Source: a virus
Lineage: Duplodnaviria; Caudoviricetes
Strand: one strand, 5' to 3'
Length of the DNA stretch: 64,000 nucleotides
Virus record (IMG/VR): IMGVR_UViG_3300034073_002120
In this document: positions 1 to 64,000 of the stretch, piece by piece
Numbering within the stretch: the stretch's first letter is position 1
Layout of the letters: each line of letters begins with the position of its first letter
Position numbers and translations under genes: made by a program
The notes under the pieces: model-generated
Seen by the model: the letters and a program-made list of their open reading frames with translations, nothing else
Database searches by the model: none
What the model was told of the DNA's origin: nothing

Positions 1-18
1 TTCATTGTTGTTGTTCAT
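1..18 (-). CDS. 5' end of a gene running off the window (MNNNNE...)
   Basis: ATG at 18-16 follows an A-rich leader (AAAAACAAACAAT) directly downstream of promoter 41-72. Confidence 0.45.
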
Positions 19-40
19 ATTGTTTGTTTTTATTACATAG

Positions 41-72
41 CTAAGATAGGGAACACTACTGATATAACCAAA
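41..72 (-). promoter_or_regulatory. Bacteroidota-type primary-sigma promoter
   Basis: Minus strand TTTG-N20-TATCTTAG; matches the -33 TTTG / -7 TAnnTTTG consensus with one change. Confidence 0.75.
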
Positions 73-333
73 TCTATTCCCACTTTTTTTAAAATTCCTC
101 GATTGACTATCAACCACTTAGCTAACTCGTTGACTTCCAGTGCGTTGCAAGGCATTGGACTATTCTCATCCAGTGCCACTCTACTTAACATAATGGAAAT
201 TATATAACAAAATCATTTTGTATTATTCCAATAGTTTCTAACGCACTGATTATCAACCATTTATTTTTTGTCTAGTCACGAAGGAAATTAAACTGGATTG
301 CAACAGTCAAACGCTTACCGCCCTCCCACCCTA

Positions 334-365
334 TAAAGGTACGGAAAAAATTCCACAATTCCAAA
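334..365 (-). promoter_or_regulatory. Bacteroidota-type promoter
   Basis: TTTG-N20-TACCTTTA. Confidence 0.55.
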
Positions 366-1101
366 TAAAAAGTATGACAATGTGTCGTATAAACGCGATT
401 TGCAATTCATTCAAGGATTCTCCCAATTGGTTGATAATATTGCAATAGAAAGTGTTTTGGCACTATGACATAATGTCCGATTCACAAATGTGTACAAAGC
501 CGTTACATATGTGTATAAAAGTATATGAAAATATGGATATAAAAATTTGTTCGTGTGGACATAAATGCGTATATGCTCTCTATTATTTGTGATTGGGTGT
601 TATATTGTGTCGTTTGGTGGGATTTTGTGTCATTTCTCTATTATGGGATATTAACCATTTTGAAACCTTTTAATTGAGTAATGGCATCCACAATCCCATT
701 TAACCCCGCTTAGAAGGATATAGAGAGGTTAATTCCAAGTGGGTGGTATAATTTCACCGCATGGGCTATAAATCCTCTTAAAACCCCCTCGTATTCCCTA
801 CTATTTCAGCACTCTCAGCAGGGGGAGCTATCATCAGTAGTGTGAGCTCAGGAGTTCATCAGTACATCGCTCTTGAGTGATGGGTTGGAAGGCTTTCTTT
901 TATACTATCCTTATGTGTACTATATAGTATATGTGTACTGGGTGCATTCTCATATAGGGGATAGGGTGTATTATCGTATGGACATAAAAAAAGGATACTA
1001 TCCCTATTTGGGGGTGTATCCTTATCATTGTCTTATTGATTACTCCTCCCTACATCTGAACTATATAGTGAGTCATTAATGGGATTAGTGTTACGCAAGT
1101 C

Positions 1102-1371
1102 CTAACGGATTTCCTTATTTCTTATATAGGTTTCAACTGCATCCCAAAAGTTAATCTTATCCATTATCCTTTTATCCCCTACCGATTCCATTTCCTCCAT
1201 TTCTTGCATATGGATTGCATCGAATTCATAGCCTTCTATGATTTCCTTTACCATATGTAACGAAAACTTCTTTGCTAATTCTCCTCTTTGTTTATTGGTA
1301 TGTACCGGTGGTAGGTTGGTGTAGAACCATAAGAATAGTTCATTACCTTTTGTTTCTATATTACTATTCAT
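1102..1371 (-). CDS. hypothetical protein (89 aa)
   Basis: ORF with typical composition on the coding strand. Confidence 0.7.
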   Translation of the reverse strand: MNSNIETKGNELFLWFYTNLPPVHTNKQRGELAKKFSLHMVKEIIEGYEFDAIHMQEMEEMESVGDKRIMDKINFWDAVETYIRNKEIR

Positions 1372-1449
1372 ATAACTTATATTACTATCAAAAAATTTTT
1401 AGGGACGACTTCGGCCAAAGGGATTCGACCATATCGATGTTAGTTGGGA

Positions 1450-1536
1450 TTATAATATATAGTGTACTACTACTAATGTTATTATTAAAACTATTACTAC
1501 TATTGTATTTATGGTTTGTTCGGTTTTCTTGTTCAT
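1450..1536 (-). CDS. small membrane peptide (28 aa, MNKKTEQTINTIVVIVLIITLVVVHYIL)
   Basis: Manually translated; basic N-terminus plus one hydrophobic segment; fills an intergenic gap. Confidence 0.5.
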   Translation of the reverse strand: MNKKTEQTINTIVVIVLIITLVVVHYIL

Positions 1537-1594
1537 TTGAATTTCCTTATCTTATCGGTCTTTCTCCCTATCCGGCCTTCGTATCGGTTGTTTC

Positions 1595-1891
1595 TTATAT
1601 ATCCTTTTGATATTTCTTTATACCTAAGTGGGATGGATTTTCGGTGAATAAACCTATTACTATATGTGATGTGCCGGTTACTTCACTATTAACTGTACCG
1701 ATTAGATTATAAGGAAATTTCTTTGAGTTATAGAAAGGGTTGTTGTCTGAATAGTATATTGGGGATTCATCCCACGTCCATCGTTTTATCCATTCTAACT
1801 CAAGTATGTCTTCGATTGAATTTACTTCGTGTTCTGTCCAATGTTCTGGTCCCATATCTGCGAAGTTAGGGAAACGTCTCTTTAATATCAT
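1595..1891 (-). CDS. hypothetical protein (98 aa)
   Basis: ORF, tightly packed with neighbours. Confidence 0.7.
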   Translation of the reverse strand: MILKRRFPNFADMGPEHWTEHEVNSIEDILELEWIKRWTWDESPIYYSDNNPFYNSKKFPYNLIGTVNSEVTGTSHIVIGLFTENPSHLGIKKYQKDI

Positions 1892-1894
1892 AAC

Positions 1895-2092
1895 CTATTT
1901 TTTGATTTCGAATTCCTTATTGTATATATTGTTTTCCTTTACCTTATCTATTACGCGTTTCATTCCTTCACCTATTCCTTGTCCGAATAGACCTTTACTA
2001 TTTGTGTACTCTTTACTTTGTTTTAATAATTCGTTTAGTAATTCTCTTTCTATTACTACGAACTCTTTGTAACCGCCAATTATTTGTTCCAT
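1895..2092 (-). CDS. hypothetical protein (65 aa)
   Basis: ORF, tightly packed. Confidence 0.65.
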   Translation of the reverse strand: MEQIIGGYKEFVVIERELLNELLKQSKEYTNSKGLFGQGIGEGMKRVIDKVKENNIYNKEFEIKK

Positions 2093-2190
2093 CGATTTCT
2101 TTTTTTATTTATAAAATATACCATTGCAATACCTATCAAAAGTATTATCCCATCATTCACTCCGCGTATTAAACTATATAGATATTCCAT
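2080..2190 (-). CDS. small membrane peptide (36 aa)
   Basis: Manual translation MEYLYSLIRGVNDGIILLIGIAMVYFINKKRNRWNK; stop overlaps the next start region. Confidence 0.5.
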   Translation of the reverse strand: MEYLYSLIRGVNDGIILLIGIAMVYFINKKRNRWNK

Positions 2191-2264
2191 TTATTTAGTA
2201 AATTAAGTTCTACATATAAATACCGATAAATAAACGAAATATAATATATTATTTTATTATTTGT

Positions 2265-2795
2265 TCATTGCCAATGATTATTATCCATTTCCCACCAAAA
2301 GGTTAGGTCTTCTATATCATCGTTGTAGTATTCTCCTACAAAATCTGATTTGAATTTTGAGTGTACATTCTCATACATCGTTAATGTTGATATTGGTTGA
2401 GTCAATTTCAATTCGTTTCTTATTATATCTACCACCTTTGTATAATTACCACCACGAATTACTCCTGCTTCTACCAATAGGATTATCTTGTCTCCTATAC
2501 TATCCTTATGAATATTGAACATATCGCAGATTTCTTTTACGAATTTCTCATCGAATGTTTGGTCAGGATATGGTACATCTATACCGAACCCATCACAAAT
2601 TTCCCCATTACAGGTCAATTGATGGCGAAGATATTGACCTACTACGGATGAATAATCCGTTGAAACTGTTACAATTATTGTGTTTGATGAATTTAATCCC
2701 TCCGATAATAGTTTATCCTTTAAGATATTCAACAAATGTAATTCAGTTTCCCACTCTACTTTTAGTTCTTTTCTCATATTAGTCAAGGAATTCAA
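2265..2795 (-). CDS. type I phosphoribosyltransferase-like protein
   Basis: PRPP-loop-like motif IILLVEAGVIRGGNY preceded by a hydrophobic strand. Confidence 0.5.
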   Translation of the reverse strand: MNSLTNMRKELKVEWETELHLLNILKDKLLSEGLNSSNTIIVTVSTDYSSVVGQYLRHQLTCNGEICDGFGIDVPYPDQTFDEKFVKEICDMFNIHKDSIGDKIILLVEAGVIRGGNYTKVVDIIRNELKLTQPISTLTMYENVHSKFKSDFVGEYYNDDIEDLTFWWEMDNNHWQ

Positions 2796-2970
2796 TTCCC
2801 TCCGTTGCTATTGTTGCGATTACATATACTAAGATACTTGGTATTGGTGTGAATATTCCGGCTAAAAATCCTATTCTCCACAACGCAACATCGGTGTTGG
2901 TGTATCTTGCTAGACCAGAACATACTCCGAATATCTTCTTGTCCGTTTCACTTCTATAAAATTTTCTCAT
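2779..2970 (-). CDS. PspC-domain membrane protein
   Basis: YRSETDKKIFGVCSGLARYTNTDVALWR followed by a TM segment: PspC signature. Confidence 0.85.
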   Translation of the reverse strand: MRKFYRSETDKKIFGVCSGLARYTNTDVALWRIGFLAGIFTPIPSILVYVIATIATEGIEFLD

Positions 2971-2971
2971 A

Positions 2972-3118
2972 TTACCACCTTTGTTTTTTGTTTATCCCAA
3001 TCCAACTGTCTCTCTTCTTGTCTTTGGGTTCTTCGGTTTTTAATTTTATTACTTTCTTTTTGGGTTTGTTTGGGGTTCGATTCTCTCGTTCGATTTCATC
3101 CCAACTTATTTTAGGCAT
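2972..3118 (-). CDS. small basic hypothetical protein (48 aa)
   Basis: Manual translation MPKISWDEIERENRTPNKPKKK...; fills the gap exactly. Confidence 0.55.
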   Translation of the reverse strand: MPKISWDEIERENRTPNKPKKKVIKLKTEEPKDKKRDSWIGINKKQRW

Positions 3119-3130
3119 TGTTTCTCTCTA

Positions 3131-3319
3131 TTATTTGTTTGATTGCACTAAACATTTCCAACATAGTCCATCCATATCTCTAATGATTGAATTACATTTA
3201 GGACATAAACTATCCTCTTTTTTTCTTTTATTATATTCATCCAACGATTGAATATAGGTAGTTCCAACTTCTAATGGAAATGTACTGATTAAATGCTCTT
3301 CTCTATTAATCTTGTTCAT
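3131..3319 (-). CDS. small Zn-finger-like protein (CPKC...CWKC)
   Basis: Two CxxC motifs. Confidence 0.6.
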   Translation of the reverse strand: MNKINREEHLISTFPLEVGTTYIQSLDEYNKRKKEDSLCPKCNSIIRDMDGLCWKCLVQSNK

Positions 3320-3491
3320 CTCCGTTGTCTATTTTACGCATTGTTGTGATGTATGCTAATCTCAAACCATGCATCATTTCTAAAAATTGTTCGTAATCTT
3401 CCGTATCCAACTCTCTTATATGAGTCATTTGAATATATCCCTCTTCATTCTCAAGTTCTACATACACTCCTTTCAATCTTACTTTACTCAT
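3306..3491 (-). CDS. hypothetical protein (61 aa)
   Basis: ORF overlapping neighbours in phage style. Confidence 0.6.
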   Translation of the reverse strand: MSKVRLKGVYVELENEEGYIQMTHIRELDTEDYEQFLEMMHGLRLAYITTMRKIDNGDEQD

Positions 3492-3603
3492 TTTCTAATT
3501 TGTTTATCCATATATTCAAACGTTCGCATACTTTTGGTAATTTATTTTTAGTAGCCAAACGTATCCATATGGTGTATAATATTTTTACTAATATCTTTTT
3601 CAT
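3484..3603 (-). CDS. small hypothetical protein (39 aa)
   Basis: Manual translation; start overlaps the upstream stop. Confidence 0.45.
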   Translation of the reverse strand: MKKILVKILYTIWIRLATKNKLPKVCERLNIWINKLENE

Positions 3604-4322
3604 TACTCAAGTTCTTTTATTAAAAAATCACTCCAATCCTTATGCGATTCTTTTGTAGGATGATTTCTTGGTAAAAATCCACCTCCCATAAATCGTATAT
3701 AATCATACATATTACCAAACGTAAATTCTGCTGGTAGGAAACGTCTTAAATTATCTAATCCTAATTGATTCTCTTGTCTACCAAATTTATCTATTTTATT
3801 TGTTGGTTCTTCAATTTTTTGGTAATCATAAAACGTATTAAAAAAATAATAACGTATATTACACCTATCCAATAAACCAGCTAAACTGATTATATGGTTA
3901 TAGGTTCTAATGTAAGATGGAATATCTGCAGTCTGATTTAATACAAACAAGTCTTCGGTAGTTCTATCCTTATCATTCTCACCCCATTTATCATACCCAA
4001 CCCACAATCTCTCTTGTTGATATTCAGTTCCGTTCCACCATTCAAATCTTGTAGGGGATGTCCAACCTATTACTACAATTGGTTCATCTATTTCAACCCA
4101 ACCAGTTTCCTCACTCCACAATTGTCTTGTTTGAATCCAGTGATGTATATCACGTAGAGTTTGCCTATATATGTAATCGTTCGAAACTCCGGCAGTTGCA
4201 TTGTTACAATCAACCCAACCATAGTGTTCTGCAATATGATGTGAAAAACGTTCGGTTTCTTTATTCTCTAATTCTGCTCCCCATACAACCGAATCACCAT
4301 GTGTATATAACCCTTTACGCAT
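3603..4322 (-). CDS. SGNH/GDSL-like hydrolase or acyltransferase (paralog 1)
   Basis: N-terminal HGDSVVWG and C-terminal RNHPTKESH, like SGNH blocks I and V. Confidence 0.65.
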   Translation of the reverse strand: MRKGLYTHGDSVVWGAELENKETERFSHHIAEHYGWVDCNNATAGVSNDYIYRQTLRDIHHWIQTRQLWSEETGWVEIDEPIVVIGWTSPTRFEWWNGTEYQQERLWVGYDKWGENDKDRTTEDLFVLNQTADIPSYIRTYNHIISLAGLLDRCNIRYYFFNTFYDYQKIEEPTNKIDKFGRQENQLGLDNLRRFLPAEFTFGNMYDYIRFMGGGFLPRNHPTKESHKDWSDFLIKELE

Positions 4323-4954
4323 TATTGATATATTTTTTGTGTACTCAAATCATCATATAACCAACTACCTCCGCAATGTTGATTTATCGATTTTATTTGT
4401 GGGGAATGAAATATTTCTAAACCTCTCTTTGCTTGTTCAGGTGACATATACATATGCCATCCTACACATTCAAATTCATCTTCCTTATACAATTTGTATT
4501 TATGTCTTCCATCGTATATCATTGGTCTTGCCCAATCATTAAAGATTTCATCGTTTGTGAGTATCATTCCACCAGTTCCAATATTTAGGATTTTTTTAAT
4601 ATGAAATGAAAGTACCATATACGATTCATCAAGAGTATCATAGTACATACCTTCATAGAATGCAGTTGCTGCATCATATATTCCCGTATATCCTAATTGA
4701 TACATACCATCCCATTGCATATCTTTAAAAACAGGTTTATTACCTGATAGGATTATTTGGTTAGGCACTGAAACATATGTTCTGGCTGGTATTTCTATTT
4801 TTTCATCAACTATTTCTAAGTAGTGTAATAGTAAACGAATTGCATTTGAATTAGAATCACACGCAATTGCATATTTTGAACCACAATATTGTGCTATTTC
4901 ATTTTCAAAATGTGTAACCCAATCCCAACTATCCTTTATTATATAATCTTTCAT
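4322..4954 (-). CDS. short DegT/DnrJ/EryC1/StrS PLP-dependent sugar aminotransferase
   Basis: FENEIAQYCGSKYAIA, DAA, LSFHIKK (catalytic Lys) and GTGGMILTND motifs. Confidence 0.85.
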   Translation of the reverse strand: MKDYIIKDSWDWVTHFENEIAQYCGSKYAIACDSNSNAIRLLLHYLEIVDEKIEIPARTYVSVPNQIILSGNKPVFKDMQWDGMYQLGYTGIYDAATAFYEGMYYDTLDESYMVLSFHIKKILNIGTGGMILTNDEIFNDWARPMIYDGRHKYKLYKEDEFECVGWHMYMSPEQAKRGLEIFHSPQIKSINQHCGGSWLYDDLSTQKIYQ

Positions 4955-5865
4955 ATGTCTAATATTGGTAATAACTCTTCTTTAACCCATTTTTCCATCA
5001 TTTTTGGCGATGGATGACCCCAACCATTTGATTGTACTTTTAGATACTCATCATATGTCATATCTTCACTTTCTTGAAATATAGGTAAATCACCATGATT
5101 ATCGATTGTCCATTCTAATAATCCATTATAATTTTTGTAGTGCCAGTGATTAGGTGAATCGATGGGTAATTCATCTAAATAAGGTTTTAGTACCTCATGA
5201 TTTTCAAACCATAATTTTTTAGTTGGTATATCTGAATTATTTTGGGGTGCACCAAAGTGGCACTCTCTTGCTTCAACTGAATATGGATTTCGCATACTCA
5301 TATAATAGGTCTTTATACCCAATTCTTTACAAGTTTTTTCCATCAATACCCAAAGTTCTAACCAATGCATTGTTTGATTCACAATTGTATTCCAATTAAT
5401 ATCTAACTCCCAATACTTTATTGCATTTTCAATATTAAAATAAACCATCGCAGAATCTTCTCCATCTGGTGGCATAAACCCACCTGTTAGATAGAATACT
5501 CCTTTTTCGTTTTCCCAATTTGGTGTATAAACTAATGTATGTCCTAAGTGATGTTGGGTTTGTGTGAATTCCTTTTCTAAAAAGATTGCTTGTCTTGTAG
5601 GGTCAGACCATTGTGTGATTAGTGTAATATCTTTTGGATTAATACCTTCACTAATCAAACGTTTCAAATGATATAATTGTATTCGGCACATTGATACATT
5701 ATCGTTCGTTGCACCTCCATAATTTAAAACTTTATATTCATCTCCTAATTCTTGTTGTAAATAATGTGGCCAAGATAAACGAGTTTCATCGGTTGATTCT
5801 AAATTATTCGGATTTAATCTTACATTATTAGTAAACGAGCAACCTGTTGTTAGAATGTATTTCAT
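4951..5865 (-). CDS. SGNH-like protein (paralog 2)
   Basis: TGCSFT...SWPHYL...GWGHPSP. Confidence 0.65.
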   Translation of the reverse strand: MKYILTTGCSFTNNVRLNPNNLESTDETRLSWPHYLQQELGDEYKVLNYGGATNDNVSMCRIQLYHLKRLISEGINPKDITLITQWSDPTRQAIFLEKEFTQTQHHLGHTLVYTPNWENEKGVFYLTGGFMPPDGEDSAMVYFNIENAIKYWELDINWNTIVNQTMHWLELWVLMEKTCKELGIKTYYMSMRNPYSVEARECHFGAPQNNSDIPTKKLWFENHEVLKPYLDELPIDSPNHWHYKNYNGLLEWTIDNHGDLPIFQESEDMTYDEYLKVQSNGWGHPSPKMMEKWVKEELLPILDI

Positions 5866-6656
5866 TAATTTACAATTTTTGGAGTGTAACCATAATCTTC
5901 ACCACCATTACCAACAAAGTGGCCATTCCACTCTTCTTCTTCATGTAATTTGTGATGTGAATATTCATTTGATGAATATGTGCTACGATGTGGTGGATTC
6001 TCCTTATCATATTCCGATGTAGAAACATAATAAAAGAAACGAATTGCGCATCTACCATAAACATAATCAGGACAAGTAACTTCACTTACCGAATGAACTG
6101 GTCCTTTTGGTATATTTTCATTAATAACGAATCTATTGAAAAGTGGAGCAGTTGATTCTATTATTTTTGCATTTGGGTTTAATTCTGGATTACCATCCCA
6201 AACTACATTATGTCCACCCCATTCAGATTTCCAATTAGGTGTAATATAAAGTAATGATGTCAATTTTCTATGTAATCGCAATCTATCATTCCAATTAAAA
6301 TCATAATGTGGAGCAAGAATAGTTCCATTTCTTAAAATAGAATATCCAGCACCAACTAAGTGTGGGTCTGGTAATAATCCCACAATACCAGTCATATTTT
6401 CAAGTTGATATAAGAATTCACCTGAATGCATTATATCATATGTAACTCTATGTGCAGTTGGTAGGGATATTAAATCGTTAAACTCTTCCATACGAGAATT
6501 TGCACGAGTAAATACTGTCCATCCACCTTTCGGTGCATTCATACATTCCTCATACAATTTCATACAAGTTTCTTCATCCAAAAAATTATCGATTACAACT
6601 CTACCAAATCCATCTTCGGTTTTAGTTTTTTCCCATTCTAATTTTTTATTTATCAT
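5865..6656 (-). CDS. 2OG-Fe(II) oxygenase (prolyl-hydroxylase-like)
   Basis: PHYDFN (HxD), LLYITPNWKSEWGG, PVHSV and RCAIRFFYY; start refined to ATG at 6656. Confidence 0.85.
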   Translation of the reverse strand: MINKKLEWEKTKTEDGFGRVVIDNFLDEETCMKLYEECMNAPKGGWTVFTRANSRMEEFNDLISLPTAHRVTYDIMHSGEFLYQLENMTGIVGLLPDPHLVGAGYSILRNGTILAPHYDFNWNDRLRLHRKLTSLLYITPNWKSEWGGHNVVWDGNPELNPNAKIIESTAPLFNRFVINENIPKGPVHSVSEVTCPDYVYGRCAIRFFYYVSTSEYDKENPPHRSTYSSNEYSHHKLHEEEEWNGHFVGNGGEDYGYTPKIVN

Positions 6657-6657
6657 A

Positions 6658-7689
6658 TTACTTTCGTATTGCATTATGTTTTGAAGAGTCCCATCTATCG
6701 GTGAAATCAAATTCTAACTCACCAATAAAATTTTTAACTCTATCATAGATATAATCATCGAAAAAATTTATATAAACAGAATCATGCGGATGTGCTCCAA
6801 ATGATGTTATATAACCATCTTCCGGTATATCCCATAAATTAGCACCAGATGTATATGCTACATGTCCAAACTTTTCCATTGCATATTCATCTATACCACC
6901 ATAATTAAATTTTTCAGTTTTGTAAAACACAAAATTTTCTAAATCGATTAAATTCCAAATGTAGGTTAAATATTCTGAAAATTCCTTTATATGCATTAAA
7001 TTGTTTATATAAGGTAGGGTTATAATTTCAGTTTGTAATTGTTGCCAAGTTTCATCATCACCATATAAATGTAAGAAATTATCGTAATATCCTTCAAACG
7101 AATTATTCATTAAAAAAAACGAATATTCAATTTGATTTGCTTTTAAAAAGTTTTGTAAATCTAAAATGTTTGTTAGATATTGCTCAAGTCTATCAATTGG
7201 TTTATAACTGATTGGTGTTGTTTCTTCAAATTCTTTTATATAAAATTTCAATTCTTCATTATCAAAAGATTCCAAATCAGCATGTTCTATATTAGCATAT
7301 ATTCTATCACCAAAAACTACATTCAACGATTTATATTTACTAACATATTCATATGAATCCTCAACTCGTTGAAATTTGTTATTCAAAATAAAAGTACCTT
7401 CACAGTGATTTTTATCGTTTAAAATTTCGGTACAAAATTCTTGTGGTAATTCTACAAATAATCTATTAGGTTGTGACCATTCAACTATTGTGTATATATC
7501 TTTTGATGTAACTCCCTTTTCTAATAATTTAGATATAGTATAAATTACACTACGTTTTTGATATTCAGCTCCATGTGAATCGCAATGTAAATCAATTATT
7601 TGAAAATCAGTATCGTTTCCTTTTGTGAATTCTTTCATAGAACGAAACAATACACCATAACTGCAACCAGTATTAATTATGTATTTCAT
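6658..7689 (-). CDS. SGNH-like protein (paralog 3)
   Basis: TGCSYG...VEWSQPNR...GAHPHDS. Confidence 0.6.
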   Translation of the reverse strand: MKYIINTGCSYGVLFRSMKEFTKGNDTDFQIIDLHCDSHGAEYQKRSVIYTISKLLEKGVTSKDIYTIVEWSQPNRLFVELPQEFCTEILNDKNHCEGTFILNNKFQRVEDSYEYVSKYKSLNVVFGDRIYANIEHADLESFDNEELKFYIKEFEETTPISYKPIDRLEQYLTNILDLQNFLKANQIEYSFFLMNNSFEGYYDNFLHLYGDDETWQQLQTEIITLPYINNLMHIKEFSEYLTYIWNLIDLENFVFYKTEKFNYGGIDEYAMEKFGHVAYTSGANLWDIPEDGYITSFGAHPHDSVYINFFDDYIYDRVKNFIGELEFDFTDRWDSSKHNAIRK

Positions 7690-8665
7690 CAAACCAACCT
7701 TTATTTATTAAATTTTTATACAAAACATCAGCTATTAGTTTCATACCGGCAGGACCTGCATGGCCACCATCTACGTTATATTCAGTTCCATGTGTTTTAA
7801 ATTGATATAAACTCCATAATATTACATCATCTATTTTGTATTTAGAATCAATCGAATCAAAAATCCATCCTGCTTCCGTATTTTTGAAATCATATATCAT
7901 AGAATCATCTACATCGATTCCATTTGTACTTGTTGACCAAAATTCTTTAACCCATTCAAATTCATCATCAGTATCATAATAATTTGTAAAATCTAATTTA
8001 TATGATAAAAATGGTGAATACCCATCTACCATTATATGGTCAATATTCAAACTTTTAAGAAATAAATGAAATGAATTCATTCTCAATCCCCAATGCAACA
8101 TTAACTCTTGAAATTGTTCATGAATCAAAGGTGGATATATATCATTTTCTATTCCGATTTTCCAACCATGTCTTGAGTTTGGATAGTGTTTGTGTTCTGG
8201 AAAATATATTAATTGTTTATTTACGTTATTCGGGTCTGTCCACATACCTTTATGTTGGATTTCCTCTTCCGATTCTGGCCACCATTCTGGTTTATGTTGT
8301 ATATAGTGATAAGCATCCCAATCGTTGAATCCGTGAAATGCTATGTTGATTGGTGACATATATTTCATATTCCACTTTTCCCATACATCGGTTCTACAAA
8401 TTGCAATCTCTTCGTAATTTACTCTTCTATCTAACGCAGATTTTTGCAATACAAAAAAACACTCATTAAGTATATTTTTGTTATTGTGAATAAAGGATGT
8501 TATAGTGGTTTCAACTGAATACCAACCTGTACCTGCAGTTGCTATATTGATTAGTTCTAACCCTAATTTATCTGCTAAATGTTTTCCATATACTTCATTT
8601 GCCGGACAACCTTGTCCATAAGTTTGAGAACATCCGCATGTAACTAAATATTTGTATTTTTTCAT
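7673..8665 (-). CDS. SGNH-like protein (paralog 4)
   Basis: CGCSQTYG...IATAGTG...DGGHAGPAG. Confidence 0.65.
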   Translation of the reverse strand: MKKYKYLVTCGCSQTYGQGCPANEVYGKHLADKLGLELINIATAGTGWYSVETTITSFIHNNKNILNECFFVLQKSALDRRVNYEEIAICRTDVWEKWNMKYMSPINIAFHGFNDWDAYHYIQHKPEWWPESEEEIQHKGMWTDPNNVNKQLIYFPEHKHYPNSRHGWKIGIENDIYPPLIHEQFQELMLHWGLRMNSFHLFLKSLNIDHIMVDGYSPFLSYKLDFTNYYDTDDEFEWVKEFWSTSTNGIDVDDSMIYDFKNTEAGWIFDSIDSKYKIDDVILWSLYQFKTHGTEYNVDGGHAGPAGMKLIADVLYKNLINKGWFDEIHN

Positions 8666-8666
8666 A

Positions 8667-9071
8667 TTACCAACTAATTTCCCAATCTTTGAAATCTGAT
8701 GCTAAACAATCGATTTTATAATCTTTTCTACCACCAACAACTTCTTGTATTTTATTTTTTGCAGTGTTACGAATTCCATTCAAACCATGTGTTAATGCTA
8801 ATGCATTTGGTCCTTCCTTGCCATTGCGTACATTTGATTCATTATGCCAAATGTGTAAATTCATTTGTGAAAGAACTACAATTGCACGTATTTGTTCTCC
8901 TGTAATTCTACCATCGGTTTCAGATAAAATTAATTCAATATCATGTACAATTTCTTCTATTTCTTTTGCATACTCATCTTTATGTTCTGAAATGAATACT
9001 TCTTTTAATTGTGAAATGCTTAATCTATCTACCAATTCTGCTAACGTTGGTAGGTACTTTCTACTTGTCAT
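8667..9071 (-). CDS. helical hypothetical protein (DUF4254/DUF6165-like)
   Basis: TLAELVDRLSISQLK...IWHNE...NGIRNTAKNKI pattern, recalled from glycan loci. Confidence 0.45.
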   Translation of the reverse strand: MTSRKYLPTLAELVDRLSISQLKEVFISEHKDEYAKEIEEIVHDIELILSETDGRITGEQIRAIVVLSQMNLHIWHNESNVRNGKEGPNALALTHGLNGIRNTAKNKIQEVVGGRKDYKIDCLASDFKDWEISW

Positions 9072-9459
9072 ATAGTTTATTTATTATGTGAGTGGAACTA
9101 AATCCGTCTAGTTTTGGAAAAAATACTATTTCTTTTACATATTCTTTACCTATAATTCTTTTATCTTTATATTCATCACCAATTACCATTATTTCAGGTC
9201 TTATGGTTTTTATTAAAGTTTCCAATTCTTCATCAGAATCAAATGTCAATACTCTATCTACATATCTAATAGATTCCAATAAAGTTATTCTACTTACTAA
9301 TTTATTTATTGGTCTTTCTTCACCTTTTAATTCACTTACTCTTCTATCACTATCAACACCAACAATTAAAAAATCACCTAAATCTGCACCCTTTTGTAAA
9401 AGTTTTATATGTCCTAAATGTAAAACATCAAATGTTCCGTTTATCCAAACTTTTGTCAT
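9061..9459 (-). CDS. hldC: ADP-heptose synthase-type nucleotidyltransferase (RfaE domain II)
   Basis: NGTFDVLHLGHIKLL (HxGH), VGVDSDRRVSELKGEERP, FSSTHII. Confidence 0.85.
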   Translation of the reverse strand: MTKVWINGTFDVLHLGHIKLLQKGADLGDFLIVGVDSDRRVSELKGEERPINKLVSRITLLESIRYVDRVLTFDSDEELETLIKTIRPEIMVIGDEYKDKRIIGKEYVKEIVFFPKLDGFSSTHIINKLYDK

Positions 9460-9827
9460 ATTAAATCACTACCTTTATTTTTATAAATTCTATACGAATC
9501 TGAATCAAAGTGTTCGGTAGAAACCTCAAATACAATCGATTCTGGTTCTAATGCTATCAATTGATGTGGTTTACCTCTTTCAATATAAACAACATCACCC
9601 ACATTAAGTATATCTTTTTGTAAAGTTGCTGTTTCAGTATCAATTGAATGAAATTCAAATGCTCCTTTTTGAATATACCAAGTTTCATTTTTAATCATAT
9701 GGTAATGCATTGAAAATCGATTGCCTTCATTTTCAAATACCAATAATTTACCACAATATTGAGAATCGTTATGAATCCATAACTCATATCCCCAACTTTT
9801 TTCTACTTTTGTTGGATTTAACTTCAT
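9456..9827 (-). CDS. cupin (mannose-6-P / D-lyxose isomerase-like)
   Basis: VEKSWGYE, SMHYHMIKNETWY, GKPHQLIA, FEVSTEHFDSDSYR; start refined. Confidence 0.8.
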   Translation of the reverse strand: MKLNPTKVEKSWGYELWIHNDSQYCGKLLVFENEGNRFSMHYHMIKNETWYIQKGAFEFHSIDTETATLQKDILNVGDVVYIERGKPHQLIALEPESIVFEVSTEHFDSDSYRIYKNKGSDLI

Positions 9828-10555
9828 ATCGTAACTACACCTCTTTTTTGTACTACCTTTGTAGCACATTCATTTGCATATTTTATTGCTTCTACTATAT
9901 CGGTGCAACTTAAATATTTAACAACTAAACTAGCCATAAATGTATCACCTGCACCACTTAAATCTCTAACTTCAATATCATTATTCACTGGGTAGCGAAC
10001 TTCATTATACATTGCACCACGTTCACTCATGGTTACAATTAGTTTATTTTCCCAATCTGAATAATTCTCTCCTTTACACAATTCCCATTCTACTTCATTT
10101 ATTTTGATAAAAGTATAACCTTTCATTTTTTCATTCAAAGGTTTTTTAGTATCAATAAATGATATTTTTGCACGTTTCGATATTTCTTCAATATCCGATA
10201 AAGTTAAGAATCCTTTATCATAATCTGCAACAACTACTGCATCATATGAATCAAAATCAATTTTCTTTATATCAAATGTATTTCTAACTCTATCATTAGA
10301 ATCTACACGTAATAACATTTGATTTGATTTTTCTTCAACGTATCTTGTTTTTGTGATTTGTTCGTGGTTAGAAATCAATTCCACCTTTTCAATGCCTAAT
10401 TTTCTCAAATTAGCAACTACATTTCCAGCCATACCATCGTTTGTGATTGTTTTAGATGGTTCGAACACCGGGATTGGTGCCTCTGGACTTAATCTTTGAC
10501 AACGACCATATATGAATATATCGGTACAATTATCACCTATAACTAAAATTTTCAT
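9824..10555 (-). CDS. hldA: PfkB-family heptose kinase (RfaE domain I)
   Basis: RLSPEAPIPV (HldE signature), DGMAGNV, DYDKG, KINEVE, DLSGAGDTF. Confidence 0.85.
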   Translation of the reverse strand: MKILVIGDNCTDIFIYGRCQRLSPEAPIPVFEPSKTITNDGMAGNVVANLRKLGIEKVELISNHEQITKTRYVEEKSNQMLLRVDSNDRVRNTFDIKKIDFDSYDAVVVADYDKGFLTLSDIEEISKRAKISFIDTKKPLNEKMKGYTFIKINEVEWELCKGENYSDWENKLIVTMSERGAMYNEVRYPVNNDIEVRDLSGAGDTFMASLVVKYLSCTDIVEAIKYANECATKVVQKRGVVTI

Positions 10556-10597
10556 AACTACATTCTTTATAATATTAAATATGAAAATTTATTATTT

Positions 10598-11626
10598 TTA
10601 GATTGTATCATCATCAGTTAAACTAACAAAATGATTTGAATTTTTTAATATTTGATAATATGAATTTTCTTTTTTCAATAAATGGGTTACAGCATTTAAT
10701 TTACCATATGGTCCATCATATAGTTTATATAAAAAATCATAGATGTGTCTATTTGTATATTTAGTTTTACTCAATACATCAAAATAATCTGAATATTTTA
10801 TAGTATTTGAAAATCCATCAAATAATTTGTATGCTTTGTTAGTATGACATTCACCAATATCAATTATTTGATAATTTTCATTTTCTATACCATCTATTAA
10901 AAATTTCATAGAATCTAAATAAGATTCAGTATGTATGTCTTGTAAAATTAAATCAAATCGATTTTCAAGCAAATAAGTACATATAATTATGAACTTATCA
11001 ATACCATCTAACGTCTCTTTATTTAATATTAATTTGTTATGAAAATTTTCTGAAAAAAAAGAATCTGAACGTCTCCATACATATTTTATATCAGAATCCG
11101 TAAGACCCGTATATCGTTTTAACCTATCTCGCTCAGTTTCATCTTTTAATGTTTCAGTTATATACATTATCAATATTTGTATCATCCCTGAAAAAAATCT
11201 ATCTATTGGATTTTTTATTACAAACGTTAATTTCTTTTTAGGATTTTTTAATAATTCATCAATAGAATTTACTTCTGCGTTTTCTAATACCTCTGCATAA
11301 GTTTTCCATTTTAATATAGAAACTCGTTGTTGACATTCAAATTCTATTAAATAATCAACTCCTTTTGAATTCAAAACATTATAATCTTTTATTGATTCAG
11401 ATAATAATTTAAATTTAGTATCTATTTGAGTAGAATAATCATCACCATCTGGAGTATTATCATACGGATGGCCAATTGGTGCTTTACATAATATTTCAAA
11501 AAAACGTGAACCAGTTTTTTTATAGTTTATTACTATCGTATTATCAAAAAAAGTAAAGGTAGGTTCAAATACTGACATACTTAAAGTTTCAATTCGTTTA
11601 AGTAGTGGAGTATATATGTTATTCAT
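10598..11626 (-). CDS. sulfotransferase-like protein
   Basis: YKKTGSRFF (5'-PSB-like), VIKNPIDRFFSG (3'-PB-like), DIHTESY. Confidence 0.55.
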   Translation of the reverse strand: MNNIYTPLLKRIETLSMSVFEPTFTFFDNTIVINYKKTGSRFFEILCKAPIGHPYDNTPDGDDYSTQIDTKFKLLSESIKDYNVLNSKGVDYLIEFECQQRVSILKWKTYAEVLENAEVNSIDELLKNPKKKLTFVIKNPIDRFFSGMIQILIMYITETLKDETERDRLKRYTGLTDSDIKYVWRRSDSFFSENFHNKLILNKETLDGIDKFIIICTYLLENRFDLILQDIHTESYLDSMKFLIDGIENENYQIIDIGECHTNKAYKLFDGFSNTIKYSDYFDVLSKTKYTNRHIYDFLYKLYDGPYGKLNAVTHLLKKENSYYQILKNSNHFVSLTDDDTI

Positions 11627-11939
11627 TATTTTTTATATTTAATAAATTATGAACTCTGGAACACATTTCATATTCTTCATTCTCTAAAGCCCATTCCATT
11701 ATTTTATTTAACGTATCTTCACACCCATCTCTATAAATGGAGAAATCAAATGCTTTATGAGTTCCTCTGACAAATGATTCTACTCTTAAACATTTTACTT
11801 GCAATAAATCGTTATACAATAATTCTTCACACCCTACTAACAATTCTGGCATTAATATTGATTTCCCCTTATTAGTTGCCCATTCGAAAATATCACTTTC
11901 ACCTATATAAACTGTTAGAATTTTTTTAGGTTCATCCAT
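11619..11939 (-). CDS. hypothetical protein with C-terminal UVR-like motif
   Basis: ALENEEYEMCSRVHNLL. Confidence 0.55.
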   Translation of the reverse strand: MDEPKKILTVYIGESDIFEWATNKGKSILMPELLVGCEELLYNDLLQVKCLRVESFVRGTHKAFDFSIYRDGCEDTLNKIMEWALENEEYEMCSRVHNLLNIKNNE

Positions 11940-11942
11940 ATA

Positions 11943-12830
11943 TTATTTCATTTCAAGCAATTCTTTATATGCTTCTATTTCAGGTATTAAAAAGAAATCT
12001 ATACTTTTTAATAAATTATCTACATAAAATTTATTACTAATATCCATCCACTCTTTTAAATAGCCTTTATTAGATGGTTGTGTTAATTTAGGAAATATAG
12101 ACATCGAATCTTTATCTTCCAAATCAATAATTTTAACTTTTTTAGATATTTTGTGTTCTGCTATAAAAGAACGTAAGAAAATGCACCAAGCAGATGTATG
12201 TTCATCTCGTATTAAATCAGTTCCAATATAACCAGAATATTCATTAAGAATTTCTACTACCTTTTCAATTGGTAAATCTCTAAATGATACACTTGGTGAT
12301 GTTGGTAAAACTATTTGAAAATATTTTTGTGCAATATTTTTTGAATATGAATGTGTTACTAAATTTGAAAAATATGAATCAGAAATTTCACAAAATCCTG
12401 TCAAAGTTCTTTTCAATGGGTCTCTTACAATAAAAATATATTCCCAAATTTGTTGAGTGGTTTCATTAAATAAATCTGACATTTTCTTTATACCTACGAT
12501 ATTGAAAAAATCATCGTTACTTAAAAATGAATGTGATGATACGTTAAAGTAATACTTACCAAATACTAATCTACTATCGTAATCTGGCATACTTTCACTA
12601 CTATCTGTATGATATATCAATTGAAAATCTATACTCTGTCTATCACCACTTTTAGGATGATTTTCATCTTTGATTACGCTAATATCTTCAAAGTATCTAC
12701 TACCTACTTTTTTAGTAGTAAATATTAATTTGTTTTGAAATATTGAAATGCAAAGTGTTGGAGGATTGTAACCATCTGAATTTGTCAATACTTTACGATA
12801 CTCTTCAAATTCATCATTTTTTATGTTCAT
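11943..12830 (-). CDS. sulfotransferase-like protein (paralog of 10598-11626)
   Basis: TKKVGSRYF, IVRDPLKRTLTG, DEHTSAW. Confidence 0.55.
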   Translation of the reverse strand: MNIKNDEFEEYRKVLTNSDGYNPPTLCISIFQNKLIFTTKKVGSRYFEDISVIKDENHPKSGDRQSIDFQLIYHTDSSESMPDYDSRLVFGKYYFNVSSHSFLSNDDFFNIVGIKKMSDLFNETTQQIWEYIFIVRDPLKRTLTGFCEISDSYFSNLVTHSYSKNIAQKYFQIVLPTSPSVSFRDLPIEKVVEILNEYSGYIGTDLIRDEHTSAWCIFLRSFIAEHKISKKVKIIDLEDKDSMSIFPKLTQPSNKGYLKEWMDISNKFYVDNLLKSIDFFLIPEIEAYKELLEMK

Positions 12831-12833
12831 AAT

Positions 12834-13049
12834 TTATAAATTTCTTGATTTTACCTTAAAATAGTATTCAATCATATCTTTATGTTTAATACCATTTTTT
12901 TTATAATATAAGTTGATATATGTGCGTACGGTCTTAATATGAATAGTATTACTCATAGAACGAATTACTGCAATAAGTTTTTTGTAATCGTTTCCCATTT
13001 CTTTTATAAGACCCTCAATGAGCTTTATACTAAACCCTTTCATATACAT
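12834..13049 (-). CDS. hypothetical protein
   Basis: ORF. Confidence 0.6.
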   Translation of the reverse strand: MYMKGFSIKLIEGLIKEMGNDYKKLIAVIRSMSNTIHIKTVRTYINLYYKKNGIKHKDMIEYYFKVKSRNL

Positions 13050-13062
13050 AAATATATTAAAG

Positions 13063-13554
13063 TTAAAATAAATGGTCTAAACCTTTGGTATTCTTACGTC
13101 TAAACTGAATATCCATTTCTGATTTGGTTATACCTTCTTTGACTTGTTTTTTATACCAAAAGTAAAGGTCTTCTAATGTTCCTTTACCTCTTTGACGTTC
13201 TAATGATTTTTCCCATAAATCTTTACCGAACTCCGATGCCAATTCTTTTTGTAATCTCCAAAGAATTCGATTTTCATCTGCATAAGCTTCCATTTCTAAT
13301 TTAATGGCTTTGATTCGTTTCATTCTACCCGCCTCCATAGAAGCCTCAATACGATTTTGCTCATCCGTACCCCCATAATTCTTATAAGCATTCTCACTAG
13401 CCAACTTGGCGGATTCTTTAACACTCCTAGCCTCACTAAACATATAAGAATAATCAAAGTCACCATTTCTAATTTTCAGTAATAGTGGAGCATCTGCCGG
13501 TAGAGGTTTATTAGGTCTACCTTTTGTGTACCACCTATATTTGTTATACGCCAT
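13063..13554 (-). CDS. hypothetical phage protein (163 aa)
   Basis: ORF. Confidence 0.75.
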   Translation of the reverse strand: MAYNKYRWYTKGRPNKPLPADAPLLLKIRNGDFDYSYMFSEARSVKESAKLASENAYKNYGGTDEQNRIEASMEAGRMKRIKAIKLEMEAYADENRILWRLQKELASEFGKDLWEKSLERQRGKGTLEDLYFWYKKQVKEGITKSEMDIQFRRKNTKGLDHLF

Positions 13555-13562
13555 ATACTAAG

Positions 13563-13586
13563 TAAAAATCACCCTTACGAGTGATT
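13563..13586 (-). terminator. possible intrinsic terminator
   Basis: AATCAC...GTGATT stem followed by T run, right at the stop of 13585-13851. Confidence 0.45.
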
Positions 13587-13851
13587 ATGAGTTTAATTCT
13601 TGAATTTGTTTTAACAATTCGGTTACTTCATCTTCGGATAAATAACCTTCAACATCAGATGTTACTGATGTATCATAACATAGATTATCACCTTTGATTA
13701 CTGCCAATTCATATAATCCATCTTTACCTCCATAGGAAAATTCATGCTTCACTACCGATGCACCATATCCATTTTCAAATTGGATACGAGATTGAACTCC
13801 GTTATAAAAAGAATCTAATTCTTTGAACTCTAAATCTTTGAATGTTTTCAT
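13585..13851 (-). CDS. conserved phage hypothetical protein
   Basis: NGYGASVV...GLYELAV motif, recalled from many phages. Confidence 0.7.
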   Translation of the reverse strand: MKTFKDLEFKELDSFYNGVQSRIQFENGYGASVVKHEFSYGGKDGLYELAVIKGDNLCYDTSVTSDVEGYLSEDEVTELLKQIQELNS

Positions 13852-13881
13852 TTGTGTTTTATAGTTTATGATTAAAATTTT

Positions 13882-13924
13882 GAGTGGAGTAGGGATTCGA
13901 ACCCTACACTCCTAAAGCTCCACT
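13882..13924 (-). ncRNA. tRNA-like minihelix (acceptor stem + T arm; no D or anticodon arm)
   Basis: AGTGGAG-CTTTAGGAGTG-TAGGG-TTCGAAT-CCCTA-CTCCACT-C: perfect 7-bp and 5-bp stems with a canonical T loop. Confidence 0.6.
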
Positions 13925-13927
13925 TAA

Positions 13928-14251
13928 TTACTTCACTGCAGAAGTAGTATCTGCAACTGGTGCAGTAGTTGTATCTGCTGTGATTGTAGCAGAATCAGTT
14001 GCTACTGCAGTAGAATCTGCTTTTGCTTCTGATGTTGCGTTACCACATGCTGTCATACCAACTGCAACGATTAACGCCATAGCACCTACCTTAGCTTTAC
14101 CTAAGATTGTAGATAAACGTTTTGCATTATACAATGCTCTTGTTGTGTAGAAATCACGTTTTTGCTCCGAAGTTGTTGTTGCTGCTTCGTTTAAGTTGCT
14201 TACTAATTCTGTCATTTGATAATCAACCTTTGTCTTAATAGCTTTTGCCAT
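13928..14251 (-). CDS. putative small lipoprotein with N-terminal extension
   Basis: Internal KAKVGAMALIVAVGMTA-C lipobox-like segment, then Ala/Thr/Asp-rich tail. Confidence 0.7.
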   Translation of the reverse strand: MAKAIKTKVDYQMTELVSNLNEAATTTSEQKRDFYTTRALYNAKRLSTILGKAKVGAMALIVAVGMTACGNATSEAKADSTAVATDSATITADTTTAPVADTTSAVK

Positions 14252-14344
14252 AAAATTTGTTTTTTAGTCCTCTTAATGATTAAATTAATCAAAATCCATG
14301 TGGTGGGACTTTTACCACACTTCTTTTGTATTTTTAAGTTATAT

Positions 14345-14376
14345 CAAAGATACAACATTTTTTCGAATTTACCAAA
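14345..14376 (-). promoter_or_regulatory. Bacteroidota-type promoter (canonical)
   Basis: TTTG-N20-TATCTTTG. Confidence 0.85.
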
Positions 14377-14383
14377 TTTATTT

Positions 14384-14842
14384 TTACCAGGATGAAGAAT
14401 ATTCAAAATCATCTGCTCCTTCATCTGCTAAACACTCTTCGATGATTTCAATCGTATGATTAATATCGTTAAAATACCACTCATCGTATTCAGTTCCACC
14501 AAAGAAGAACCCACTTGCTGATGGTAGTAATTCCTCAGCCTTTGAATTATCATCTCTAACCTGTTTACATAGTTCAAGTAACTCTTCTAATGATTCTCTA
14601 CTTACATAAGAACTCTGACATTCATCAATTCCATTTTGAACATTATCAACGAACCATTTGTGGATTTGGTTAGCTTTACGCCAATAACCAACTTCTTCAA
14701 CGATATATTTAATACGTTCTGGTTTGATTTTTGTATCAATCTCACCACCAGTTTTAACAATTACCTCATTTACGAATTCGGGTTTGTAAAAATCACCCTG
14801 TCTCATATAATTTTTCTTGTACAAATACATGTCTAATCCCAT
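14384..14842 (-). CDS. conserved phage hypothetical protein
   Basis: MGLDMYLY...YWRKANQIHKWFV...FFFGGTEYDEWY motif family. Confidence 0.75.
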   Translation of the reverse strand: MGLDMYLYKKNYMRQGDFYKPEFVNEVIVKTGGEIDTKIKPERIKYIVEEVGYWRKANQIHKWFVDNVQNGIDECQSSYVSRESLEELLELCKQVRDDNSKAEELLPSASGFFFGGTEYDEWYFNDINHTIEIIEECLADEGADDFEYSSSW

Positions 14843-14877
14843 AATTTTAAGTTTTAAGTGTTTTAATTATTATAAAG

Positions 14878-14909
14878 CTAATATACAACCTTTTTATGAA
14901 TTTTCCAAA
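14878..14909 (-). promoter_or_regulatory. Bacteroidota-type promoter
   Basis: TTTG-N20-TATATTAG. Confidence 0.75.
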
Positions 14910-15460
14910 TATTTTTGAAGAATTTTTACAAATTTTTCAGCCCCTAAATGGTGATTTTCTTCCCAATCATCTGGATTTCCATCATCTGAAATGAACTTAT
15001 ATGCCGTAAAATCATAACCATAAATCTTACAAACCTTTGCTAAAGCGTATGCTTCCATATCATAAACCCCATTTTTCGGGTCTTGTTGGAAATGGTCTTG
15101 CGTATGACAAACGTATCCACCAGCCCCAAAATGGATAGGTTCTTCCCCAATTTGTGGGTACATTACGTTGTCAAACGGGGTAGTTTTATGTGGTGAAAAT
15201 GGTCTACCATCCATATCTTCTTGATAAAATACCTTACACTCTACTAAAGAATGGGTTGGAACGGATTTTGAGCCGGCAGTTCCGTAGTTTAATACAATTG
15301 TAGTATCTTTATATACTTGATACGCAGGTGCAAGGATTTCGGTTGCTTTGATGGCTGCATTAATCTTACCAACACCAGTATAATACACCTCAACACCTTC
15401 AGGTATCATCTCTTTTGGGAGTTCTGCCTCTAAGGCTACAAATAACTTAATCTTCGCCAT
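14894..15460 (-). CDS. MTA/SAH nucleosidase-like (PNP_UDP_1)
   Basis: TGVGKINAA, NYGTAGS, YDMEAYALAKVC, YKFISD. Confidence 0.85.
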   Translation of the reverse strand: MAKIKLFVALEAELPKEMIPEGVEVYYTGVGKINAAIKATEILAPAYQVYKDTTIVLNYGTAGSKSVPTHSLVECKVFYQEDMDGRPFSPHKTTPFDNVMYPQIGEEPIHFGAGGYVCHTQDHFQQDPKNGVYDMEAYALAKVCKIYGYDFTAYKFISDDGNPDDWEENHHLGAEKFVKILQKYLENS

Positions 15461-15947
15461 AATATATTAAACTTTTTACATCTGTCCTATCACTAATTCC
15501 AATATCAACTAAACATAATTTATCAATCACTTTATACCCAGCCAATTCACATAGTTCCATTGCTGCATCGATTGTACCACCTGTAGCGAATACATCATCT
15601 ACAATCACTACCTTTGCACCATCGTTCTCATCATCGGTCATCTCTAATGTATCGGTGCCATATTCCAATCCATAATCTACTGAAAGGATATGTCTATTTG
15701 GTAGTTTGCCTTTCTTACGAATAATCTTAATACCACCACCGAATTTATAGGATAATGCAGATGCAAATAGGAAACCACGAGATTCTACTGCAACCCAATA
15801 ATCAGGTACTTTTACCATAGAACCCATACGTTTGATTGCCTCCTTAAATACTCTTTGGTCTTTTAATAATGGTTGAATATCTCTATATAAAATTCCTTCC
15901 TTTGGGAAATCAGGTATATCTTCAATATAATCTTTAAAATCTATCAT
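15447..15947 (-). CDS. apt: adenine phosphoribosyltransferase
   Basis: IPDFPKEGILYRDI, ESRGFLF, IRKKGKLP, LEYGTD, VIVDDVFATGGT. Confidence 0.92.
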   Translation of the reverse strand: MIDFKDYIEDIPDFPKEGILYRDIQPLLKDQRVFKEAIKRMGSMVKVPDYWVAVESRGFLFASALSYKFGGGIKIIRKKGKLPNRHILSVDYGLEYGTDTLEMTDDENDGAKVVIVDDVFATGGTIDAAMELCELAGYKVIDKLCLVDIGISDRTDVKSLIYYGED

Positions 15948-16248
15948 AGCGGATTTTGTTTAGGTGTTCATTTACTTTTTCAATAAATAAAATATCATAA
16001 ACATCTTTACCAATATCGGTAGGGTCAATATTCACTGCAGATTGTGCCCAATCTAATGCATGTTGAATATCATCCATCGAAAACACTGGTTTAGTTTGTT
16101 CTAATTGGTCATTTACAAAATTTACATAATCATCTGATTCCAACCATTCTTGATATTGGTAAGCATCATCTTCATATTGTTTTTGTAATACCTCATCCAA
16201 TTCTTGTCTGGATATATTACCTATCATCTCATTTTTTGTCTTTCCCAT
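15934..16248 (-). CDS. hypothetical protein
   Basis: ORF. Confidence 0.7.
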   Translation of the reverse strand: MGKTKNEMIGNISRQELDEVLQKQYEDDAYQYQEWLESDDYVNFVNDQLEQTKPVFSMDDIQHALDWAQSAVNIDPTDIGKDVYDILFIEKVNEHLNKIRYDRF

Positions 16249-16372
16249 TTTTAATAATTTTTAGTTGTGATTCCGTTAGAATCTTATTTGATTTAGGTGT
16301 ATCACTTGGTGATGGTATTTTATAGTTTTTTACCAAATTTTCAAGCCAACCTTCATTTACTGGTTTACTCAT
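16229..16372 (-). CDS. small hypothetical protein (47 aa)
   Basis: Manual translation MSKPVNEGWLENLVKNYK...; fills the gap. Confidence 0.5.
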   Translation of the reverse strand: MSKPVNEGWLENLVKNYKIPSPSDTPKSNKILTESQLKIIKNGKDKK

Positions 16373-16375
16373 ATA

Positions 16376-16579
16376 TTACTTTTGATTTTCTAAATATTGA
16401 ATTCTTGCATCAGCTTCATCTCTTTTTGATTCATACATTACTCTAACAATCTTACCGAGCACCGAATCGGATGTTTCATTTTCAATAATGTTTGCTGGAA
16501 TTGTTATTGATTTTTTTGATTCGATTGCTAATTCAATCATTTGTTTTCGGTATATTTTTGATTCATCAGTTGTTTTCAT
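16376..16579 (-). CDS. hypothetical protein
   Basis: ORF. Confidence 0.65.
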   Translation of the reverse strand: MKTTDESKIYRKQMIELAIESKKSITIPANIIENETSDSVLGKIVRVMYESKRDEADARIQYLENQK

Positions 16580-16847
16580 CTGCTATATTAAAATTGTTAA
16601 TGTATATATCTCTTAGGATATTTAATCTTTCTTGCATCTTCTCATCGTAAGTAGAAACTCCATTTTTCCAAAGTGAGTAAATGAAATCAAAATCGGAAAG
16701 AGTTACTATTTGATTGAATTCAATAATGAATTGAGAATCATCAATACCTCTACATTTCCAATACCATTCCATAAACTTAATAAAGAATTTTTTATGGTCA
16801 TTCTGAAATGTGAATGAGTGTGCGAAATTTATTGTTTGTGGGTTCAT
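16566..16847 (-). CDS. hypothetical protein
   Basis: ORF. Confidence 0.65.
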   Translation of the reverse strand: MNPQTINFAHSFTFQNDHKKFFIKFMEWYWKCRGIDDSQFIIEFNQIVTLSDFDFIYSLWKNGVSTYDEKMQERLNILRDIYINNFNIADENN

Positions 16848-16866
16848 ATTTACTTAGGTTAAAGAG

Positions 16867-16887
16867 TGTGGGGAGAAACTCCCCACA
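16867..16887 (-). terminator. GC-rich hairpin after the AAA gene (terminator or stabiliser)
   Basis: TGTGGGGAG-N3-CTCCCCACA perfect 9-bp stem. Confidence 0.6.
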
Positions 16888-16911
16888 TTCAGTTGTAATA
16901 ATTGATTAACC

Positions 16912-18126
16912 CTAAAACTGTGGAATTTCATCCACATTATCGTCTTGATTTACCTCATTGAAAAGAGGTTTACCAGTTTCATCTTTTTGATACTTTTGAA
17001 CTAATTGTTTCACATAAGTTCGTTCAGAATCCACACCACCATCAGGAGAGAAGAATGGGAAGATTGAAATCTCAGCGGCTTCAAACAAATCGAAACCATC
17101 GTAAATCAAACCAGCCATTTCAACACTAGCACGTGTCGAAACCATCGCGGATAATTTACCATTCTCGCTCATCGATTGAGTTCTGGTGTGATGTGCAATT
17201 TCAGCGATTGCTTTCAAATCAGCATCATCAACTTCTGGGAACATAAACTTTAACAATCCATATTCTTGTTCGTCTGTCAACACATCCATTTCGATTGTTA
17301 CGAAACGGTCTAAGATAGCTCGGTCAATCACACGAGTTGATGTATATTCAGAACCAACGTTGGCAGTTGCGATGAACGTTACGCCTTCGGCAACATTCAC
17401 AATCGGTGAATTCTCAGCCTCATCCAAACGTAAGTAACGTTGGCCTTGGTCTAACACCGTCATTAAGATATTCCAAGCATCAGGGTGAGCACGGCTCAAC
17501 TCATCTAATAAGATTACTGCGTTTGGAGTCTTAATCGCTTTAACGAACGCAGATTCAGAGAAGAACGTACCCTTCTTTTGGTCAAAGTGAGTATTACCGA
17601 TTAAGGTTGCTCGTGGGTCTTGAGTAGCACCTAAGTTGAAGTAGAAATCAGGTCTATTTAATGCTTTAACCAACGCCTTCGCTGCCATAGTTTTACCACA
17701 ACCAGCAGGACCAGTCATCATAATATTCTTAGCACGAACTGCCGAACGGATTAAGTATTTCCACTTAAGGTCAGTCATAACCATCTCACGTGGTTTAAGA
17801 TTTACCGAACTTTTGTGGATGAAATCTTTAACAGCAGAATGGTCTTGTGATTCTTCTGATTGAACCCCACCATTTTGAGTATTCATAGGAACGACCAAAT
17901 TATTATACACATCCATAGCAACCTTGCGGTAAGTTTTTTTACCACTTTTATCTACATACGCTTGAACCGCCTTACCTTCTTCGAAGGCTTGTTTGCGTGT
18001 TAATGAAGTACCTAATGTACCAACCTTGTTTCCGTTGGTGTCTATCATCTTAAATGTAGAACCGAACTTTTCAACCTTGTAAACCTCGTTGGAAACCAAA
18101 CCAACCTTAATTTCAGAATTTCTCAT
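16912..18126 (-). CDS. MoxR/CobS/CbbQ-type AAA+ ATPase
   Basis: Walker A GPAGCGKT, Walker B ILLDELSR, ATANVG, DRAILDRF; start refined. Confidence 0.9.
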   Translation of the reverse strand: MRNSEIKVGLVSNEVYKVEKFGSTFKMIDTNGNKVGTLGTSLTRKQAFEEGKAVQAYVDKSGKKTYRKVAMDVYNNLVVPMNTQNGGVQSEESQDHSAVKDFIHKSSVNLKPREMVMTDLKWKYLIRSAVRAKNIMMTGPAGCGKTMAAKALVKALNRPDFYFNLGATQDPRATLIGNTHFDQKKGTFFSESAFVKAIKTPNAVILLDELSRAHPDAWNILMTVLDQGQRYLRLDEAENSPIVNVAEGVTFIATANVGSEYTSTRVIDRAILDRFVTIEMDVLTDEQEYGLLKFMFPEVDDADLKAIAEIAHHTRTQSMSENGKLSAMVSTRASVEMAGLIYDGFDLFEAAEISIFPFFSPDGGVDSERTYVKQLVQKYQKDETGKPLFNEVNQDDNVDEIPQF

Positions 18127-18164
18127 AATGTTTTTATGTTTTAGTATTATCAATTATTACTTAG

Positions 18165-18196
18165 CTAATCTAGGAAATTTAATCCACATTTCCAAA
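18165..18196 (-). promoter_or_regulatory. Bacteroidota-type promoter
   Basis: TTTG-N20-TAGATTAG. Confidence 0.75.
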
Positions 18197-18200
18197 TATT

Positions 18201-18398
18201 TTACCCATTATTTTTTAATAAATTTACATAATGTTTTTCGGCCTTTAAAAAGGTAGTTCTACCAACCAGCCCGTTTGCGTAGGCAACGGAATTGGCCATA
18301 ATACACTCAATAATACCGGTCTTATTCATAACACCACCATAAATGATGTTAATAAAGTGAATGTAATCGTTAAGTTTTTTTGGGAATTTCATATTCAT
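18201..18398 (-). CDS. hypothetical protein (65 aa)
   Basis: ORF with its own promoter and A-rich leader. Confidence 0.65.
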   Translation of the reverse strand: MNMKFPKKLNDYIHFINIIYGGVMNKTGIIECIMANSVAYANGLVGRTTFLKAEKHYVNLLKNNG

Positions 18399-18435
18399 AT
18401 TTTTTAAGTTTTAACTATCTCTTAATCTTATAAAG

Positions 18436-18467
18436 CTAAACTACTAAATAATGCTCACATTTCCAAA
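18436..18467 (-). promoter_or_regulatory. Bacteroidota-type promoter
   Basis: TTTG-N20-TAGTTTAG. Confidence 0.7.
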
Positions 18468-18489
18468 TATTTTATCACTTTTTTTCAAT

Positions 18490-18516
18490 AAAAAAGCCAT
18501 TGATTTTCAATGGCTT
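18490..18516 (-). terminator. intrinsic terminator after the vWA gene
   Basis: AAGCCATTGA-AAA-TCAATGGCTT followed by T run. Confidence 0.7.
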
Positions 18517-18521
18517 ATGAT

Positions 18522-20618
18522 TTATTTTGAAAGGAACATAGTGTTCATCGTCTTAGTGATTTGTGAAACGTTGGTCACATCGATTGCCTGAGCACCTTTA
18601 CCATACATCTTACGGAATCCTCGACTAACATCAGTTCGTGGCATCTCATCCACAAAGTAAGAAAGAGTTTTAATACCCATGCCTTCAATTTGCTTCACCA
18701 TCTTTTGAGTGTGAGTAAAAGCAGGGTCACCTTGATATTGGAAATTTCTACCGCTGTAGTAAGGTTCACCATCTGAAATGTTTAAGAAGTATGAATCAAC
18801 ATCGTTTGTAGCAGGAACTAACATTTTCATAATTGCTTCGTAACATAATCCTTCCGGAGTAGTTCCTGTTGCATTAAGACCAGGGAATAACTTCTTAACT
18901 TTACTAAACTTATCTACACGAGAATCGTAAGCAATTACCACGTAAGGTTTAGTATTATCAGTAGTTCGGATTGAAACCTGAATTGATAAGTTTTGAATCA
19001 TATCAACTGCCTTACATAAAGCAGTTACATTTGTTAAGGTTTGTTTCCATTTGATTCCACTCATCGAACCACTTGCATCGATTGATAAGTGTAAGTTGGC
19101 TTTCTTATATGAATCAGTTTCAGCGTATTGAAACACATTCTCATTACCAAATCCTAAAGAGGAAATCAAACGTTTATCAATTCGACCATTCTTTTGTCTA
19201 TTGAAGATAGTAGTTCTTGATTCACCACGTACCTGTAATTTCTTACCTAACATAGTTCCGATACGAATACCATCTGCAATTTCCTTCTCATAATGAGTGT
19301 GGAATTTTTTAGTTTTGTAATCAACATAAGTAAGTGGACACATATCAGAATTCATAAGTGATTCCGTCAATTTATTTACCACAATACATTCAATACCTTT
19401 TTGTGGTTTACCCCAACCAGTTGAAACCGCATCACCTACTGATTTCAATTCAGTTCCAGATTCTTCAAGTGAGTTAAGGTCTTGAACCTCTTTACGACTC
19501 ATTGCTTTCTTATTAATCTTACCACGAACGAAATCTTTTTGTTTTTCGATTTTCTTATCTAATAACTTCTTTTGAGTATCGGATAATTCACCATTTGCTG
19601 ATTTAGAGGATTTACTCTTACCCGAATCTTTTGAAGGTTTACCATTATCTGCTGGAGTTTCCATACTCATTGGGCTACCACCCATAGAATCTTCACCACT
19701 ATCACCACCCATTTCAGATGAACCATTCTCATCAGAACCACCTTCACCACCATCACCTTCATCAGAACCCATTTCAGAATTACCTTCCGAACCAGAACCA
19801 CCATTATCACCTTCTTCACCATCAGATGATTGACCTTCACCACTTTGTGATTGTTGTCCTTGTCCTTGTGGAGCAGGAGGTAAGTGATTAAGAATTTCTT
19901 CAAACACTAACATCGCGATATCTAATGTATCTTGAGTGTTTTGTAATCGATTGATACTACCCAATCCGATGATTGAATAAATCTTACGAAGACCACCCAA
20001 TTTAGTTAGGTCAGTATTCTTATTGTGTAAATTGATGATTCGAAACATATAGGCTTCGATTGTTTCATCAGTATATTCATCAGATTTCAACCCCTTATCA
20101 ATTAATGGGTCATTGAAGTATTTATCATACATTGCTCGGTAATATTCTCTATAACCAGGTGCCTGATTAAACACGTACCAATCGATTCGTCTATCTTCAA
20201 CGTAGTTCCAAATATCTTTAATAGTTGAAATTGGATTTAACACACCTTTCATCACCGCAGTATCTTTAAGTGATTGTGGAATCAAAGTTTCTAATCTTTG
20301 TAACAATTCAAAGTTAGATAATTTAATGTGAGAACCTTCGTGTAATGCTAAACCAACCGCGATATCAAAATCTTTTGGGTCAGTAATTGTAGAACCAATA
20401 ACCACCGCTTTACCATCGGTATAAGAATTACCACGTTCAGAAAACTTAACCGGAATTTGTTGGTTTGTTACAATATTTACGAAGTTTGAAATGGCTCTTT
20501 TAGAAGCGGCCAATTTGTAAAGGTCATGAGATTTACGTTCTGATTCATTCATCGTATTAAAAACGATAGTATCATCATCCCAATCTTTCATCCAATAAGA
20601 AGAGTGTACTTTTGTCAT
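18522..20618 (-). CDS. vWA-domain / CobT-like partner of the MoxR ATPase
   Basis: N-terminal HExxH-like LHEGSH, acidic G/S/D/E linker, MIDAS DASGSM...TTPEG...ISDGEP. Confidence 0.88.
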   Translation of the reverse strand: MTKVHSSYWMKDWDDDTIVFNTMNESERKSHDLYKLAASKRAISNFVNIVTNQQIPVKFSERGNSYTDGKAVVIGSTITDPKDFDIAVGLALHEGSHIKLSNFELLQRLETLIPQSLKDTAVMKGVLNPISTIKDIWNYVEDRRIDWYVFNQAPGYREYYRAMYDKYFNDPLIDKGLKSDEYTDETIEAYMFRIINLHNKNTDLTKLGGLRKIYSIIGLGSINRLQNTQDTLDIAMLVFEEILNHLPPAPQGQGQQSQSGEGQSSDGEEGDNGGSGSEGNSEMGSDEGDGGEGGSDENGSSEMGGDSGEDSMGGSPMSMETPADNGKPSKDSGKSKSSKSANGELSDTQKKLLDKKIEKQKDFVRGKINKKAMSRKEVQDLNSLEESGTELKSVGDAVSTGWGKPQKGIECIVVNKLTESLMNSDMCPLTYVDYKTKKFHTHYEKEIADGIRIGTMLGKKLQVRGESRTTIFNRQKNGRIDKRLISSLGFGNENVFQYAETDSYKKANLHLSIDASGSMSGIKWKQTLTNVTALCKAVDMIQNLSIQVSIRTTDNTKPYVVIAYDSRVDKFSKVKKLFPGLNATGTTPEGLCYEAIMKMLVPATNDVDSYFLNISDGEPYYSGRNFQYQGDPAFTHTQKMVKQIEGMGIKTLSYFVDEMPRTDVSRGFRKMYGKGAQAIDVTNVSQITKTMNTMFLSK

Positions 20619-20653
20619 ATTTTTAGAGTTTATCATTATCAATTATTACATAG

Positions 20654-20685
20654 CTAATATACGAATACTTTTCGATATTACCAAA
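20654..20685 (-). promoter_or_regulatory. Bacteroidota-type promoter
   Basis: TTTG-N20-TATATTAG. Confidence 0.78.
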
Positions 20686-20734
20686 TATATTTGAATATTT
20701 TTTTGAATTATTTTTAAGTATCATCATTACAAAG

Positions 20735-20766
20735 CTAATATAGTAAGATTATTCCATATTTCCAAA
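20735..20766 (-). promoter_or_regulatory. Bacteroidota-type promoter (tandem with 20654-20685)
   Basis: TTTG-N20-TATATTAG. Confidence 0.75.
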
Positions 20767-20777
20767 TAATTACCGAC

Positions 20778-20810
20778 AAAAAAATAACCGATTGGAAATC
20801 AATCAGTTAT
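20778..20810 (-). terminator. terminator-like hairpin
   Basis: ATAACTGATTG-ATTTC-CAATCGGTTAT followed by T run. Confidence 0.55.
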
Positions 20811-20949
20811 ATATAATTTTTCTAATATTAGTGTAAATTGTACTATACGAGGAACTTACATCAACTTATTAGGAAAATCCTATTTTTCTTACTTTTTTAC
20901 TATTACATGCCATAATTATAGTAAAATAACACATTAAACAAAAAAATAT

Positions 20950-21075
20950 ATGATTAATTTATTTATAGGACTATTCTTATTATGTTCTACTTTAGGAGCT
21001 GCAATTTCCAAATCTCAAGGTGTTTCAGTAATCAAAAAACCACGTCAACACACCGAACCATTAAAGTTAGATTAA
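20950..21075 (+). CDS. small plus-strand membrane or secreted peptide (41 aa)
   Basis: MINLFIGLFLLCSTLGAAISKSQGVSVIKKPRQHTEPLKLD; A-rich leader; tail-to-tail with the MTase gene. Confidence 0.55.
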   Translation: MINLFIGLFLLCSTLGAAISKSQGVSVIKKPRQHTEPLKLD

Positions 21076-22397
21076 TCTAAATACTTATAATCTGGGTATT
21101 TATCTGATTTTAATTTCTGACGGATTCTTTCATCCGAACATCCAAAATGTTTTCCGGCATCCATTAAGGAATAAAATTCAATTCCTTCGCATTCAATTAC
21201 CGGCAATTCCAATCTAATGTTATTATCCCATAGAGATTGCATTTGGTCATAATTTATATCCCAACTATCTACCTTTTTCCAATGGCGATATTTAGGGTTA
21301 CCGGATTCTATATAATTTCGTGCACGTTGTTCGGTAAAATCACCACCTATTAAATCTGCTATTTGTTTTGGAGTTTCAAATGGAATTCCATCTACTTCAT
21401 AACGAATAGTTGGTTTAGTTTCTTTACCAACAATTTGCCACTCTTTATACTTTGATTTAGTGGATTTACATCTACGCTCCACTTCCGTTGCAACTAATTC
21501 ATTTGGGTCAATTGATATTGCTGCTTCTCTAAATGATTTATATCGAACTCCATCTACTACACATTTATACGTTCCATCCCAATTAATATCTTCGGTTGCC
21601 AAATCTGGATTACCTTTTACAAATACTAATACATTCTGATGAACTGATGCAATCTTTCTATTACGTTCAAAGTATGTTTTGGATATACGAGATGCCTGAT
21701 GTTGTGAGTTAAATAAAATCATATCGTTATAAAAACTAAATCCTATTTCCTCACATCCTAATATAGTTTTAGATATTAGGTTTCGATATTTACCAATCTT
21801 ATAATCACCAGTTTTAGAAACCTCTCTAACCTCTGAAAGAACGATACATATAAATCGGTTTGGTTTTAATTTATTGTAACATTCTGTCAATATACTTGCG
21901 TATTTAGAATCAAAATCACTATCGGACATATTTGATAAATCTTCCTCTTTATCAGAATATATTTCCAAATCATAATAAGGTGGACAAGTAAAAATAAAAT
22001 CATACAATTCATCATGTATTGTTTCCAATACATCTTCACTATCACCAACTATCCAATTTGGTTTATCGGATTGTAATTTATTTGCATTGATTTGGTTTTC
22101 AGATATATCAATACCTGTATATTTGAATCCCATTTCTTCCGCAACAATTCCTCTAACCGAGCCACCTGCAAAAGGGTCTAAAATATTACCACCTTTTGGA
22201 CAGAACCAATCATACATCGTTTCACATAACGTTGCATCAAAAATGGATACAGTTTCTTCCGTATCCCAAAATTTACTTTTAGAAATAGTTTGTTCTCTAC
22301 CTAATTCGGATTTAATTCCATAGGTATTAATCCACCATCGTTTTCTATCTTGCCACTCTTTTGTTCTAGTGTCAAGAATAGAGAAAGGTTTAATCAT
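21072..22397 (-). CDS. amino-DNA methyltransferase with C-terminal NUMOD1-like repeats
   Basis: LDPFAGGS (motif I), FTCPPY (motif IV), three C-terminal xDGxxY/FxS/T repeats; start refined to MIKPF. Confidence 0.8.
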   Translation of the reverse strand: MIKPFSILDTRTKEWQDRKRWWINTYGIKSELGREQTISKSKFWDTEETVSIFDATLCETMYDWFCPKGGNILDPFAGGSVRGIVAEEMGFKYTGIDISENQINANKLQSDKPNWIVGDSEDVLETIHDELYDFIFTCPPYYDLEIYSDKEEDLSNMSDSDFDSKYASILTECYNKLKPNRFICIVLSEVREVSKTGDYKIGKYRNLISKTILGCEEIGFSFYNDMILFNSQHQASRISKTYFERNRKIASVHQNVLVFVKGNPDLATEDINWDGTYKCVVDGVRYKSFREAAISIDPNELVATEVERRCKSTKSKYKEWQIVGKETKPTIRYEVDGIPFETPKQIADLIGGDFTEQRARNYIESGNPKYRHWKKVDSWDINYDQMQSLWDNNIRLELPVIECEGIEFYSLMDAGKHFGCSDERIRQKLKSDKYPDYKYLD

Positions 22398-22566
22398 TCT
22401 TTTTGGATTTGTAATATTCACTTAATTTAGCATCAATATAATCAATAGATTCAGATGAACCATTGAATCCTTCATATTTAGCATAAAATTGAATATTGGT
22501 TGGTGTAGTTTCCAACTCTTTTTGCAACTCCTCAAGTGTTGGGAGTTGTTTTGTAATATAAGTCAT
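22390..22566 (-). CDS. hypothetical protein (58 aa)
   Basis: Manual translation MTYITKQLPTLEEL...; stop overlaps the MTase start. Confidence 0.55.
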   Translation of the reverse strand: MTYITKQLPTLEELQKELETTPTNIQFYAKYEGFNGSSESIDYIDAKLSEYYKSKKND

Positions 22567-22576
22567 AACTTATTTT

Positions 22577-22738
22577 TTAGTAATCATCAGTATCGAACCC
22601 ACTAGAACGTCTTTCTAAATCTTCATATAATGCATCCATTTCTTTTAATACAATTTTGACATCACGCCAATTTTCTTCTTCAATTGCATCTTCTAAAATG
22701 TTACAAAATTTACCTATTAATGTTGTTAAATCATCCAT
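22577..22738 (-). CDS. acidic hypothetical protein (53 aa)
   Basis: Manual translation MDDLTTLIGKF... Confidence 0.55.
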   Translation of the reverse strand: MDDLTTLIGKFCNILEDAIEEENWRDVKIVLKEMDALYEDLERRSSGFDTDDY

Positions 22739-22798
22739 AATAAAATATTCTCTCTTTTTTTATTTTAAAGTTAAATATAAATAAAATAAAAAAACATA

Positions 22799-23641
22799 TT
22801 ATTTTTTCATAGCATGAATTATAGATTCTGCTATATATTGATGTTGTATTAAAGTTGGATGGCCGTTTTGAGTTGCTGGAAATTCGTTTTCAATTCTACG
22901 ATGTGGAAATGTTAATTCCCAATCTCTCCATCTATAATACCATTCATTATCATATCCCTTTAATGGTATTAGTTTAGATTTAATTTCTGGTATAGTTTCT
23001 ATTAGTTTAGAAGTATAAAAATCCCAAGAATCGATTAGATACACATCAGTAATTTTATTCCATTTATTTATGTAATCATTTACAAATATATTCATACTTT
23101 CTAAAAATAGTGGTATGAATTGATTTATAGTATCATCATTAATATTGGTATTCAAATGAATATTTTTATTTTTAACTAACCAATTTAAATGATATGATTC
23201 TTGTTCAGTTAATTGCTGATTATTTAATAGTTTTCTCAAACAATCTAAATATAACATATATGGTCTTACCCCACCCAATTTACAAAAATCACATTTACAA
23301 AATCTACTAAAATGTAAGTTAAATCTATCAAATGTAGTGAATTGATAAATTATAGTTTTTGGATTTTTATCAGAATGTAAATCAAAAAATGTAGGAGATG
23401 CATCAAATCCACCACCATTATAATTTAAAACTAGTTGTTTAGTATTAAAATACTTAGATACTATACCTGCAAATCGATTGGTTTCTCTAAAACAAATTGT
23501 TTCATCTGTTTGTTTAGTTTCTAATTCTAACCAACCATTTTTAAAATTACGTTCATTTACCCAAAAAGGATTGTTAATATATAATTCTAATCCCTCACCC
23601 CAAGTAAAAGAATCACCACCAAAGAATATATAATCATCCAT
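22799..23641 (-). CDS. SGNH-like protein (paralog 5)
   Basis: GGDSFTWGEG...NGHPTLIQH. Confidence 0.7.
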   Translation of the reverse strand: MDDYIFFGGDSFTWGEGLELYINNPFWVNERNFKNGWLELETKQTDETICFRETNRFAGIVSKYFNTKQLVLNYNGGGFDASPTFFDLHSDKNPKTIIYQFTTFDRFNLHFSRFCKCDFCKLGGVRPYMLYLDCLRKLLNNQQLTEQESYHLNWLVKNKNIHLNTNINDDTINQFIPLFLESMNIFVNDYINKWNKITDVYLIDSWDFYTSKLIETIPEIKSKLIPLKGYDNEWYYRWRDWELTFPHRRIENEFPATQNGHPTLIQHQYIAESIIHAMKK

Positions 23642-23642
23642 A

Positions 23643-24533
23643 TTATATAATACTTTTTTGAATCATTTTTTCTATTATAGATTCTGCTATATATTGATGT
23701 TGTATTAAAGTTGGATGACCATTTTTGGTTGCTGGAAATTGATTTACAATTCGTTTGTACTCAAATGATTTTTCCCACATATTCCAATTTGTATAATAAT
23801 TCCCATCAAAGCCTTTTAGTGGAATTATATTATTTCTAATAGCATCAAATTCAGTTAATACATTAGAAGTGTATTCATCCCAACTATCTAAAAAATATAC
23901 TGGTGTTAAAGATGACCAATTTTTTACATATTTTTGTACGAATAATTTTAAATTTTCCAAATAAATTGGTTTAAACATATCATCTATTATTCTAAATATG
24001 ATGTTTAAATCTATATTCTCAAATGGAATATTGTGATTATCTCTAAGATATTCTAATCCAAATTCTTCTACTTTAGTTAATGGAATATTATTTAATTTTT
24101 TATACAAAAAATCAGTATATAAAATCATAGGCTTTTGCATACCAGTGATTTTACAAAATTCACATTCACAATCCATATCTAAATGTAATAACATTCGATT
24201 TAATGTTGTAAATTGATAAATTATTGCTTTTGGATTATTAGGACTTATTTTTTTTAAAGTTTCCTTTATCAGATAAATAGGTGTTTCGAATTGACCACCA
24301 TTAGTCCAGTGAATTTTTGGAATAGTATTAAAATGAGTTGATACTATACCGGCAAATCTATTTTGTTCTCTGAATTGAATTGTTTCGGAATCTTGTTTGT
24401 TTACCAATTCCATCCAACCATTTGAAAACTCTCTTTCAGATTCCCATTTTGGAGTAGGTATATAAAGTTCTAACCCCTCACCCCAAGTAAAAGAATCACC
24501 ACCAAAAATTATAACCTGTTTATTATCTTCCAT
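23643..24533 (-). CDS. SGNH-like protein (paralog 6, tandem duplicate of paralog 5)
   Basis: GGDSFTWGEG...NGHPTLIQH. Confidence 0.7.
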   Translation of the reverse strand: MEDNKQVIIFGGDSFTWGEGLELYIPTPKWESEREFSNGWMELVNKQDSETIQFREQNRFAGIVSTHFNTIPKIHWTNGGQFETPIYLIKETLKKISPNNPKAIIYQFTTLNRMLLHLDMDCECEFCKITGMQKPMILYTDFLYKKLNNIPLTKVEEFGLEYLRDNHNIPFENIDLNIIFRIIDDMFKPIYLENLKLFVQKYVKNWSSLTPVYFLDSWDEYTSNVLTEFDAIRNNIIPLKGFDGNYYTNWNMWEKSFEYKRIVNQFPATKNGHPTLIQHQYIAESIIEKMIQKSII

Positions 24534-24544
24534 TAAATAGGAAC

Positions 24545-24673
24545 TTATCTACCTTGTCCACGATAGTTCTTTTCTTTTCTATCATGTTTGTTAGTAGTTT
24601 TAGCGTGTTTACCACCCTTGCGTTTTCCGAATGTTACTTTTTGTGATTGTGCTGAACCTTTTGCTTTTGCCAT
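24545..24673 (-). CDS. small highly basic peptide (42 aa, ends YRGQGR)
   Basis: Manual translation MAKAKGSAQSQKVTFGKRKGGKHAKTTNKHDRKEKNYRGQGR; start overlaps the upstream stop. Confidence 0.7.
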   Translation of the reverse strand: MAKAKGSAQSQKVTFGKRKGGKHAKTTNKHDRKEKNYRGQGR

Positions 24674-25551
24674 TACTTTTTAACTAACCCTGCAGATTTC
24701 AAAGCTCTCGCGTTCAAAATCCACTTTTTTCCTATCGGGTTGTAGATAGGTTTGTTGAGAAATTGGTCGATTGATTTTTGAATGTTGGCAGCAATAGGTT
24801 TATCATACGTTGAAACCTTACCAGTCTTTTTGTTAGTAGATGTATAAACATTTTTACTATAACTAGTATTATCAACGATAATAAAATTACTTCCAAACAT
24901 ACCTTGAAATGCACCTAAGTTATTTTGACAATCCTTCCAAATTTGTTTTACCAAACTTTCAGGTAGAGTTCTATCTCTTTCTGCATTTCTTTTTAACGCA
25001 ACTTCCAACGAAGTGTTTACGAATACCATAAAACAATCGTATCCTAAACTCTCAGCATGGTCTTTTTTCTTTTTTATTTTTGTAACTTCGTCACCCGTTC
25101 CATCAATAATCATACCCAATCTACCTGCTTCATAAAATGATTGCTGTTGAGTGGTTATGGCTTTTGCTTTATTACGGATTCCATTTGGGTCTTCGGTAAT
25201 CTTTTTCCAAAGTTCGGGGTCTTCCTTTTCGATTTTAGCTAAATCTTTTGGATTGATTCCGTTCTTTTTTAATTGTGATTCGAATGCACTATCTGAATTT
25301 ACTAATTTCAATCCACCTGCAGAAACTGAAGCTATTGTTTTTTGTCCTACACCAAATATTTCATTTGCTATGTAAGATTTACCAGACCCAGGTCCTCCTG
25401 CCATAAATACACATTTTAGGACACCAGGGTCATCAACACCTTCCAATACTAATTGTTCCATAATAGATTCTTTTATTGACATCATCTCTGATTCAATATC
25501 GAACATATTATCAACTACTATTGCTTCTGTGATAATGGATTTTAAACTCAT
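24673..25551 (-). CDS. Zeta-toxin/AAA_33-like P-loop kinase
   Basis: MAGGPGSGKS, VNSD, IIDGTG, VNTSLEVALKRNAERDR. Confidence 0.75.
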   Translation of the reverse strand: MSLKSIITEAIVVDNMFDIESEMMSIKESIMEQLVLEGVDDPGVLKCVFMAGGPGSGKSYIANEIFGVGQKTIASVSAGGLKLVNSDSAFESQLKKNGINPKDLAKIEKEDPELWKKITEDPNGIRNKAKAITTQQQSFYEAGRLGMIIDGTGDEVTKIKKKKDHAESLGYDCFMVFVNTSLEVALKRNAERDRTLPESLVKQIWKDCQNNLGAFQGMFGSNFIIVDNTSYSKNVYTSTNKKTGKVSTYDKPIAANIQKSIDQFLNKPIYNPIGKKWILNARALKSAGLVKK

Positions 25552-25560
25552 CGATTCTCC

Positions 25561-25854
25561 TTACTTCTTAGCAGATGTTTTTTTAGTTTTTGGTTTTGCA
25601 GAAATTTTCTCTGCTTCTACTGCAACTTTCTTAGCTGTTTTTTCTACAACCTTTACTGCCTTAGTAACATCATCAGTAAGTTTTTTAGCCTTAGCTTTTA
25701 CTACCTTAGTTTGTTCCTTAATTTCTTCGATTTTTTCTTCAACTACATCTGGAATGTTGTTGTTGTTTTCATCTTTGATTTTACCTTTTGTAATCAAATA
25801 AGTTACTCCACCGACTACTGCCAATAAAATAACTACAATTGCTAATGTGCTCAT
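25561..25854 (-). CDS. N-terminally anchored Lys-rich membrane protein
   Basis: TM segment, then K/E/A-rich tail. Confidence 0.7.
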   Translation of the reverse strand: MSTLAIVVILLAVVGGVTYLITKGKIKDENNNNIPDVVEEKIEEIKEQTKVVKAKAKKLTDDVTKAVKVVEKTAKKVAVEAEKISAKPKTKKTSAKK

Positions 25855-25904
25855 AATTGTTTTGTTTGTGTTTGTTAATAAATATATATAAAAAAATTAA
25901 AAAA

Positions 25905-26171
25905 TTAATCTTCACCATATAAAGACCATTTTTTCTCTGGTTCTGGTTGAATTACTTTTTCCTCGGTATCTACTATATAAGTAATACCTTCTCTCGCATC
26001 CATATAGAATTGAGTTTTCCCATTTTTCTGATACACATATTCCAACACTTCGGTAAGGGATTGTAATATAATAGTAGGATTGTCCAAAGGTGCCCACTTA
26101 TCTCCTGGTGGGACACGTTTGGCAACCTTTATCTTAACCTCTTCTTTTACGATTTCAGGTTCTTTACTCAT
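25905..26171 (-). CDS. hypothetical protein
   Basis: ORF. Confidence 0.7.
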   Translation of the reverse strand: MSKEPEIVKEEVKIKVAKRVPPGDKWAPLDNPTIILQSLTEVLEYVYQKNGKTQFYMDAREGITYIVDTEEKVIQPEPEKKWSLYGED

Positions 26172-26173
26172 AA

Positions 26174-26386
26174 TTATTCGATTACTCTAATAACACGTGA
26201 TTCCTTTGCACCACTTACTTTGTAATCAATTTGAACTTTAGCATCGGTAAAATCTTTTACAACTCTTGCTTCTGCTTCGGTTACTGATTGTGCATCTACT
26301 AAGTAGATTTCTTTGTTTTTCTTGTCTTTACCATTTTTTTGGGTTGCAACTACAACCTCTACGGTCACTTCAAAATACTTGCTCAT
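26174..26386 (-). CDS. DUF4494-like protein (Bacteroidota family)
   Basis: YFEVTV...EIYLVDAQSVTEAEARV pattern, from recall. Confidence 0.7.
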   Translation of the reverse strand: MSKYFEVTVEVVVATQKNGKDKKNKEIYLVDAQSVTEAEARVVKDFTDAKVQIDYKVSGAKESRVIRVIE

Positions 26387-26418
26387 AACGTTTTTGTTTA
26401 AATTATTAATTATAGATA

Positions 26419-26450
26419 CAAAGATACGAAACTTTTATCAATTTTCCAAA
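26419..26450 (-). promoter_or_regulatory. Bacteroidota-type promoter (canonical)
   Basis: TTTG-N20-TATCTTTG. Confidence 0.85.
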
Positions 26451-26461
26451 TCTTTTTTTGA

Positions 26462-26776
26462 TTATTTTTTTTTCCATTCTAATCCATAAAATCCATAGTT
26501 TAGATTTATAGATATTTTATCGTTCATTTCAATAGCTTCATCTTCATCTCTATATATTGCATCAACTGGACATTCTGGTACACATGCTCCACATAAAATA
26601 CACTCATCGGGATTTATATATAGTTGTTTACCTATCTTTTCTTCTTCGGATAAATGTATAACGGATACTCCTGCATCATCAATATGTATTGGACCATTGA
26701 TACAATCTACTGGACAAACCGTCAGACATGCACCATCAATACATCCTATACATTTATTTCCTATAATAAAACTCAT
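26462..26776 (-). CDS. dicluster (7Fe/8Fe-type) ferredoxin
   Basis: CIGCIDGACLTVCPVDCI and CILCGACVPECPVDAI. Confidence 0.9.
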   Translation of the reverse strand: MSFIIGNKCIGCIDGACLTVCPVDCINGPIHIDDAGVSVIHLSEEEKIGKQLYINPDECILCGACVPECPVDAIYRDEDEAIEMNDKISINLNYGFYGLEWKKK

Positions 26777-27339
26777 TAGTATTCGTATTCTTTTTTAGGA
26801 CCGGTTAAATTTCCGTTTAATAAGAATGAGCAATTGAAACATAACATTCTTAGATTATCATATTTGTGATTACATCTATTACCATCGTGAAAATCTAATA
26901 TCAAAGGAACTTTACCATCGGTAATTCTTTTTTCTTCGAATCCACAATTATTACATTTTTCAAGCATGTAACCATTTAATAATAATCTTTGTTTTAATTT
27001 CCAAATTGGATAATCTGGGTATTTACCTGCAAGAATATCATCTAATGAAAATTTACCTCGTTTGATATTATATCCTTTACGAATACCTTTACCATCTGGG
27101 TTCTTTAAATCTTCAAAGATGTTATATTGACGTGCGTATTTTTTATAGGTATTATACGATATACCCAACAATCTAGCTGCTTCCATTGCGGAACGTGCTT
27201 TCTTTTGTGCATCTCTGATTTCAGATTCTAATATTGGTTTTGCACCCAATCCCCTTTTCATTCTTCGATTCTTACCAGCAAGAGTTAAATCTTTGGTAGG
27301 GTCAAAGTTTGGGAAAAACTTTTCTTCATTATTTTCCAT
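26776..27339 (-). CDS. HTH + degenerate HNH/Zn-finger protein
   Basis: SAMEAARLLGISYNTYKKY HTH; CNNC...LDFHDGNRCNHKYDNLRMLCFNC. Confidence 0.7.
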   Translation of the reverse strand: MENNEEKFFPNFDPTKDLTLAGKNRRMKRGLGAKPILESEIRDAQKKARSAMEAARLLGISYNTYKKYARQYNIFEDLKNPDGKGIRKGYNIKRGKFSLDDILAGKYPDYPIWKLKQRLLLNGYMLEKCNNCGFEEKRITDGKVPLILDFHDGNRCNHKYDNLRMLCFNCSFLLNGNLTGPKKEYEY

Positions 27340-27402
27340 AGTAACTTATTTTATTATAAGTATGGTACTATTAAATTTTTATATAAAAATATGGAAAATA
27401 TA

Positions 27403-28536
27403 TTATAATATGGTTGATTTATAAAATTCATTTAATATATCAAAACCTTTATTGGATAATTCAAAAATTCTTAAATAATTATTTACAAATCTATGACTAT
27501 TAGTTTTTCTATAATCAATCAAATTGGTTTTTAAAACTCTTTCTAATTCATCTACCATTACTAATAATCGTTTATGTGGGTCATCTATATTTTCATACAA
27601 ATTATGTTGAATCAAATCATCAAATAAATCAAACCCCAATTCTCTTAGTATATGGTTCAATCCACGTAATCCATAAATCATAGGAATTTGATGTGCAAGA
27701 AAAGGTTTTAAGGTTTTTTCAGTAAATGTTATTAATCCATATTCGGATTCGTCACCATCTACAATACCAGTTACATTTTCAGTAACAAAATTTAACGGAT
27801 GATTATATGAATCATTAATTTCATTAAAAATATAAGTAGGTTCGGTTACATCGTAATCAATTACTATTGGTAGAGATATTTTTAATAATAGTTTTAAATC
27901 ATCTGCAGATATTAAATGTTCTTCAAACATTTCTTTACACATAGATTCATATTCATTTCGTATAAAACAATATCCATTTGGTGTTCCTACATAAAATAAA
28001 AATGATGTATTGGATATATCAATATTACGTTTTAATAACTCTAATAAAAATAAAATTCTTTGCTTTCTAAGACTACCATTAAAGGAATTAAATCCGTTTC
28101 TAATTTGATAATTTGTAGACTTTTTTAAATGAATATATGAATCAGATGCAGTATTTGTAAATGCATAAAATACCAATTCATATCCTTGTATTGTTTCATA
28201 ATTTACATTTACATTTTTTAAATATTCTGATATAACACTATCTACGAATAGATAAATTTTGTTTGGTAAACCATCAGTTTTTAATTTCAAATCATCTAAA
28301 AATACTTGTAAATTACCACTTTCGGTAGTAATATCTACAATAATAGTAGTTTCCGAATTTATATAATTTTTGACATCATCAAAATTATCTTGTAATCCTT
28401 CTCTGTGTAATACTACAATATCATAAATACCATTTTTAGTATCCATATTATCATAATTCTCATCAAAAAATCTTTCAAATATTCTTGATAATTGGTAATT
28501 ATAATCTAATACTCGTTTATTTGAATTAATTATCAT
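27403..28536 (-). CDS. glycosyltransferase-like protein (GT10-type C-terminal motif)
   Basis: FNSFNGSLRKQR...NFVTE...FTEKTLKPFLAHQIPMIYG. Confidence 0.5.
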   Translation of the reverse strand: MIINSNKRVLDYNYQLSRIFERFFDENYDNMDTKNGIYDIVVLHREGLQDNFDDVKNYINSETTIIVDITTESGNLQVFLDDLKLKTDGLPNKIYLFVDSVISEYLKNVNVNYETIQGYELVFYAFTNTASDSYIHLKKSTNYQIRNGFNSFNGSLRKQRILFLLELLKRNIDISNTSFLFYVGTPNGYCFIRNEYESMCKEMFEEHLISADDLKLLLKISLPIVIDYDVTEPTYIFNEINDSYNHPLNFVTENVTGIVDGDESEYGLITFTEKTLKPFLAHQIPMIYGLRGLNHILRELGFDLFDDLIQHNLYENIDDPHKRLLVMVDELERVLKTNLIDYRKTNSHRFVNNYLRIFELSNKGFDILNEFYKSTIL

Positions 28537-29557
28537 CTCTTACTACATCTAATGTTACGCAATGTGGGCCACCACTAAAAGTTCTAGCATGTCTCATCTT
28601 AACTGGTATAGATTCGATTCCCCATTTACTTAATTCTTTCATTAATAAAATTTGATGTTCTTCTACCATACATAATCTATCATTAATAGGTAGGATATTC
28701 ATCCCAAGCCAAGGTGATGCAGGACACCAATCATCCATTACTTGTGTTGCATATGGTTCGGGTGCCCAAATTTTATCAAAATCATTTATCATAGCAGGAC
28801 AATTAGTCCAATTCACTCGCGATGGGTTTAATAATACCAAACCTTCTCTTAGAAATACAAAAGTTGTATCTATATGAATGTATGCATAAACATTTTCAGC
28901 AGTATGTACTTTATATTCATTACCAAATGTTTCTTTACAATATCTTTCTAACCATTTAGCACCATCTTTATTACCAGTATTACTTACCAAATACAATAAA
29001 TCGTTATTGTGTTTAATTACATTTGCTGCATCAAATACAGGTTCACCATCTAATAATGTAGGACGAGAAAGGTCTTCTCTTTGATATATGGAATCTAATA
29101 ATTTTGGTTTCGGAGCATCGACCCAATGGTTCTGGTCAAATAATCTTTTACAAGTTTCCGCTTCATTCGAACGATGTCTTAATGTCATAGGTGTTGCAAT
29201 TACCTTATCATTAATAACCAACATCGAATCACGTGGACAATAGTTGTAATACCCATCCACTTCCCAATTATCGGTTATAATTTTTTGAGAAAAATCTCTA
29301 TCATCGGGTCTATGTACTTTAACTCCTAATGATTCTAATGTTCTTGCAATTTCATCTAAATCTTGTTGCGTTTCATCGATTAATTGTTGTGGATATAATC
29401 CAGATGGTCTATTTGCAAACTCTTCATCTGATAAATGTGCATAATCAATTGAATGTAAACATTTATCACCAATCGTAGGTACTTGTGCATGAGTTGCAGT
29501 TCCTACTATAATTTCCTTTAATTGACCCCATTCGTTTCTTACGTGTGGTTTTATCAT
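28526..29557 (-). CDS. amidinotransferase (glycine / inosamine-phosphate family)
   Basis: NEWGQLKEIIVG, CPRDS, FDAANV, HIDTT, GGPHCVT (catalytic Asp/His/Cys motifs). Confidence 0.9.
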   Translation of the reverse strand: MIKPHVRNEWGQLKEIIVGTATHAQVPTIGDKCLHSIDYAHLSDEEFANRPSGLYPQQLIDETQQDLDEIARTLESLGVKVHRPDDRDFSQKIITDNWEVDGYYNYCPRDSMLVINDKVIATPMTLRHRSNEAETCKRLFDQNHWVDAPKPKLLDSIYQREDLSRPTLLDGEPVFDAANVIKHNNDLLYLVSNTGNKDGAKWLERYCKETFGNEYKVHTAENVYAYIHIDTTFVFLREGLVLLNPSRVNWTNCPAMINDFDKIWAPEPYATQVMDDWCPASPWLGMNILPINDRLCMVEEHQILLMKELSKWGIESIPVKMRHARTFSGGPHCVTLDVVRDDN

Positions 29558-30432
29558 ATAATATTTGTATTTAGTAATTTTAAATTTCGTAATCCAATAT
29601 AATCTATATCAATTTTATCAAATTTTAAATATCCCCTATCGATTAATTCATTATATATTGTTTGACCTACTATTTTATTTGAAACATATCCATTATGTTT
29701 ATCGTTATAAGCATAATTAGTTTCAATATCTATTTCTAATTTATTATAACTTGTAAATTTGGTAAAATCATTACTTTGTTTAAAAATAATACCATCTCCA
29801 TATGTAAAACAATTTTCTTTATGAGTAGTTTCATCTGCATTTATTACAAAATAATTTATGTTTTTTGAATTTAAATATGCTATAAAAAAATCAATATCTT
29901 GCCAATATTTTTTTATTTCATTTTTTAAATTAAAAGTTTTGGTATAATATTCTAAAAATAAAGGTTCTTCGTTTTTAAGTGTGTTTTGCATATCAATTGA
30001 ATCATAACAATATGAATTTGCCAAATCAACTCTATTTTTAAGAGTTTCAGTATCCCAATCTACCCAATAATTCATTACTATAAAATCATTAATAGGTTGA
30101 AACCAAAATTCTTTTCTACCAATACCACCAAACTCTAATAAAAAAATATGTTCGTTCGTATCAAAATCAGTTGATGTTATAATATCATATACCATTCGCA
30201 TCATTCTATCATTACCATAACCACTTTTAGCATAGTTATTTACTTTAATTTTAGAATTTAAACGTTGTATTTGACCTGGATATGAAAAATTAAATTGAGT
30301 ATGTTCTTCATTTATTCCAGAATAAAATTTTTTTAAAAGATTATTTCTAACATCACTCATGCCAACAAATTCGAATCCACCGCCTGCAGTGTATGATGTA
30401 CCGAAACAATTTATATATTTAATCTTTGACAT
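29554..30432 (-). CDS. SGNH-like protein (paralog 7)
   Basis: FGTSYTAGGG...SGYGNDR...DKHNG. Confidence 0.6.
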   Translation of the reverse strand: MSKIKYINCFGTSYTAGGGFEFVGMSDVRNNLLKKFYSGINEEHTQFNFSYPGQIQRLNSKIKVNNYAKSGYGNDRMMRMVYDIITSTDFDTNEHIFLLEFGGIGRKEFWFQPINDFIVMNYWVDWDTETLKNRVDLANSYCYDSIDMQNTLKNEEPLFLEYYTKTFNLKNEIKKYWQDIDFFIAYLNSKNINYFVINADETTHKENCFTYGDGIIFKQSNDFTKFTSYNKLEIDIETNYAYNDKHNGYVSNKIVGQTIYNELIDRGYLKFDKIDIDYIGLRNLKLLNTNII

Positions 30433-30640
30433 TCTTTTTTAAACCAAATTTAATCCACTTATACCATATACGTTCGTGAATATAATATTGAATGGGTTTA
30501 TAAACTAATTCTGCCACTCCAAATGCAGTTCCAACTTTAATTGAACCACTTATCCACCACATTAAAAAAAACCCTACAAGCGTACTTAAAATACGATATG
30601 AGATGGTTTTAGCAATATGTCTCTTACGTTCTACTAACAT
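30419..30640 (-). CDS. DUF2061-like membrane protein
   Basis: KTISYRILST...YYIHERIW. Confidence 0.75.
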   Translation of the reverse strand: MLVERKRHIAKTISYRILSTLVGFFLMWWISGSIKVGTAFGVAELVYKPIQYYIHERIWYKWIKFGLKKNVKD

Positions 30641-31023
30641 TATCCTTTATTTTCATCGTAAGTCATAGTTCCATCTGGTTTCATATGACCAGTACGAATT
30701 GCCGTTCCACTAATAACTGCAACATCTGCGGGTGGTTCATGGTAAATTACATCATACCCCACACCTCTACCATAGTTTACACTTTCAATATCAGGAATTA
30801 CTGAAATAAACAATTTACCACTTTGTAATAAATCATTTAGTTCTACTTTTAATTCATCAAATACTTGTTGTGCTGTTTTAGGATTGTTTTCATCTACTTC
30901 AACATCTCTAATTGCTAACCAAACATTTTTACCTTGATTTAATTGTTGGTCTATTAGCCACTGATGTCCTTTGTGCCAATTTTGCCATCTTCCGATGTAA
31001 AGTGCGTATGTTTTTTTACTCAT
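30640..31023 (-). CDS. HxGH nucleotidyltransferase (cytidylyltransferase-like)
   Basis: IGRWQNWHKGH, ISGTAIR. Confidence 0.8.
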   Translation of the reverse strand: MSKKTYALYIGRWQNWHKGHQWLIDQQLNQGKNVWLAIRDVEVDENNPKTAQQVFDELKVELNDLLQSGKLFISVIPDIESVNYGRGVGYDVIYHEPPADVAVISGTAIRTGHMKPDGTMTYDENKG

Positions 31024-31817
31024 ACTATGTGTTTTTTTATTTTGTTATATATTTCAAATGCTATGATTTGATGTCCTTCGATATTTGGATGGTAATCATT
31101 TGAATCTTTAATGACATCTATTATTCGTTCTTGTTTATCTGATACTAATCTAGATAATCCATGTGATACACCATAGTTTACTTCTTCATTATTAGGTGTC
31201 ATAAAAATAGAATTTTCAATAACAATTTCTTCATTATAAAATTCTTTCCAAAAACAATTTTCTAAATAAATTACAACAAAATTAATTTGTTTAGATTTTA
31301 ATTTATATAATAAATTTAAAAATTGTTTATCTCTATTCAAAAGATAATCCATTTCATTAAAATGTTTATCTAAAAATGTTTCCCATAGTTTGAATTCAGT
31401 AGAATCTAATTGTTCCCCATATGTGTAATCAGTTGTCATCATTACTGCATATCCACTTAGTTTCGGATTCACACCATCTTTTGGACCCCAATTAGTTATA
31501 ATGTATTGATTTCTAGTAGAATCCCATAATTCAGTTCTACCCCATCCGGAATATTCTAATATAAATAATTTATTTGATGTATCTACATTTTCTATTAGTT
31601 CTTCAACATTGCGAATTAAATAATCAATACCACTTCCACATTTACCTAAATTTGTAGTTTTTACATTTGATAATTTAGTTAATTGTGCCGGCCATGCAAC
31701 TTCGGATTGTTTATTATAATTTATATTTTTTTTCTTATAATATTCCTTAACCTTAGTATCGTATAACCCTCCACCTTCGGTATATGATGTCCCAATACAA
31801 AGTATCTCATCAATCAT
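31020..31817 (-). CDS. SGNH-like protein (paralog 8)
   Basis: IGTSYTEGGG...NLGKCGSG...DYHPNIEGH. Confidence 0.65.
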   Translation of the reverse strand: MIDEILCIGTSYTEGGGLYDTKVKEYYKKKNINYNKQSEVAWPAQLTKLSNVKTTNLGKCGSGIDYLIRNVEELIENVDTSNKLFILEYSGWGRTELWDSTRNQYIITNWGPKDGVNPKLSGYAVMMTTDYTYGEQLDSTEFKLWETFLDKHFNEMDYLLNRDKQFLNLLYKLKSKQINFVVIYLENCFWKEFYNEEIVIENSIFMTPNNEEVNYGVSHGLSRLVSDKQERIIDVIKDSNDYHPNIEGHQIIAFEIYNKIKKHIV

Positions 31818-32284
31818 AACTTATTTATTTTATGTAAGTTATTAATCAGTTTAGAAAATGAGGTTTCTACTGAATCTTTTGTTGTATCAATATCAATAAA
31901 ATTTACTTGTGGTTGTTCGTAGTTAGAAACATGGAAATGGTCTCTCTCACGTGGTTCGGTAGTGTGAACATATATCTCAACAATATCAGTTCCGATTTTA
32001 TCTTTGAAGTCTTCTCTTAAATCTAAGTAAGGTGCAACTAATGATACTACAACATCACAATCTGATATATGTAGGTATTCCACCAATGCTTGAGCATTCT
32101 TAATGTTGGTTCTTCTACCTTGTTCTGAATAATCTTTGTTTTGGTAAATTTCACGTAAATGGTCTCCATCGACATGGAAAACTGATTTTCTCCAATTACG
32201 TTTTTCAGTTTGTAAAAACTTATGTAGTTTAGTGCCTAATACGGTCTTTCCTGCACCTGGTTGTCCTGTAAACCAATAAATCAT
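31814..32284 (-). CDS. cysC: adenylylsulfate (APS) kinase
   Basis: YWFTGQPGAGKT, VDGDHLR, GRRTNI, VSLVAPY. Confidence 0.85.
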   Translation of the reverse strand: MIYWFTGQPGAGKTVLGTKLHKFLQTEKRNWRKSVFHVDGDHLREIYQNKDYSEQGRRTNIKNAQALVEYLHISDCDVVVSLVAPYLDLREDFKDKIGTDIVEIYVHTTEPRERDHFHVSNYEQPQVNFIDIDTTKDSVETSFSKLINNLHKINKL

Positions 32285-32304
32285 AACTTATTTCCCTCTT
32301 TGTT

Positions 32305-33048
32305 TTATAACGCTATACCAGATAAATATGTATATCTAGAAAAATTGTTTTTTATTGGAGTTACCGCATGTTCTAAATTATTTCGTATTACACCATCATT
32401 CCCAGCAAAATCTAAAATAACACCAGTTCCATAATAAGGTGGTATTACTATTTGTTCTCCTTTTTTAGATGTAAAAACTATCTCACCACCATTTCCTTCT
32501 GCTTCAGATTTATCGTTCAAATAAAAGGTTATTACACATAAACGTTCTGAATTTTCACCTGTATCTTTATGAGGTTCAATCATACCATGTTCCTTAAACA
32601 TCGTAATAACACCATGCTGAGGTCTATTTATATCTCGTTGATAGTTATATAATTCATCTGATATTTTTAATCGAAGATTGTGAAATAATGCCAATTCTCT
32701 ATATCGAGGCCCTTCAATCCATATTTGTGCTATATTAGGATTGGGTCCATTTCGAAAAACATATGAATGTATTTCTTCTAATTCAGATTGAGGACCATAC
32801 CAAGCATCTATACTATTATTATCAAATATAGTATTTGTATAATTTACTTTAATGTACTCAAGTTCTTCAGCAGTTAATATATGTGGATTTAATATTAATT
32901 TATCGAATTTTTTATTTTCTATAAATTCTTTTAATGTAGTTTTTGCTATTTCAGATTCTTCTGGCGATTTCTCTTCAAATGAAAATATCAAATATCCATT
33001 TTCTATTAAAAAATCTTTATCTTCTTGTGTAAATAAGTTAGTATCCAT
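32305..33048 (-). CDS. 2OG-Fe(II) oxygenase
   Basis: PHKD, YLND...GGE, HAVTPI, RYTY. Confidence 0.8.
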   Translation of the reverse strand: MDTNLFTQEDKDFLIENGYLIFSFEEKSPEESEIAKTTLKEFIENKKFDKLILNPHILTAEELEYIKVNYTNTIFDNNSIDAWYGPQSELEEIHSYVFRNGPNPNIAQIWIEGPRYRELALFHNLRLKISDELYNYQRDINRPQHGVITMFKEHGMIEPHKDTGENSERLCVITFYLNDKSEAEGNGGEIVFTSKKGEQIVIPPYYGTGVILDFAGNDGVIRNNLEHAVTPIKNNFSRYTYLSGIAL

Positions 33049-33820
33049 TTCTTGATATATTGTATCCTTTTATATGATATGCTTTATCATGTGAACCACA
33101 AACAATATAATTACCTTTTAAAAATTCATGTACTGCTTTTACAACACCTAGATGTATATGTTGGTCACCAAATACATAAGTATCTTTTTCTAACATTTCA
33201 GATGTAGCATTTTTAACATCAAATTTTTCATAAGCATCAGGTCCTCCACTAAAATCATCAAATACAATTATACCACCATCCTTTAACTTATTGTATCCAT
33301 TTTCTACATCTGATTTTACAATATCATATTCATGCCCACCATCTATAAAAACAATATCATAATAATTATTTTTTACGTTATGAATTTGTTCGCGAGAATC
33401 TCCTTCGAAAATTGTAATAATATCATCTACTTTGAATTTCTTTGCTTCACTCCATAAATGCGATTTCCAACTTTCTGGATTATTCTCATTATAAGCCCAT
33501 TCTTCATCTTTATCAACAGTTAAGTTTCCTTTAAACCAATCAATAATATGGAGTTCTCCGTTAATATGTGGTAATTTTAATATTTTAGCGTTTTCTACGG
33601 CATCCCAACCTTGTGCACATCCGATTTGTAAAACACGAGGTCTATTATATATGTGATTATCATCTATACCCCAAAAATTACCAGTAAGATGCGTGTATAA
33701 GAAAGTTGAAATCCAAGGGAGTGGCATATTCCAATCCCCTGGCTCAAATGTATTTTTTTCTGAATTTCTGACAAACCACTCACTCATATCAAGTGGTGAT
33801 AGTGTTTTAAAACGTGACAT
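33038..33820 (-). CDS. class I SAM methyltransferase (Methyltransf_24-like)
   Basis: LQIGCAQG, VFIDGGHEY, GGIIVFDD. Confidence 0.85.
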   Translation of the reverse strand: MSRFKTLSPLDMSEWFVRNSEKNTFEPGDWNMPLPWISTFLYTHLTGNFWGIDDNHIYNRPRVLQIGCAQGWDAVENAKILKLPHINGELHIIDWFKGNLTVDKDEEWAYNENNPESWKSHLWSEAKKFKVDDIITIFEGDSREQIHNVKNNYYDIVFIDGGHEYDIVKSDVENGYNKLKDGGIIVFDDFSGGPDAYEKFDVKNATSEMLEKDTYVFGDQHIHLGVVKAVHEFLKGNYIVCGSHDKAYHIKGYNISRNGY

Positions 33821-33837
33821 AACCTATTTTTTTTAAT

Positions 33838-34680
33838 TTACGCTAATAAATGATAATATTCTTTGAAATGTTTGATTCTATCAGCTAAACCAATAGTTCC
33901 ACCATTTACTCTTTTTGTGATTTTAGTTACTACTATATCACTTGCTCCTTCATCTGCTATTTTATGTAATCCATTTTTAGAGAAGAACCATGCTGCTGAT
34001 GCTAATGCATATGTTGATGCAACTGAATCTGGGTTTGATAAAATATCTACACCAATTGATTTACCAAATGCAGTATAGTTTTCTTTACCTGTCAATTGGA
34101 TATATCCTCTACCTCTAAATTTATATCCTTCTCCACTACTTTCAGGTCCATTACCCATTCTACCACCATATACTTTGTTTGCAATCTTTTGTGGATTTCT
34201 AGCATATGCTGCTGCTGATGCTTCAGTTGGGAAATATTTTCTAAAAATACCATTCAATCCTTTTGCTGAATAGTTTAGATTCTCTTGTGTTAAACGAAAT
34301 CCACCACTCTCATGTCCACATTGTGCTAAGAAGTGTGCAACTCTTAAAGGAGTATTGATTCCAAATTTAGAAGCAACTTCTGGTATTGAATCGATTACAA
34401 CTTGTGGAACGTGTCCTTTAAGTTTATCTAATTTCAATCCTGCAACTTGTGGGGTTGGAGTTGATACTACTGGTTGTGGAGTTGGTGTGGTTGAACCTTC
34501 GTTCATAATCTTTGCCCAAGTTCCATCTCCTACAATACCATCTGGAGTTAATCCATTTTTTAATTGAAAAGCTTTTACTGCTTCTTCGGTTTTAGGACCG
34601 AAATTACCAATTGGTTCTATTCCCAATTTAGTTTGTAATAATTTAACGTTTTCGTTATTATCACCCTTTTTCAATAACAT
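33838..34680 (-). CDS. endolysin: peptidoglycan-binding domain + GH19
   Basis: LKKGD...DGIVGDGTW; AHFLAQCGHESGGF, FRGRGYIQLTGKENY, VNGGTIGLADR. Confidence 0.92.
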   Translation of the reverse strand: MLLKKGDNNENVKLLQTKLGIEPIGNFGPKTEEAVKAFQLKNGLTPDGIVGDGTWAKIMNEGSTTPTPQPVVSTPTPQVAGLKLDKLKGHVPQVVIDSIPEVASKFGINTPLRVAHFLAQCGHESGGFRLTQENLNYSAKGLNGIFRKYFPTEASAAAYARNPQKIANKVYGGRMGNGPESSGEGYKFRGRGYIQLTGKENYTAFGKSIGVDILSNPDSVASTYALASAAWFFSKNGLHKIADEGASDIVVTKITKRVNGGTIGLADRIKHFKEYYHLLA

Positions 34681-34696
34681 ACATATCTCCTATTCT

Positions 34697-35674
34697 TTAA
34701 TCTAAGTTTGTTTTTATTTTACTACTAATTTTAGATAATTCAGCTTTATCAACTCCTAAACTATCAATTACCATAGCAAGTAGTTTAATCTTTTGATTGT
34801 AGCTTAATTCTTTACCTTGTACTAATTCCAATGCCTTTTCAAATCTAACTTTTAACGCACCGGGAATTATTGATGAATTAATTTCTTCTGGTTCTACGTT
34901 TTCGTTTTTTACAAATGTTAATTCATTAGCATCATATGTTTTAGTAGTTCCGTTTGAAAATTTAAGATGAAACTTTCTACCATATGTTTTTATAATAATA
35001 CCAGTTTTATTTATATCTTTTACATTAGCTGCATCACCAACTTCAACATCTTGCCATTTAATATCAGTTTTTTCGTTTACTGATTCATTAAATCTTCTTC
35101 TTCTTTCCATCGAATCCCAATTTACTCCATTAATTAAACCATCTTCGGATTTAAACATAGGTGAATTGATTATTTTACCTTCTAAATAATATTCACCGGA
35201 TAAGTTTTTCTTTATCTTACCAGTTCCAATTACTTGCCAAAAGTTTCTACTTACTCCTTTGGGAACAATAAAATCAATTATATTACCAACACCTTTGATT
35301 ATTTTTAATTTTTGGTCTTTGGTTATTTTTGTTAAAGGAGTAGTTGCTGAAATTCCTTCTAAACCTTTGAATTGTTTTTCTGTAATTAAAGATTCGTTTA
35401 CACCTTCTAAATCATCTAATGATTGTGCAGGTGCTGCAGGTTTTATATTATGATTTGGCATCATTAATGCGTATTCTTTTTTTAATCTATTAAGTATTTC
35501 TTTTTTAACATGATTAGGCAATCCTTTATGTGAAGTTGATGCAAAATCTTTAGCATCAGATTTATCCATATCCTTTGCTACCTTTGCAACTTCTGGACTT
35601 GCTGGTTCTTCACCCTTTTGTGCTGCGTGAACCATACCCATAAATCTTTGTTGTGCTTTACTTTGTGCCGGCAT
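34697..35674 (-). CDS. modular putative virion protein (DUF3008-like N-terminus)
   Basis: MPAQSKAQQRFMG...DFASTSHKGLP; modules separated by VNE/ITE motifs. Confidence 0.6.
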   Translation of the reverse strand: MPAQSKAQQRFMGMVHAAQKGEEPASPEVAKVAKDMDKSDAKDFASTSHKGLPNHVKKEILNRLKKEYALMMPNHNIKPAAPAQSLDDLEGVNESLITEKQFKGLEGISATTPLTKITKDQKLKIIKGVGNIIDFIVPKGVSRNFWQVIGTGKIKKNLSGEYYLEGKIINSPMFKSEDGLINGVNWDSMERRRRFNESVNEKTDIKWQDVEVGDAANVKDINKTGIIIKTYGRKFHLKFSNGTTKTYDANELTFVKNENVEPEEINSSIIPGALKVRFEKALELVQGKELSYNQKIKLLAMVIDSLGVDKAELSKISSKIKTNLD

Positions 35675-35679
35675 TGTTA

Positions 35680-35931
35680 TTATCTCCCAAAATATGAATG
35701 TTCGTAATGTTCCAATCCATATTTTCTAATTGTTTCATCATCTAATAAACGAGCATTGACAGTTCCTAATCTTTTACCTTTATAATAAACTGACCAATTA
35801 CCTTGTGGTGATGCATCAACAGTGATATGTTTCAAATCCTTAATACCTCTATCATGTATTTGAATTGCATCTAAAAATTTCTCCGCTTTTGGAGTTAAAC
35901 TAACTTCTAATAAAATATCTTTTAGTTTCAT
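35680..35931 (-). CDS. hypothetical protein with MKLKDILLE N-terminus
   Basis: Start refined from the ORF track. Confidence 0.6.
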   Translation of the reverse strand: MKLKDILLEVSLTPKAEKFLDAIQIHDRGIKDLKHITVDASPQGNWSVYYKGKRLGTVNARLLDDETIRKYGLEHYEHSYFGR

Positions 35932-35935
35932 ATTA

Positions 35936-36154
35936 TTATTTTTTATACCAAATATTCTTTGGATTATCTGAATAGTTTCCATCAATTCTAACGGTCATTT
36001 CATTTGCAATTTCACCTGCAATATCATCATTACCACTAAAATGTAAAACTAAAAAAAATACCTGCATAGAAAGTGCAATTACACACCATCCTGCGGTAAA
36101 ATAAACTAATCCTTTGACAAAGATGTCACCGATTTTTTCTTGTAAACCTTTCAT
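35936..36154 (-). CDS. small membrane protein
   Basis: One TM segment; AAGGAG upstream. Confidence 0.65.
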   Translation of the reverse strand: MKGLQEKIGDIFVKGLVYFTAGWCVIALSMQVFFLVLHFSGNDDIAGEIANEMTVRIDGNYSDNPKNIWYKK

Positions 36155-36210
36155 TCAAAACTCCTTTTTTCTTCATATAAATATAGAGTTTTTAAGGATT
36201 GATAAAAATA

Positions 36211-36825
36211 TTAGTGTTTGATACACCACTTCCATTTAAATCCACCTGCAGTCTTCCGATTTCCATTACAAACATCACCGACTCCTAACACTTTAAGTGT
36301 ATCATAAATTTCTTTTTGAGAATTCCATTTTTTTATAAAAATATCATCTTTGGTATATTGGTTTATAGGTTTCATTTGTGCTAAACTTTGTTTTTTTCGT
36401 TGTTCAGCAGTGTTCATCTTCCCCTTACACCCTAATGATATTTTTTGTTTATGCTCGGTTGATAATTTTTTACCTATACAATGATTGTTAGTAGTCATTT
36501 TTCTACTATTTGCAGTTCGCATTGCTGTTCTCCCCTCTTCAAACATTCTAGAACTTATTCTGATTTCTCGATTCATTTTAGTAGTTCCTGGCCAATTCAT
36601 AACCCAAAAAGCATATGATAAACCATTAGAATGGGGTTTTATTCGATATAATAACCAATGTGCAATATAATGTTCTCTTGCAGTTAAATATATTAAATTT
36701 TGAGGAGAATTTGTTCCACCTAAACAACGAGGTATTATATGATGTTTTTCATAATAAACACCATCATCTAAATTTCTATGAAATCTAGTTTCTATTAGTT
36801 TTTTGTAGTGTAATTTATAATCCAC
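36211..36825 (-). mobile_element. free-standing HNH homing endonuclease (NUMOD3/NUMOD1 tail)
   Basis: EKHHIIPRCLGG...NLIYLTAREHYIAH; STEHKQKIS; KPINQY...AGGFKW. Confidence 0.85.
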
Positions 36826-36863
36826 ATATATAAATATAATAAATGTGAATTAGAGAGTAAATT

Positions 36864-37391
36864 TTAGTGATTCACTTTTTGTACTCTCCATTTAACGTTT
36901 TTACTACGCAACATTTGTTTTGCTGCATCTACATTTTTTTGGGAGTCATCTGCGAAGTAAATATCATCGTAACCTTTATTGTCTATCATATCTTCAATCC
37001 AATCTGCTTTATCTTTTGGATTATTTGATGCTAATGCAATTACGTTGATTTTGTTGGAATTAATACCAATATCTCTTAGGTATCGTCTGATTGGGTCTGC
37101 TGCTGCTCTTGCAGTTAGGATATATACTGGTTCTTTTGAACTCTGAACCACTTTTCTTAATACACTTGTAATCTTTTTGATTTCTTCAGGTTGTTTTACT
37201 TGTTCGAAATCTGAAAAATCGAATACATCACCTGGTCTTTCATTATATATTGCATATTGTGCAGGTGTTAGTTTACTTTTCTTACCCCCTTTGTGAGTAA
37301 TGTATATAAATGATGTTGTTCTGACAAGAGTATCATCAAAATCAAATATTCTTAAATTCTTACTTTCGGTAAATAAACTTCTACTAATCAT
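36864..37391 (-). CDS. HAD-superfamily phosphatase
   Basis: FDFDDTL, ILTARA, YFADDS. Confidence 0.8.
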   Translation of the reverse strand: MISRSLFTESKNLRIFDFDDTLVRTTSFIYITHKGGKKSKLTPAQYAIYNERPGDVFDFSDFEQVKQPEEIKKITSVLRKVVQSSKEPVYILTARAAADPIRRYLRDIGINSNKINVIALASNNPKDKADWIEDMIDNKGYDDIYFADDSQKNVDAAKQMLRSKNVKWRVQKVNH

Positions 37392-37402
37392 ATTTTTATT
37401 TT

Positions 37403-38224
37403 TTACACCAAAGCATCTAACTTTTTTTGTGTCTTTTGTAATTCTATTTTTGCACTTTTAATATCTTGCTCTTTCCATTCAATATTTCTCTTTTTCCACC
37501 AAGTAATAGCACGTTCGGTTTCTTCTTTATTATACTTTTCCATTTCCGATTTACTACCAAATCGTTCCTTTTGTTCATCACTCAATTCATCCCATTTGAA
37601 AGGTTGTAATTGAGCAGCAAACCAACCACCGGTAGGGGTTTTTCCATAACCATCGGCACTAACTATTTTGATGATTTCTTTATCACTCATTTTAGAGTTT
37701 GTATCAATTACTTTCTGATTATTTTCAATACGTTGTTTAAGAATTTGAATATCTTTTTGTAATTTCTCACCTTTACTCATTTTTGCCAACTCTGCTTTTA
37801 ATTTTTGAGTTTCAACTGATTGACCGGTAAATGGTAAAGTTGTTTTAGTTAAATAACGAAAGTGTAATTTTTGAATGTTGTATCCACCGGCATAGATTAC
37901 TTCGGTGTTGAATGGATATTTATTACCATCCCTTTCTATGATACATCTTATTTGAAACGCTCCTTTTGAGGAATTTTTTACTACAACATCACTCATTTTA
38001 TCAGTAGGTAGAGTGTATTTTTCTAATGCTTTGACCATATCGTATTTTAATACAATTTCGGTATAATGAGCATCATATTCACTAAACTCTTTATCGTCTT
38101 TTTTATAACGTTGTTTAGTATCTTCAATAATATCAGCAATTAGGGGTTTCAATTCCACTAATAATCGATTGATTAGTGGGTTTTTACTTAATGATTCGTT
38201 TAGTAAATCTTTTAATTTTATCAT
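37403..38224 (-). CDS. hypothetical protein with MIKLKDLLNE N-terminus
   Basis: ORF. Confidence 0.75.
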   Translation of the reverse strand: MIKLKDLLNESLSKNPLINRLLVELKPLIADIIEDTKQRYKKDDKEFSEYDAHYTEIVLKYDMVKALEKYTLPTDKMSDVVVKNSSKGAFQIRCIIERDGNKYPFNTEVIYAGGYNIQKLHFRYLTKTTLPFTGQSVETQKLKAELAKMSKGEKLQKDIQILKQRIENNQKVIDTNSKMSDKEIIKIVSADGYGKTPTGGWFAAQLQPFKWDELSDEQKERFGSKSEMEKYNKEETERAITWWKKRNIEWKEQDIKSAKIELQKTQKKLDALV

Positions 38225-38247
38225 TTTATCTCTTAACGTTTATACAG

Positions 38248-38279
38248 CTAATATACGATAAATTATCGGATTTACCAAA
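38248..38279 (-). promoter_or_regulatory. Bacteroidota-type promoter
   Basis: TTTG-N20-TATATTAG. Confidence 0.75.
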
Positions 38280-38283
38280 TTTT

Positions 38284-38598
38284 TTACCCGTTAATTAGAG
38301 GTTTTTTTGCTCGTGTTTTCTTATTAAGTTCTTCGTTTTCTTTGGTAAGATATTCAACCTTAACAGATAGGGCTGCAACCTCTTTTGTAAGGGCTAATAC
38401 CATATTTCTAAGGTCATCCTTTTCCTTTGAAGATGCCTCTAATAAAGCCTCTAATTTAGAAATTCTATCCTTACAATCGTGGCGAATGAAATCTTCATCT
38501 CTTTCTTTATGGTCTGCTCTCTTTTCGTAATATCTCCAAGCACCTGTTCCACCTAATACTGTTACGGCTGTTATTAAAACTGAATAAATGTTTTCCAT
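38284..38598 (-). CDS. N-terminal TM + coiled-coil protein (holin/antiholin-like candidate)
   Basis: LITAVTVLGGTGAW, then heptad repeats. Confidence 0.6.
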   Translation of the reverse strand: MENIYSVLITAVTVLGGTGAWRYYEKRADHKERDEDFIRHDCKDRISKLEALLEASSKEKDDLRNMVLALTKEVAALSVKVEYLTKENEELNKKTRAKKPLING

Positions 38599-38909
38599 TA
38601 TTTTTTACCTTCTTTATATTCGTGATAATTGTGTGATGCTTGTGAAATATAATTCTGAGCATTAGTGATATGGTCTTGTATCCATGCAGGAATATCTTTT
38701 TCAGTTTCACCGATTTTAGATTTCAATTCAGTTGCATGTTGAATGATAGTATCTAATGAAGATTGAGCCATTGATACTTCGTGGTCTTCACCTTCACCTT
38801 CATTCATAGGTTTGAAAGCATTTGCATATGGATTTGAGTAAACTTTACCAAGTTCAACTTGTTTACCATTCCAATCCAGAGTTTTCATCATTCCTTTTAA
38901 ACTTATCAT
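38598..38909 (-). CDS. putative virion protein
   Basis: HEVSMA...IPAWIQDHITNAQNYI helical motif recalled from T4-like phages. Confidence 0.55.
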   Translation of the reverse strand: MISLKGMMKTLDWNGKQVELGKVYSNPYANAFKPMNEGEGEDHEVSMAQSSLDTIIQHATELKSKIGETEKDIPAWIQDHITNAQNYISQASHNYHEYKEGKK

Positions 38910-38932
38910 ATCTATATTCCTTTATAATATTT

Positions 38933-39133
38933 TTATTTACATCCAATTGCTTTGTAAAATTTATCATAATCAAAAACGATATTCTCATCTTTGAATTGTT
39001 GAACCATTTTATCTGCAATCTCTTTACGATTCTCCATATCTTTTACTTGAATAAGTATATCAATTATACCATCAACCATCTGATATTGGTTATTATTTAA
39101 CTTTTCGTTTAATATGGATTTTAATTTTATCAT
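38933..39133 (-). CDS. hypothetical protein with MIKLKSILNE N-terminus
   Basis: Start refined. Confidence 0.6.
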   Translation of the reverse strand: MIKLKSILNEKLNNNQYQMVDGIIDILIQVKDMENRKEIADKMVQQFKDENIVFDYDKFYKAIGCK

Positions 39134-39134
39134 T

Positions 39135-39872
39135 TTAGTCTTTACAAGTTTTCCAACCACCACCTTTTCCTTTGTAGTTTTTTGCTGCCCAACCATTTGC
39201 ATATGCAGATGGATAAACATCAAACTTTTTCTTTGCTGCTGCTTTCGATGCAGACCATTTAGCAGGGTCAGTTGGACAATTTCTTTCTAAAAATAATTCC
39301 ATTTTTTGTTCTACTGTCAGTTTCATATTTTCGTTTTTCTTTTTACCAGCACAATGTGCTTTTTGGGAAAATCCTTTTGGGTTATTGCAATTTATTGAGT
39401 TCTTATACTTTTGACTCCAATCTTCTCCCAATCCTTCACTAGCACCTGTCTTTACAAATGTAGGTTTCTGTCCTTTTTTTCGTTCACCACCTTTTTTACT
39501 ATCACCTGCATCAGATTGTGCTGCTCTTTTTCTTTTTACAAATGATGCTCTACCATCGGGTCCTAACTTTGCTGCTTTCTCTTTTGATAAACATGCTGCA
39601 TATGCTGAACCTTCTTTACTATCTCCACATTTACCTACCTTCTTACCATTACTATCATATCTATCCCAACCACCACCAGTAGTAGAACCAGTTTTACCTT
39701 TTCCAAACCATTTACGAAGGTCTTCACTTATTGGTGTATTATCATTTCCACATTTGTGACAAGTATATGGGTGATTACCTCCATCAGATATATTCCACGA
39801 CCAACCACAAGAATCACAAATTACTTTATTATCCTTTATCTCTTCGTTCAATATATCTTTTAAACTTATCAT
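39135..39872 (-). CDS. modular Cys-rich putative virion protein
   Basis: Zn-ribbon CDSC/CHKC, EDLRKWF, WSQKYKNSINCNNPKGFSQKAHC and VYPSAYANGW modules. Confidence 0.65.
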   Translation of the reverse strand: MISLKDILNEEIKDNKVICDSCGWSWNISDGGNHPYTCHKCGNDNTPISEDLRKWFGKGKTGSTTGGGWDRYDSNGKKVGKCGDSKEGSAYAACLSKEKAAKLGPDGRASFVKRKRAAQSDAGDSKKGGERKKGQKPTFVKTGASEGLGEDWSQKYKNSINCNNPKGFSQKAHCAGKKKNENMKLTVEQKMELFLERNCPTDPAKWSASKAAAKKKFDVYPSAYANGWAAKNYKGKGGGWKTCKD

Positions 39873-41491
39873 TACCCAATATATGCGTTTAATTCGTATT
39901 TACCATTACCCATACCATATACTTGGATATGTAATTGTTTTCTTTGTTCCTTACCACCTTTACTCAATTCAATTGAGAATCTATTAGTTTTACCATCGGA
40001 TGGTTTTTTTGGACCTAACCCAATTTTTTGAGCAGTTTCTTCTTTATCATAATCGAACCCACTTTTGTTAGCCCAATCTAATGCTGAATCAATTGCCGAT
40101 GTGTATGAGTTATGGTATATTGGAAACTTTGCTTCGTTGATAGTAGATTCTAACACTACTACTGCAAGTTCTTTTTTATCAGATGGATGGATACTTGCAG
40201 GAGTTTGTTTACCAAATATAGTCACATTAACTCCATCAGTTCCAATACTATGAACTTTATTTAAATATCTTTTTGCATTTTGATGTAATTCATCATTACT
40301 AATCATATCCTTCATTGAACTCTTCTTATCATATTTAAGAATTGTATCACCGATTTTTGCATGTTTTTCGTAATCTGCAAAAGTATTGTATTGTTTTTTA
40401 ATTTTGAAATTTCCGTTTGATAATGTTTTTAATTCATTAACGGATTCACCTCTTAATTTTCCTAAATGTTTAAGAGCATCCTTTTCGTTTTTCTTAAAGT
40501 AATCTTCAACTTCTTTCTTTGTATCAAATGATAATTGACCTTTACCTTTCTTCACATCATCTACCCAAAATGAATCAGCATCTCTATCGAATTCATAATA
40601 ACCGATAAGATTATTATTTGATAATACCTTACCATCTTTAGCAACTACTGATTCAGTTTTTATTCCGTGATTTTTTCTTACATTTGAAAGGGATTGTAAT
40701 GCGTTTTTAAGAGTTTGTTGTAATTCGTTTCTTTTTACTGCATCTTTTTGTGCAGAAATCTTTGCTCTTAAAACTCTGATTCTATCATTTAATTTTTGAA
40801 TTCTATCACCCTCTACCGATTCACCAATTCTCAATTCATCTTCTACTTGTAGGATTTCTTCATAATCCATATCTTTAAGATAATCAATTACTTTATTACG
40901 ACTTGCATTTGGATTTTTACAAACTGCGGTTGCTACTTTTTTTTTAGTAAATGAACCACCATGGTCATATGCTCTTAAAATGTTTTTGAAATGAACATCA
41001 TTAACACTCATTTCATTTACATTTTCTCTAAAAAATTCATCTTTACCATCTATTGCTGCTGCTTTAGCTGCAGCTGCATCTCTCCTTTTTTCGGGTGATG
41101 CATTTTGAAGATATTTTTCAATATAATGTGCTTGTTTTTTTATTAATTCTTGATATAATTTAACATATTCATCTCTGGTAAGCAATTTATTCTTTAATAA
41201 TTGTACTATCAAAGCAGGTTGTTTACTACGAGTTCTAACATCCATTTGAATAGTACCAGTTAATCTTGCAAAGTCATTTGCAACATATACTCTATGTCCT
41301 AATGAGTTACCAGCTAATTTTGTAATCGGTTCTTTAAGATATGCATTAGCTAAATCTAAGATTTCTTCTGGTGTGATATGTTTATCAGTATATGATTTTT
41401 TACCAAATGCATATGTTGCTTCACTTAATGATTGTTTGAATGATTCTCTAACAATTCCTCTTACTATTTCTTTTACTTGTACTTCGTTCAT
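39872..41491 (-). CDS. modular putative virion protein (539 aa)
   Basis: Unrelated segments joined at LSE/VNE/IGE/KTE/INE motifs. Confidence 0.6.
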   Translation of the reverse strand: MNEVQVKEIVRGIVRESFKQSLSEATYAFGKKSYTDKHITPEEILDLANAYLKEPITKLAGNSLGHRVYVANDFARLTGTIQMDVRTRSKQPALIVQLLKNKLLTRDEYVKLYQELIKKQAHYIEKYLQNASPEKRRDAAAAKAAAIDGKDEFFRENVNEMSVNDVHFKNILRAYDHGGSFTKKKVATAVCKNPNASRNKVIDYLKDMDYEEILQVEDELRIGESVEGDRIQKLNDRIRVLRAKISAQKDAVKRNELQQTLKNALQSLSNVRKNHGIKTESVVAKDGKVLSNNNLIGYYEFDRDADSFWVDDVKKGKGQLSFDTKKEVEDYFKKNEKDALKHLGKLRGESVNELKTLSNGNFKIKKQYNTFADYEKHAKIGDTILKYDKKSSMKDMISNDELHQNAKRYLNKVHSIGTDGVNVTIFGKQTPASIHPSDKKELAVVVLESTINEAKFPIYHNSYTSAIDSALDWANKSGFDYDKEETAQKIGLGPKKPSDGKTNRFSIELSKGGKEQRKQLHIQVYGMGNGKYELNAYIG

Positions 41492-41525
41492 GATATATGT
41501 TTTTATATTATCTATAAATATATTT

Positions 41526-42176
41526 TTATTTTTTTAATCGTATTTTCCAATACACTCCACCTCTGATATATGGTGTTAAATATCCATTTGTACCATCGGT
41601 TGTTTTGTTATTTACACCAATACCCAAATTGTATATTTTATTAGAGTTAGAATTTACCATCACACCAACTCCTATGAAATTTACATAATCAGCTTGATTG
41701 AATCCACCTTCGAATCCAGCATAAACCTTTCTTCTAAAAGGTTCTGGTATTTCAAGAGTATCTACTTTTGGAGTTATATTAGTTATATATTTTCTACCTA
41801 CTAATTTGTTTTTTGAAATCGTATCAGTTATTGTAATTGAACCTTGTTGTTTATCAAACTTATATGTGTTTGTGAATATGTTCTTAGTATTTAGATATTG
41901 ATTTATAATAAAGTTAGTATCCACCTTTGCTTCGATTGTATCATGTACTGCATATGGTATTGGTTTCTCAACTTCATAAGGAACAGGTACTTCAACGGGA
42001 ACTTCAAGTGGAATAGTATCATGAATTGGTTGTAACTCCTCACCATCAACTATAACTGGTTTTTCAACAATTGTAGTTTTATGTGGCATTACACCAAATG
42101 GGTCAAATGATACTAATGATAATGAAATCACTAATACCAAAATAATAATATTTTTTATTTCTAAATATTTTTTCAT
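41526..42176 (-). CDS. membrane-anchored exported protein
   Basis: N-terminal TM, Pro/Val/Glu linker, beta-rich C-terminus ending GVYWKIRL. Confidence 0.7.
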   Translation of the reverse strand: MKKYLEIKNIIILVLVISLSLVSFDPFGVMPHKTTIVEKPVIVDGEELQPIHDTIPLEVPVEVPVPYEVEKPIPYAVHDTIEAKVDTNFIINQYLNTKNIFTNTYKFDKQQGSITITDTISKNKLVGRKYITNITPKVDTLEIPEPFRRKVYAGFEGGFNQADYVNFIGVGVMVNSNSNKIYNLGIGVNNKTTDGTNGYLTPYIRGGVYWKIRLKK

Positions 42177-42586
42177 TATTTAACCAAAAATAATACGGTC
42201 ATTATTAAAGCAATACCAGAACCGGCTTTATAAATAGCAGTTTTTACTTTTTGAACTTTAAGTTCTTTCAATAGACTATTTGATTTTTCTCTTTCCAAAG
42301 AAAATTGTTGGTCTTTCTTATCTATAATAGTATTTAGGTTAGTGATTTTTTCATTCTTCAAACTATCCTTTTGTTTATATAGGTCAATTTGTAGATTCTT
42401 TTCATCTAACATTTTATACACTTGTTTCAACTCTGCTTTAGCACCATCACCACTAAGAATATCCTTAATGACTAATTTTGCTATCGGTACTTTTAGAGGT
42501 ACTATCGAGTCCGTTTTCATATCTGTTTGTGAAAAACCAGATAAGGTCGTGAGCAGTGTAATCATTAACAGCATTAACTTTTTCAT
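42176..42586 (-). CDS. exported coiled-coil protein with C-terminal TM (spanin-like candidate)
   Basis: Signal peptide, heptads, C-terminal hydrophobic segment. Confidence 0.65.
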   Translation of the reverse strand: MKKLMLLMITLLTTLSGFSQTDMKTDSIVPLKVPIAKLVIKDILSGDGAKAELKQVYKMLDEKNLQIDLYKQKDSLKNEKITNLNTIIDKKDQQFSLEREKSNSLLKELKVQKVKTAIYKAGSGIALIMTVLFLVK

Positions 42587-42854
42587 TTGTTTCGTTTTTT
42601 AGTATAGTTATATTTTTGTTTATTGTAGTTACTCTTTCATCTACTTGATGTATTTCATTATCCACTTTATCAATATGAGTATCAATTACTTTATTTGCAG
42701 TTTCAACTGAATCTATTTCGTTTTGTAAAGAATCAATTTTTCGATTATATGCTTCAACATCGGTACGAATCTTATTGTTAGTAAAAATAATATATCCAAC
42801 CAAAACAATAAGAACCGCTAATATGATGTTTTTAAAATTTAACAAATTTTTCAT
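42465..42854 (-). CDS. N-terminal TM + coiled-coil protein (i-spanin-like candidate)
   Basis: TM, then long heptad repeat; 122-nt overlap with the next gene. Confidence 0.65.
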   Translation of the reverse strand: MKNLLNFKNIILAVLIVLVGYIIFTNNKIRTDVEAYNRKIDSLQNEIDSVETANKVIDTHIDKVDNEIHQVDERVTTINKNITILKNETNEKVNAVNDYTAHDLIWFFTNRYENGLDSTSKSTDSKISH

Positions 42855-42886
42855 AAATAATTTTTCCGTTATATTAATATAAGTAT

Positions 42887-44431
42887 TTAGAATGAAACTT
42901 TTGAACCAATTTGAAAGTTACTTAACATCGTAAATTCAGGCTCATAACTCATATTTGCTTTATATGCAAAGTTAAATCCAAATCTTTTACTGATTTTATA
43001 ATCAAATGAAGCACCTAACATAGATGATGGAATTCTCGTTACAATCGTACCTCCCGTAACTGAATTATACCCTAAAGGTGAATTCATTATGAATACTTGT
43101 GGTGATATTGATAATTTACGAGAGTATTGGTAAGGTTTCATCCAAAATAAAACTACCGATGTTGAAAACGATGATTGTAGGGTTTGGGTTGCATCTGGCA
43201 TTAATAATGTGATAAGTCCAACGTTTGCCCCATAAGTTCCCAATTTAGGATGTGGTTTAATAAATGTATAACCTACCATACCCATATAAGTTCCTTTAAG
43301 ATATGCAGTAGTTAATGAGTAACTATGTAAAGAATGTAATTTACCATTTTCCAATCTCATTTGTGTCATACCACCTGATACAGCAAATTGGTCTAAGGTA
43401 CTCCATATCAATGCTGATGCCGAATATGATTTATCACCCATTAGAGATGATTTAGAAACCCCCAAAGACAACATTGCAGAGTAATTACCATCAGGTCCTT
43501 CCGTGCCTGCTAAATCGGATGCTAACATCATAGGATTGTTATTTACTGCTTTCTTTTTTTCTTTCTTCTCTTCCTTTTTTTCTTCTTTCTTTTCTTCCTT
43601 TTTGGATTCCTCTTTTTTCTCTTCTTTCTTTTCCTCTGATTTAGATTCTTCTTTCTTTTCTTCTTTTGATTCAGTTTTAGATTCTTCTTTCTTTTCTTCG
43701 GTCTTACTTTCAGATTTTGATTCACTCTTTGTTTCTGATTTTGATTCTGATGAAGATGATGAACTACTTTCACTCTTCGTTTCAGTTTTTGTTTCCGAAG
43801 ATGAAGATGATGAACTACTACCACTACTATTAGATGAACCACTATTAGATGATGTAGATGATGAACTACTACTTGCAGGTGGTGGAGTAGAAGATGTCGA
43901 TGATGTAGATGCAGTTGCACCACTACTTGCAGCAGATGAACTAGCAGAACTTGCAGAAGATGATGCTGCAGATGAAGCGGATGAACTTGCTGCGGTAGAT
44001 GCCGATGAAGATGCTGCGGAACTTGCAGCCGAACTTGCTGCACTACTTGCGGCGGATGATGCTGCGGAACTTGCAGCAGATGATGCTGCTTGAGTTGCTG
44101 CTGCAGTTGCTGCGGTAGATGCTGCTTGGGTTACTGCCTGTTGGACAGTTTGTTGAACTACTATATTAGTAGGACATCCCATAGTTGAATATGCCAAATA
44201 AACGGAATTCAACCACAATTGAACTGCACCACTTTGAACTTCTAATGGAGTAAATACTTTAACTTGGTCATAGAATGATACTACTGCATTACCATTTACC
44301 ATCGTAGTTGTTGCGGTTTTTATTTGACCACTACATTTATCTACAAAAGTTTGTGTATAAGTTTGTCCATTTACATTTTCAGCAAATAAACAAATAACCA
44401 ATATTGTTAAAGTTACTAACCATTTTTTCAT
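42887..44431 (-). CDS. putative outer-membrane beta-barrel protein with low-complexity stalk
   Basis: Signal peptide; Ser/Ala then Glu/Lys repeats; alternating beta strands ending in terminal Phe (GSKVSF). Confidence 0.7.
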   Translation of the reverse strand: MKKWLVTLTILVICLFAENVNGQTYTQTFVDKCSGQIKTATTTMVNGNAVVSFYDQVKVFTPLEVQSGAVQLWLNSVYLAYSTMGCPTNIVVQQTVQQAVTQAASTAATAAATQAASSAASSAASSAASSAASSAASSAASSSASTAASSSASSAASSSASSASSSAASSGATASTSSTSSTPPPASSSSSSTSSNSGSSNSSGSSSSSSSSETKTETKSESSSSSSSESKSETKSESKSESKTEEKKEESKTESKEEKKEESKSEEKKEEKKEESKKEEKKEEKKEEKKEKKKAVNNNPMMLASDLAGTEGPDGNYSAMLSLGVSKSSLMGDKSYSASALIWSTLDQFAVSGGMTQMRLENGKLHSLHSYSLTTAYLKGTYMGMVGYTFIKPHPKLGTYGANVGLITLLMPDATQTLQSSFSTSVVLFWMKPYQYSRKLSISPQVFIMNSPLGYNSVTGGTIVTRIPSSMLGASFDYKISKRFGFNFAYKANMSYEPEFTMLSNFQIGSKVSF

Positions 44432-44433
44432 TA

Positions 44434-44649
44434 TTAGTGTTTACCTCTCTTAACATATGAATGAGATTTAGGGTTTCTCACTTTATGTGTTTGTAAAACT
44501 ATACCATGACCAGGTATCCAAATCGGTGTGGTATATGTGGTTGTTCTATGTCTTTGATAATAGTTATGTTTACTTCCAACATTTACAATTTTTACAGGAA
44601 CACACCCAACTAATAATATTAGAACCAATAATGTTATTATATTTTTCAT
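44434..44649 (-). CDS. small lipoprotein
   Basis: MKNIITLLVLILLVG-C lipobox; basic His-rich tail. Confidence 0.65.
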   Translation of the reverse strand: MKNIITLLVLILLVGCVPVKIVNVGSKHNYYQRHRTTTYTTPIWIPGHGIVLQTHKVRNPKSHSYVKRGKH

Positions 44650-44652
44650 ACC

Positions 44653-45372
44653 TTATCTTTGGTATAAATATATCCTTTCATTCTTATCAATACAAATTGC
44701 ACTCATATTCTCAATCCAATCACCACTATTCAAATATCGTTTACCATTTATCATTACATCTGCCGGTTGATGAATGTGTCCACACATCACCCCATCACAT
44801 CCCTTTAAAGAACCCATAGATAATGCACTGGTTTCGAAATCATTTATGTAATTAGTTGCAACCTTTACTTTATTCTTAATCTTTTGAGATATAGATATGT
44901 AAGGTAATTTTCTCCACTTACGATATGAGTTATATACTCTATTTAACCAAAGTGCGAAATCGTATCCTATCGAACCAATCTTTGACAACCATTTGTATTT
45001 GGTTATAAAAACATCAATAACATCTCCATGAAAGATATAATATTTTTCACCATTATTAAGTTTGAGGATATAATCTTCTCTCATTTCTATATTACCAAAA
45101 TGAGAACCTATAAATTCTTGTATGAATTCATCATGATTTCCTCGTATCCAAATGATTTTAGTTTTAGTAGAAAGTTTTAATATTTTTTGAACTACTTTAC
45201 TATGTTTCTTTTTCCATTTAGAACCTCTATTCAAAGCCCAACCATCGATTATATCCCCATTAAGAATTAATAATTCAGTAGGATGTGTTTCAATAAACTC
45301 TAAAAACTCATCTACTTTACTATCTTTAATACCCAAATGAATATCAGATACTATAATTGCTTCGTATTTCAT
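44653..45372 (-). CDS. metallophosphoesterase, LpxH2/PlcP-like
   Basis: SDIHLG, NGDIIDGW, GNHDE, HGD, CGHIH, NSGDW; start refined. Confidence 0.85.
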   Translation of the reverse strand: MKYEAIIVSDIHLGIKDSKVDEFLEFIETHPTELLILNGDIIDGWALNRGSKWKKKHSKVVQKILKLSTKTKIIWIRGNHDEFIQEFIGSHFGNIEMREDYILKLNNGEKYYIFHGDVIDVFITKYKWLSKIGSIGYDFALWLNRVYNSYRKWRKLPYISISQKIKNKVKVATNYINDFETSALSMGSLKGCDGVMCGHIHQPADVMINGKRYLNSGDWIENMSAICIDKNERIYLYQR

Positions 45373-46064
45373 ATCCAATAGTTGTGATGTTTTTTGAAAA
45401 ATTCGGTATTGTTTCGGTTGATGTAGCATTTTATACTTAGTATGAACATATAGAAGAATCCTTTATTCTTAAATCTTCTTGCAGATGTCCATATTCCTTT
45501 TGTGGAGTGAATAATCATTTTATCAGTTTTTTGAGAAACCCAATAATCTTCTGCGAATAGATGCGTTTCATCATATCCACCGGTCTTCCAATATGATTCA
45601 GTTTTCCATAATTGAAATCCACCAACTGCAAATGGAGTTCCCAACCAATTACTCATTCTTTGTTGAATATCAAATAATCGGAATATCCAATTGAATCCTT
45701 TTTCGGTTTGGAATGGGACAGTTACTAAATCAGTATTGTATGATAAACAATCACCTAATACAAATTTATCTTCTAGCATTATATCTGCATCTAAAAAAAG
45801 AATAAAAGGAGTAGTTACTAATTTACTACCTTTCAATCTTGCTTTTGCAGGAAATCCTCCCTTTATAATTTGTATATCTAATGAATATTTAAAATCTCGT
45901 TTTACATATTCTAAAAAATCTAAACTAATAGTTTCATCTGATGTATCTGCTATAATAATTTTTGTTCCTGCTATACCATTTTGTTTTGCTATAAATGAAA
46001 CACATTCATAAATGTTATTTTTTTCATTTTTACAAGGTATGACAATAGTTATTTCGTCTTTCAT
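45369..46064 (-). CDS. GT2 glycosyltransferase
   Basis: IVIPCKNE, FLDAD, AEDY, SARRF; start refined. Confidence 0.85.
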   Translation of the reverse strand: MKDEITIVIPCKNEKNNIYECVSFIAKQNGIAGTKIIIADTSDETISLDFLEYVKRDFKYSLDIQIIKGGFPAKARLKGSKLVTTPFILFLDADIMLEDKFVLGDCLSYNTDLVTVPFQTEKGFNWIFRLFDIQQRMSNWLGTPFAVGGFQLWKTESYWKTGGYDETHLFAEDYWVSQKTDKMIIHSTKGIWTSARRFKNKGFFYMFILSIKCYINRNNTEFFKKHHNYWI

Positions 46065-46074
46065 ATGAATAAGT

Positions 46075-46103
46075 AAAAAACCCCCATTTAATGATGGGGG
46101 TTT
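46075..46103 (-). terminator. intrinsic terminator
   Basis: CCCCCAT-N6-ATGGGGG followed by T run. Confidence 0.75.
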
Positions 46104-46127
46104 CAATATTAAGAAATTATTAAGATA

Positions 46128-46466
46128 TTATTTTTTGTGTAATAATAATTCACCTAAAACTTCAATTTCACCAACTAATTTTTGAAATTCAATTTCAGAT
46201 AAATTCATATTATATATTTTATCACAAAATTCTTTAGATTTTGAATCTAATAAAGCTTTTGTTTCATCAACATTAAAGTTTCCTTTTGATGCATTTTCGT
46301 AATATGGTAATTTAACTACAAAGTGATAGTGAGTCAATATTGCAGGCCCGCCTTTTTCTTTTGCATCATTACTTATTTTTGTTGCACCTTCTAATCTCTT
46401 CGAAGCAAATTGTTCAAACGTAATGATATCATTATCTTCTTTTAATATATTTTTTAACTTTATCAT
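46128..46466 (-). CDS. hypothetical protein with MIKLKNILKE N-terminus
   Basis: ORF. Confidence 0.7.
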   Translation of the reverse strand: MIKLKNILKEDNDIITFEQFASKRLEGATKISNDAKEKGGPAILTHYHFVVKLPYYENASKGNFNVDETKALLDSKSKEFCDKIYNMNLSEIEFQKLVGEIEVLGELLLHKK

Positions 46467-47182
46467 TTTTCAAATACACCTTTTTTAACCATTCTCATTA
46501 AAATTCTAGAACAAGCAATATCTAATGCTTTCTTAGTAGATGTACCAATTGTTGATTGATTAAATTTAACTTCATCCACAGTTGCATCTGAAAGGAATGA
46601 TAATTCTCTTGTAGTTTTTGCTTCACCTAAACCAGATGCTGCAATGATTTCACCCGTCTCTGCGTTTGTAAATCTTACTTGTAAACCCAAACGTGTTACT
46701 ACCATATTCTTAACACCATCTTTTAAGTTTACCGTCTCATCTTCGGAAACGGAAAAATCATATACTTCGATTTCAACAAAGTAATGAGCTAAACGGATTT
46801 TACCTCTACCATCTAACTTATCTTGTGATATACCTGCTTGAGAAGCCTGAAATTGCTTAACCATTCGGTTTTTAATTTCAGTTTTATCTTCCGTAAACGT
46901 AAATCTATTAAGATTTTCCAAATATTCCATCGTGATGTTAGCCACACCCAAACCCACTTTCTTTTCTTTGAGTTCTGGATATTGCTCATAAACTTCATCA
47001 CCAATACCACATTTGAGGATTTGAATCGGAATTTGTTTTCCCTCATAATCTAAAAATTGACTAATGTCTACTTTTGTTTCAAATGATGCTTTATAATTTT
47101 CTGTTTTTGTTGTTCCCACAGTTTGGGCAATGGCAACATTGCTTAGTAAAACACCAAGCAAGAATACTAATAATTTTTTCAT
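46463..47182 (-). CDS. CsgG/HfaB-like exported protein
   Basis: Signal peptide; GLGVANI..EYL...NRF, LGLQVRFTNAETGEI...GEA and FNQSTIG pattern. Confidence 0.7.
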   Translation of the reverse strand: MKKLLVFLLGVLLSNVAIAQTVGTTKTENYKASFETKVDISQFLDYEGKQIPIQILKCGIGDEVYEQYPELKEKKVGLGVANITMEYLENLNRFTFTEDKTEIKNRMVKQFQASQAGISQDKLDGRGKIRLAHYFVEIEVYDFSVSEDETVNLKDGVKNMVVTRLGLQVRFTNAETGEIIAASGLGEAKTTRELSFLSDATVDEVKFNQSTIGTSTKKALDIACSRILMRMVKKGVFEK

Positions 47183-47216
47183 ATACGTTTTTCATATTTT
47201 GTTCGTATATAAATAT

Positions 47217-47245
47217 AAAAAAAGGGAAACTTTCGTCTCCCTTTT
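47217..47245 (-). terminator. intrinsic terminator
   Basis: AAAGGGAGAC-GAAA-GTTTCCCTTT followed by T run. Confidence 0.8.
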
Positions 47246-47249
47246 CAAA

Positions 47250-47504
47250 TTATCCTAATTCTTCTTCTTTTGGTTCATCTTTTTTATTAAAGATTTTACC
47301 AACTTCAGCGATACCGAATGCTCCTAATGTTATATACATAAATGAATTATAAATAAATTCATTCACTAACAATTCTTTTCCCATATATCCCGTTACCAAA
47401 TCGGTAACTGCGAATGCTGTCATTACTACAAATGATGCAAACCCTACGATTGTTTTCTCATTCAAATCATTTGAATCTTTGAAAATATCAGTAAATTTAG
47501 CCAT
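47250..47504 (-). CDS. two-TM small membrane protein
   Basis: Two hydrophobic segments. Confidence 0.7.
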   Translation of the reverse strand: MAKFTDIFKDSNDLNEKTIVGFASFVVMTAFAVTDLVTGYMGKELLVNEFIYNSFMYITLGAFGIAEVGKIFNKKDEPKEEELG

Positions 47505-47551
47505 AGTCTTTTTTCCTTTTTTTAAATTATTAAACTATGTAACCTTTATTA

Positions 47552-48172
47552 TTATCCTACTTGTTCAGAATCTTCATCTTTAATCTTTCCACATTTCAAA
47601 CATTCTTCTTCACCATCACCATCTAAATCACCCCAAACGTGCTCACATTGTCTATGTGCAAAATATACATCAATTTTACCATCACCATCAAAGTCAATAC
47701 CATCCATAGTTCCATCCCCATCTTCATCAACTTCTATTCCAGTTCTAGGTTGTGTAGTTTGATTTATTTCCGATGTTGATACTGTGGGTATAAATTCTTC
47801 CTCATTTTTAAACTCAGCATTTGGTAATACTAATGGTCTTACATCAGTTGGAACTATTGGATTGTTTGGCATATCGGCTGTATTTGATAATGATGTACCA
47901 TCTTCTTCATCCATCTTTTGAACTAGCATTTTATCCTTATCAGTATCACTAAACCAATAATCAATAATCTTACCATAAGAACCGATGAAAGCTCCTAATA
48001 ACAATAATAAAAGTTCTTTCCATTCTCCTGCTATTTCGTTTTTATTAATAATAGCAGCAAACATACCACCAATTATTAACATAAATCCTCCCAATACTAA
48101 CGCAGTAATGTACCATCTACGTTTCATCATATTACTCAATAGGTCTTTGAAACCACTTGGTTGTTCTGCCAT
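47552..48172 (-). CDS. two-TM protein with DxDGDG Ca-binding-like repeats
   Basis: TM pair; DEDGDG, DFDGDG and DLDGDG repeats; CEH...CLKC. Confidence 0.7.
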   Translation of the reverse strand: MAEQPSGFKDLLSNMMKRRWYITALVLGGFMLIIGGMFAAIINKNEIAGEWKELLLLLLGAFIGSYGKIIDYWFSDTDKDKMLVQKMDEEDGTSLSNTADMPNNPIVPTDVRPLVLPNAEFKNEEEFIPTVSTSEINQTTQPRTGIEVDEDGDGTMDGIDFDGDGKIDVYFAHRQCEHVWGDLDGDGEEECLKCGKIKDEDSEQVG

Positions 48173-48195
48173 ATTATTCTCCTTTATTTTTTATA

Positions 48196-48519
48196 CTACC
48201 ACTTTGGTGCTTCTTCTTTGAACTCATCACCTTCTTTTTTCTTAGGTTTTGGTTGAGGTTGTGCCGGTTGAGTATTTCCACCTACTGTCTTTTCTTTGAT
48301 GATTACTGTTTTACCACCTGCAGATTGTTGTTGAGCTTGTTGATTAGAGTTTGTGATATTGATTACCGGTGCTGCTTGCTGAACCGGTGTTTCTTCTTTA
48401 TCACCACCTGTCAATTGTGTAGTAACCCAAGTACCCAATCCTAATGTGATTGTTGATACGAATCCGATGATTACATTTTTTAATGAACCACCTGTACTTT
48501 GTTCTTGTTCTTCTGCCAT
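48196..48519 (-). CDS. single-TM protein with Q/P/K-rich tail
   Basis: ORF with GGAG upstream. Confidence 0.7.
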   Translation of the reverse strand: MAEEQEQSTGGSLKNVIIGFVSTITLGLGTWVTTQLTGGDKEETPVQQAAPVINITNSNQQAQQQSAGGKTVIIKEKTVGGNTQPAQPQPKPKKKEGDEFKEEAPKW

Positions 48520-48537
48520 TTTGTTTTCTCCGTTTTG

Positions 48538-48909
48538 TTATTGTATTTTGTTAAAATCTGTTATTCCTAATTGTCTACCACTTGCATCGAATAATCCAAT
48601 TCTATATGCAGATGATGGTAATGCAGTTGTATATACTTTAAGTACATTATCACCTGCTATTACATTTACATTTTCTTTTGATACTACTCTATTACCAATA
48701 TCAAATATTTTAATTGTTACTGATTGTGCAGTTTCGGTTTTCACATTCATTGCAACTTCTGATGTTACAAAATGTGATTGTACTTTAATACCTACCGAAT
48801 TGGTAATCTTCAAATCTTCCGATACGGCTTGTGGTGTTGGTAATATATCCTCTTTTGAACATCCTACTAATAAAATAGTAAAGAATACCAATCCAAATAT
48901 TTTTTTCAT
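48538..48909 (-). CDS. lipoprotein resembling a T9SS C-terminal sorting domain
   Basis: LLVG-C lipobox; VTIKIFDIGNRVV...GDNVLKV..TALPSSAYRI...FNK. Confidence 0.65.
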   Translation of the reverse strand: MKKIFGLVFFTILLVGCSKEDILPTPQAVSEDLKITNSVGIKVQSHFVTSEVAMNVKTETAQSVTIKIFDIGNRVVSKENVNVIAGDNVLKVYTTALPSSAYRIGLFDASGRQLGITDFNKIQ

Positions 48910-48918
48910 TTTGTTCTC

Positions 48919-49260
48919 CTAATTGATTATTATTGTTGTTTTACTTATTTCTTTTTTAGTAACATCTTCCAATAACAAATATAAGTATTTAACCGATATT
49001 GATTTAGTGTATATTTTCTTTACATTTTCTCCATTTTGACCAATAAATCGTTCTCTACTAATTACTTGTCCACTTTCTTTATCAATTAAAGTTAAAGTGT
49101 ATGTTCCTGCGGATGGTAAATCAAAATATATTGATTGTCCATTTACTACGCTACTTTCACCCACGTTGAATATTTTTTCAACCGGCATAGTAGGTGTTGG
49201 TAAATCTGGCTTAGTACATCCTACTAACAAAATCAACGATATTAATATTATCTTCTTCAT
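48919..49260 (-). CDS. lipoprotein resembling a T9SS CTD / FlgD-Ig domain
   Basis: LLVG-C lipobox; FDLPSAGTYTLTLID..SGQVI...GEN...Y...KTTIII. Confidence 0.6.
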   Translation of the reverse strand: MKKIILISLILLVGCTKPDLPTPTMPVEKIFNVGESSVVNGQSIYFDLPSAGTYTLTLIDKESGQVISRERFIGQNGENVKKIYTKSISVKYLYLLLEDVTKKEISKTTIIIN

Positions 49261-51560
49261 TAGTTTACCTTTACTTTTAATTGTGTTCCACTCTTATTTA
49301 CTGCATCGGTATTTGAAATTGAAGTCAATCCTAATGTACTACTCAATCCTATTAGTGGTAAGAATGTTATTTTATATTCAGTTGTTTTATCTAATATGGT
49401 TGAACCGTCCGTTATTAATGAACCCACTGTTACATAAGACCCTCTATCAGTTCCAAAATTGGTAGGTGTTCCTTTTGTAATGAATTCTACCTTTTCAAAA
49501 CTTAATGCGGTATTATCATAGTTTAAATTGAATTGAGTACCTACTAACTCTTGTTGTAATGGGTCTACCGAAATCGTTACTATCAATTTACCACCAATAT
49601 TTTCACCCATTAGGTATGCGTTGATTTGATTGGAAATTGATTGAGTTGATAAACTCATAGTTCTATATGAATTGGTTGCAACATTACTTACACTTTGTTG
49701 TGCAGAATGTGAAAGGTTTACATCTCCTAACCAAGTTACATTTACATTATATGTGTTATTCAATACTCCACTATTCAAATTAAATGGATACAAACTTCTA
49801 GTTGAGTTGAATTGCGTATTCCAATTAGATTTAGTAATAGCATCGTATTCAGTTTTACCATATAGTTTCATCAAATAGGTTAATGCCGAATATTGTGTAA
49901 GTGGTTGAACACCTGTTAAATGTTGTAATAGTTTATATGTATCTGATTCATTAAATACACCATTACCATCCACATCCGCGTTCATATATTGAATACCATT
50001 TGTAAATTCCAACCCACTTTGATTTCCTAATATACCCCCATTCGATAATTCTTTAAATGCCAAATAGACATCCGTTACACTCACAATACTATTGTATAAT
50101 GTATTTAGTTCTGTTTGGTTATTTGGAATTATATCAATACCATGTTGTTTGAATTCGGTGGAATTTATAAATGTAAATTCTGCTTTTGTTCCATACCACC
50201 CATTTTGTAATCTTAAATAACTTTGATATGTGGATGATAATATTTTTGATGATATGTTTGGAACTATTCTAAATATTTTCCAACCACCAGCATCTTGAAC
50301 ATAAGTTATATCACCTTCGTATATATCGAATAATTTTATTGAATTTACATCAGCTGGAGATACTCCCGTTCCATCAAATTCTCTTGCATCAATATACAAT
50401 CTATGGCCGCCAAAACTCGTAGAATAAACATCTATAATTGCCCATTCAACTTGTCCACCTTCGGTTAATGCTTTCTTACCATTACCACTTATTTTAGCAG
50501 TATCCAAATCATTTGTAATATCTACTTTACCCAACCCACTTAATACTCGTGTTGTATTAGTAGTTGTACTCCATGTATTATTTACAAATGTATTTGCTTT
50601 TGCTGAAAATTTAGTTTCATCTACATTACCACCAAAATCAATATTGAATCTTGCAGTTAATACTTCTCCGTTTGAGTGAGTTGTAGAGTTTGTATAGAAT
50701 TCAGTAAAAGTAGCATCATCAGGATTACTCCAAGTTCCATATTCGATTACATACGCACAATAAAACCCATTTGGTAAATCGTTCCATTGAGTCCCACCAC
50801 TCCATTTAGTTACGGGATAATCTTCATTACCACTATTGTTTGGCTCACCCCCTGCCCAGTTGTTATATTGTCCAACTATATTTCCAGTATATTGTCCGTT
50901 GGATGTTTTGATTAGAGTTCCCTTTTCAGGTCCTGCATCGATTATCCATCTACCTTCCGTTACTTCATCGGTTAATGCGAACCATATATTACCCTGTGGA
51001 ACATTTAATTGAATAAAATTATCTTCATCGGCAGAAGTGATAGTTACTAAATATCCAGTTTGACCTTTGAATGTTGTTGTTTCCGATGCTGCTCTTGCAC
51101 CTGTGTATGTATTTCCGTTTGATATGGGTTTATAGAAGTGTCCATTTACACCATTATAATAATATCCAGTAGGATTGACTGTTGCTGCTACTGATAATTT
51201 AATATTACCTTTCGTTGCACCAGTATTTATTTTTAACCCTTCCAATGCCATATTAATATTAGACATTGTTCCGGTGAATACTATACGAGTTTTATTACCA
51301 CTAAAATTAAATCCACTTGCGGCGGTTAAACCCGTTAAGGTTGTCATATAAAATGATGTCCCTATTGGATATTCTACCAAACTAATTGATGCTAATATAA
51401 TATCTGTTGATGAAAACCCACTCAATACAAATCCACCTGCATATTGCCCTGATGTGGATGGTAGAAAAGATTTAGAGTCCGGAGCAGATACACTCTGTCC
51501 GAACCCTAAAAATGATATAAGTAAAAATAATGTAACTATTAAATATTTCATATTATTCAA
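49260..51560 (-). CDS. exported multidomain protein: Ig-like + C-type lectin + dockerin-like + cohesin
   Basis: Signal peptide; GYLVTITS...WAGGEPNN...WNDL; ADVDGNGVFNESDTYKLLQHL; VGTQFNLNYD. Confidence 0.75.
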   Translation of the reverse strand: MNNMKYLIVTLFLLISFLGFGQSVSAPDSKSFLPSTSGQYAGGFVLSGFSSTDIILASISLVEYPIGTSFYMTTLTGLTAASGFNFSGNKTRIVFTGTMSNINMALEGLKINTGATKGNIKLSVAATVNPTGYYYNGVNGHFYKPISNGNTYTGARAASETTTFKGQTGYLVTITSADEDNFIQLNVPQGNIWFALTDEVTEGRWIIDAGPEKGTLIKTSNGQYTGNIVGQYNNWAGGEPNNSGNEDYPVTKWSGGTQWNDLPNGFYCAYVIEYGTWSNPDDATFTEFYTNSTTHSNGEVLTARFNIDFGGNVDETKFSAKANTFVNNTWSTTTNTTRVLSGLGKVDITNDLDTAKISGNGKKALTEGGQVEWAIIDVYSTSFGGHRLYIDAREFDGTGVSPADVNSIKLFDIYEGDITYVQDAGGWKIFRIVPNISSKILSSTYQSYLRLQNGWYGTKAEFTFINSTEFKQHGIDIIPNNQTELNTLYNSIVSVTDVYLAFKELSNGGILGNQSGLEFTNGIQYMNADVDGNGVFNESDTYKLLQHLTGVQPLTQYSALTYLMKLYGKTEYDAITKSNWNTQFNSTRSLYPFNLNSGVLNNTYNVNVTWLGDVNLSHSAQQSVSNVATNSYRTMSLSTQSISNQINAYLMGENIGGKLIVTISVDPLQQELVGTQFNLNYDNTALSFEKVEFITKGTPTNFGTDRGSYVTVGSLITDGSTILDKTTEYKITFLPLIGLSSTLGLTSISNTDAVNKSGTQLKVKVN

Positions 51561-53205
51561 CTATTAAATCTATTTTATTACCTTTCGCATCTACTGCATC
51601 TGATAGAATGAAATAGAATAAACCTGCAGTATTTGTTAATGATGTTTTTGGTGTAAATATTAATTTGTATGGAGTTCCAACTTTGATTCTTGCAGTTTTT
51701 AATTGGTCAATAGAACCAAATGTTAATCTACCATCTTTGTGTGTAGAAAAGTTTGTGATGGTAGAACCTGCATCAAATATTATATTATCCAAAGTTAATT
51801 TAGATTCATCATAATTCATAATAACTTGTAAACCCGCTAATTCAGTTTTGGTTAATGTAGTAGTTAAAACAACTTTACCATTTTCTAATGTAGATGTAAT
51901 ACCTAATGTTGCTTTTTCTACTGCCAAAGTTTGGTATGCCATCGGAGCAGTACTCATAGATTTGATTGTATTTACCGATTTATCATTTACTGAATTTGTG
52001 TATTGTCCCGCATTTATCTTAGCTACAATCGCAGATGGGTCTGATGAATGTGACCAGTTCAAATCACCACCCCATGCATATACTGCAAATACTTCTTGAA
52101 TAGGTTGTGTAATTACCACTTTATTCTTTACAACACCATCTAACCAACTTTGATTTAACAAACCACTTGTCCATTTTACTGATGTTGATGTATTTGTTGG
52201 AATTGATGCGTTTGAATCCATATTTTGTCCCATTACATGTGCAAATAATGCATATGAATCACCTTCACCAAATTGGTTTGCATTATTAGTTACTTTACCT
52301 ACTTTCTTTTCTAATGTAGGATATGTAAAAAAGTTTGGAGTTCCACTAATATCAGTTTGAGAATGACCTAAGAACGCCTTATATGCATCCGATACGGTTA
52401 CGATATTATTCATCCAAGCTTTTTGGAATGCGGGTCCAACGAATACACCAACTGAATCACCAACTTTAATTTGTGTTGTGAAAAGTGCTTCACCACTTGC
52501 ATCCAAAGGTAATTGTGCGATAGGCTGTTGTGACCAATCAATCAAACCACTACCATTTGTTTGTAATCTCATCAATTGAACCGAATGGTCAGTAATTGTA
52601 TATCCTTGTGGGAATAGAACTTTTACTTTGAATTGAGATGTATTACCAGTTACACTATTCAACGATGTCCAACCTCCACCATAAATCGTACCAACATTTG
52701 TACCAGTTGTATCAGTACCAGTTGCTAAATCTATTTTGAAAATGTTGTTGTAAAGGTTTTTATCCTTTAAGATATATTTTTGTGTTGCCAATAATCCACT
52801 TATTGAAGCATCTGCTCTTTGTATTGTTAATTGCCCAACATTCCAATCTGCGTTTACTGCATAATTCCACGGTGTCAATCCATATTGAACGTTCAAATCA
52901 TTATCACTCGCACCACCATTAAAAGTAAATTTGTAGTTATTCCAACCGGTGTAGAATGTTTGTGCAGATGCACCTTGATTAAATGCAGTAGACACATAAG
53001 TCAATGCCTTATTATCATACTGGTATCTAAACCAAAGATAACGTGGGTTCTTAATAACCTGTCCTTTTGTTAGATTGTAAGATACAGTAATAGTATCACC
53101 AACTCTTAAATTTGAATTAGGTGATAGTGATTGACTAATAGTCAATTGTCCAAACGATGATAGAGATATTAAGAATATCCCCAAAAACATAATTAGTTTT
53201 TTCAT
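51553..53205 (-). CDS. exported cohesin-domain protein
   Basis: Signal peptide; FRYQYDNKAL (cohesin-like); VTVSDAY; GDLNWSHS; AGLQVIMNYD. Confidence 0.7.
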   Translation of the reverse strand: MKKLIMFLGIFLISLSSFGQLTISQSLSPNSNLRVGDTITVSYNLTKGQVIKNPRYLWFRYQYDNKALTYVSTAFNQGASAQTFYTGWNNYKFTFNGGASDNDLNVQYGLTPWNYAVNADWNVGQLTIQRADASISGLLATQKYILKDKNLYNNIFKIDLATGTDTTGTNVGTIYGGGWTSLNSVTGNTSQFKVKVLFPQGYTITDHSVQLMRLQTNGSGLIDWSQQPIAQLPLDASGEALFTTQIKVGDSVGVFVGPAFQKAWMNNIVTVSDAYKAFLGHSQTDISGTPNFFTYPTLEKKVGKVTNNANQFGEGDSYALFAHVMGQNMDSNASIPTNTSTSVKWTSGLLNQSWLDGVVKNKVVITQPIQEVFAVYAWGGDLNWSHSSDPSAIVAKINAGQYTNSVNDKSVNTIKSMSTAPMAYQTLAVEKATLGITSTLENGKVVLTTTLTKTELAGLQVIMNYDESKLTLDNIIFDAGSTITNFSTHKDGRLTFGSIDQLKTARIKVGTPYKLIFTPKTSLTNTAGLFYFILSDAVDAKGNKIDLIVE

Positions 53206-53705
53206 TTTGTTAAGTCCTTTATAATATTTTCACATACTTTTTTCATCGCATTACTTGTTGATTGTTGATTAAACTTACCATCAGTTCCTACAATTAAAGT
53301 TGAAGTTGATATTTCTTCACTTTCTCCTTTTTGTACGGTCTTTTTAATACGTTTATCACCATCCCACAATTCTGCAGATGCAATAATTTGAGTTGTTGCA
53401 ACACCTTTATGAAACACACTTATATTTGTTCCAACATTTGCTACATCAAAAAACAATAACCTAACTTTGATTTTTAATTTCGAGTCTTTTACTAATGGAT
53501 AGCCTAAATCCATCAAACTTTCTTCTATGATGTTTTTCACACCAAATGCAAGATTTTTGTTTCCTGCTAAATTTCCTAATTTAATATCATTCACAACCTC
53601 ACCTACACTAATTTGTGGTAGTTCAGTTTGTGCTTTTAATGATGTTGTTGTAAGTGCAAAAAATGCCACTAATAAAATTGTAGTGAATTTTAAACCAATT
53701 TTCAT
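53202..53705 (-). CDS. exported CsgG-like-fold protein (short paralog)
   Basis: Signal peptide; LAFGVKNIIEESL; C-terminal KFNQQSTSNAMKK echoes KFNQSTIGTSTKK of 46463-47182. Confidence 0.55.
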   Translation of the reverse strand: MKIGLKFTTILLVAFFALTTTSLKAQTELPQISVGEVVNDIKLGNLAGNKNLAFGVKNIIEESLMDLGYPLVKDSKLKIKVRLLFFDVANVGTNISVFHKGVATTQIIASAELWDGDKRIKKTVQKGESEEISTSTLIVGTDGKFNQQSTSNAMKKVCENIIKDLTK

Positions 53706-53734
53706 GTTACCTCCTAAGTAAGTTTAGGCGTAAC
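53706..53734 (-). promoter_or_regulatory. 5' UTR hairpin covering an AGGAGG Shine-Dalgarno
   Basis: GTTAC-G-CCTAA-ACTTAC-TTAGG-AG-GTAAC immediately before ATG. Confidence 0.55.
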
Positions 53735-53804
53735 CTTCATTAAAATAACGTGATTTACGAAACGAATTTGTGACGAGTGTCAGTAATAAGTATCAAATAG
53801 ACAT

Positions 53805-53833
53805 AAAAAAACCCCACTATTAAGTAAGGTTTT
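53805..53833 (-). terminator. intrinsic terminator
   Basis: AAAACCTTACT-TAAT-AGTGGGGTTTT followed by T run. Confidence 0.65.
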
Positions 53834-54713
53834 GTAATTCTTCGTTGAAATTATCTTCTGCTATTTTTTTAAATTCTTCTCGTCTATCGATTATACTTAA
53901 ATTATTTATATAATGTGAATTATTTCGATACTTATAGTTCTCACAAACAACTAAATTTTTAATCTTATATTGTTGAATGTTTATATCCGTAGTTTTCATT
54001 AGTTTTTCAGCTCCCCACATTACAAACGTATCCTCATAGCCATAATGACTGAATGATTCTGGAATACCAATTCTTCGCAATAAATCACCACTTATACAAG
54101 TAAACCAACCTCCTGCAAATTTGAATCTCGGTTGATTTGGAATGGAGTTACTTATACTTTCCAATTCAATATCACCTTTAATACCTGAATCATTATACGG
54201 GTCGTTTGTCTTATGATAATTTAACGATTTGTTAATATAATTTTCATTTACTAAACAATCCCATGTAGAATCCCAAATACGAACTATTTCAGGTGTTATA
54301 ATTGAATAATTTGTTTGTTGTTCTACTATCGGTAATATAGTTTCAAAATAAGTTAGGGTTCGTTCATCAAACACAATATCAGTATCTAACCAAACGTAGT
54401 AATCTGCATCATTATGTTGTGTTAAAGTTTGTTTTCGTTGTGAAACACACCCTTTAATTGAATCTTCTATCTTAAAATACTTTGCACACCAATCTACACC
54501 TTGCGATAATTTTAACATCTTATCTATAAAGAATTGTTTTGGTAAAGATGATTGATTCCAATTTACCATATCATCCGCAAGACACATCGTTATATCTAAC
54601 ACCCACTCATGTTTTTTACTAAGATAATATGAGGCTCTTCGAAGTTGAGTTAGTGTATTTTCCAACTCATCGATTTCATGTGGTAACGCAAATATTGATA
54701 TTACTATTCTCAT
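53820..54713 (-). CDS. glycosyltransferase-like (GT-A fold)
   Basis: YVWLDTD, FAGGWF, YGYEDTF. Confidence 0.7.
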   Translation of the reverse strand: MRIVISIFALPHEIDELENTLTQLRRASYYLSKKHEWVLDITMCLADDMVNWNQSSLPKQFFIDKMLKLSQGVDWCAKYFKIEDSIKGCVSQRKQTLTQHNDADYYVWLDTDIVFDERTLTYFETILPIVEQQTNYSIITPEIVRIWDSTWDCLVNENYINKSLNYHKTNDPYNDSGIKGDIELESISNSIPNQPRFKFAGGWFTCISGDLLRRIGIPESFSHYGYEDTFVMWGAEKLMKTTDINIQQYKIKNLVVCENYKYRNNSHYINNLSIIDRREEFKKIAEDNFNEELQNLT

Positions 54714-55507
54714 TTATATAACTCTATTATTTCTTGTTTGATTTTAGGGTCTCTATCATACTGATGAACTATTACAAATTCCTCACCATTTTGATTGTAA
54801 AATTTACCATCTTTATACATAGGAGTTGGTTCGGTTAATAACAATTCACCTTTTTTACACCAAACTGTTCCCAATTGAGTTACAAATCCTTTTTCTTGAT
54901 TAACTAATTGAGTAGTTGCCTTAAATTGTTCTAAATGAATCAATACATTAAATGCTGCCTGGTCAGATAATTGACCTGGATTTGCAGTTGTTTTACTCCA
55001 TCTATAAATTTGAATAAACAAATCTCTCATAGATTCTAAATCACCCACAATAGTTCCTGCACAATAACTAATTTTTTCACTTAATCCAAACTGCCATTCC
55101 ATAGGAAATGATGAACCAGTATTTACTACAGCCCACGGGTCATCTTTAAGTTTAACACATTCTGAAAAAGCGAATAAATTAGTGAATGAACTATTATCTT
55201 CAATCCATTTAATTGGGTCTTTCTGAAATATAACATCTTTAACATCTGTCCAAATAATCCAATCGGTTTCATATTGATTGAGAATTACATACGCATCTCT
55301 AAATCGTTGTAAGATTATATGTTCTTGTAATTCGGATTGAAATATTATCCATTTTTTATTGGTGAGGTATTCTATAACATCGGTAGATACATCATAAACC
55401 AACATTATCTTCTCACCATTAAACCCACTTTTTTCAATCGATTCAACATATGGTTTAATATCATCTACTCCGTATTGGGTTATACACCCCATTATTGTAT
55501 ATTTCAT
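54710..55507 (-). CDS. glycosyltransferase-like
   Basis: WTDVKDVIFQKDP, CAGTIVG, DQAAFN, IVHQYDR. Confidence 0.7.
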   Translation of the reverse strand: MKYTIMGCITQYGVDDIKPYVESIEKSGFNGEKIMLVYDVSTDVIEYLTNKKWIIFQSELQEHIILQRFRDAYVILNQYETDWIIWTDVKDVIFQKDPIKWIEDNSSFTNLFAFSECVKLKDDPWAVVNTGSSFPMEWQFGLSEKISYCAGTIVGDLESMRDLFIQIYRWSKTTANPGQLSDQAAFNVLIHLEQFKATTQLVNQEKGFVTQLGTVWCKKGELLLTEPTPMYKDGKFYNQNGEEFVIVHQYDRDPKIKQEIIELYK

Positions 55508-56277
55508 TATAAAGTTTTAATTATTTCTAAATCTTTTAAGTAATTTACAATTTCATAATTTCGCCAATCATCCGAAATCCATCCTTCTTTTTGCATCCAA
55601 GGTTCAACTAATTTTTTATTTACAACTACATCACCTCCACCGCATTGTATTATGACCTGTAATATACAATCAGACCAACCTATTAATTTTGTTTGAGTAA
55701 AAATAGTATCATAGTATTTCCATAATAAATCTTTACACAAGTCCCACCCTACAATAAAATCAGAAACATTAATTATACATCCACCGCAACAACCATATGT
55801 AGTATTTTGAGTATTACCATTAACCAATTTTATAAAATCTAATATAATCGGTGGAATTGGATTATTATTTTTAACTACTGCAGCACCAAAATTTGTTTTT
55901 ATTATACTAATTGGTTTAAGTATGAAAACATCTTCTTCTAAGATAATCATATAGGTTGAATTAGTTTTAATACATGCTTGATATATACCATTTAACCATT
56001 CGAATGCATTTTCTTTTGGCCAACCCAATCTTCCAATATTATGGTTTGATGCATCGAAATTTCCACAATACCCAACCTTAATTGAATTTATAGAAAAATT
56101 AGCATTCCATTTATTTGATATAGTTTTGTAAGTATCAATATCACCATCAATGTCTACTCTGCAAAATAAATCTTCGGTTTGATAAATTTTTCTAAATAAT
56201 TCGAATGTTTTATTTCCTGCTATTGTATTTTTATACCCCCACAAATATGCACTAAGATTGTTTCCCATACTTTTCAA
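55507..56277 (-). CDS. glycosyltransferase-like
   Basis: MIILEEDV, YGCCGG, WSD. Confidence 0.55.
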   Translation of the reverse strand: MKSMGNNLSAYLWGYKNTIAGNKTFELFRKIYQTEDLFCRVDIDGDIDTYKTISNKWNANFSINSIKVGYCGNFDASNHNIGRLGWPKENAFEWLNGIYQACIKTNSTYMIILEEDVFILKPISIIKTNFGAAVVKNNNPIPPIILDFIKLVNGNTQNTTYGCCGGCIINVSDFIVGWDLCKDLLWKYYDTIFTQTKLIGWSDCILQVIIQCGGGDVVVNKKLVEPWMQKEGWISDDWRNYEIVNYLKDLEIIKTL

Positions 56278-56920
56278 AAAATTCTGCAGGTGATATTAAA
56301 TTTAATATATGAGTTTTATTTTTAGAAAATGTTTCCCACTCTAAACATTCTGATAATGTGAAATCGGTAATTTTTGTATTTTTCCCCTTACTAATAACAC
56401 CAACACCATAATCAGTATCAACTACATTAATATCTAAATCAATATCACTACATCTTAATTTTACAATAGATTTCCAAACATCACCATTCCATGCTGTTGC
56501 CTGTCTTGGAACTAATTGTGATTCGTAACTAACGGGATTACAATCATGTAATAATATAAACCCACTATCATTCAAATGATTTAAACAATTTTGAATATCA
56601 ATATCAACTTGTTGTGATTCATGCAATCCATCTATAAAAGCTATATCATATTTTTTATCTTTAATTTCAGTCAATTCAAAGAAATCATTAGATGTCATTT
56701 TATAATTTATTTCAGGACATGAAACATTTTCTTCTACAACAGGGTCAACACCATCTTTATTTTTTGCTTTTACATTTCGAATACAATTACCAAAGGCAAC
56801 TCCGATTTCTAAATAATCATTAAAATTATATTGTTCTATTAAAAAATTAGTTAAATCATATCTTTTAATTAAAGATTTTTCTTGTTCAATCACAAGAGGG
56901 TCATTTGTGTTATTTACCAT
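56252..56920 (-). CDS. class I SAM methyltransferase (Methyltransf_24-like)
   Basis: YLEIGV, FIDGLHE, ILLHDC, WNGDVWK. Confidence 0.85.
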   Translation of the reverse strand: MVNNTNDPLVIEQEKSLIKRYDLTNFLIEQYNFNDYLEIGVAFGNCIRNVKAKNKDGVDPVVEENVSCPEINYKMTSNDFFELTEIKDKKYDIAFIDGLHESQQVDIDIQNCLNHLNDSGFILLHDCNPVSYESQLVPRQATAWNGDVWKSIVKLRCSDIDLDINVVDTDYGVGVISKGKNTKITDFTLSECLEWETFSKNKTHILNLISPAEFFEKYGKQS

Positions 56921-56923
56921 ATT

Positions 56924-57553
56924 TTATTTAAATTTTCCTATTCTAAATTTGTTTGAAATTTGTATTGTAGATTCTTTATCATCTATAAAATATATATCTG
57001 AAACATCTAATTTGGTTGTTAAAAACTTATAAAGACAATGAAATAAACCAGGACAAAAATGGGTACTTTTACCTAACCAAGTTTCTTTTAAGGAAACAAT
57101 TACATCATTTAACATATATTTTGGAAATGCATAGAATGTATCTGATGTTAAATTTGTCGTATCCCAACTATTTAATTCTTTAAATAGAAAATTAAACTTT
57201 TCAAAATTAATATTAATATTACAAAAAATATCTAAATCAAACCTTGTTGTTATAATAAAATCTATTTCTTCATTTCTTAATACTTCTAACGAATTTATAT
57301 AAGTATTTGCAGCAAGTTCAGCAGAATTACTAGTTGTTGCATCTAAAATTGTATATTTGGTTGGTTTATATATTTCTAATATATTATTCGTTTCGGATGT
57401 TTTATATGTATAAAGATAAATTTTAATATCATTATCTTTTTTAAGTGGATTTATTACATATTTAAATAAATTTTCATAACCATCCATATATGTATGCATA
57501 CCATTTCCTAAATTGTTATGAGATAATCCTGCTATGTTTATTGCAATATTCAT
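56924..57553 (-). CDS. glycan-locus hypothetical protein
   Basis: IAINIAG, ITTRFDL, SDTFY pattern typical of polysaccharide loci. Confidence 0.5.
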   Translation of the reverse strand: MNIAINIAGLSHNNLGNGMHTYMDGYENLFKYVINPLKKDNDIKIYLYTYKTSETNNILEIYKPTKYTILDATTSNSAELAANTYINSLEVLRNEEIDFIITTRFDLDIFCNININFEKFNFLFKELNSWDTTNLTSDTFYAFPKYMLNDVIVSLKETWLGKSTHFCPGLFHCLYKFLTTKLDVSDIYFIDDKESTIQISNKFRIGKFK

Positions 57554-57984
57554 TATTTATATTTTTCTATATAATCGGAACATATTCCTATACACTTAGA
57601 AATATCATCATTATAAATTTCTGGCATTACTGCTATACTTCCAATTATAGATTGTTTACCTGGATACACCCACATATATTGTTTTGATGTTAGAGTTAGT
57701 GTATCTTCTTCATGCCAAAAGTAGTGTAGGATGGTACTGCGAATCCAATTTAATGATTCTACATTTTTACAATGCACCCAAAGTTTAGAAACCCTATCAC
57801 CCAACCACATATCATCTATTTCATATTGTGGGGTATCGTGACCTAAATACGTTCTCCCATCTATAAACCACAAATCAATTTCAACATCGTATCCTGCATG
57901 AATTGCTTCATCGATATAATCTGGATGATTTTCGTTTTGTGGTAATTTACCATTTATATTTCCTCTGTGTGATATTAGTATCAT
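57553..57984 (-). CDS. GDPD/PLC-like phosphodiesterase, short
   Basis: ISHRGN, VEIDLW, LGHD, WVHCKN, CSD. Confidence 0.75.
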   Translation of the reverse strand: MILISHRGNINGKLPQNENHPDYIDEAIHAGYDVEIDLWFIDGRTYLGHDTPQYEIDDMWLGDRVSKLWVHCKNVESLNWIRSTILHYFWHEEDTLTLTSKQYMWVYPGKQSIIGSIAVMPEIYNDDISKCIGICSDYIEKYK

Positions 57985-59342
57985 TTATAATTTTCCAAAT
58001 AATATTTTAAATCTTCAGGTGTTCCCAACCCCCACATCTTTTCAATATTGAATGTTTTAATTTTCTTATCATCACCAATTGCTTCATTAAATACTGGACA
58101 AGTATAAAATTCATTATTAGTTCTGATATTCTTTTCAATCATTTGTTCTGCATACTTTACATAATCAGAACCTTTAGCCCAATAGTAAACACCAACCGTT
58201 GCTATATCTGAAATCGGATTCTTTTCTGCTACTTCGGTGACATATCCATATTCATCTACTTTTGCAAATGACCATTTAGGATGTGTTGCATTGAATGTAA
58301 CAATCCCACCATCTACTTCTTGTTCAATCATTTTATACATAAACTCATTACTATCCCACTCTAAGAATTGGTCAGAGTTTGCCATAACTAATGGAGCATC
58401 ATTATCAATAAACTCCTTTGCTAATAATGTTGTACATGCAGCACCTTCGGTTAAACCATTTACTTCTACAATCTTACAATTAGGAGTAATTAAGTTTAAT
58501 AGAGTATCTAAATTATATTTCTCTCTATGTTCTTTTTGTACTACATAAATAAATGTTGCATCAATATTCAAATTATCCACTACAACTTGAATCATAGGTT
58601 TACCATCAACTTCAATTAAAGGTTTTGGAAATGTATATCCTGCTTGTTGGAATCTACTTCCTGCTCCTGCCATTGGAATAAGAACATTCATCTTTCCACC
58701 TTGCCATTTTGGAATACTCATATGTTTATTTTCTTTTAATTTTGTTTCTATTTTTTCTATTGTTAAATCTGATGGATTATCAACTCTCAACACATTTGCC
58801 CTACTTCTACTTGCGGCAAGTAATCCATGTGGAGAATCTTCCACAATTAAGGTTTCTTCTGGTAGACATTCCATCATACTCATTGCTTTCCAATACATTT
58901 CAGGATGTGGTTTAGAGTTCTTCACATCTTCATTAGAGATGATTAAATCCATAAACTCAATAATACCAATCTTTGCTAACATTACTAATACCGAACGTCT
59001 AATTGAGTTCGATGCCACTGCTAACTTATAACCTCTATCTCTCAATTCTTTAAACAATTCAATCTTTTGTAAATCAGGTTGTAATTGTGAAATTGCTTCA
59101 ATAGTTAGATGTTGTTTTCTAAACCAAATTTTTTCGTAAAACTCTGGGTGTAATCCTTTGTTCTTTGTAAGCATTTCAAGTTTTTGAGTGGTTTTTAATC
59201 CATCGTAAATTGAAAGATGTTCTGCTTCAGATATAACATACTCTTCCCCAATTTCATTTAGGGCTTCATTTAATGTATCGTAATGTATTTTCTTTGCTTC
59301 TACTAATACACCATCCAAATCAAATATAATTAGTTTTGTCAT
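57981..59342 (-). CDS. HAD phosphatase fused to sugar-phosphate nucleotidyltransferase
   Basis: FDLDGVL...KPHP...EDS; IPMAGAGSRF...PKPLI...GLGTPEDL; start refined. Confidence 0.88.
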   Translation of the reverse strand: MTKLIIFDLDGVLVEAKKIHYDTLNEALNEIGEEYVISEAEHLSIYDGLKTTQKLEMLTKNKGLHPEFYEKIWFRKQHLTIEAISQLQPDLQKIELFKELRDRGYKLAVASNSIRRSVLVMLAKIGIIEFMDLIISNEDVKNSKPHPEMYWKAMSMMECLPEETLIVEDSPHGLLAASRSRANVLRVDNPSDLTIEKIETKLKENKHMSIPKWQGGKMNVLIPMAGAGSRFQQAGYTFPKPLIEVDGKPMIQVVVDNLNIDATFIYVVQKEHREKYNLDTLLNLITPNCKIVEVNGLTEGAACTTLLAKEFIDNDAPLVMANSDQFLEWDSNEFMYKMIEQEVDGGIVTFNATHPKWSFAKVDEYGYVTEVAEKNPISDIATVGVYYWAKGSDYVKYAEQMIEKNIRTNNEFYTCPVFNEAIGDDKKIKTFNIEKMWGLGTPEDLKYYLENYK

Positions 59343-60094
59343 TTTCCGTATTTTGCCCAATCGTTATGTTTGAATAATCCTTCATTATGTCCAACTTTGA
59401 AATCTTGTCTTGGCCACCAATACGCAATCTTTCTTTCTAAATCAATTCCTTCACCCATAAATGGTTCAATTACATTTAAGTAGAATTCTTTTCTATATAG
59501 ACATGGATTATTTGTCCAATTACCATAACGAGATGTAGTATGGAACATATCTCCTATTTTTTGTATTTGTTCTGGAAATTCTATATCAGATTCACACCAG
59601 TGTATTGAATCTAAAAGATGTGGTGATGTAACTTCGTGCCAATCATCATAGTAAGTTAGTTCTCTACCTTTGTATTGAAATGAAAAGTGTGGATGACCGG
59701 GGTCTTTTCTATGTCTTAAACGAACTACATCCAAACCCATTTCTATTGCTGAAATGCTTTGACTTAAAGTTTTATATGTAGTTTCTTTATTTTCTATTAA
59801 ATTCCAATCATGCTCTAAAATTAAAACATAATCAGTTTGTGCATTTTCGGTTAAACGTTTGAATGCTTTACCAATACCTATATTTTGTTGTAATCCAATA
59901 CAATCAATACCAAAATGTGATGCAATCTTTACATCCTCTTCCGTTACTTCTTGAAAAAGAATAGTAATATCATTTACAATATCTAACAACCCATTTTGGT
60001 AATAAGTTGTCAAAGTATCTACCAGAACTTGACCAGAATGCCATGCAAGAATTCCTACTGAAATTGGTAGTTTAGTTGTAGTATTGTTTAACAT
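59339..60094 (-). CDS. GT2-like glycosyltransferase
   Basis: ISVGILAW, NIGIG, LEHDW, WTNNP. Confidence 0.7.
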   Translation of the reverse strand: MLNNTTTKLPISVGILAWHSGQVLVDTLTTYYQNGLLDIVNDITILFQEVTEEDVKIASHFGIDCIGLQQNIGIGKAFKRLTENAQTDYVLILEHDWNLIENKETTYKTLSQSISAIEMGLDVVRLRHRKDPGHPHFSFQYKGRELTYYDDWHEVTSPHLLDSIHWCESDIEFPEQIQKIGDMFHTTSRYGNWTNNPCLYRKEFYLNVIEPFMGEGIDLERKIAYWWPRQDFKVGHNEGLFKHNDWAKYGK

Positions 60095-60824
60095 GCTCCC
60101 AAATTTGTTTTATGATATGTTTTTTATTTGTATGACCTCCCATTCTATTACCTGTAAAATGCCATACATATGAATCGTTTATAAATTCACCATCATCGTA
60201 TTTACTCATCACCATATTGTTCCATTCCCACCCTAAAAACTTAATATCTTTTGGTAAGAATCCATCATCATCCACATATAAATCATACATAATAATATTT
60301 ACAGGTGTTTGTTCACATGCATTCGGACCAGTTGGACCTACTTTATAAAATGATGACCAATACTCATGATATTTTGGAATTTCCTTTCTGATTTGTAAAT
60401 ACTTTTCTTTTGAAAGAAATACAAAACCAGTATTACAATAATTCATTGGCGGGGTTTTTATATTTGGGTTTAATTCTATCCATTGGTCTAAATGATATTT
60501 ACCAGAACCAAAACCTCCCGCATCTCTAACCATACACATCGTATAATCCTTAGTAACTTCAAAGATATTAGGTGCATCCCAACGAATCATAGTATCGGAA
60601 TCGACTAAAATAACTTTATCATAATCTAATTCAACCAACCTTTCATCGTACCAGGGCTCATAACAACCATTACCCCATGGCTCAAAATCGTATTCTTTTT
60701 TTTCATTTGCAATGATTAGTTGAATATCCCATTTTTTACAATAGTATTTCCAACTTTCAATACCTTCCGGCCAGAAAGAATCGAAACCATTATATGCAGG
60801 TATGAATATTAAATTTTTACTCAT
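60072..60824 (-). CDS. GT8/GT34-like glycosyltransferase
   Basis: LVDSD..IRWDAPNIF, CNTG, EQTPVN, VWHF. Confidence 0.7.
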   Translation of the reverse strand: MSKNLIFIPAYNGFDSFWPEGIESWKYYCKKWDIQLIIANEKKEYDFEPWGNGCYEPWYDERLVELDYDKVILVDSDTMIRWDAPNIFEVTKDYTMCMVRDAGGFGSGKYHLDQWIELNPNIKTPPMNYCNTGFVFLSKEKYLQIRKEIPKYHEYWSSFYKVGPTGPNACEQTPVNIIMYDLYVDDDGFLPKDIKFLGWEWNNMVMSKYDDGEFINDSYVWHFTGNRMGGHTNKKHIIKQIWEHVKQYYN

Positions 60825-61453
60825 TTTTGTAATTCAGAATAATAATTATTTTGTTTCTCTTGTCTTACTATATCTTTATGATGGTATAGTGAGAATTGTT
60901 CCTCTGCTGGGAAATTTGAGAACGTATTATAACCTGTAATTTGTTCATGAACTTTATTCATCCAAACTACATCATCAGTATTTTTGTAAATTCTTGTTTG
61001 ATAATCTGGAAAATTTACCCATCCCTTTTCATTCACATTCCATTTCCATTTTTGAATATGTTCGTTGGTTAAACCTTTGACAGTATTAACTCTTGGAACG
61101 AATACAATATCGACTGGATTTGATTCTAATACATCACCCAAAATTTCAATTAAATATTCATGTGGAACTTCATCCGCATCAATTTGAAAAATATAATCTT
61201 TAGTGCAGAATGATTTTAAATTATTTTTGAATGATGCAAAATCATTATCAAGCGGAAATGAAATGAGTTTATGATTATCATGTATCATATCAATTACATT
61301 CAGATATTCTTTGACTTCTTGAGTTGCAGATGAAGAATCATATTGAATTACGATTTCATCTTCCTCTCTAATATGTAATTGTAAAAAGTTTAATAATGTA
61401 GTTATTTCTTCCAACTCATTACAAACTGTAATTGCGTAACTAATACTAGCCAT
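60821..61453 (-). CDS. GT2 glycosyltransferase
   Basis: AITVCNE, FQIDADE, FPDYQTR, VHEQI. Confidence 0.8.
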   Translation of the reverse strand: MASISYAITVCNELEEITTLLNFLQLHIREEDEIVIQYDSSSATQEVKEYLNVIDMIHDNHKLISFPLDNDFASFKNNLKSFCTKDYIFQIDADEVPHEYLIEILGDVLESNPVDIVFVPRVNTVKGLTNEHIQKWKWNVNEKGWVNFPDYQTRIYKNTDDVVWMNKVHEQITGYNTFSNFPAEEQFSLYHHKDIVRQEKQNNYYSELQK

Positions 61454-61967
61454 CGTTTTCGTTTATTTCTTGTTTAATATCATCTTTTCTTGTAGATGCA
61501 GTATTACCTTCTTTAAATATTTTTTGTAAAAATCCTTCTTCAAAGCGAATTTCCCAAACATTTTGAATCTTATCTAAAAAATATGTTCGGTAATTATCTA
61601 AAATAGATGAATATACTTTTGGATTATTTTTTATATATCCTTCAAAAAGTTGTTTACCATCTCTTGGTAATAATTTTAATAATTCTTCAAGTGGTTGATT
61701 TGCCTGAATAGGTTTACTTTTATTTCTTAATTTATTTAAAAGAGATATAAAATTATCAGGTAAAATATGTGTCAATAATAGACAGTGTATTTTACCATTT
61801 ACTTTACCAATCACAAATACATAACGAGATTCTAATCCAACTTTTGTAGGAGGTGTTCCATCTTTATATGTTGATATACGATAGATGTTTCTTGGTAAAA
61901 TTTGATTTTTACCAACTCTAACTTCAGGTGTAAGAATTTCTTTATATTGATTTGTGAAATTTCTCAT
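61446..61967 (-). CDS. hypothetical protein (weak similarity to T4 gp2-like DNA end protectors)
   Basis: ORF; IHCLLL and YRTY motifs only suggestive. Confidence 0.6.
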   Translation of the reverse strand: MRNFTNQYKEILTPEVRVGKNQILPRNIYRISTYKDGTPPTKVGLESRYVFVIGKVNGKIHCLLLTHILPDNFISLLNKLRNKSKPIQANQPLEELLKLLPRDGKQLFEGYIKNNPKVYSSILDNYRTYFLDKIQNVWEIRFEEGFLQKIFKEGNTASTRKDDIKQEINENDG

Positions 61968-63229
61968 TATAATTTCTTAATTTGTGGTAATTTTAACGGA
62001 ATGTGTTCTACTACTTTAACATATTTTGTTAATATTTTACCAAATTCTTCTGTCATCTTACTTAATGAGAATTTATTTTTAATATTACTACTTAATCCTT
62101 TAGATTGTTCTGAATATTTTGAATAATTCTTAAATAAATCTAACATCTTTTGTGCTGCAGATGAATAATTTACTGAAAACCACTGTGATTCTGCTAATAA
62201 AAATTGATTAGCTGCAGATGAGTGAACCGGTGTTAATTGTCCATCTAAATAGATTGTGTTATTTTCAGGTAAAAAATCAACATGACCACTCCATTTTGAA
62301 ACTATGATAGGTTTACCCGTCACTGCAAATTCTGCAAGTGGTCTACCATATCCCTCACCTTTTGTAAATGAAATCATAGTTTTTACTTTTGGGTGATTGT
62401 ATAAATTTGCTATTTCGGTAGGATTCATATCACCAAATAATAAATATATAGGTGGACATTGTTTACCATATTCACTAGTCAATTCTTTTATTTTAATAGT
62501 AATGGATTCTCTATCCATAACACTAAATCCAGCAGTTGATGTTTTCAGAATTAATCCTGGTTGTTTATCCTTTGGGGTATTCTTAAAGATTGTGCAGAAT
62601 GTTTTAATTAACATACCAACATCTTTTCTATCTTGGCCTAAATCACCAGATAACCAGTGTCCCACAAACAAAAAGTTAAAATCAGTTTCAATTCCTTCCA
62701 ACACATCTACTTTTTCATCTGAATTTGCGTAGATACTTAAATCAACTCCTTCAAATAAAACCTCAATCGGTTTTGTTACGGATATATCTCTAATCTTTTG
62801 ATTAGTTCTTTTATCAACTTCACTAAATGAGGTTGATTCTAATACTTTTTTTGTAAATTCAGATGGAACTAATATTAAATCCATTTTATTACATCCATCA
62901 ATAAAATCTTTTGGTGCAATAGTAGTTTCAACTCCGGCAGTTACTCCGATATTATATTTACCAAGTGGTTGAAATTCATTAGCAACTGTTACTTGAACGT
63001 AAACATCTGGTTGTTTTTCTAATGATGTGATGATATTGTTTAATATCTTTTGACCAAATTCGGTAGTTGCATCAATTTGATTTTGAGGTGTATTACCCCA
63101 TCTTGTAGGTACAATTTTTACATCGTATTTATCTAAATCAAATAAACTCTGTAATAAATCTCTAGCGTGGTCTCCATAACCAGAACGTGTTGCAACAGGT
63201 CCTTGAAATACTAATAATGGTTTACTCAT
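61967..63229 (-). CDS. GT4-like glycosyltransferase (GT-B)
   Basis: SGYGDHARD, GEGYGRPLAEF, SKWSGHVDF. Confidence 0.85.
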   Translation of the reverse strand: MSKPLLVFQGPVATRSGYGDHARDLLQSLFDLDKYDVKIVPTRWGNTPQNQIDATTEFGQKILNNIITSLEKQPDVYVQVTVANEFQPLGKYNIGVTAGVETTIAPKDFIDGCNKMDLILVPSEFTKKVLESTSFSEVDKRTNQKIRDISVTKPIEVLFEGVDLSIYANSDEKVDVLEGIETDFNFLFVGHWLSGDLGQDRKDVGMLIKTFCTIFKNTPKDKQPGLILKTSTAGFSVMDRESITIKIKELTSEYGKQCPPIYLLFGDMNPTEIANLYNHPKVKTMISFTKGEGYGRPLAEFAVTGKPIIVSKWSGHVDFLPENNTIYLDGQLTPVHSSAANQFLLAESQWFSVNYSSAAQKMLDLFKNYSKYSEQSKGLSSNIKNKFSLSKMTEEFGKILTKYVKVVEHIPLKLPQIKKL

Positions 63230-63494
63230 TTCTTAATCGTTTTCTTTGTTCTTCTTGTTTTATACATCTATCGATTGACATTTCAACCAACTTTGTAATA
63301 TTTTGTAATGTATTTGGTTCGTGTGGTGAATTAAACATTTGAAACTTTACGTTTTCAACTTCTCTATCTGCCAAAACGAATATATAGTAATCATCTACTA
63401 TACCGGGAGTTTTATATATACTCTCACGAGTTTTTTCTACCCTTTCTTGTTCCCAATCACCGGGAAGTCTTATTATGAATATAGGTTTACTCAT
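63222..63494 (-). CDS. hypothetical protein
   Basis: Start refined to MSKPIF. Confidence 0.65.
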   Translation of the reverse strand: MSKPIFIIRLPGDWEQERVEKTRESIYKTPGIVDDYYIFVLADREVENVKFQMFNSPHEPNTLQNITKLVEMSIDRCIKQEEQRKRLRNE

Positions 63495-63495
63495 A

Positions 63496-63930
63496 TTATT
63501 TACCAGTTGAACCGAAGCCTCCTTTACCTCTATCTGATTCTGATAATTCATCTACTTCAATCAAATCAACTTGTGGATGTGGAATAATAATGATTTGACA
63601 AACTCTATCACCAACATCATATAAAAATCCACCTTCCTCAGCCATTACTCTCTTTCTATTGAAAGTTGCCTGTAATTCTCCTCTATAACCACTATCGATT
63701 ACACCAACCGAATTACTTAATTGTAAATCAGTATTTCGTATCGATGAACGTGGGAATACTAATCCTACAAATCCTTCAGGTATTTCTAATGCAATACCCA
63801 ATCCATAAGTAATTTGAGTAGGAGTATTTGATATGATTGAGGTTGCCACCAAATCCAATCCTGCATCACTTTCTTTTGCATATTTTGGAATTACAGCATT
63901 AGGATGTAACTTTTTTATTTTTACTTTCAT
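63496..63930 (-). CDS. dut: trimeric dUTPase
   Basis: AGLDL, PRSS, GVIDSGYRGE, RVCQ, RGKGGFGSTG. Confidence 0.95.
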   Translation of the reverse strand: MKVKIKKLHPNAVIPKYAKESDAGLDLVATSIISNTPTQITYGLGIALEIPEGFVGLVFPRSSIRNTDLQLSNSVGVIDSGYRGELQATFNRKRVMAEEGGFLYDVGDRVCQIIIIPHPQVDLIEVDELSESDRGKGGFGSTGK

Positions 63931-63931
63931 T

Positions 63932-64000
63932 TTATGCTATTTTATATAAATTAAATCTTTGTTTTGGTTTCCAATTTTCTAAAGCAGTATCCATACCATC
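63932..64000 (-). CDS. 3' end of a gene entering the window (possibly a glycosyltransferase)
   Basis: ...DGMDTALENWKPKQRFNLYKIA-stop. Confidence 0.55.
   Translation of the reverse strand, partial: DGMDTALENWKPKQRFNLYKIA

Follow-up and report, generated by a model that had tools for sequence, protein, structure and literature searches.

T5 Llp, Cor, and the Lom and Bor proteins of lambda are phage lipoproteins or barrels that infecting phages place in the outer membrane of their host. These are single small proteins, whereas the locus described here is a conserved, operon-like set of eight to 14 genes that includes lectins, cohesins, CsgG-fold proteins, and inner-membrane parts. Separate components of the locus resemble other systems: the CsgG/HfaB family, with the curli channel CsgG being lipid-anchored and carrying two membrane hairpins and a constriction loop; the type Va autotransporters and FapF; the cohesin-dockerin assemblies of cellulosomes and NagJ; and the cargo of the type IX secretion system (T9SS). 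No description of such a phage envelope system was found in the literature.

Gene content and conservation of the module

The window is the whole stretch of viral DNA that was analyzed, 64,000 nucleotides in length, and comes from a jumbo freshwater phage of Bacteroidota carrying about a dozen exported genes in a conserved block. This module spans positions 42887-53705 (Table 1). All of its 14 genes are on the minus strand, and 11 were read from the sequence as encoding signal-peptide, lipobox, or transmembrane proteins, in agreement with the dozen or so neighboring genes of this kind described in the initial annotation.

Table 1. Coordinates of the module genes and neighboring features.
Feature	Position	Strand	Description
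Terminator-like hairpin	53808..53833	minus	11-pair stem, then T run; ends the upstream gene, directly before the module
A167	53202..53705	minus	First module gene; exported 167-aa protein, shortened distant relative of I239
B550	51553..53205	minus	Exported 550-aa protein; degenerate dockerin-like segment, C-terminal cohesin
C766	49260..51560	minus	Exported 766-aa protein; C-type lectin, middle domain, dockerin-like loop, C-terminal cohesin; likely start ATG at 51551
C-type lectin domain	50772..51062	minus	C766 residues about 167-263
Dockerin-like and cohesin tail	49263..50108	minus	C766 residues about 485-766; common to B550
D113	48919..49260	minus	Lipoprotein, lipobox Cys; putative T9SS-sorting-domain-like beta sandwich alone
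E123	48538..48909	minus	D113 paralog; lipobox Cys; mature N-terminus CSKED
F107	48196..48519	minus	Core; one hydrophobic segment, Gln/Asn- and Pro/Lys-rich tail, conserved C-terminal Trp
G206	47552..48172	minus	Core; two membrane helices, acidic DxDGDG tail, conserved Cys/His cluster (A10)
H84	47250..47504	minus	Two membrane helices, charged C-terminus; generic holin-like features
Terminator-like hairpin (47219-47246), then ATATTTAT (47209-47216)	47209..47246	minus	Upstream of I239
I239	46463..47182	minus	Exported 239-aa CsgG-fold protein; best-conserved module gene
Variable insert	44653..46466	minus	Three genes below, all cytoplasmic
112-aa protein	46128-46466	minus	Part of variable insert
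GT2 glycosyltransferase	45369-46106	minus	Part of variable insert
Metallophosphoesterase	44653-45429	minus	Part of variable insert
M71	44434..44649	minus	Small, very basic lipoprotein, lipobox Cys
N514	42887..44431	minus	Exported 514-aa protein; C-terminal 12-stranded outer-membrane barrel
Q216	41526..42176	minus	Outside 42887-53705; membrane-anchored, Pro/Val/Glu-rich linker, beta-rich C-terminus

The gene order A167-[B550]-C766-[D,E]-F107-G206-[H84]-I239-N514-Q216 was found in 80 IMG/VR contigs, which were picked by similarity to I239 and, together with the locus of the cultured Flavobacterium phage immuto (gp013-gp019), made up the 81 fetched loci. It was also found in marine contigs (38% identity) and in Bacteroidota-binned MAG contigs. 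The synteny among Bacteroidota phages that had been proposed as a check was recovered over a broad phage lineage. Occurrence varied among the genes: in the 81 fetched loci, N514 was present in 70, F107 in 64, A167 in 60, and H84 in 33, while Q216, which matched no family, was located 3' of the barrel gene in 23. The variable insert occurred in just 10 to 11 of these loci, at differing module positions. Its glycosyltransferase and metallophosphoesterase matched Pfam families at 5e-11 and 7e-13, respectively, and support for an LpxH identity was lacking. M71 was found in the closest relative only.

Export signals and domains typical of Bacteroidota would also be expected from host DNA mis-assembled into the phage contig, a concern raised in the initial annotation. 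This origin is exceedingly improbable, since the same block and its flanks recur in a cultured phage and in numerous independent viral contigs, the longest of 287 kb, the base composition is uniform over the window, and the MAG matches represent the same phage module rather than chromosomal context. The concern is removed by a close relative (G001) with a 99% identical 239-residue ortholog of I239, as this 287-kb record was judged complete and includes a tail sheath gene.

The terminator reported before the module corresponds to an intergenic hairpin (53833-53808), and such sites are no more numerous in the region than by chance. The late-type motif reported with it, ATATTTAT, was located upstream of I239 but is absent upstream of 53705.

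CsgG-fold, barrel, and inner-membrane proteins

I239 has the CsgG fold and represents a divergent branch of the CsgG family. Its family profile matched E. coli CsgG in the PDB (E = 4.6e-7), and the top 25 Foldseek matches of its AF2 model (pLDDT 84) were all CsgG, with FlgT, PelC, LptE, and LpoB ranking below. The assignment relies on family profiles and orthologs, as I239 itself falls below the Pfam CsgG threshold: in a diverse set of 34 homologs, 18 matched Pfam CsgG and eight matched LpoB as well. The A167 family (A3) aligned with the I239 family (A1) over 126 columns (hhalign probability 94%, E = 1.2e-7), which bears out the two CsgG-like paralogs of the initial annotation.

The further claim that these proteins are pores was not supported. 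Unlike CsgG, both have an SPI signal and no lipid anchor, and a lipobox was absent from all A167 orthologs. Insertions as long as the membrane hairpins of CsgG are found in I239 where the two hairpins sit, but they contain three aromatic residues (E. coli CsgG has nine) and lack a hydrophobic face free of charges; the A167 hairpins are likewise poor in aromatics, with no clean lipid face. Some members of the CsgG-like family lack one or both hairpins, and of the constriction loop, I239 retains just the Tyr-Pro.

The stalked beta-barrel reported for N514 was recovered as a confident 12-stranded barrel (pLDDT about 88, AF2 with alignment A9). It is preceded by an N-domain with two conserved cysteines (common to immuto gp018), an Ala/Ser helix, a Ser-rich and Lys/Glu-rich stalk, and a second helix; the stalk is of low complexity over ~190 residues, ~140 of them disordered in the model. 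The VIA-align Z scores were 22.9 for NalP, 20.3 for EstA, 20.2 for AIDA-I, 19.3 for KdgM, and 19.0 for FapF, and Foldseek identified NanC and FapF at about 2e-6, while no Pfam Autotransporter match was found in N514. The architecture resembles that of type Va autotransporters and FapF, in which an N-terminal domain is tethered through a long linker and a helix to a C-terminal 12-stranded barrel. In contrast to type Va autotransporters, N514 has a low-complexity stalk and no beta-helix passenger, and its two conserved, distant cysteines argue against an autotransporter-style export of the N-domain.

One reading of these folds is a secretion machine built by the phage, where a curli-type channel of CsgG fold and a FapF- or autotransporter-type channel formed by N514 would export unfolded, possibly fibre-forming proteins of the module. 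The first rank of CsgG among both the structural and the profile matches of I239, the hairpin lengths, the Z scores of 19-23 for the barrel and its preceding helix, and a conserved Gln/Asn-rich, beta-prone segment in F107 all fit such a machine. It is nonetheless unlikely, given the SPI signals and the hairpin and loop features above. Moreover, Pfam searches of the module proteins gave no match to curlin, CsgE, CsgF, or the subunits of Fap, and the CsgG-fold genes are phage-borne with neighbors other than those of the curli system. Bacterial proteins carry the I239 subfamily domain in fusion with caspase-like peptidases and Ser/Thr kinases, an arrangement that would be expected for a periplasmic module.

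A periplasmic role could alternatively take the form of regulation, in which the CsgG-fold proteins would regulate or inhibit host peptidoglycan synthases, BAM, LPS transport, or T9SS in the manner of LpoB, LptE, PelC, and FlgT. These four are the fold matches next after CsgG, LpoB was among the Pfam matches of the homologs, and neither protein has a lipid anchor. In addition, I239 appeared much better conserved than the genes facing the surface, a pattern that would suit a protein binding a conserved target in the host, with identities of 78-99% across the 80 IMG/VR loci (inflated because these loci were chosen by I239 itself) and 55% to immuto gp017. We consider this role quite improbable, as it does not explain why the barrel, the cohesin protein, and the two inner-membrane proteins are constantly linked to the CsgG-fold genes.

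The inner-membrane proteins include F107, whose alignment (A11) contains immuto gp016 and a marine ortholog, and G206, which shares 68% identity with a 104-aa marine protein in its membrane part and whose acidic tail is predicted by the positive-inside rule to face the cytoplasm. For H84, one hydropathy segment was detected at the threshold used, and the second helix was read from the sequence. With small two-helix proteins bearing charged tails (H84 and the G206 membrane part), extended periplasmic linkers on the membrane-anchored F107 and Q216, and ATATTTAT ahead of I239, the module might be a lysis or envelope-disruption cassette. Its core would be G206, H84, F107, I239, N514, A167, and Q216, which would provide a holin-like function and a spanin substitute, and the lectin and cohesin genes would be passengers. 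However, the lectin/cohesin gene is as constant across loci as the membrane genes, and F107 lacks the coiled coil of an i-spanin. Endolysin, spanin, and holin families were absent in and beside the module in Pfam, PHROGs, and NCBIfam searches, and the immuto endolysin lies ~6 kb away behind tRNA genes. A lysis cassette is therefore decidedly unlikely.

Lectin and cohesin proteins and their link to type IX secretion

The domains of C766 and B550 were assigned through family profiles and orthologs, as both proteins fall below the Pfam thresholds, including that of Cohesin. C766 scored 21.6 bits for Lectin_C, for which the cut-off is 22.6; its EPN and WND motifs are readable in the sequence, and it shares 35% identity with the lectin of immuto gp013. 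Among 20 C766 orthologs, Pfam identified Cohesin in nine, PA14 in seven, and Dockerin_1 in four, while Cohesin was found in seven of 10 B550 orthologs; orthologs of the two proteins also matched Lectin_C. The C766 family profile matched a solved dockerin (E = 2.3e-5). In G001, the 764-aa ortholog of C766 exceeded the Cohesin cut-off at 27.3 bits, and that of B550 matched with an E-value of 0.003. B550 shares 25% identity with the C766 tail over 299 residues, and the tail alignment (A6) includes a conserved ADVN.DG.F.E.D loop, a GDVN.SHSS motif, and a cohesin block in register with the Pfam-positive orthologs. These results support the initial annotation of two cohesin proteins, one with a C-type lectin and a dockerin-like repeat; its fold assignments were largely correct.

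As in cellulosomes and NagJ, cohesins and a calcium-loop dockerin-like segment co-occur, and binding modules are placed on a common tail. In the phage module, however, dockerin and cohesin share one polypeptide with only one canonical calcium loop, lectins instead of enzymes form the heads, and the genes are those of a phage with a diderm Bacteroidota host.

The heads are swapped among close relatives while the tails remain 54-72% identical, as expected for a binder tracking variable glycans; PA14 or GLEYA heads occur in relatives. Receptor-binding proteins, too, typically swap heads while conserving the tail, and calcium-dependent domains fold better outside the cytoplasm; both would suit exported adaptors that attach to progeny virions during or following lysis. 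Such adaptors are very improbable. Cohesin matches in the complete relative G001 are confined to the module, so that no virion partner is visible, and the sole other Dockerin_1 match there is weak and belongs to a calcium-loop FG-GAP-like lipoprotein rather than a recognizable virion protein. The virion appendage proposed in the initial annotation thus gains no support, and the T9SS sorting domains fused in relatives point to the cell surface.

The export signals are of the Bacteroidota type. A glutamine at +1, which marks such signals (the Q-rule; PMC5837995), follows the SPI signal in every SPI-type module protein (A167, B550, C766, I239, and N514), and the CSKED start of E123 fits the surface-lipoprotein export signal K-(D/E)2 (PMC5080379). 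Lipobox cysteines are present in D113, E123, and M71, and that of the D113 family is invariant. The lipoprotein part of the earlier description of D113 and E123 as CTD-like therefore stands, while their likeness to sorting domains is weak when compared directly: neither matched the CTD profile, and matches in the D113 family to DUF3244 (12 of 28) and Por_Secre_tail (nine of 28) were weak. The likeness is supported by bridging homologs, namely the single lipoproteins of three loci (L056, L039, and L047), which matched both the D/E profile and the sorting-domain profile (4e-6 to 1.5e-5, with 4e-6 for L056).

As in T9SS cargo, Por_Secre_tail is the C-terminal domain of orthologs in immuto, the marine contigs, and 14 fetched loci; immuto gp015 and a marine 646-aa protein combine it with a cohesin. 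Among 66 complete loci, 10 encoded a fused sorting domain and 52 encoded one or two small, unfused lipoproteins at that position, whereas four encoded neither and none encoded both. This either-or pattern connects the module with the type IX secretion of the host. A sorting-domain-like fold in a separate, unfused lipoprotein is an arrangement not described for T9SS. Because true sorting domains occur in related loci, host T9SS would be at least part of the export route, which speaks against the phage's own secretion apparatus as initially proposed. On the other hand, the CsgG-fold, barrel, and inner-membrane genes are retained beside a fused sorting domain, indicating that their role is not simply T9SS replacement; it may be unrelated to display.

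Proposed surface display on the infected cell

The observations of the initial annotation were upheld overall, and its interpretation in part; the aggregation, receptor masking, and directed spread that it put forward are speculative. The folds, export signals, synteny, head swapping, and either-or pattern are shown by the results above, from which we infer the surface location, binding partners, and biological role of the module. Its most likely effect is a remodeled surface of the host cell during infection. In the specific form that we favor tentatively, at somewhat less than even probability, glycan binders are displayed on the infected Bacteroidota cell and not on the virion. The module would be a phage-encoded, Sec-exported set of proteins acting on the envelope of that cell. 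C766 and B550 would be the effectors, with exchangeable sugar-binding heads, here the calcium-dependent C-type lectin of C766, on a conserved dockerin-like and cohesin tail. They would be brought to and kept at the surface through the logic of host type IX secretion. Where some relatives fuse the sorting domain to the cohesin protein, this phage would supply a sorting-type domain as two separate lipoproteins with a surface-export signal, which are probably anchors. The barrel of N514, with its long stalk and conserved N-domain, may be a second outer-membrane anchor or a conduit, and the periplasmic I239 and A167, together with F107 and G206, may be assembly or export helpers.

Several points weigh against surface display, among them the sub-threshold Pfam scores, the weak likeness of D113 and E123 to sorting domains, the genes retained beside a fused sorting domain, and the N-domain cysteines of N514. 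In addition, the outer-membrane crossing of B550 and C766, which lack a fused sorting domain, is not accounted for, and the holin-like small membrane proteins fit a role in lysis equally well.

If surface display is correct, glycan binders would form a coat on the infected cell. This coat would most plausibly serve to occupy surface glycans, which would exclude superinfection and spare the progeny from sticking to debris; alternatively, it may serve to glue cells together.

Gene content and phage origin of the envelope module

The window is AT-rich, with a GC content of about 0.30 along its whole length, and nearly all genes are encoded on the minus strand. There are 14 genes from position 53705 down to 42887, and translations and a hydropathy scan showed that 11 of them encode exported or membrane products. 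All signal peptidase I (SPI) type signals of this block carry Gln at +1, which is the Bacteroidota 'Q-rule' (PMC5837995), and the mature N-terminus of the lipoprotein E123, CSKED, fits the K-(D/E)2 signal for surface-lipoprotein export in Bacteroidota (PMC5080379). These signals point to a host among the Bacteroidota and to proteins meant to leave the cytoplasm.

Coordinates of module genes, neighboring genes and other features of the window
Feature	Coordinates	Strand	Characteristics
A167, CsgG-like protein	53202-53705	-	SPI type signal (translation)
B550, cohesin protein	51553-53205	-	SPI type signal (translation)
C766, cohesin protein with lectin head	49260-51560	-	SPI type signal (translation)
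D113, small lipoprotein	48919-49260	-	lipobox (translation)
E123, small lipoprotein	48538-48909	-	lipobox (translation)
F107	48196-48519	-	membrane protein (translation, hydropathy)
G206	47552-48172	-	membrane protein (translation, hydropathy)
H84	47250-47504	-	membrane protein (translation, hydropathy)
I239, CsgG-like protein	46463-47182	-	SPI type signal (translation)
GT2 glycosyltransferase and metallophosphoesterase	44653-46106	-	cytoplasmic
112-aa protein	within 42887-53705	-	cytoplasmic
71-aa lipoprotein	44434-44649	-	lipobox (translation)
N514, barrel protein	42887-44431	-	SPI type signal (translation)
N514, Ala/Ser part	43889-44128		period-4 SSAA repeat
Downstream gene	42465-42854		membrane or exported; outside the module
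Downstream gene	42176-42586		membrane or exported; outside the module
Q216, downstream gene	41526-42176		membrane or exported; downstream of the 14-gene block
Terminator-like hairpin	53833-53808		intergenic
Terminator-like hairpin	47246-47219		intergenic, after H84
Terminator-like hairpin	46104-46077		intergenic
ATATTTAT sites	13048, 25878, 32322, 36177, 36830, 41514, 44664, 47209, 62440	-	
Recurring intergenic element	29-96, 14841-14938, 18128-18225, 18399-18496, 20617-20772, 38233-38285		about 50-100 nt; none inside the module
Neighboring paralogues	22799-24533		280 and 296 aa; repeats 75-91% identical, a recent tandem duplication

A scan of IMG/VR with I239 yielded 80 loci, whose I239 orthologues are 78-99% identical, a range to be read in light of the selection of these loci by I239 similarity. 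The best locus, with an I239 orthologue of 99% identity, lies in G001, a 287,455-bp record rated complete by CheckV and encoding a tail sheath; neither Terminase_6C nor the immuto endolysin was found in it. More than 6,000 relatives of I239, the most conserved gene of the module, were present in a 90%-clustered protein collection, many of them near-identical, from freshwater and on contigs of 230-290 kb. BLAST of the window proteins against every ORF in the fetched loci recovered a constant order of A167, (B550), C766, (D113, E123), F107, G206, (H84), I239, N514, and Q216, with a module size of 8-11 kb. Variable inserts occur in few loci, at shifting places, and include the GT2/phosphoesterase pair, the 112-aa protein, and a 71-aa lipoprotein. 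The pair travels as a unit, also in L007, L021-L025, L029, L031, and L041, and is placed before A167, in the E123-I239 gap, or in the I239-barrel gap. An identity of the metallophosphoesterase as LpxH was ruled out, as it had generic YfcE-type matches only. In 23 loci, Q216 was found 3' of the barrel gene. Its N-terminal anchor is followed by a Pro/Val/Glu-rich linker of sufficient length to span the periplasm and by a beta-rich C-terminus, and it matches no family.

An equivalent set is encoded by the cultured Flavobacterium phage immuto, whose gp013-gp019 are, in turn, a lectin, a protein of unnamed function, a cohesin protein with a T9SS tail, an F107-like protein, an I239-like protein (55% identical), a barrel protein with the common N-domain, and a small A167-like protein. 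The immuto isolates, which originate from Baltic Sea mesocosms, were the only ones among 50,697 deposited phage records to contain I239 or the module, and searches of deposited phages with the window nucleotide sequence, B550, and the barrel protein returned no match. Marine TARA contigs in which I239 is only 38% identical retain the cohesin-CTD protein (CTD, the C-terminal sorting domain of the T9SS), the membrane part of G206, F107, and I239; a marine 343-aa gene that follows the one for the CsgG fold was rejected as a barrel homologue. An exported Endonuclease_NS nuclease adjoins or sits within the module in immuto and the marine contigs (L001 6166-6744, L082 5782-6402). The module was also found in five MAG contigs, three of which were binned as Sediminibacterium, Flavobacterium, or Bacteroidetes. 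This recurrence in viral records, a cultured phage, and marine and MAG contigs excludes mis-assembled host DNA, and the synteny that the initial annotation had proposed to check across Bacteroidota phages was observed both in the constant order of the fetched loci and in the immuto set.

The description of the block as preceded by a terminator and a late-type motif held in part. A hairpin is located at its head, and ATATTTAT occurs 27 nt ahead of the start of I239 and also precedes several other window starts, often by 20-40 nt, but it is absent before A167 and its overall count is below chance. The motif may constitute a second, late-type promoter class. The recurring intergenic element, which reads ...TAGCTAATATA...TTTCCAAATATTT on the plus strand, probably represents a class of promoters serving minus-strand genes. 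Shine-Dalgarno-like leaders (AGGA/GGAG), which are unusual for Bacteroidota-type translation starts, were found upstream of 53705, 48909, 48519, 48172, 47504, and 44431. In three freshwater metatranscriptomes, 5-7% of the sampled words were present, which allows no statement about expression.

CsgG-like proteins and the barrel protein

The fold names given in the initial annotation were borne out by family-level tests, while in the window proteins themselves Pfam detects none of these folds apart from a near-threshold C-type lectin. I239 matched no Pfam family, including CsgG (PF03783); among its 34 full-length relatives, CsgG was matched by 18 (best 1.9e-17) and LpoB by eight. The search of 1.8 billion cluster representatives identified 227 relatives. 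The family profile detected E. coli CsgG in the PDB (E 4.6e-7, residues 2-195), and the first 25 Foldseek PDB matches of the AF2 model (pLDDT 84) were all CsgG (E down to 7e-8, TM about 0.5), followed by FlgT, PelC, and LptE. The A167 family, which is without the helical insert, aligned to the I239 family with an hhalign probability of 94% and an E of 1.2e-7.

CsgG forms a nonameric ring with a 36-stranded channel. Unlike CsgG, which has an N-terminal lipobox Cys, I239 and A167 carry SPI signals with Gln at +1 and no lipid anchor. A lipobox was absent in 71 of 80 I239 orthologues, the nine flagged cases resembling regex artefacts, and in all 20 A167 orthologues; LxGC is present in most of the distant bacterial relatives. 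When aligned with E. coli CsgG from MG1655, the hairpin segments of I239 are 21 and 28 residues long, compared with 24 and 29, and contain three aromatics, compared with nine. The best alternating faces of the I239 hairpins include charged residues, leaving no charge-free face, and one or both hairpins are missing in some subfamily members. An argument from excess charge in these hairpins lost weight on direct comparison with E. coli CsgG, whose charged fraction is similar. In the constriction loop only Tyr-Pro is kept, and the positions of the CsgG Asn-Phe are Lys/Glu. With several features counting against it, a pore function of I239 is doubtful, and of the CsgG-like pores proposed initially the fold and family are retained, whereas the pore is rather unlikely.

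Bacterial members of the I239 subfamily include fusions (P0329, P0357, P0364, P0376, P0378), in which the CsgG-like part is N-terminal to caspase-like peptidases or C-terminal to Ser/Thr kinases. The fusions hint that the CsgG-like domain functions as a sensor or a binding module in the periplasm, and they count against a pore. The contigs of distant bacterial members were short and gave no informative gene context. A rival, less favoured reading takes the CsgG-fold proteins as periplasmic modulators of host machinery.

The stalked beta-barrel of the initial annotation was recovered in the AF2 model of N514 as a 12-stranded barrel (residues 302-513, pLDDT about 88) with a helix (277-294) ahead of it. 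From its N-terminus up to this helix, N514 comprises a small N-domain whose two Cys are invariant, then a long Ala/Ser helix, and then a disordered stalk that is about 140 residues in length and rich in Ser and Lys/Glu. The Ala/Ser part derives from 24-nt DNA repeats and varies strongly in length among relatives; AF2 models it as a single long helix with low confidence. Autotransporter translocators ranked first in VIA-align (NalP Z 22.9 with 234 residues aligned, EstA 20.3, AIDA-I 20.2), followed by KdgM (19.3) and FapF (19.0), while NanC and FapF were at the top of the Foldseek results. N514 resembles type Va autotransporters and FapF in its C-terminal 12-stranded barrel and preceding helix, but differs from type Va autotransporters in its N-terminal part, where a small two-Cys domain and a low-complexity stalk are found and no beta-helical passenger. 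A true secretion machine of the CsgG/FapF type is among the less favoured rival readings. N514 has no Pfam match to Autotransporter or Fap, and no Pfam match to CsgE, CsgF, or curlin was found in the module or flanking proteins.

For a lysis cassette, another rival reading, H84 and G206 offer a generic holin-like topology only, and no endolysin or spanin family was detected among the module and flanking proteins. Downstream of the barrel gene, two genes at 42176-42854 share about 120 nt, read in different frames, and were found only in the closest relative. One encodes an N-terminal membrane helix and a coiled coil; the product of the other starts with a signal peptide (Gln at +1) and has a coiled coil followed by a membrane helix at the C-terminus. 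The layout recalls embedded spanin pairs, but without a lipobox.

Cohesin proteins and sorting domains

The Cohesin family (PF00963) was matched by seven of ten B550 and nine of 20 C766 orthologues. The window proteins fell below the threshold; the 764-aa orthologue of C766 in G001 passed it (27.3 bits against a cut-off of 24.1), and an alignment of the B550 and C766 tails placed their cohesin blocks column for column with those of the Pfam-positive orthologues. Other domains among the orthologues included Dockerin_1 (4 of 20), Lectin_C (6), PA14 (7), GLEYA (3), and Por_Secre_tail. The C-type lectin of C766 (PF00059) scored 21.6 bits, just below the cut-off of 22.6, and is 35% identical to immuto gp013, which itself scores 3e-15. 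Its translation contains EPN and WND, motifs that characterize Ca-dependent C-type lectins, and EPN is a mark of mannose-type binding. These results confirmed the cohesin and lectin proteins proposed initially. For the dockerin-like repeat the evidence is mixed: in the C766 segment a single loop is canonical (DVDGNGVFNESD), the first half is helix-only, and a GDVN.SHS motif is present, and the family profile reached a solved dockerin at 2.3e-5, but the Dockerin_1 matches are weak (0.003-0.004) and the corresponding loop in B550 is degenerate.

Swapping of head domains was observed. Several relatives are 54-72% identical to C766 in the dockerin and cohesin with an unalignable N-terminal half (13-23%), and in other loci the lectin head is kept (54-69%) on a cohesin-less protein. 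The head types among orthologues are C-type lectin, PA14, and GLEYA. No template/variable repeat of a diversity-generating retroelement acting on the lectin was found within the window. A role as virion adaptors is a further, improbable rival reading. Cohesin matches in the complete relative G001 are confined to the module, and hence no virion partner is visible. A dockerin on a virion protein was rejected as a candidate, the sole other weak match in G001 being an FG-GAP-like lipoprotein with calcium loops.

A CTD profile was built from four true sorting domains, those of immuto gp015, a TARA 646-aa protein, and two IMG/VR orthologues. In 14 fetched loci, a cohesin protein about 630 aa long carries the sorting domain as a fusion, and the D113/E123 pair is present in 36, with no locus containing both forms. 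Among the 66 loci with a complete segment, 31 encode two small lipoproteins, 21 encode one, ten encode the fused domain, and four encode neither, although the loci are akin to one another and these counts are not independent events. The sorting domain is therefore supplied in cis or in trans, never both, with the exception of the four complete loci that have neither.

In D113 and E123, the domain stands alone behind a lipobox and is not C-terminal on Sec-exported cargo. The single lipoproteins of L056, L039, and L047 matched the CTD profile (4e-6 to 1.5e-5, L056 at 4e-6), and those of L056 and L039 also matched the D/E family profile (about 5e-6). Weak Pfam matches of the D/E family were to Por_Secre_tail (9 of 28 members, best 0.0038) and DUF3244, and E123 scored 0.049 on TIGR04183. 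Together, these matches suggest that lipoproteins of the D113/E123 type are related to T9SS sorting domains. The CTD-like lipoproteins of the initial annotation thus appear to be supported by the bridging lipoproteins, but the window copies do not reach the CTD profile built here and their own matches are weak. Identities as PorP/SprF or T9SS type B components were rejected, with no NCBIfam or Pfam match.

Further matches outside the module were found in G001. A third small ORF (113 aa; 101689-101853, minus strand), far from the module, has a weak Por_Secre_tail match (E 1e-4). Two additional surface-export lipoproteins, with CTKED and CSKED, are encoded at about 169-171 kb (4833-6074 and 6650-7234 of the fetched piece L090), and one of them is the FG-GAP-like calcium-loop repeat protein. 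The phage thus exports surface proteins beyond the module.

Interpretation of the module

The module is very probably a conserved, phage-encoded set of Sec-exported proteins that acts on the envelope of the infected cell. Surface display is tentatively preferred as its mechanism. Lectin- or PA14-headed proteins with cohesin/dockerin tails would reach and stay at the surface via the host T9SS, using a fused or free sorting domain. Lipoproteins bearing the surface-export signal and the stalked barrel would serve as anchors, with the CsgG-fold and inner-membrane proteins as putative helpers. Occupied surface glycans could then result in superinfection exclusion and shield progeny from debris, or the display could alternatively be used in cell-cell adhesion.

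A more elaborate arrangement, which we consider improbable, is a trans-envelope apparatus, without precedent in phages, of inner-membrane proteins, CsgG-fold rings, and the FapF/autotransporter-like barrel. It would export lectin-headed subunits that polymerize dockerin-into-cohesin, head to tail, as adhesive fibres on the infected cell. The sorting-domain lipoproteins would anchor these fibres by engaging the host T9SS in trans, and infected cells would mask their own receptors or catch fresh hosts before lysis. To our knowledge, the installation of multi-protein machines in the outer membrane of the host is not known for lytic phages.

No description of such a phage module was found in the literature. 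The individual parts all come from known fold families, while the combination, the phage origin, and the cis/trans pattern of the sorting domain match no described system. The fused-versus-free pattern raises the testable question of whether a sorting domain is workable in trans, and since immuto and Flavobacterium sp. LMO8 form a cultured phage-host pair carrying the module, such questions are testable now. Aquatic Bacteroidota are central to polysaccharide turnover. If glycan binders are displayed, the module would represent a new phage route to altering cell-cell and phage-cell contacts in these bacteria.
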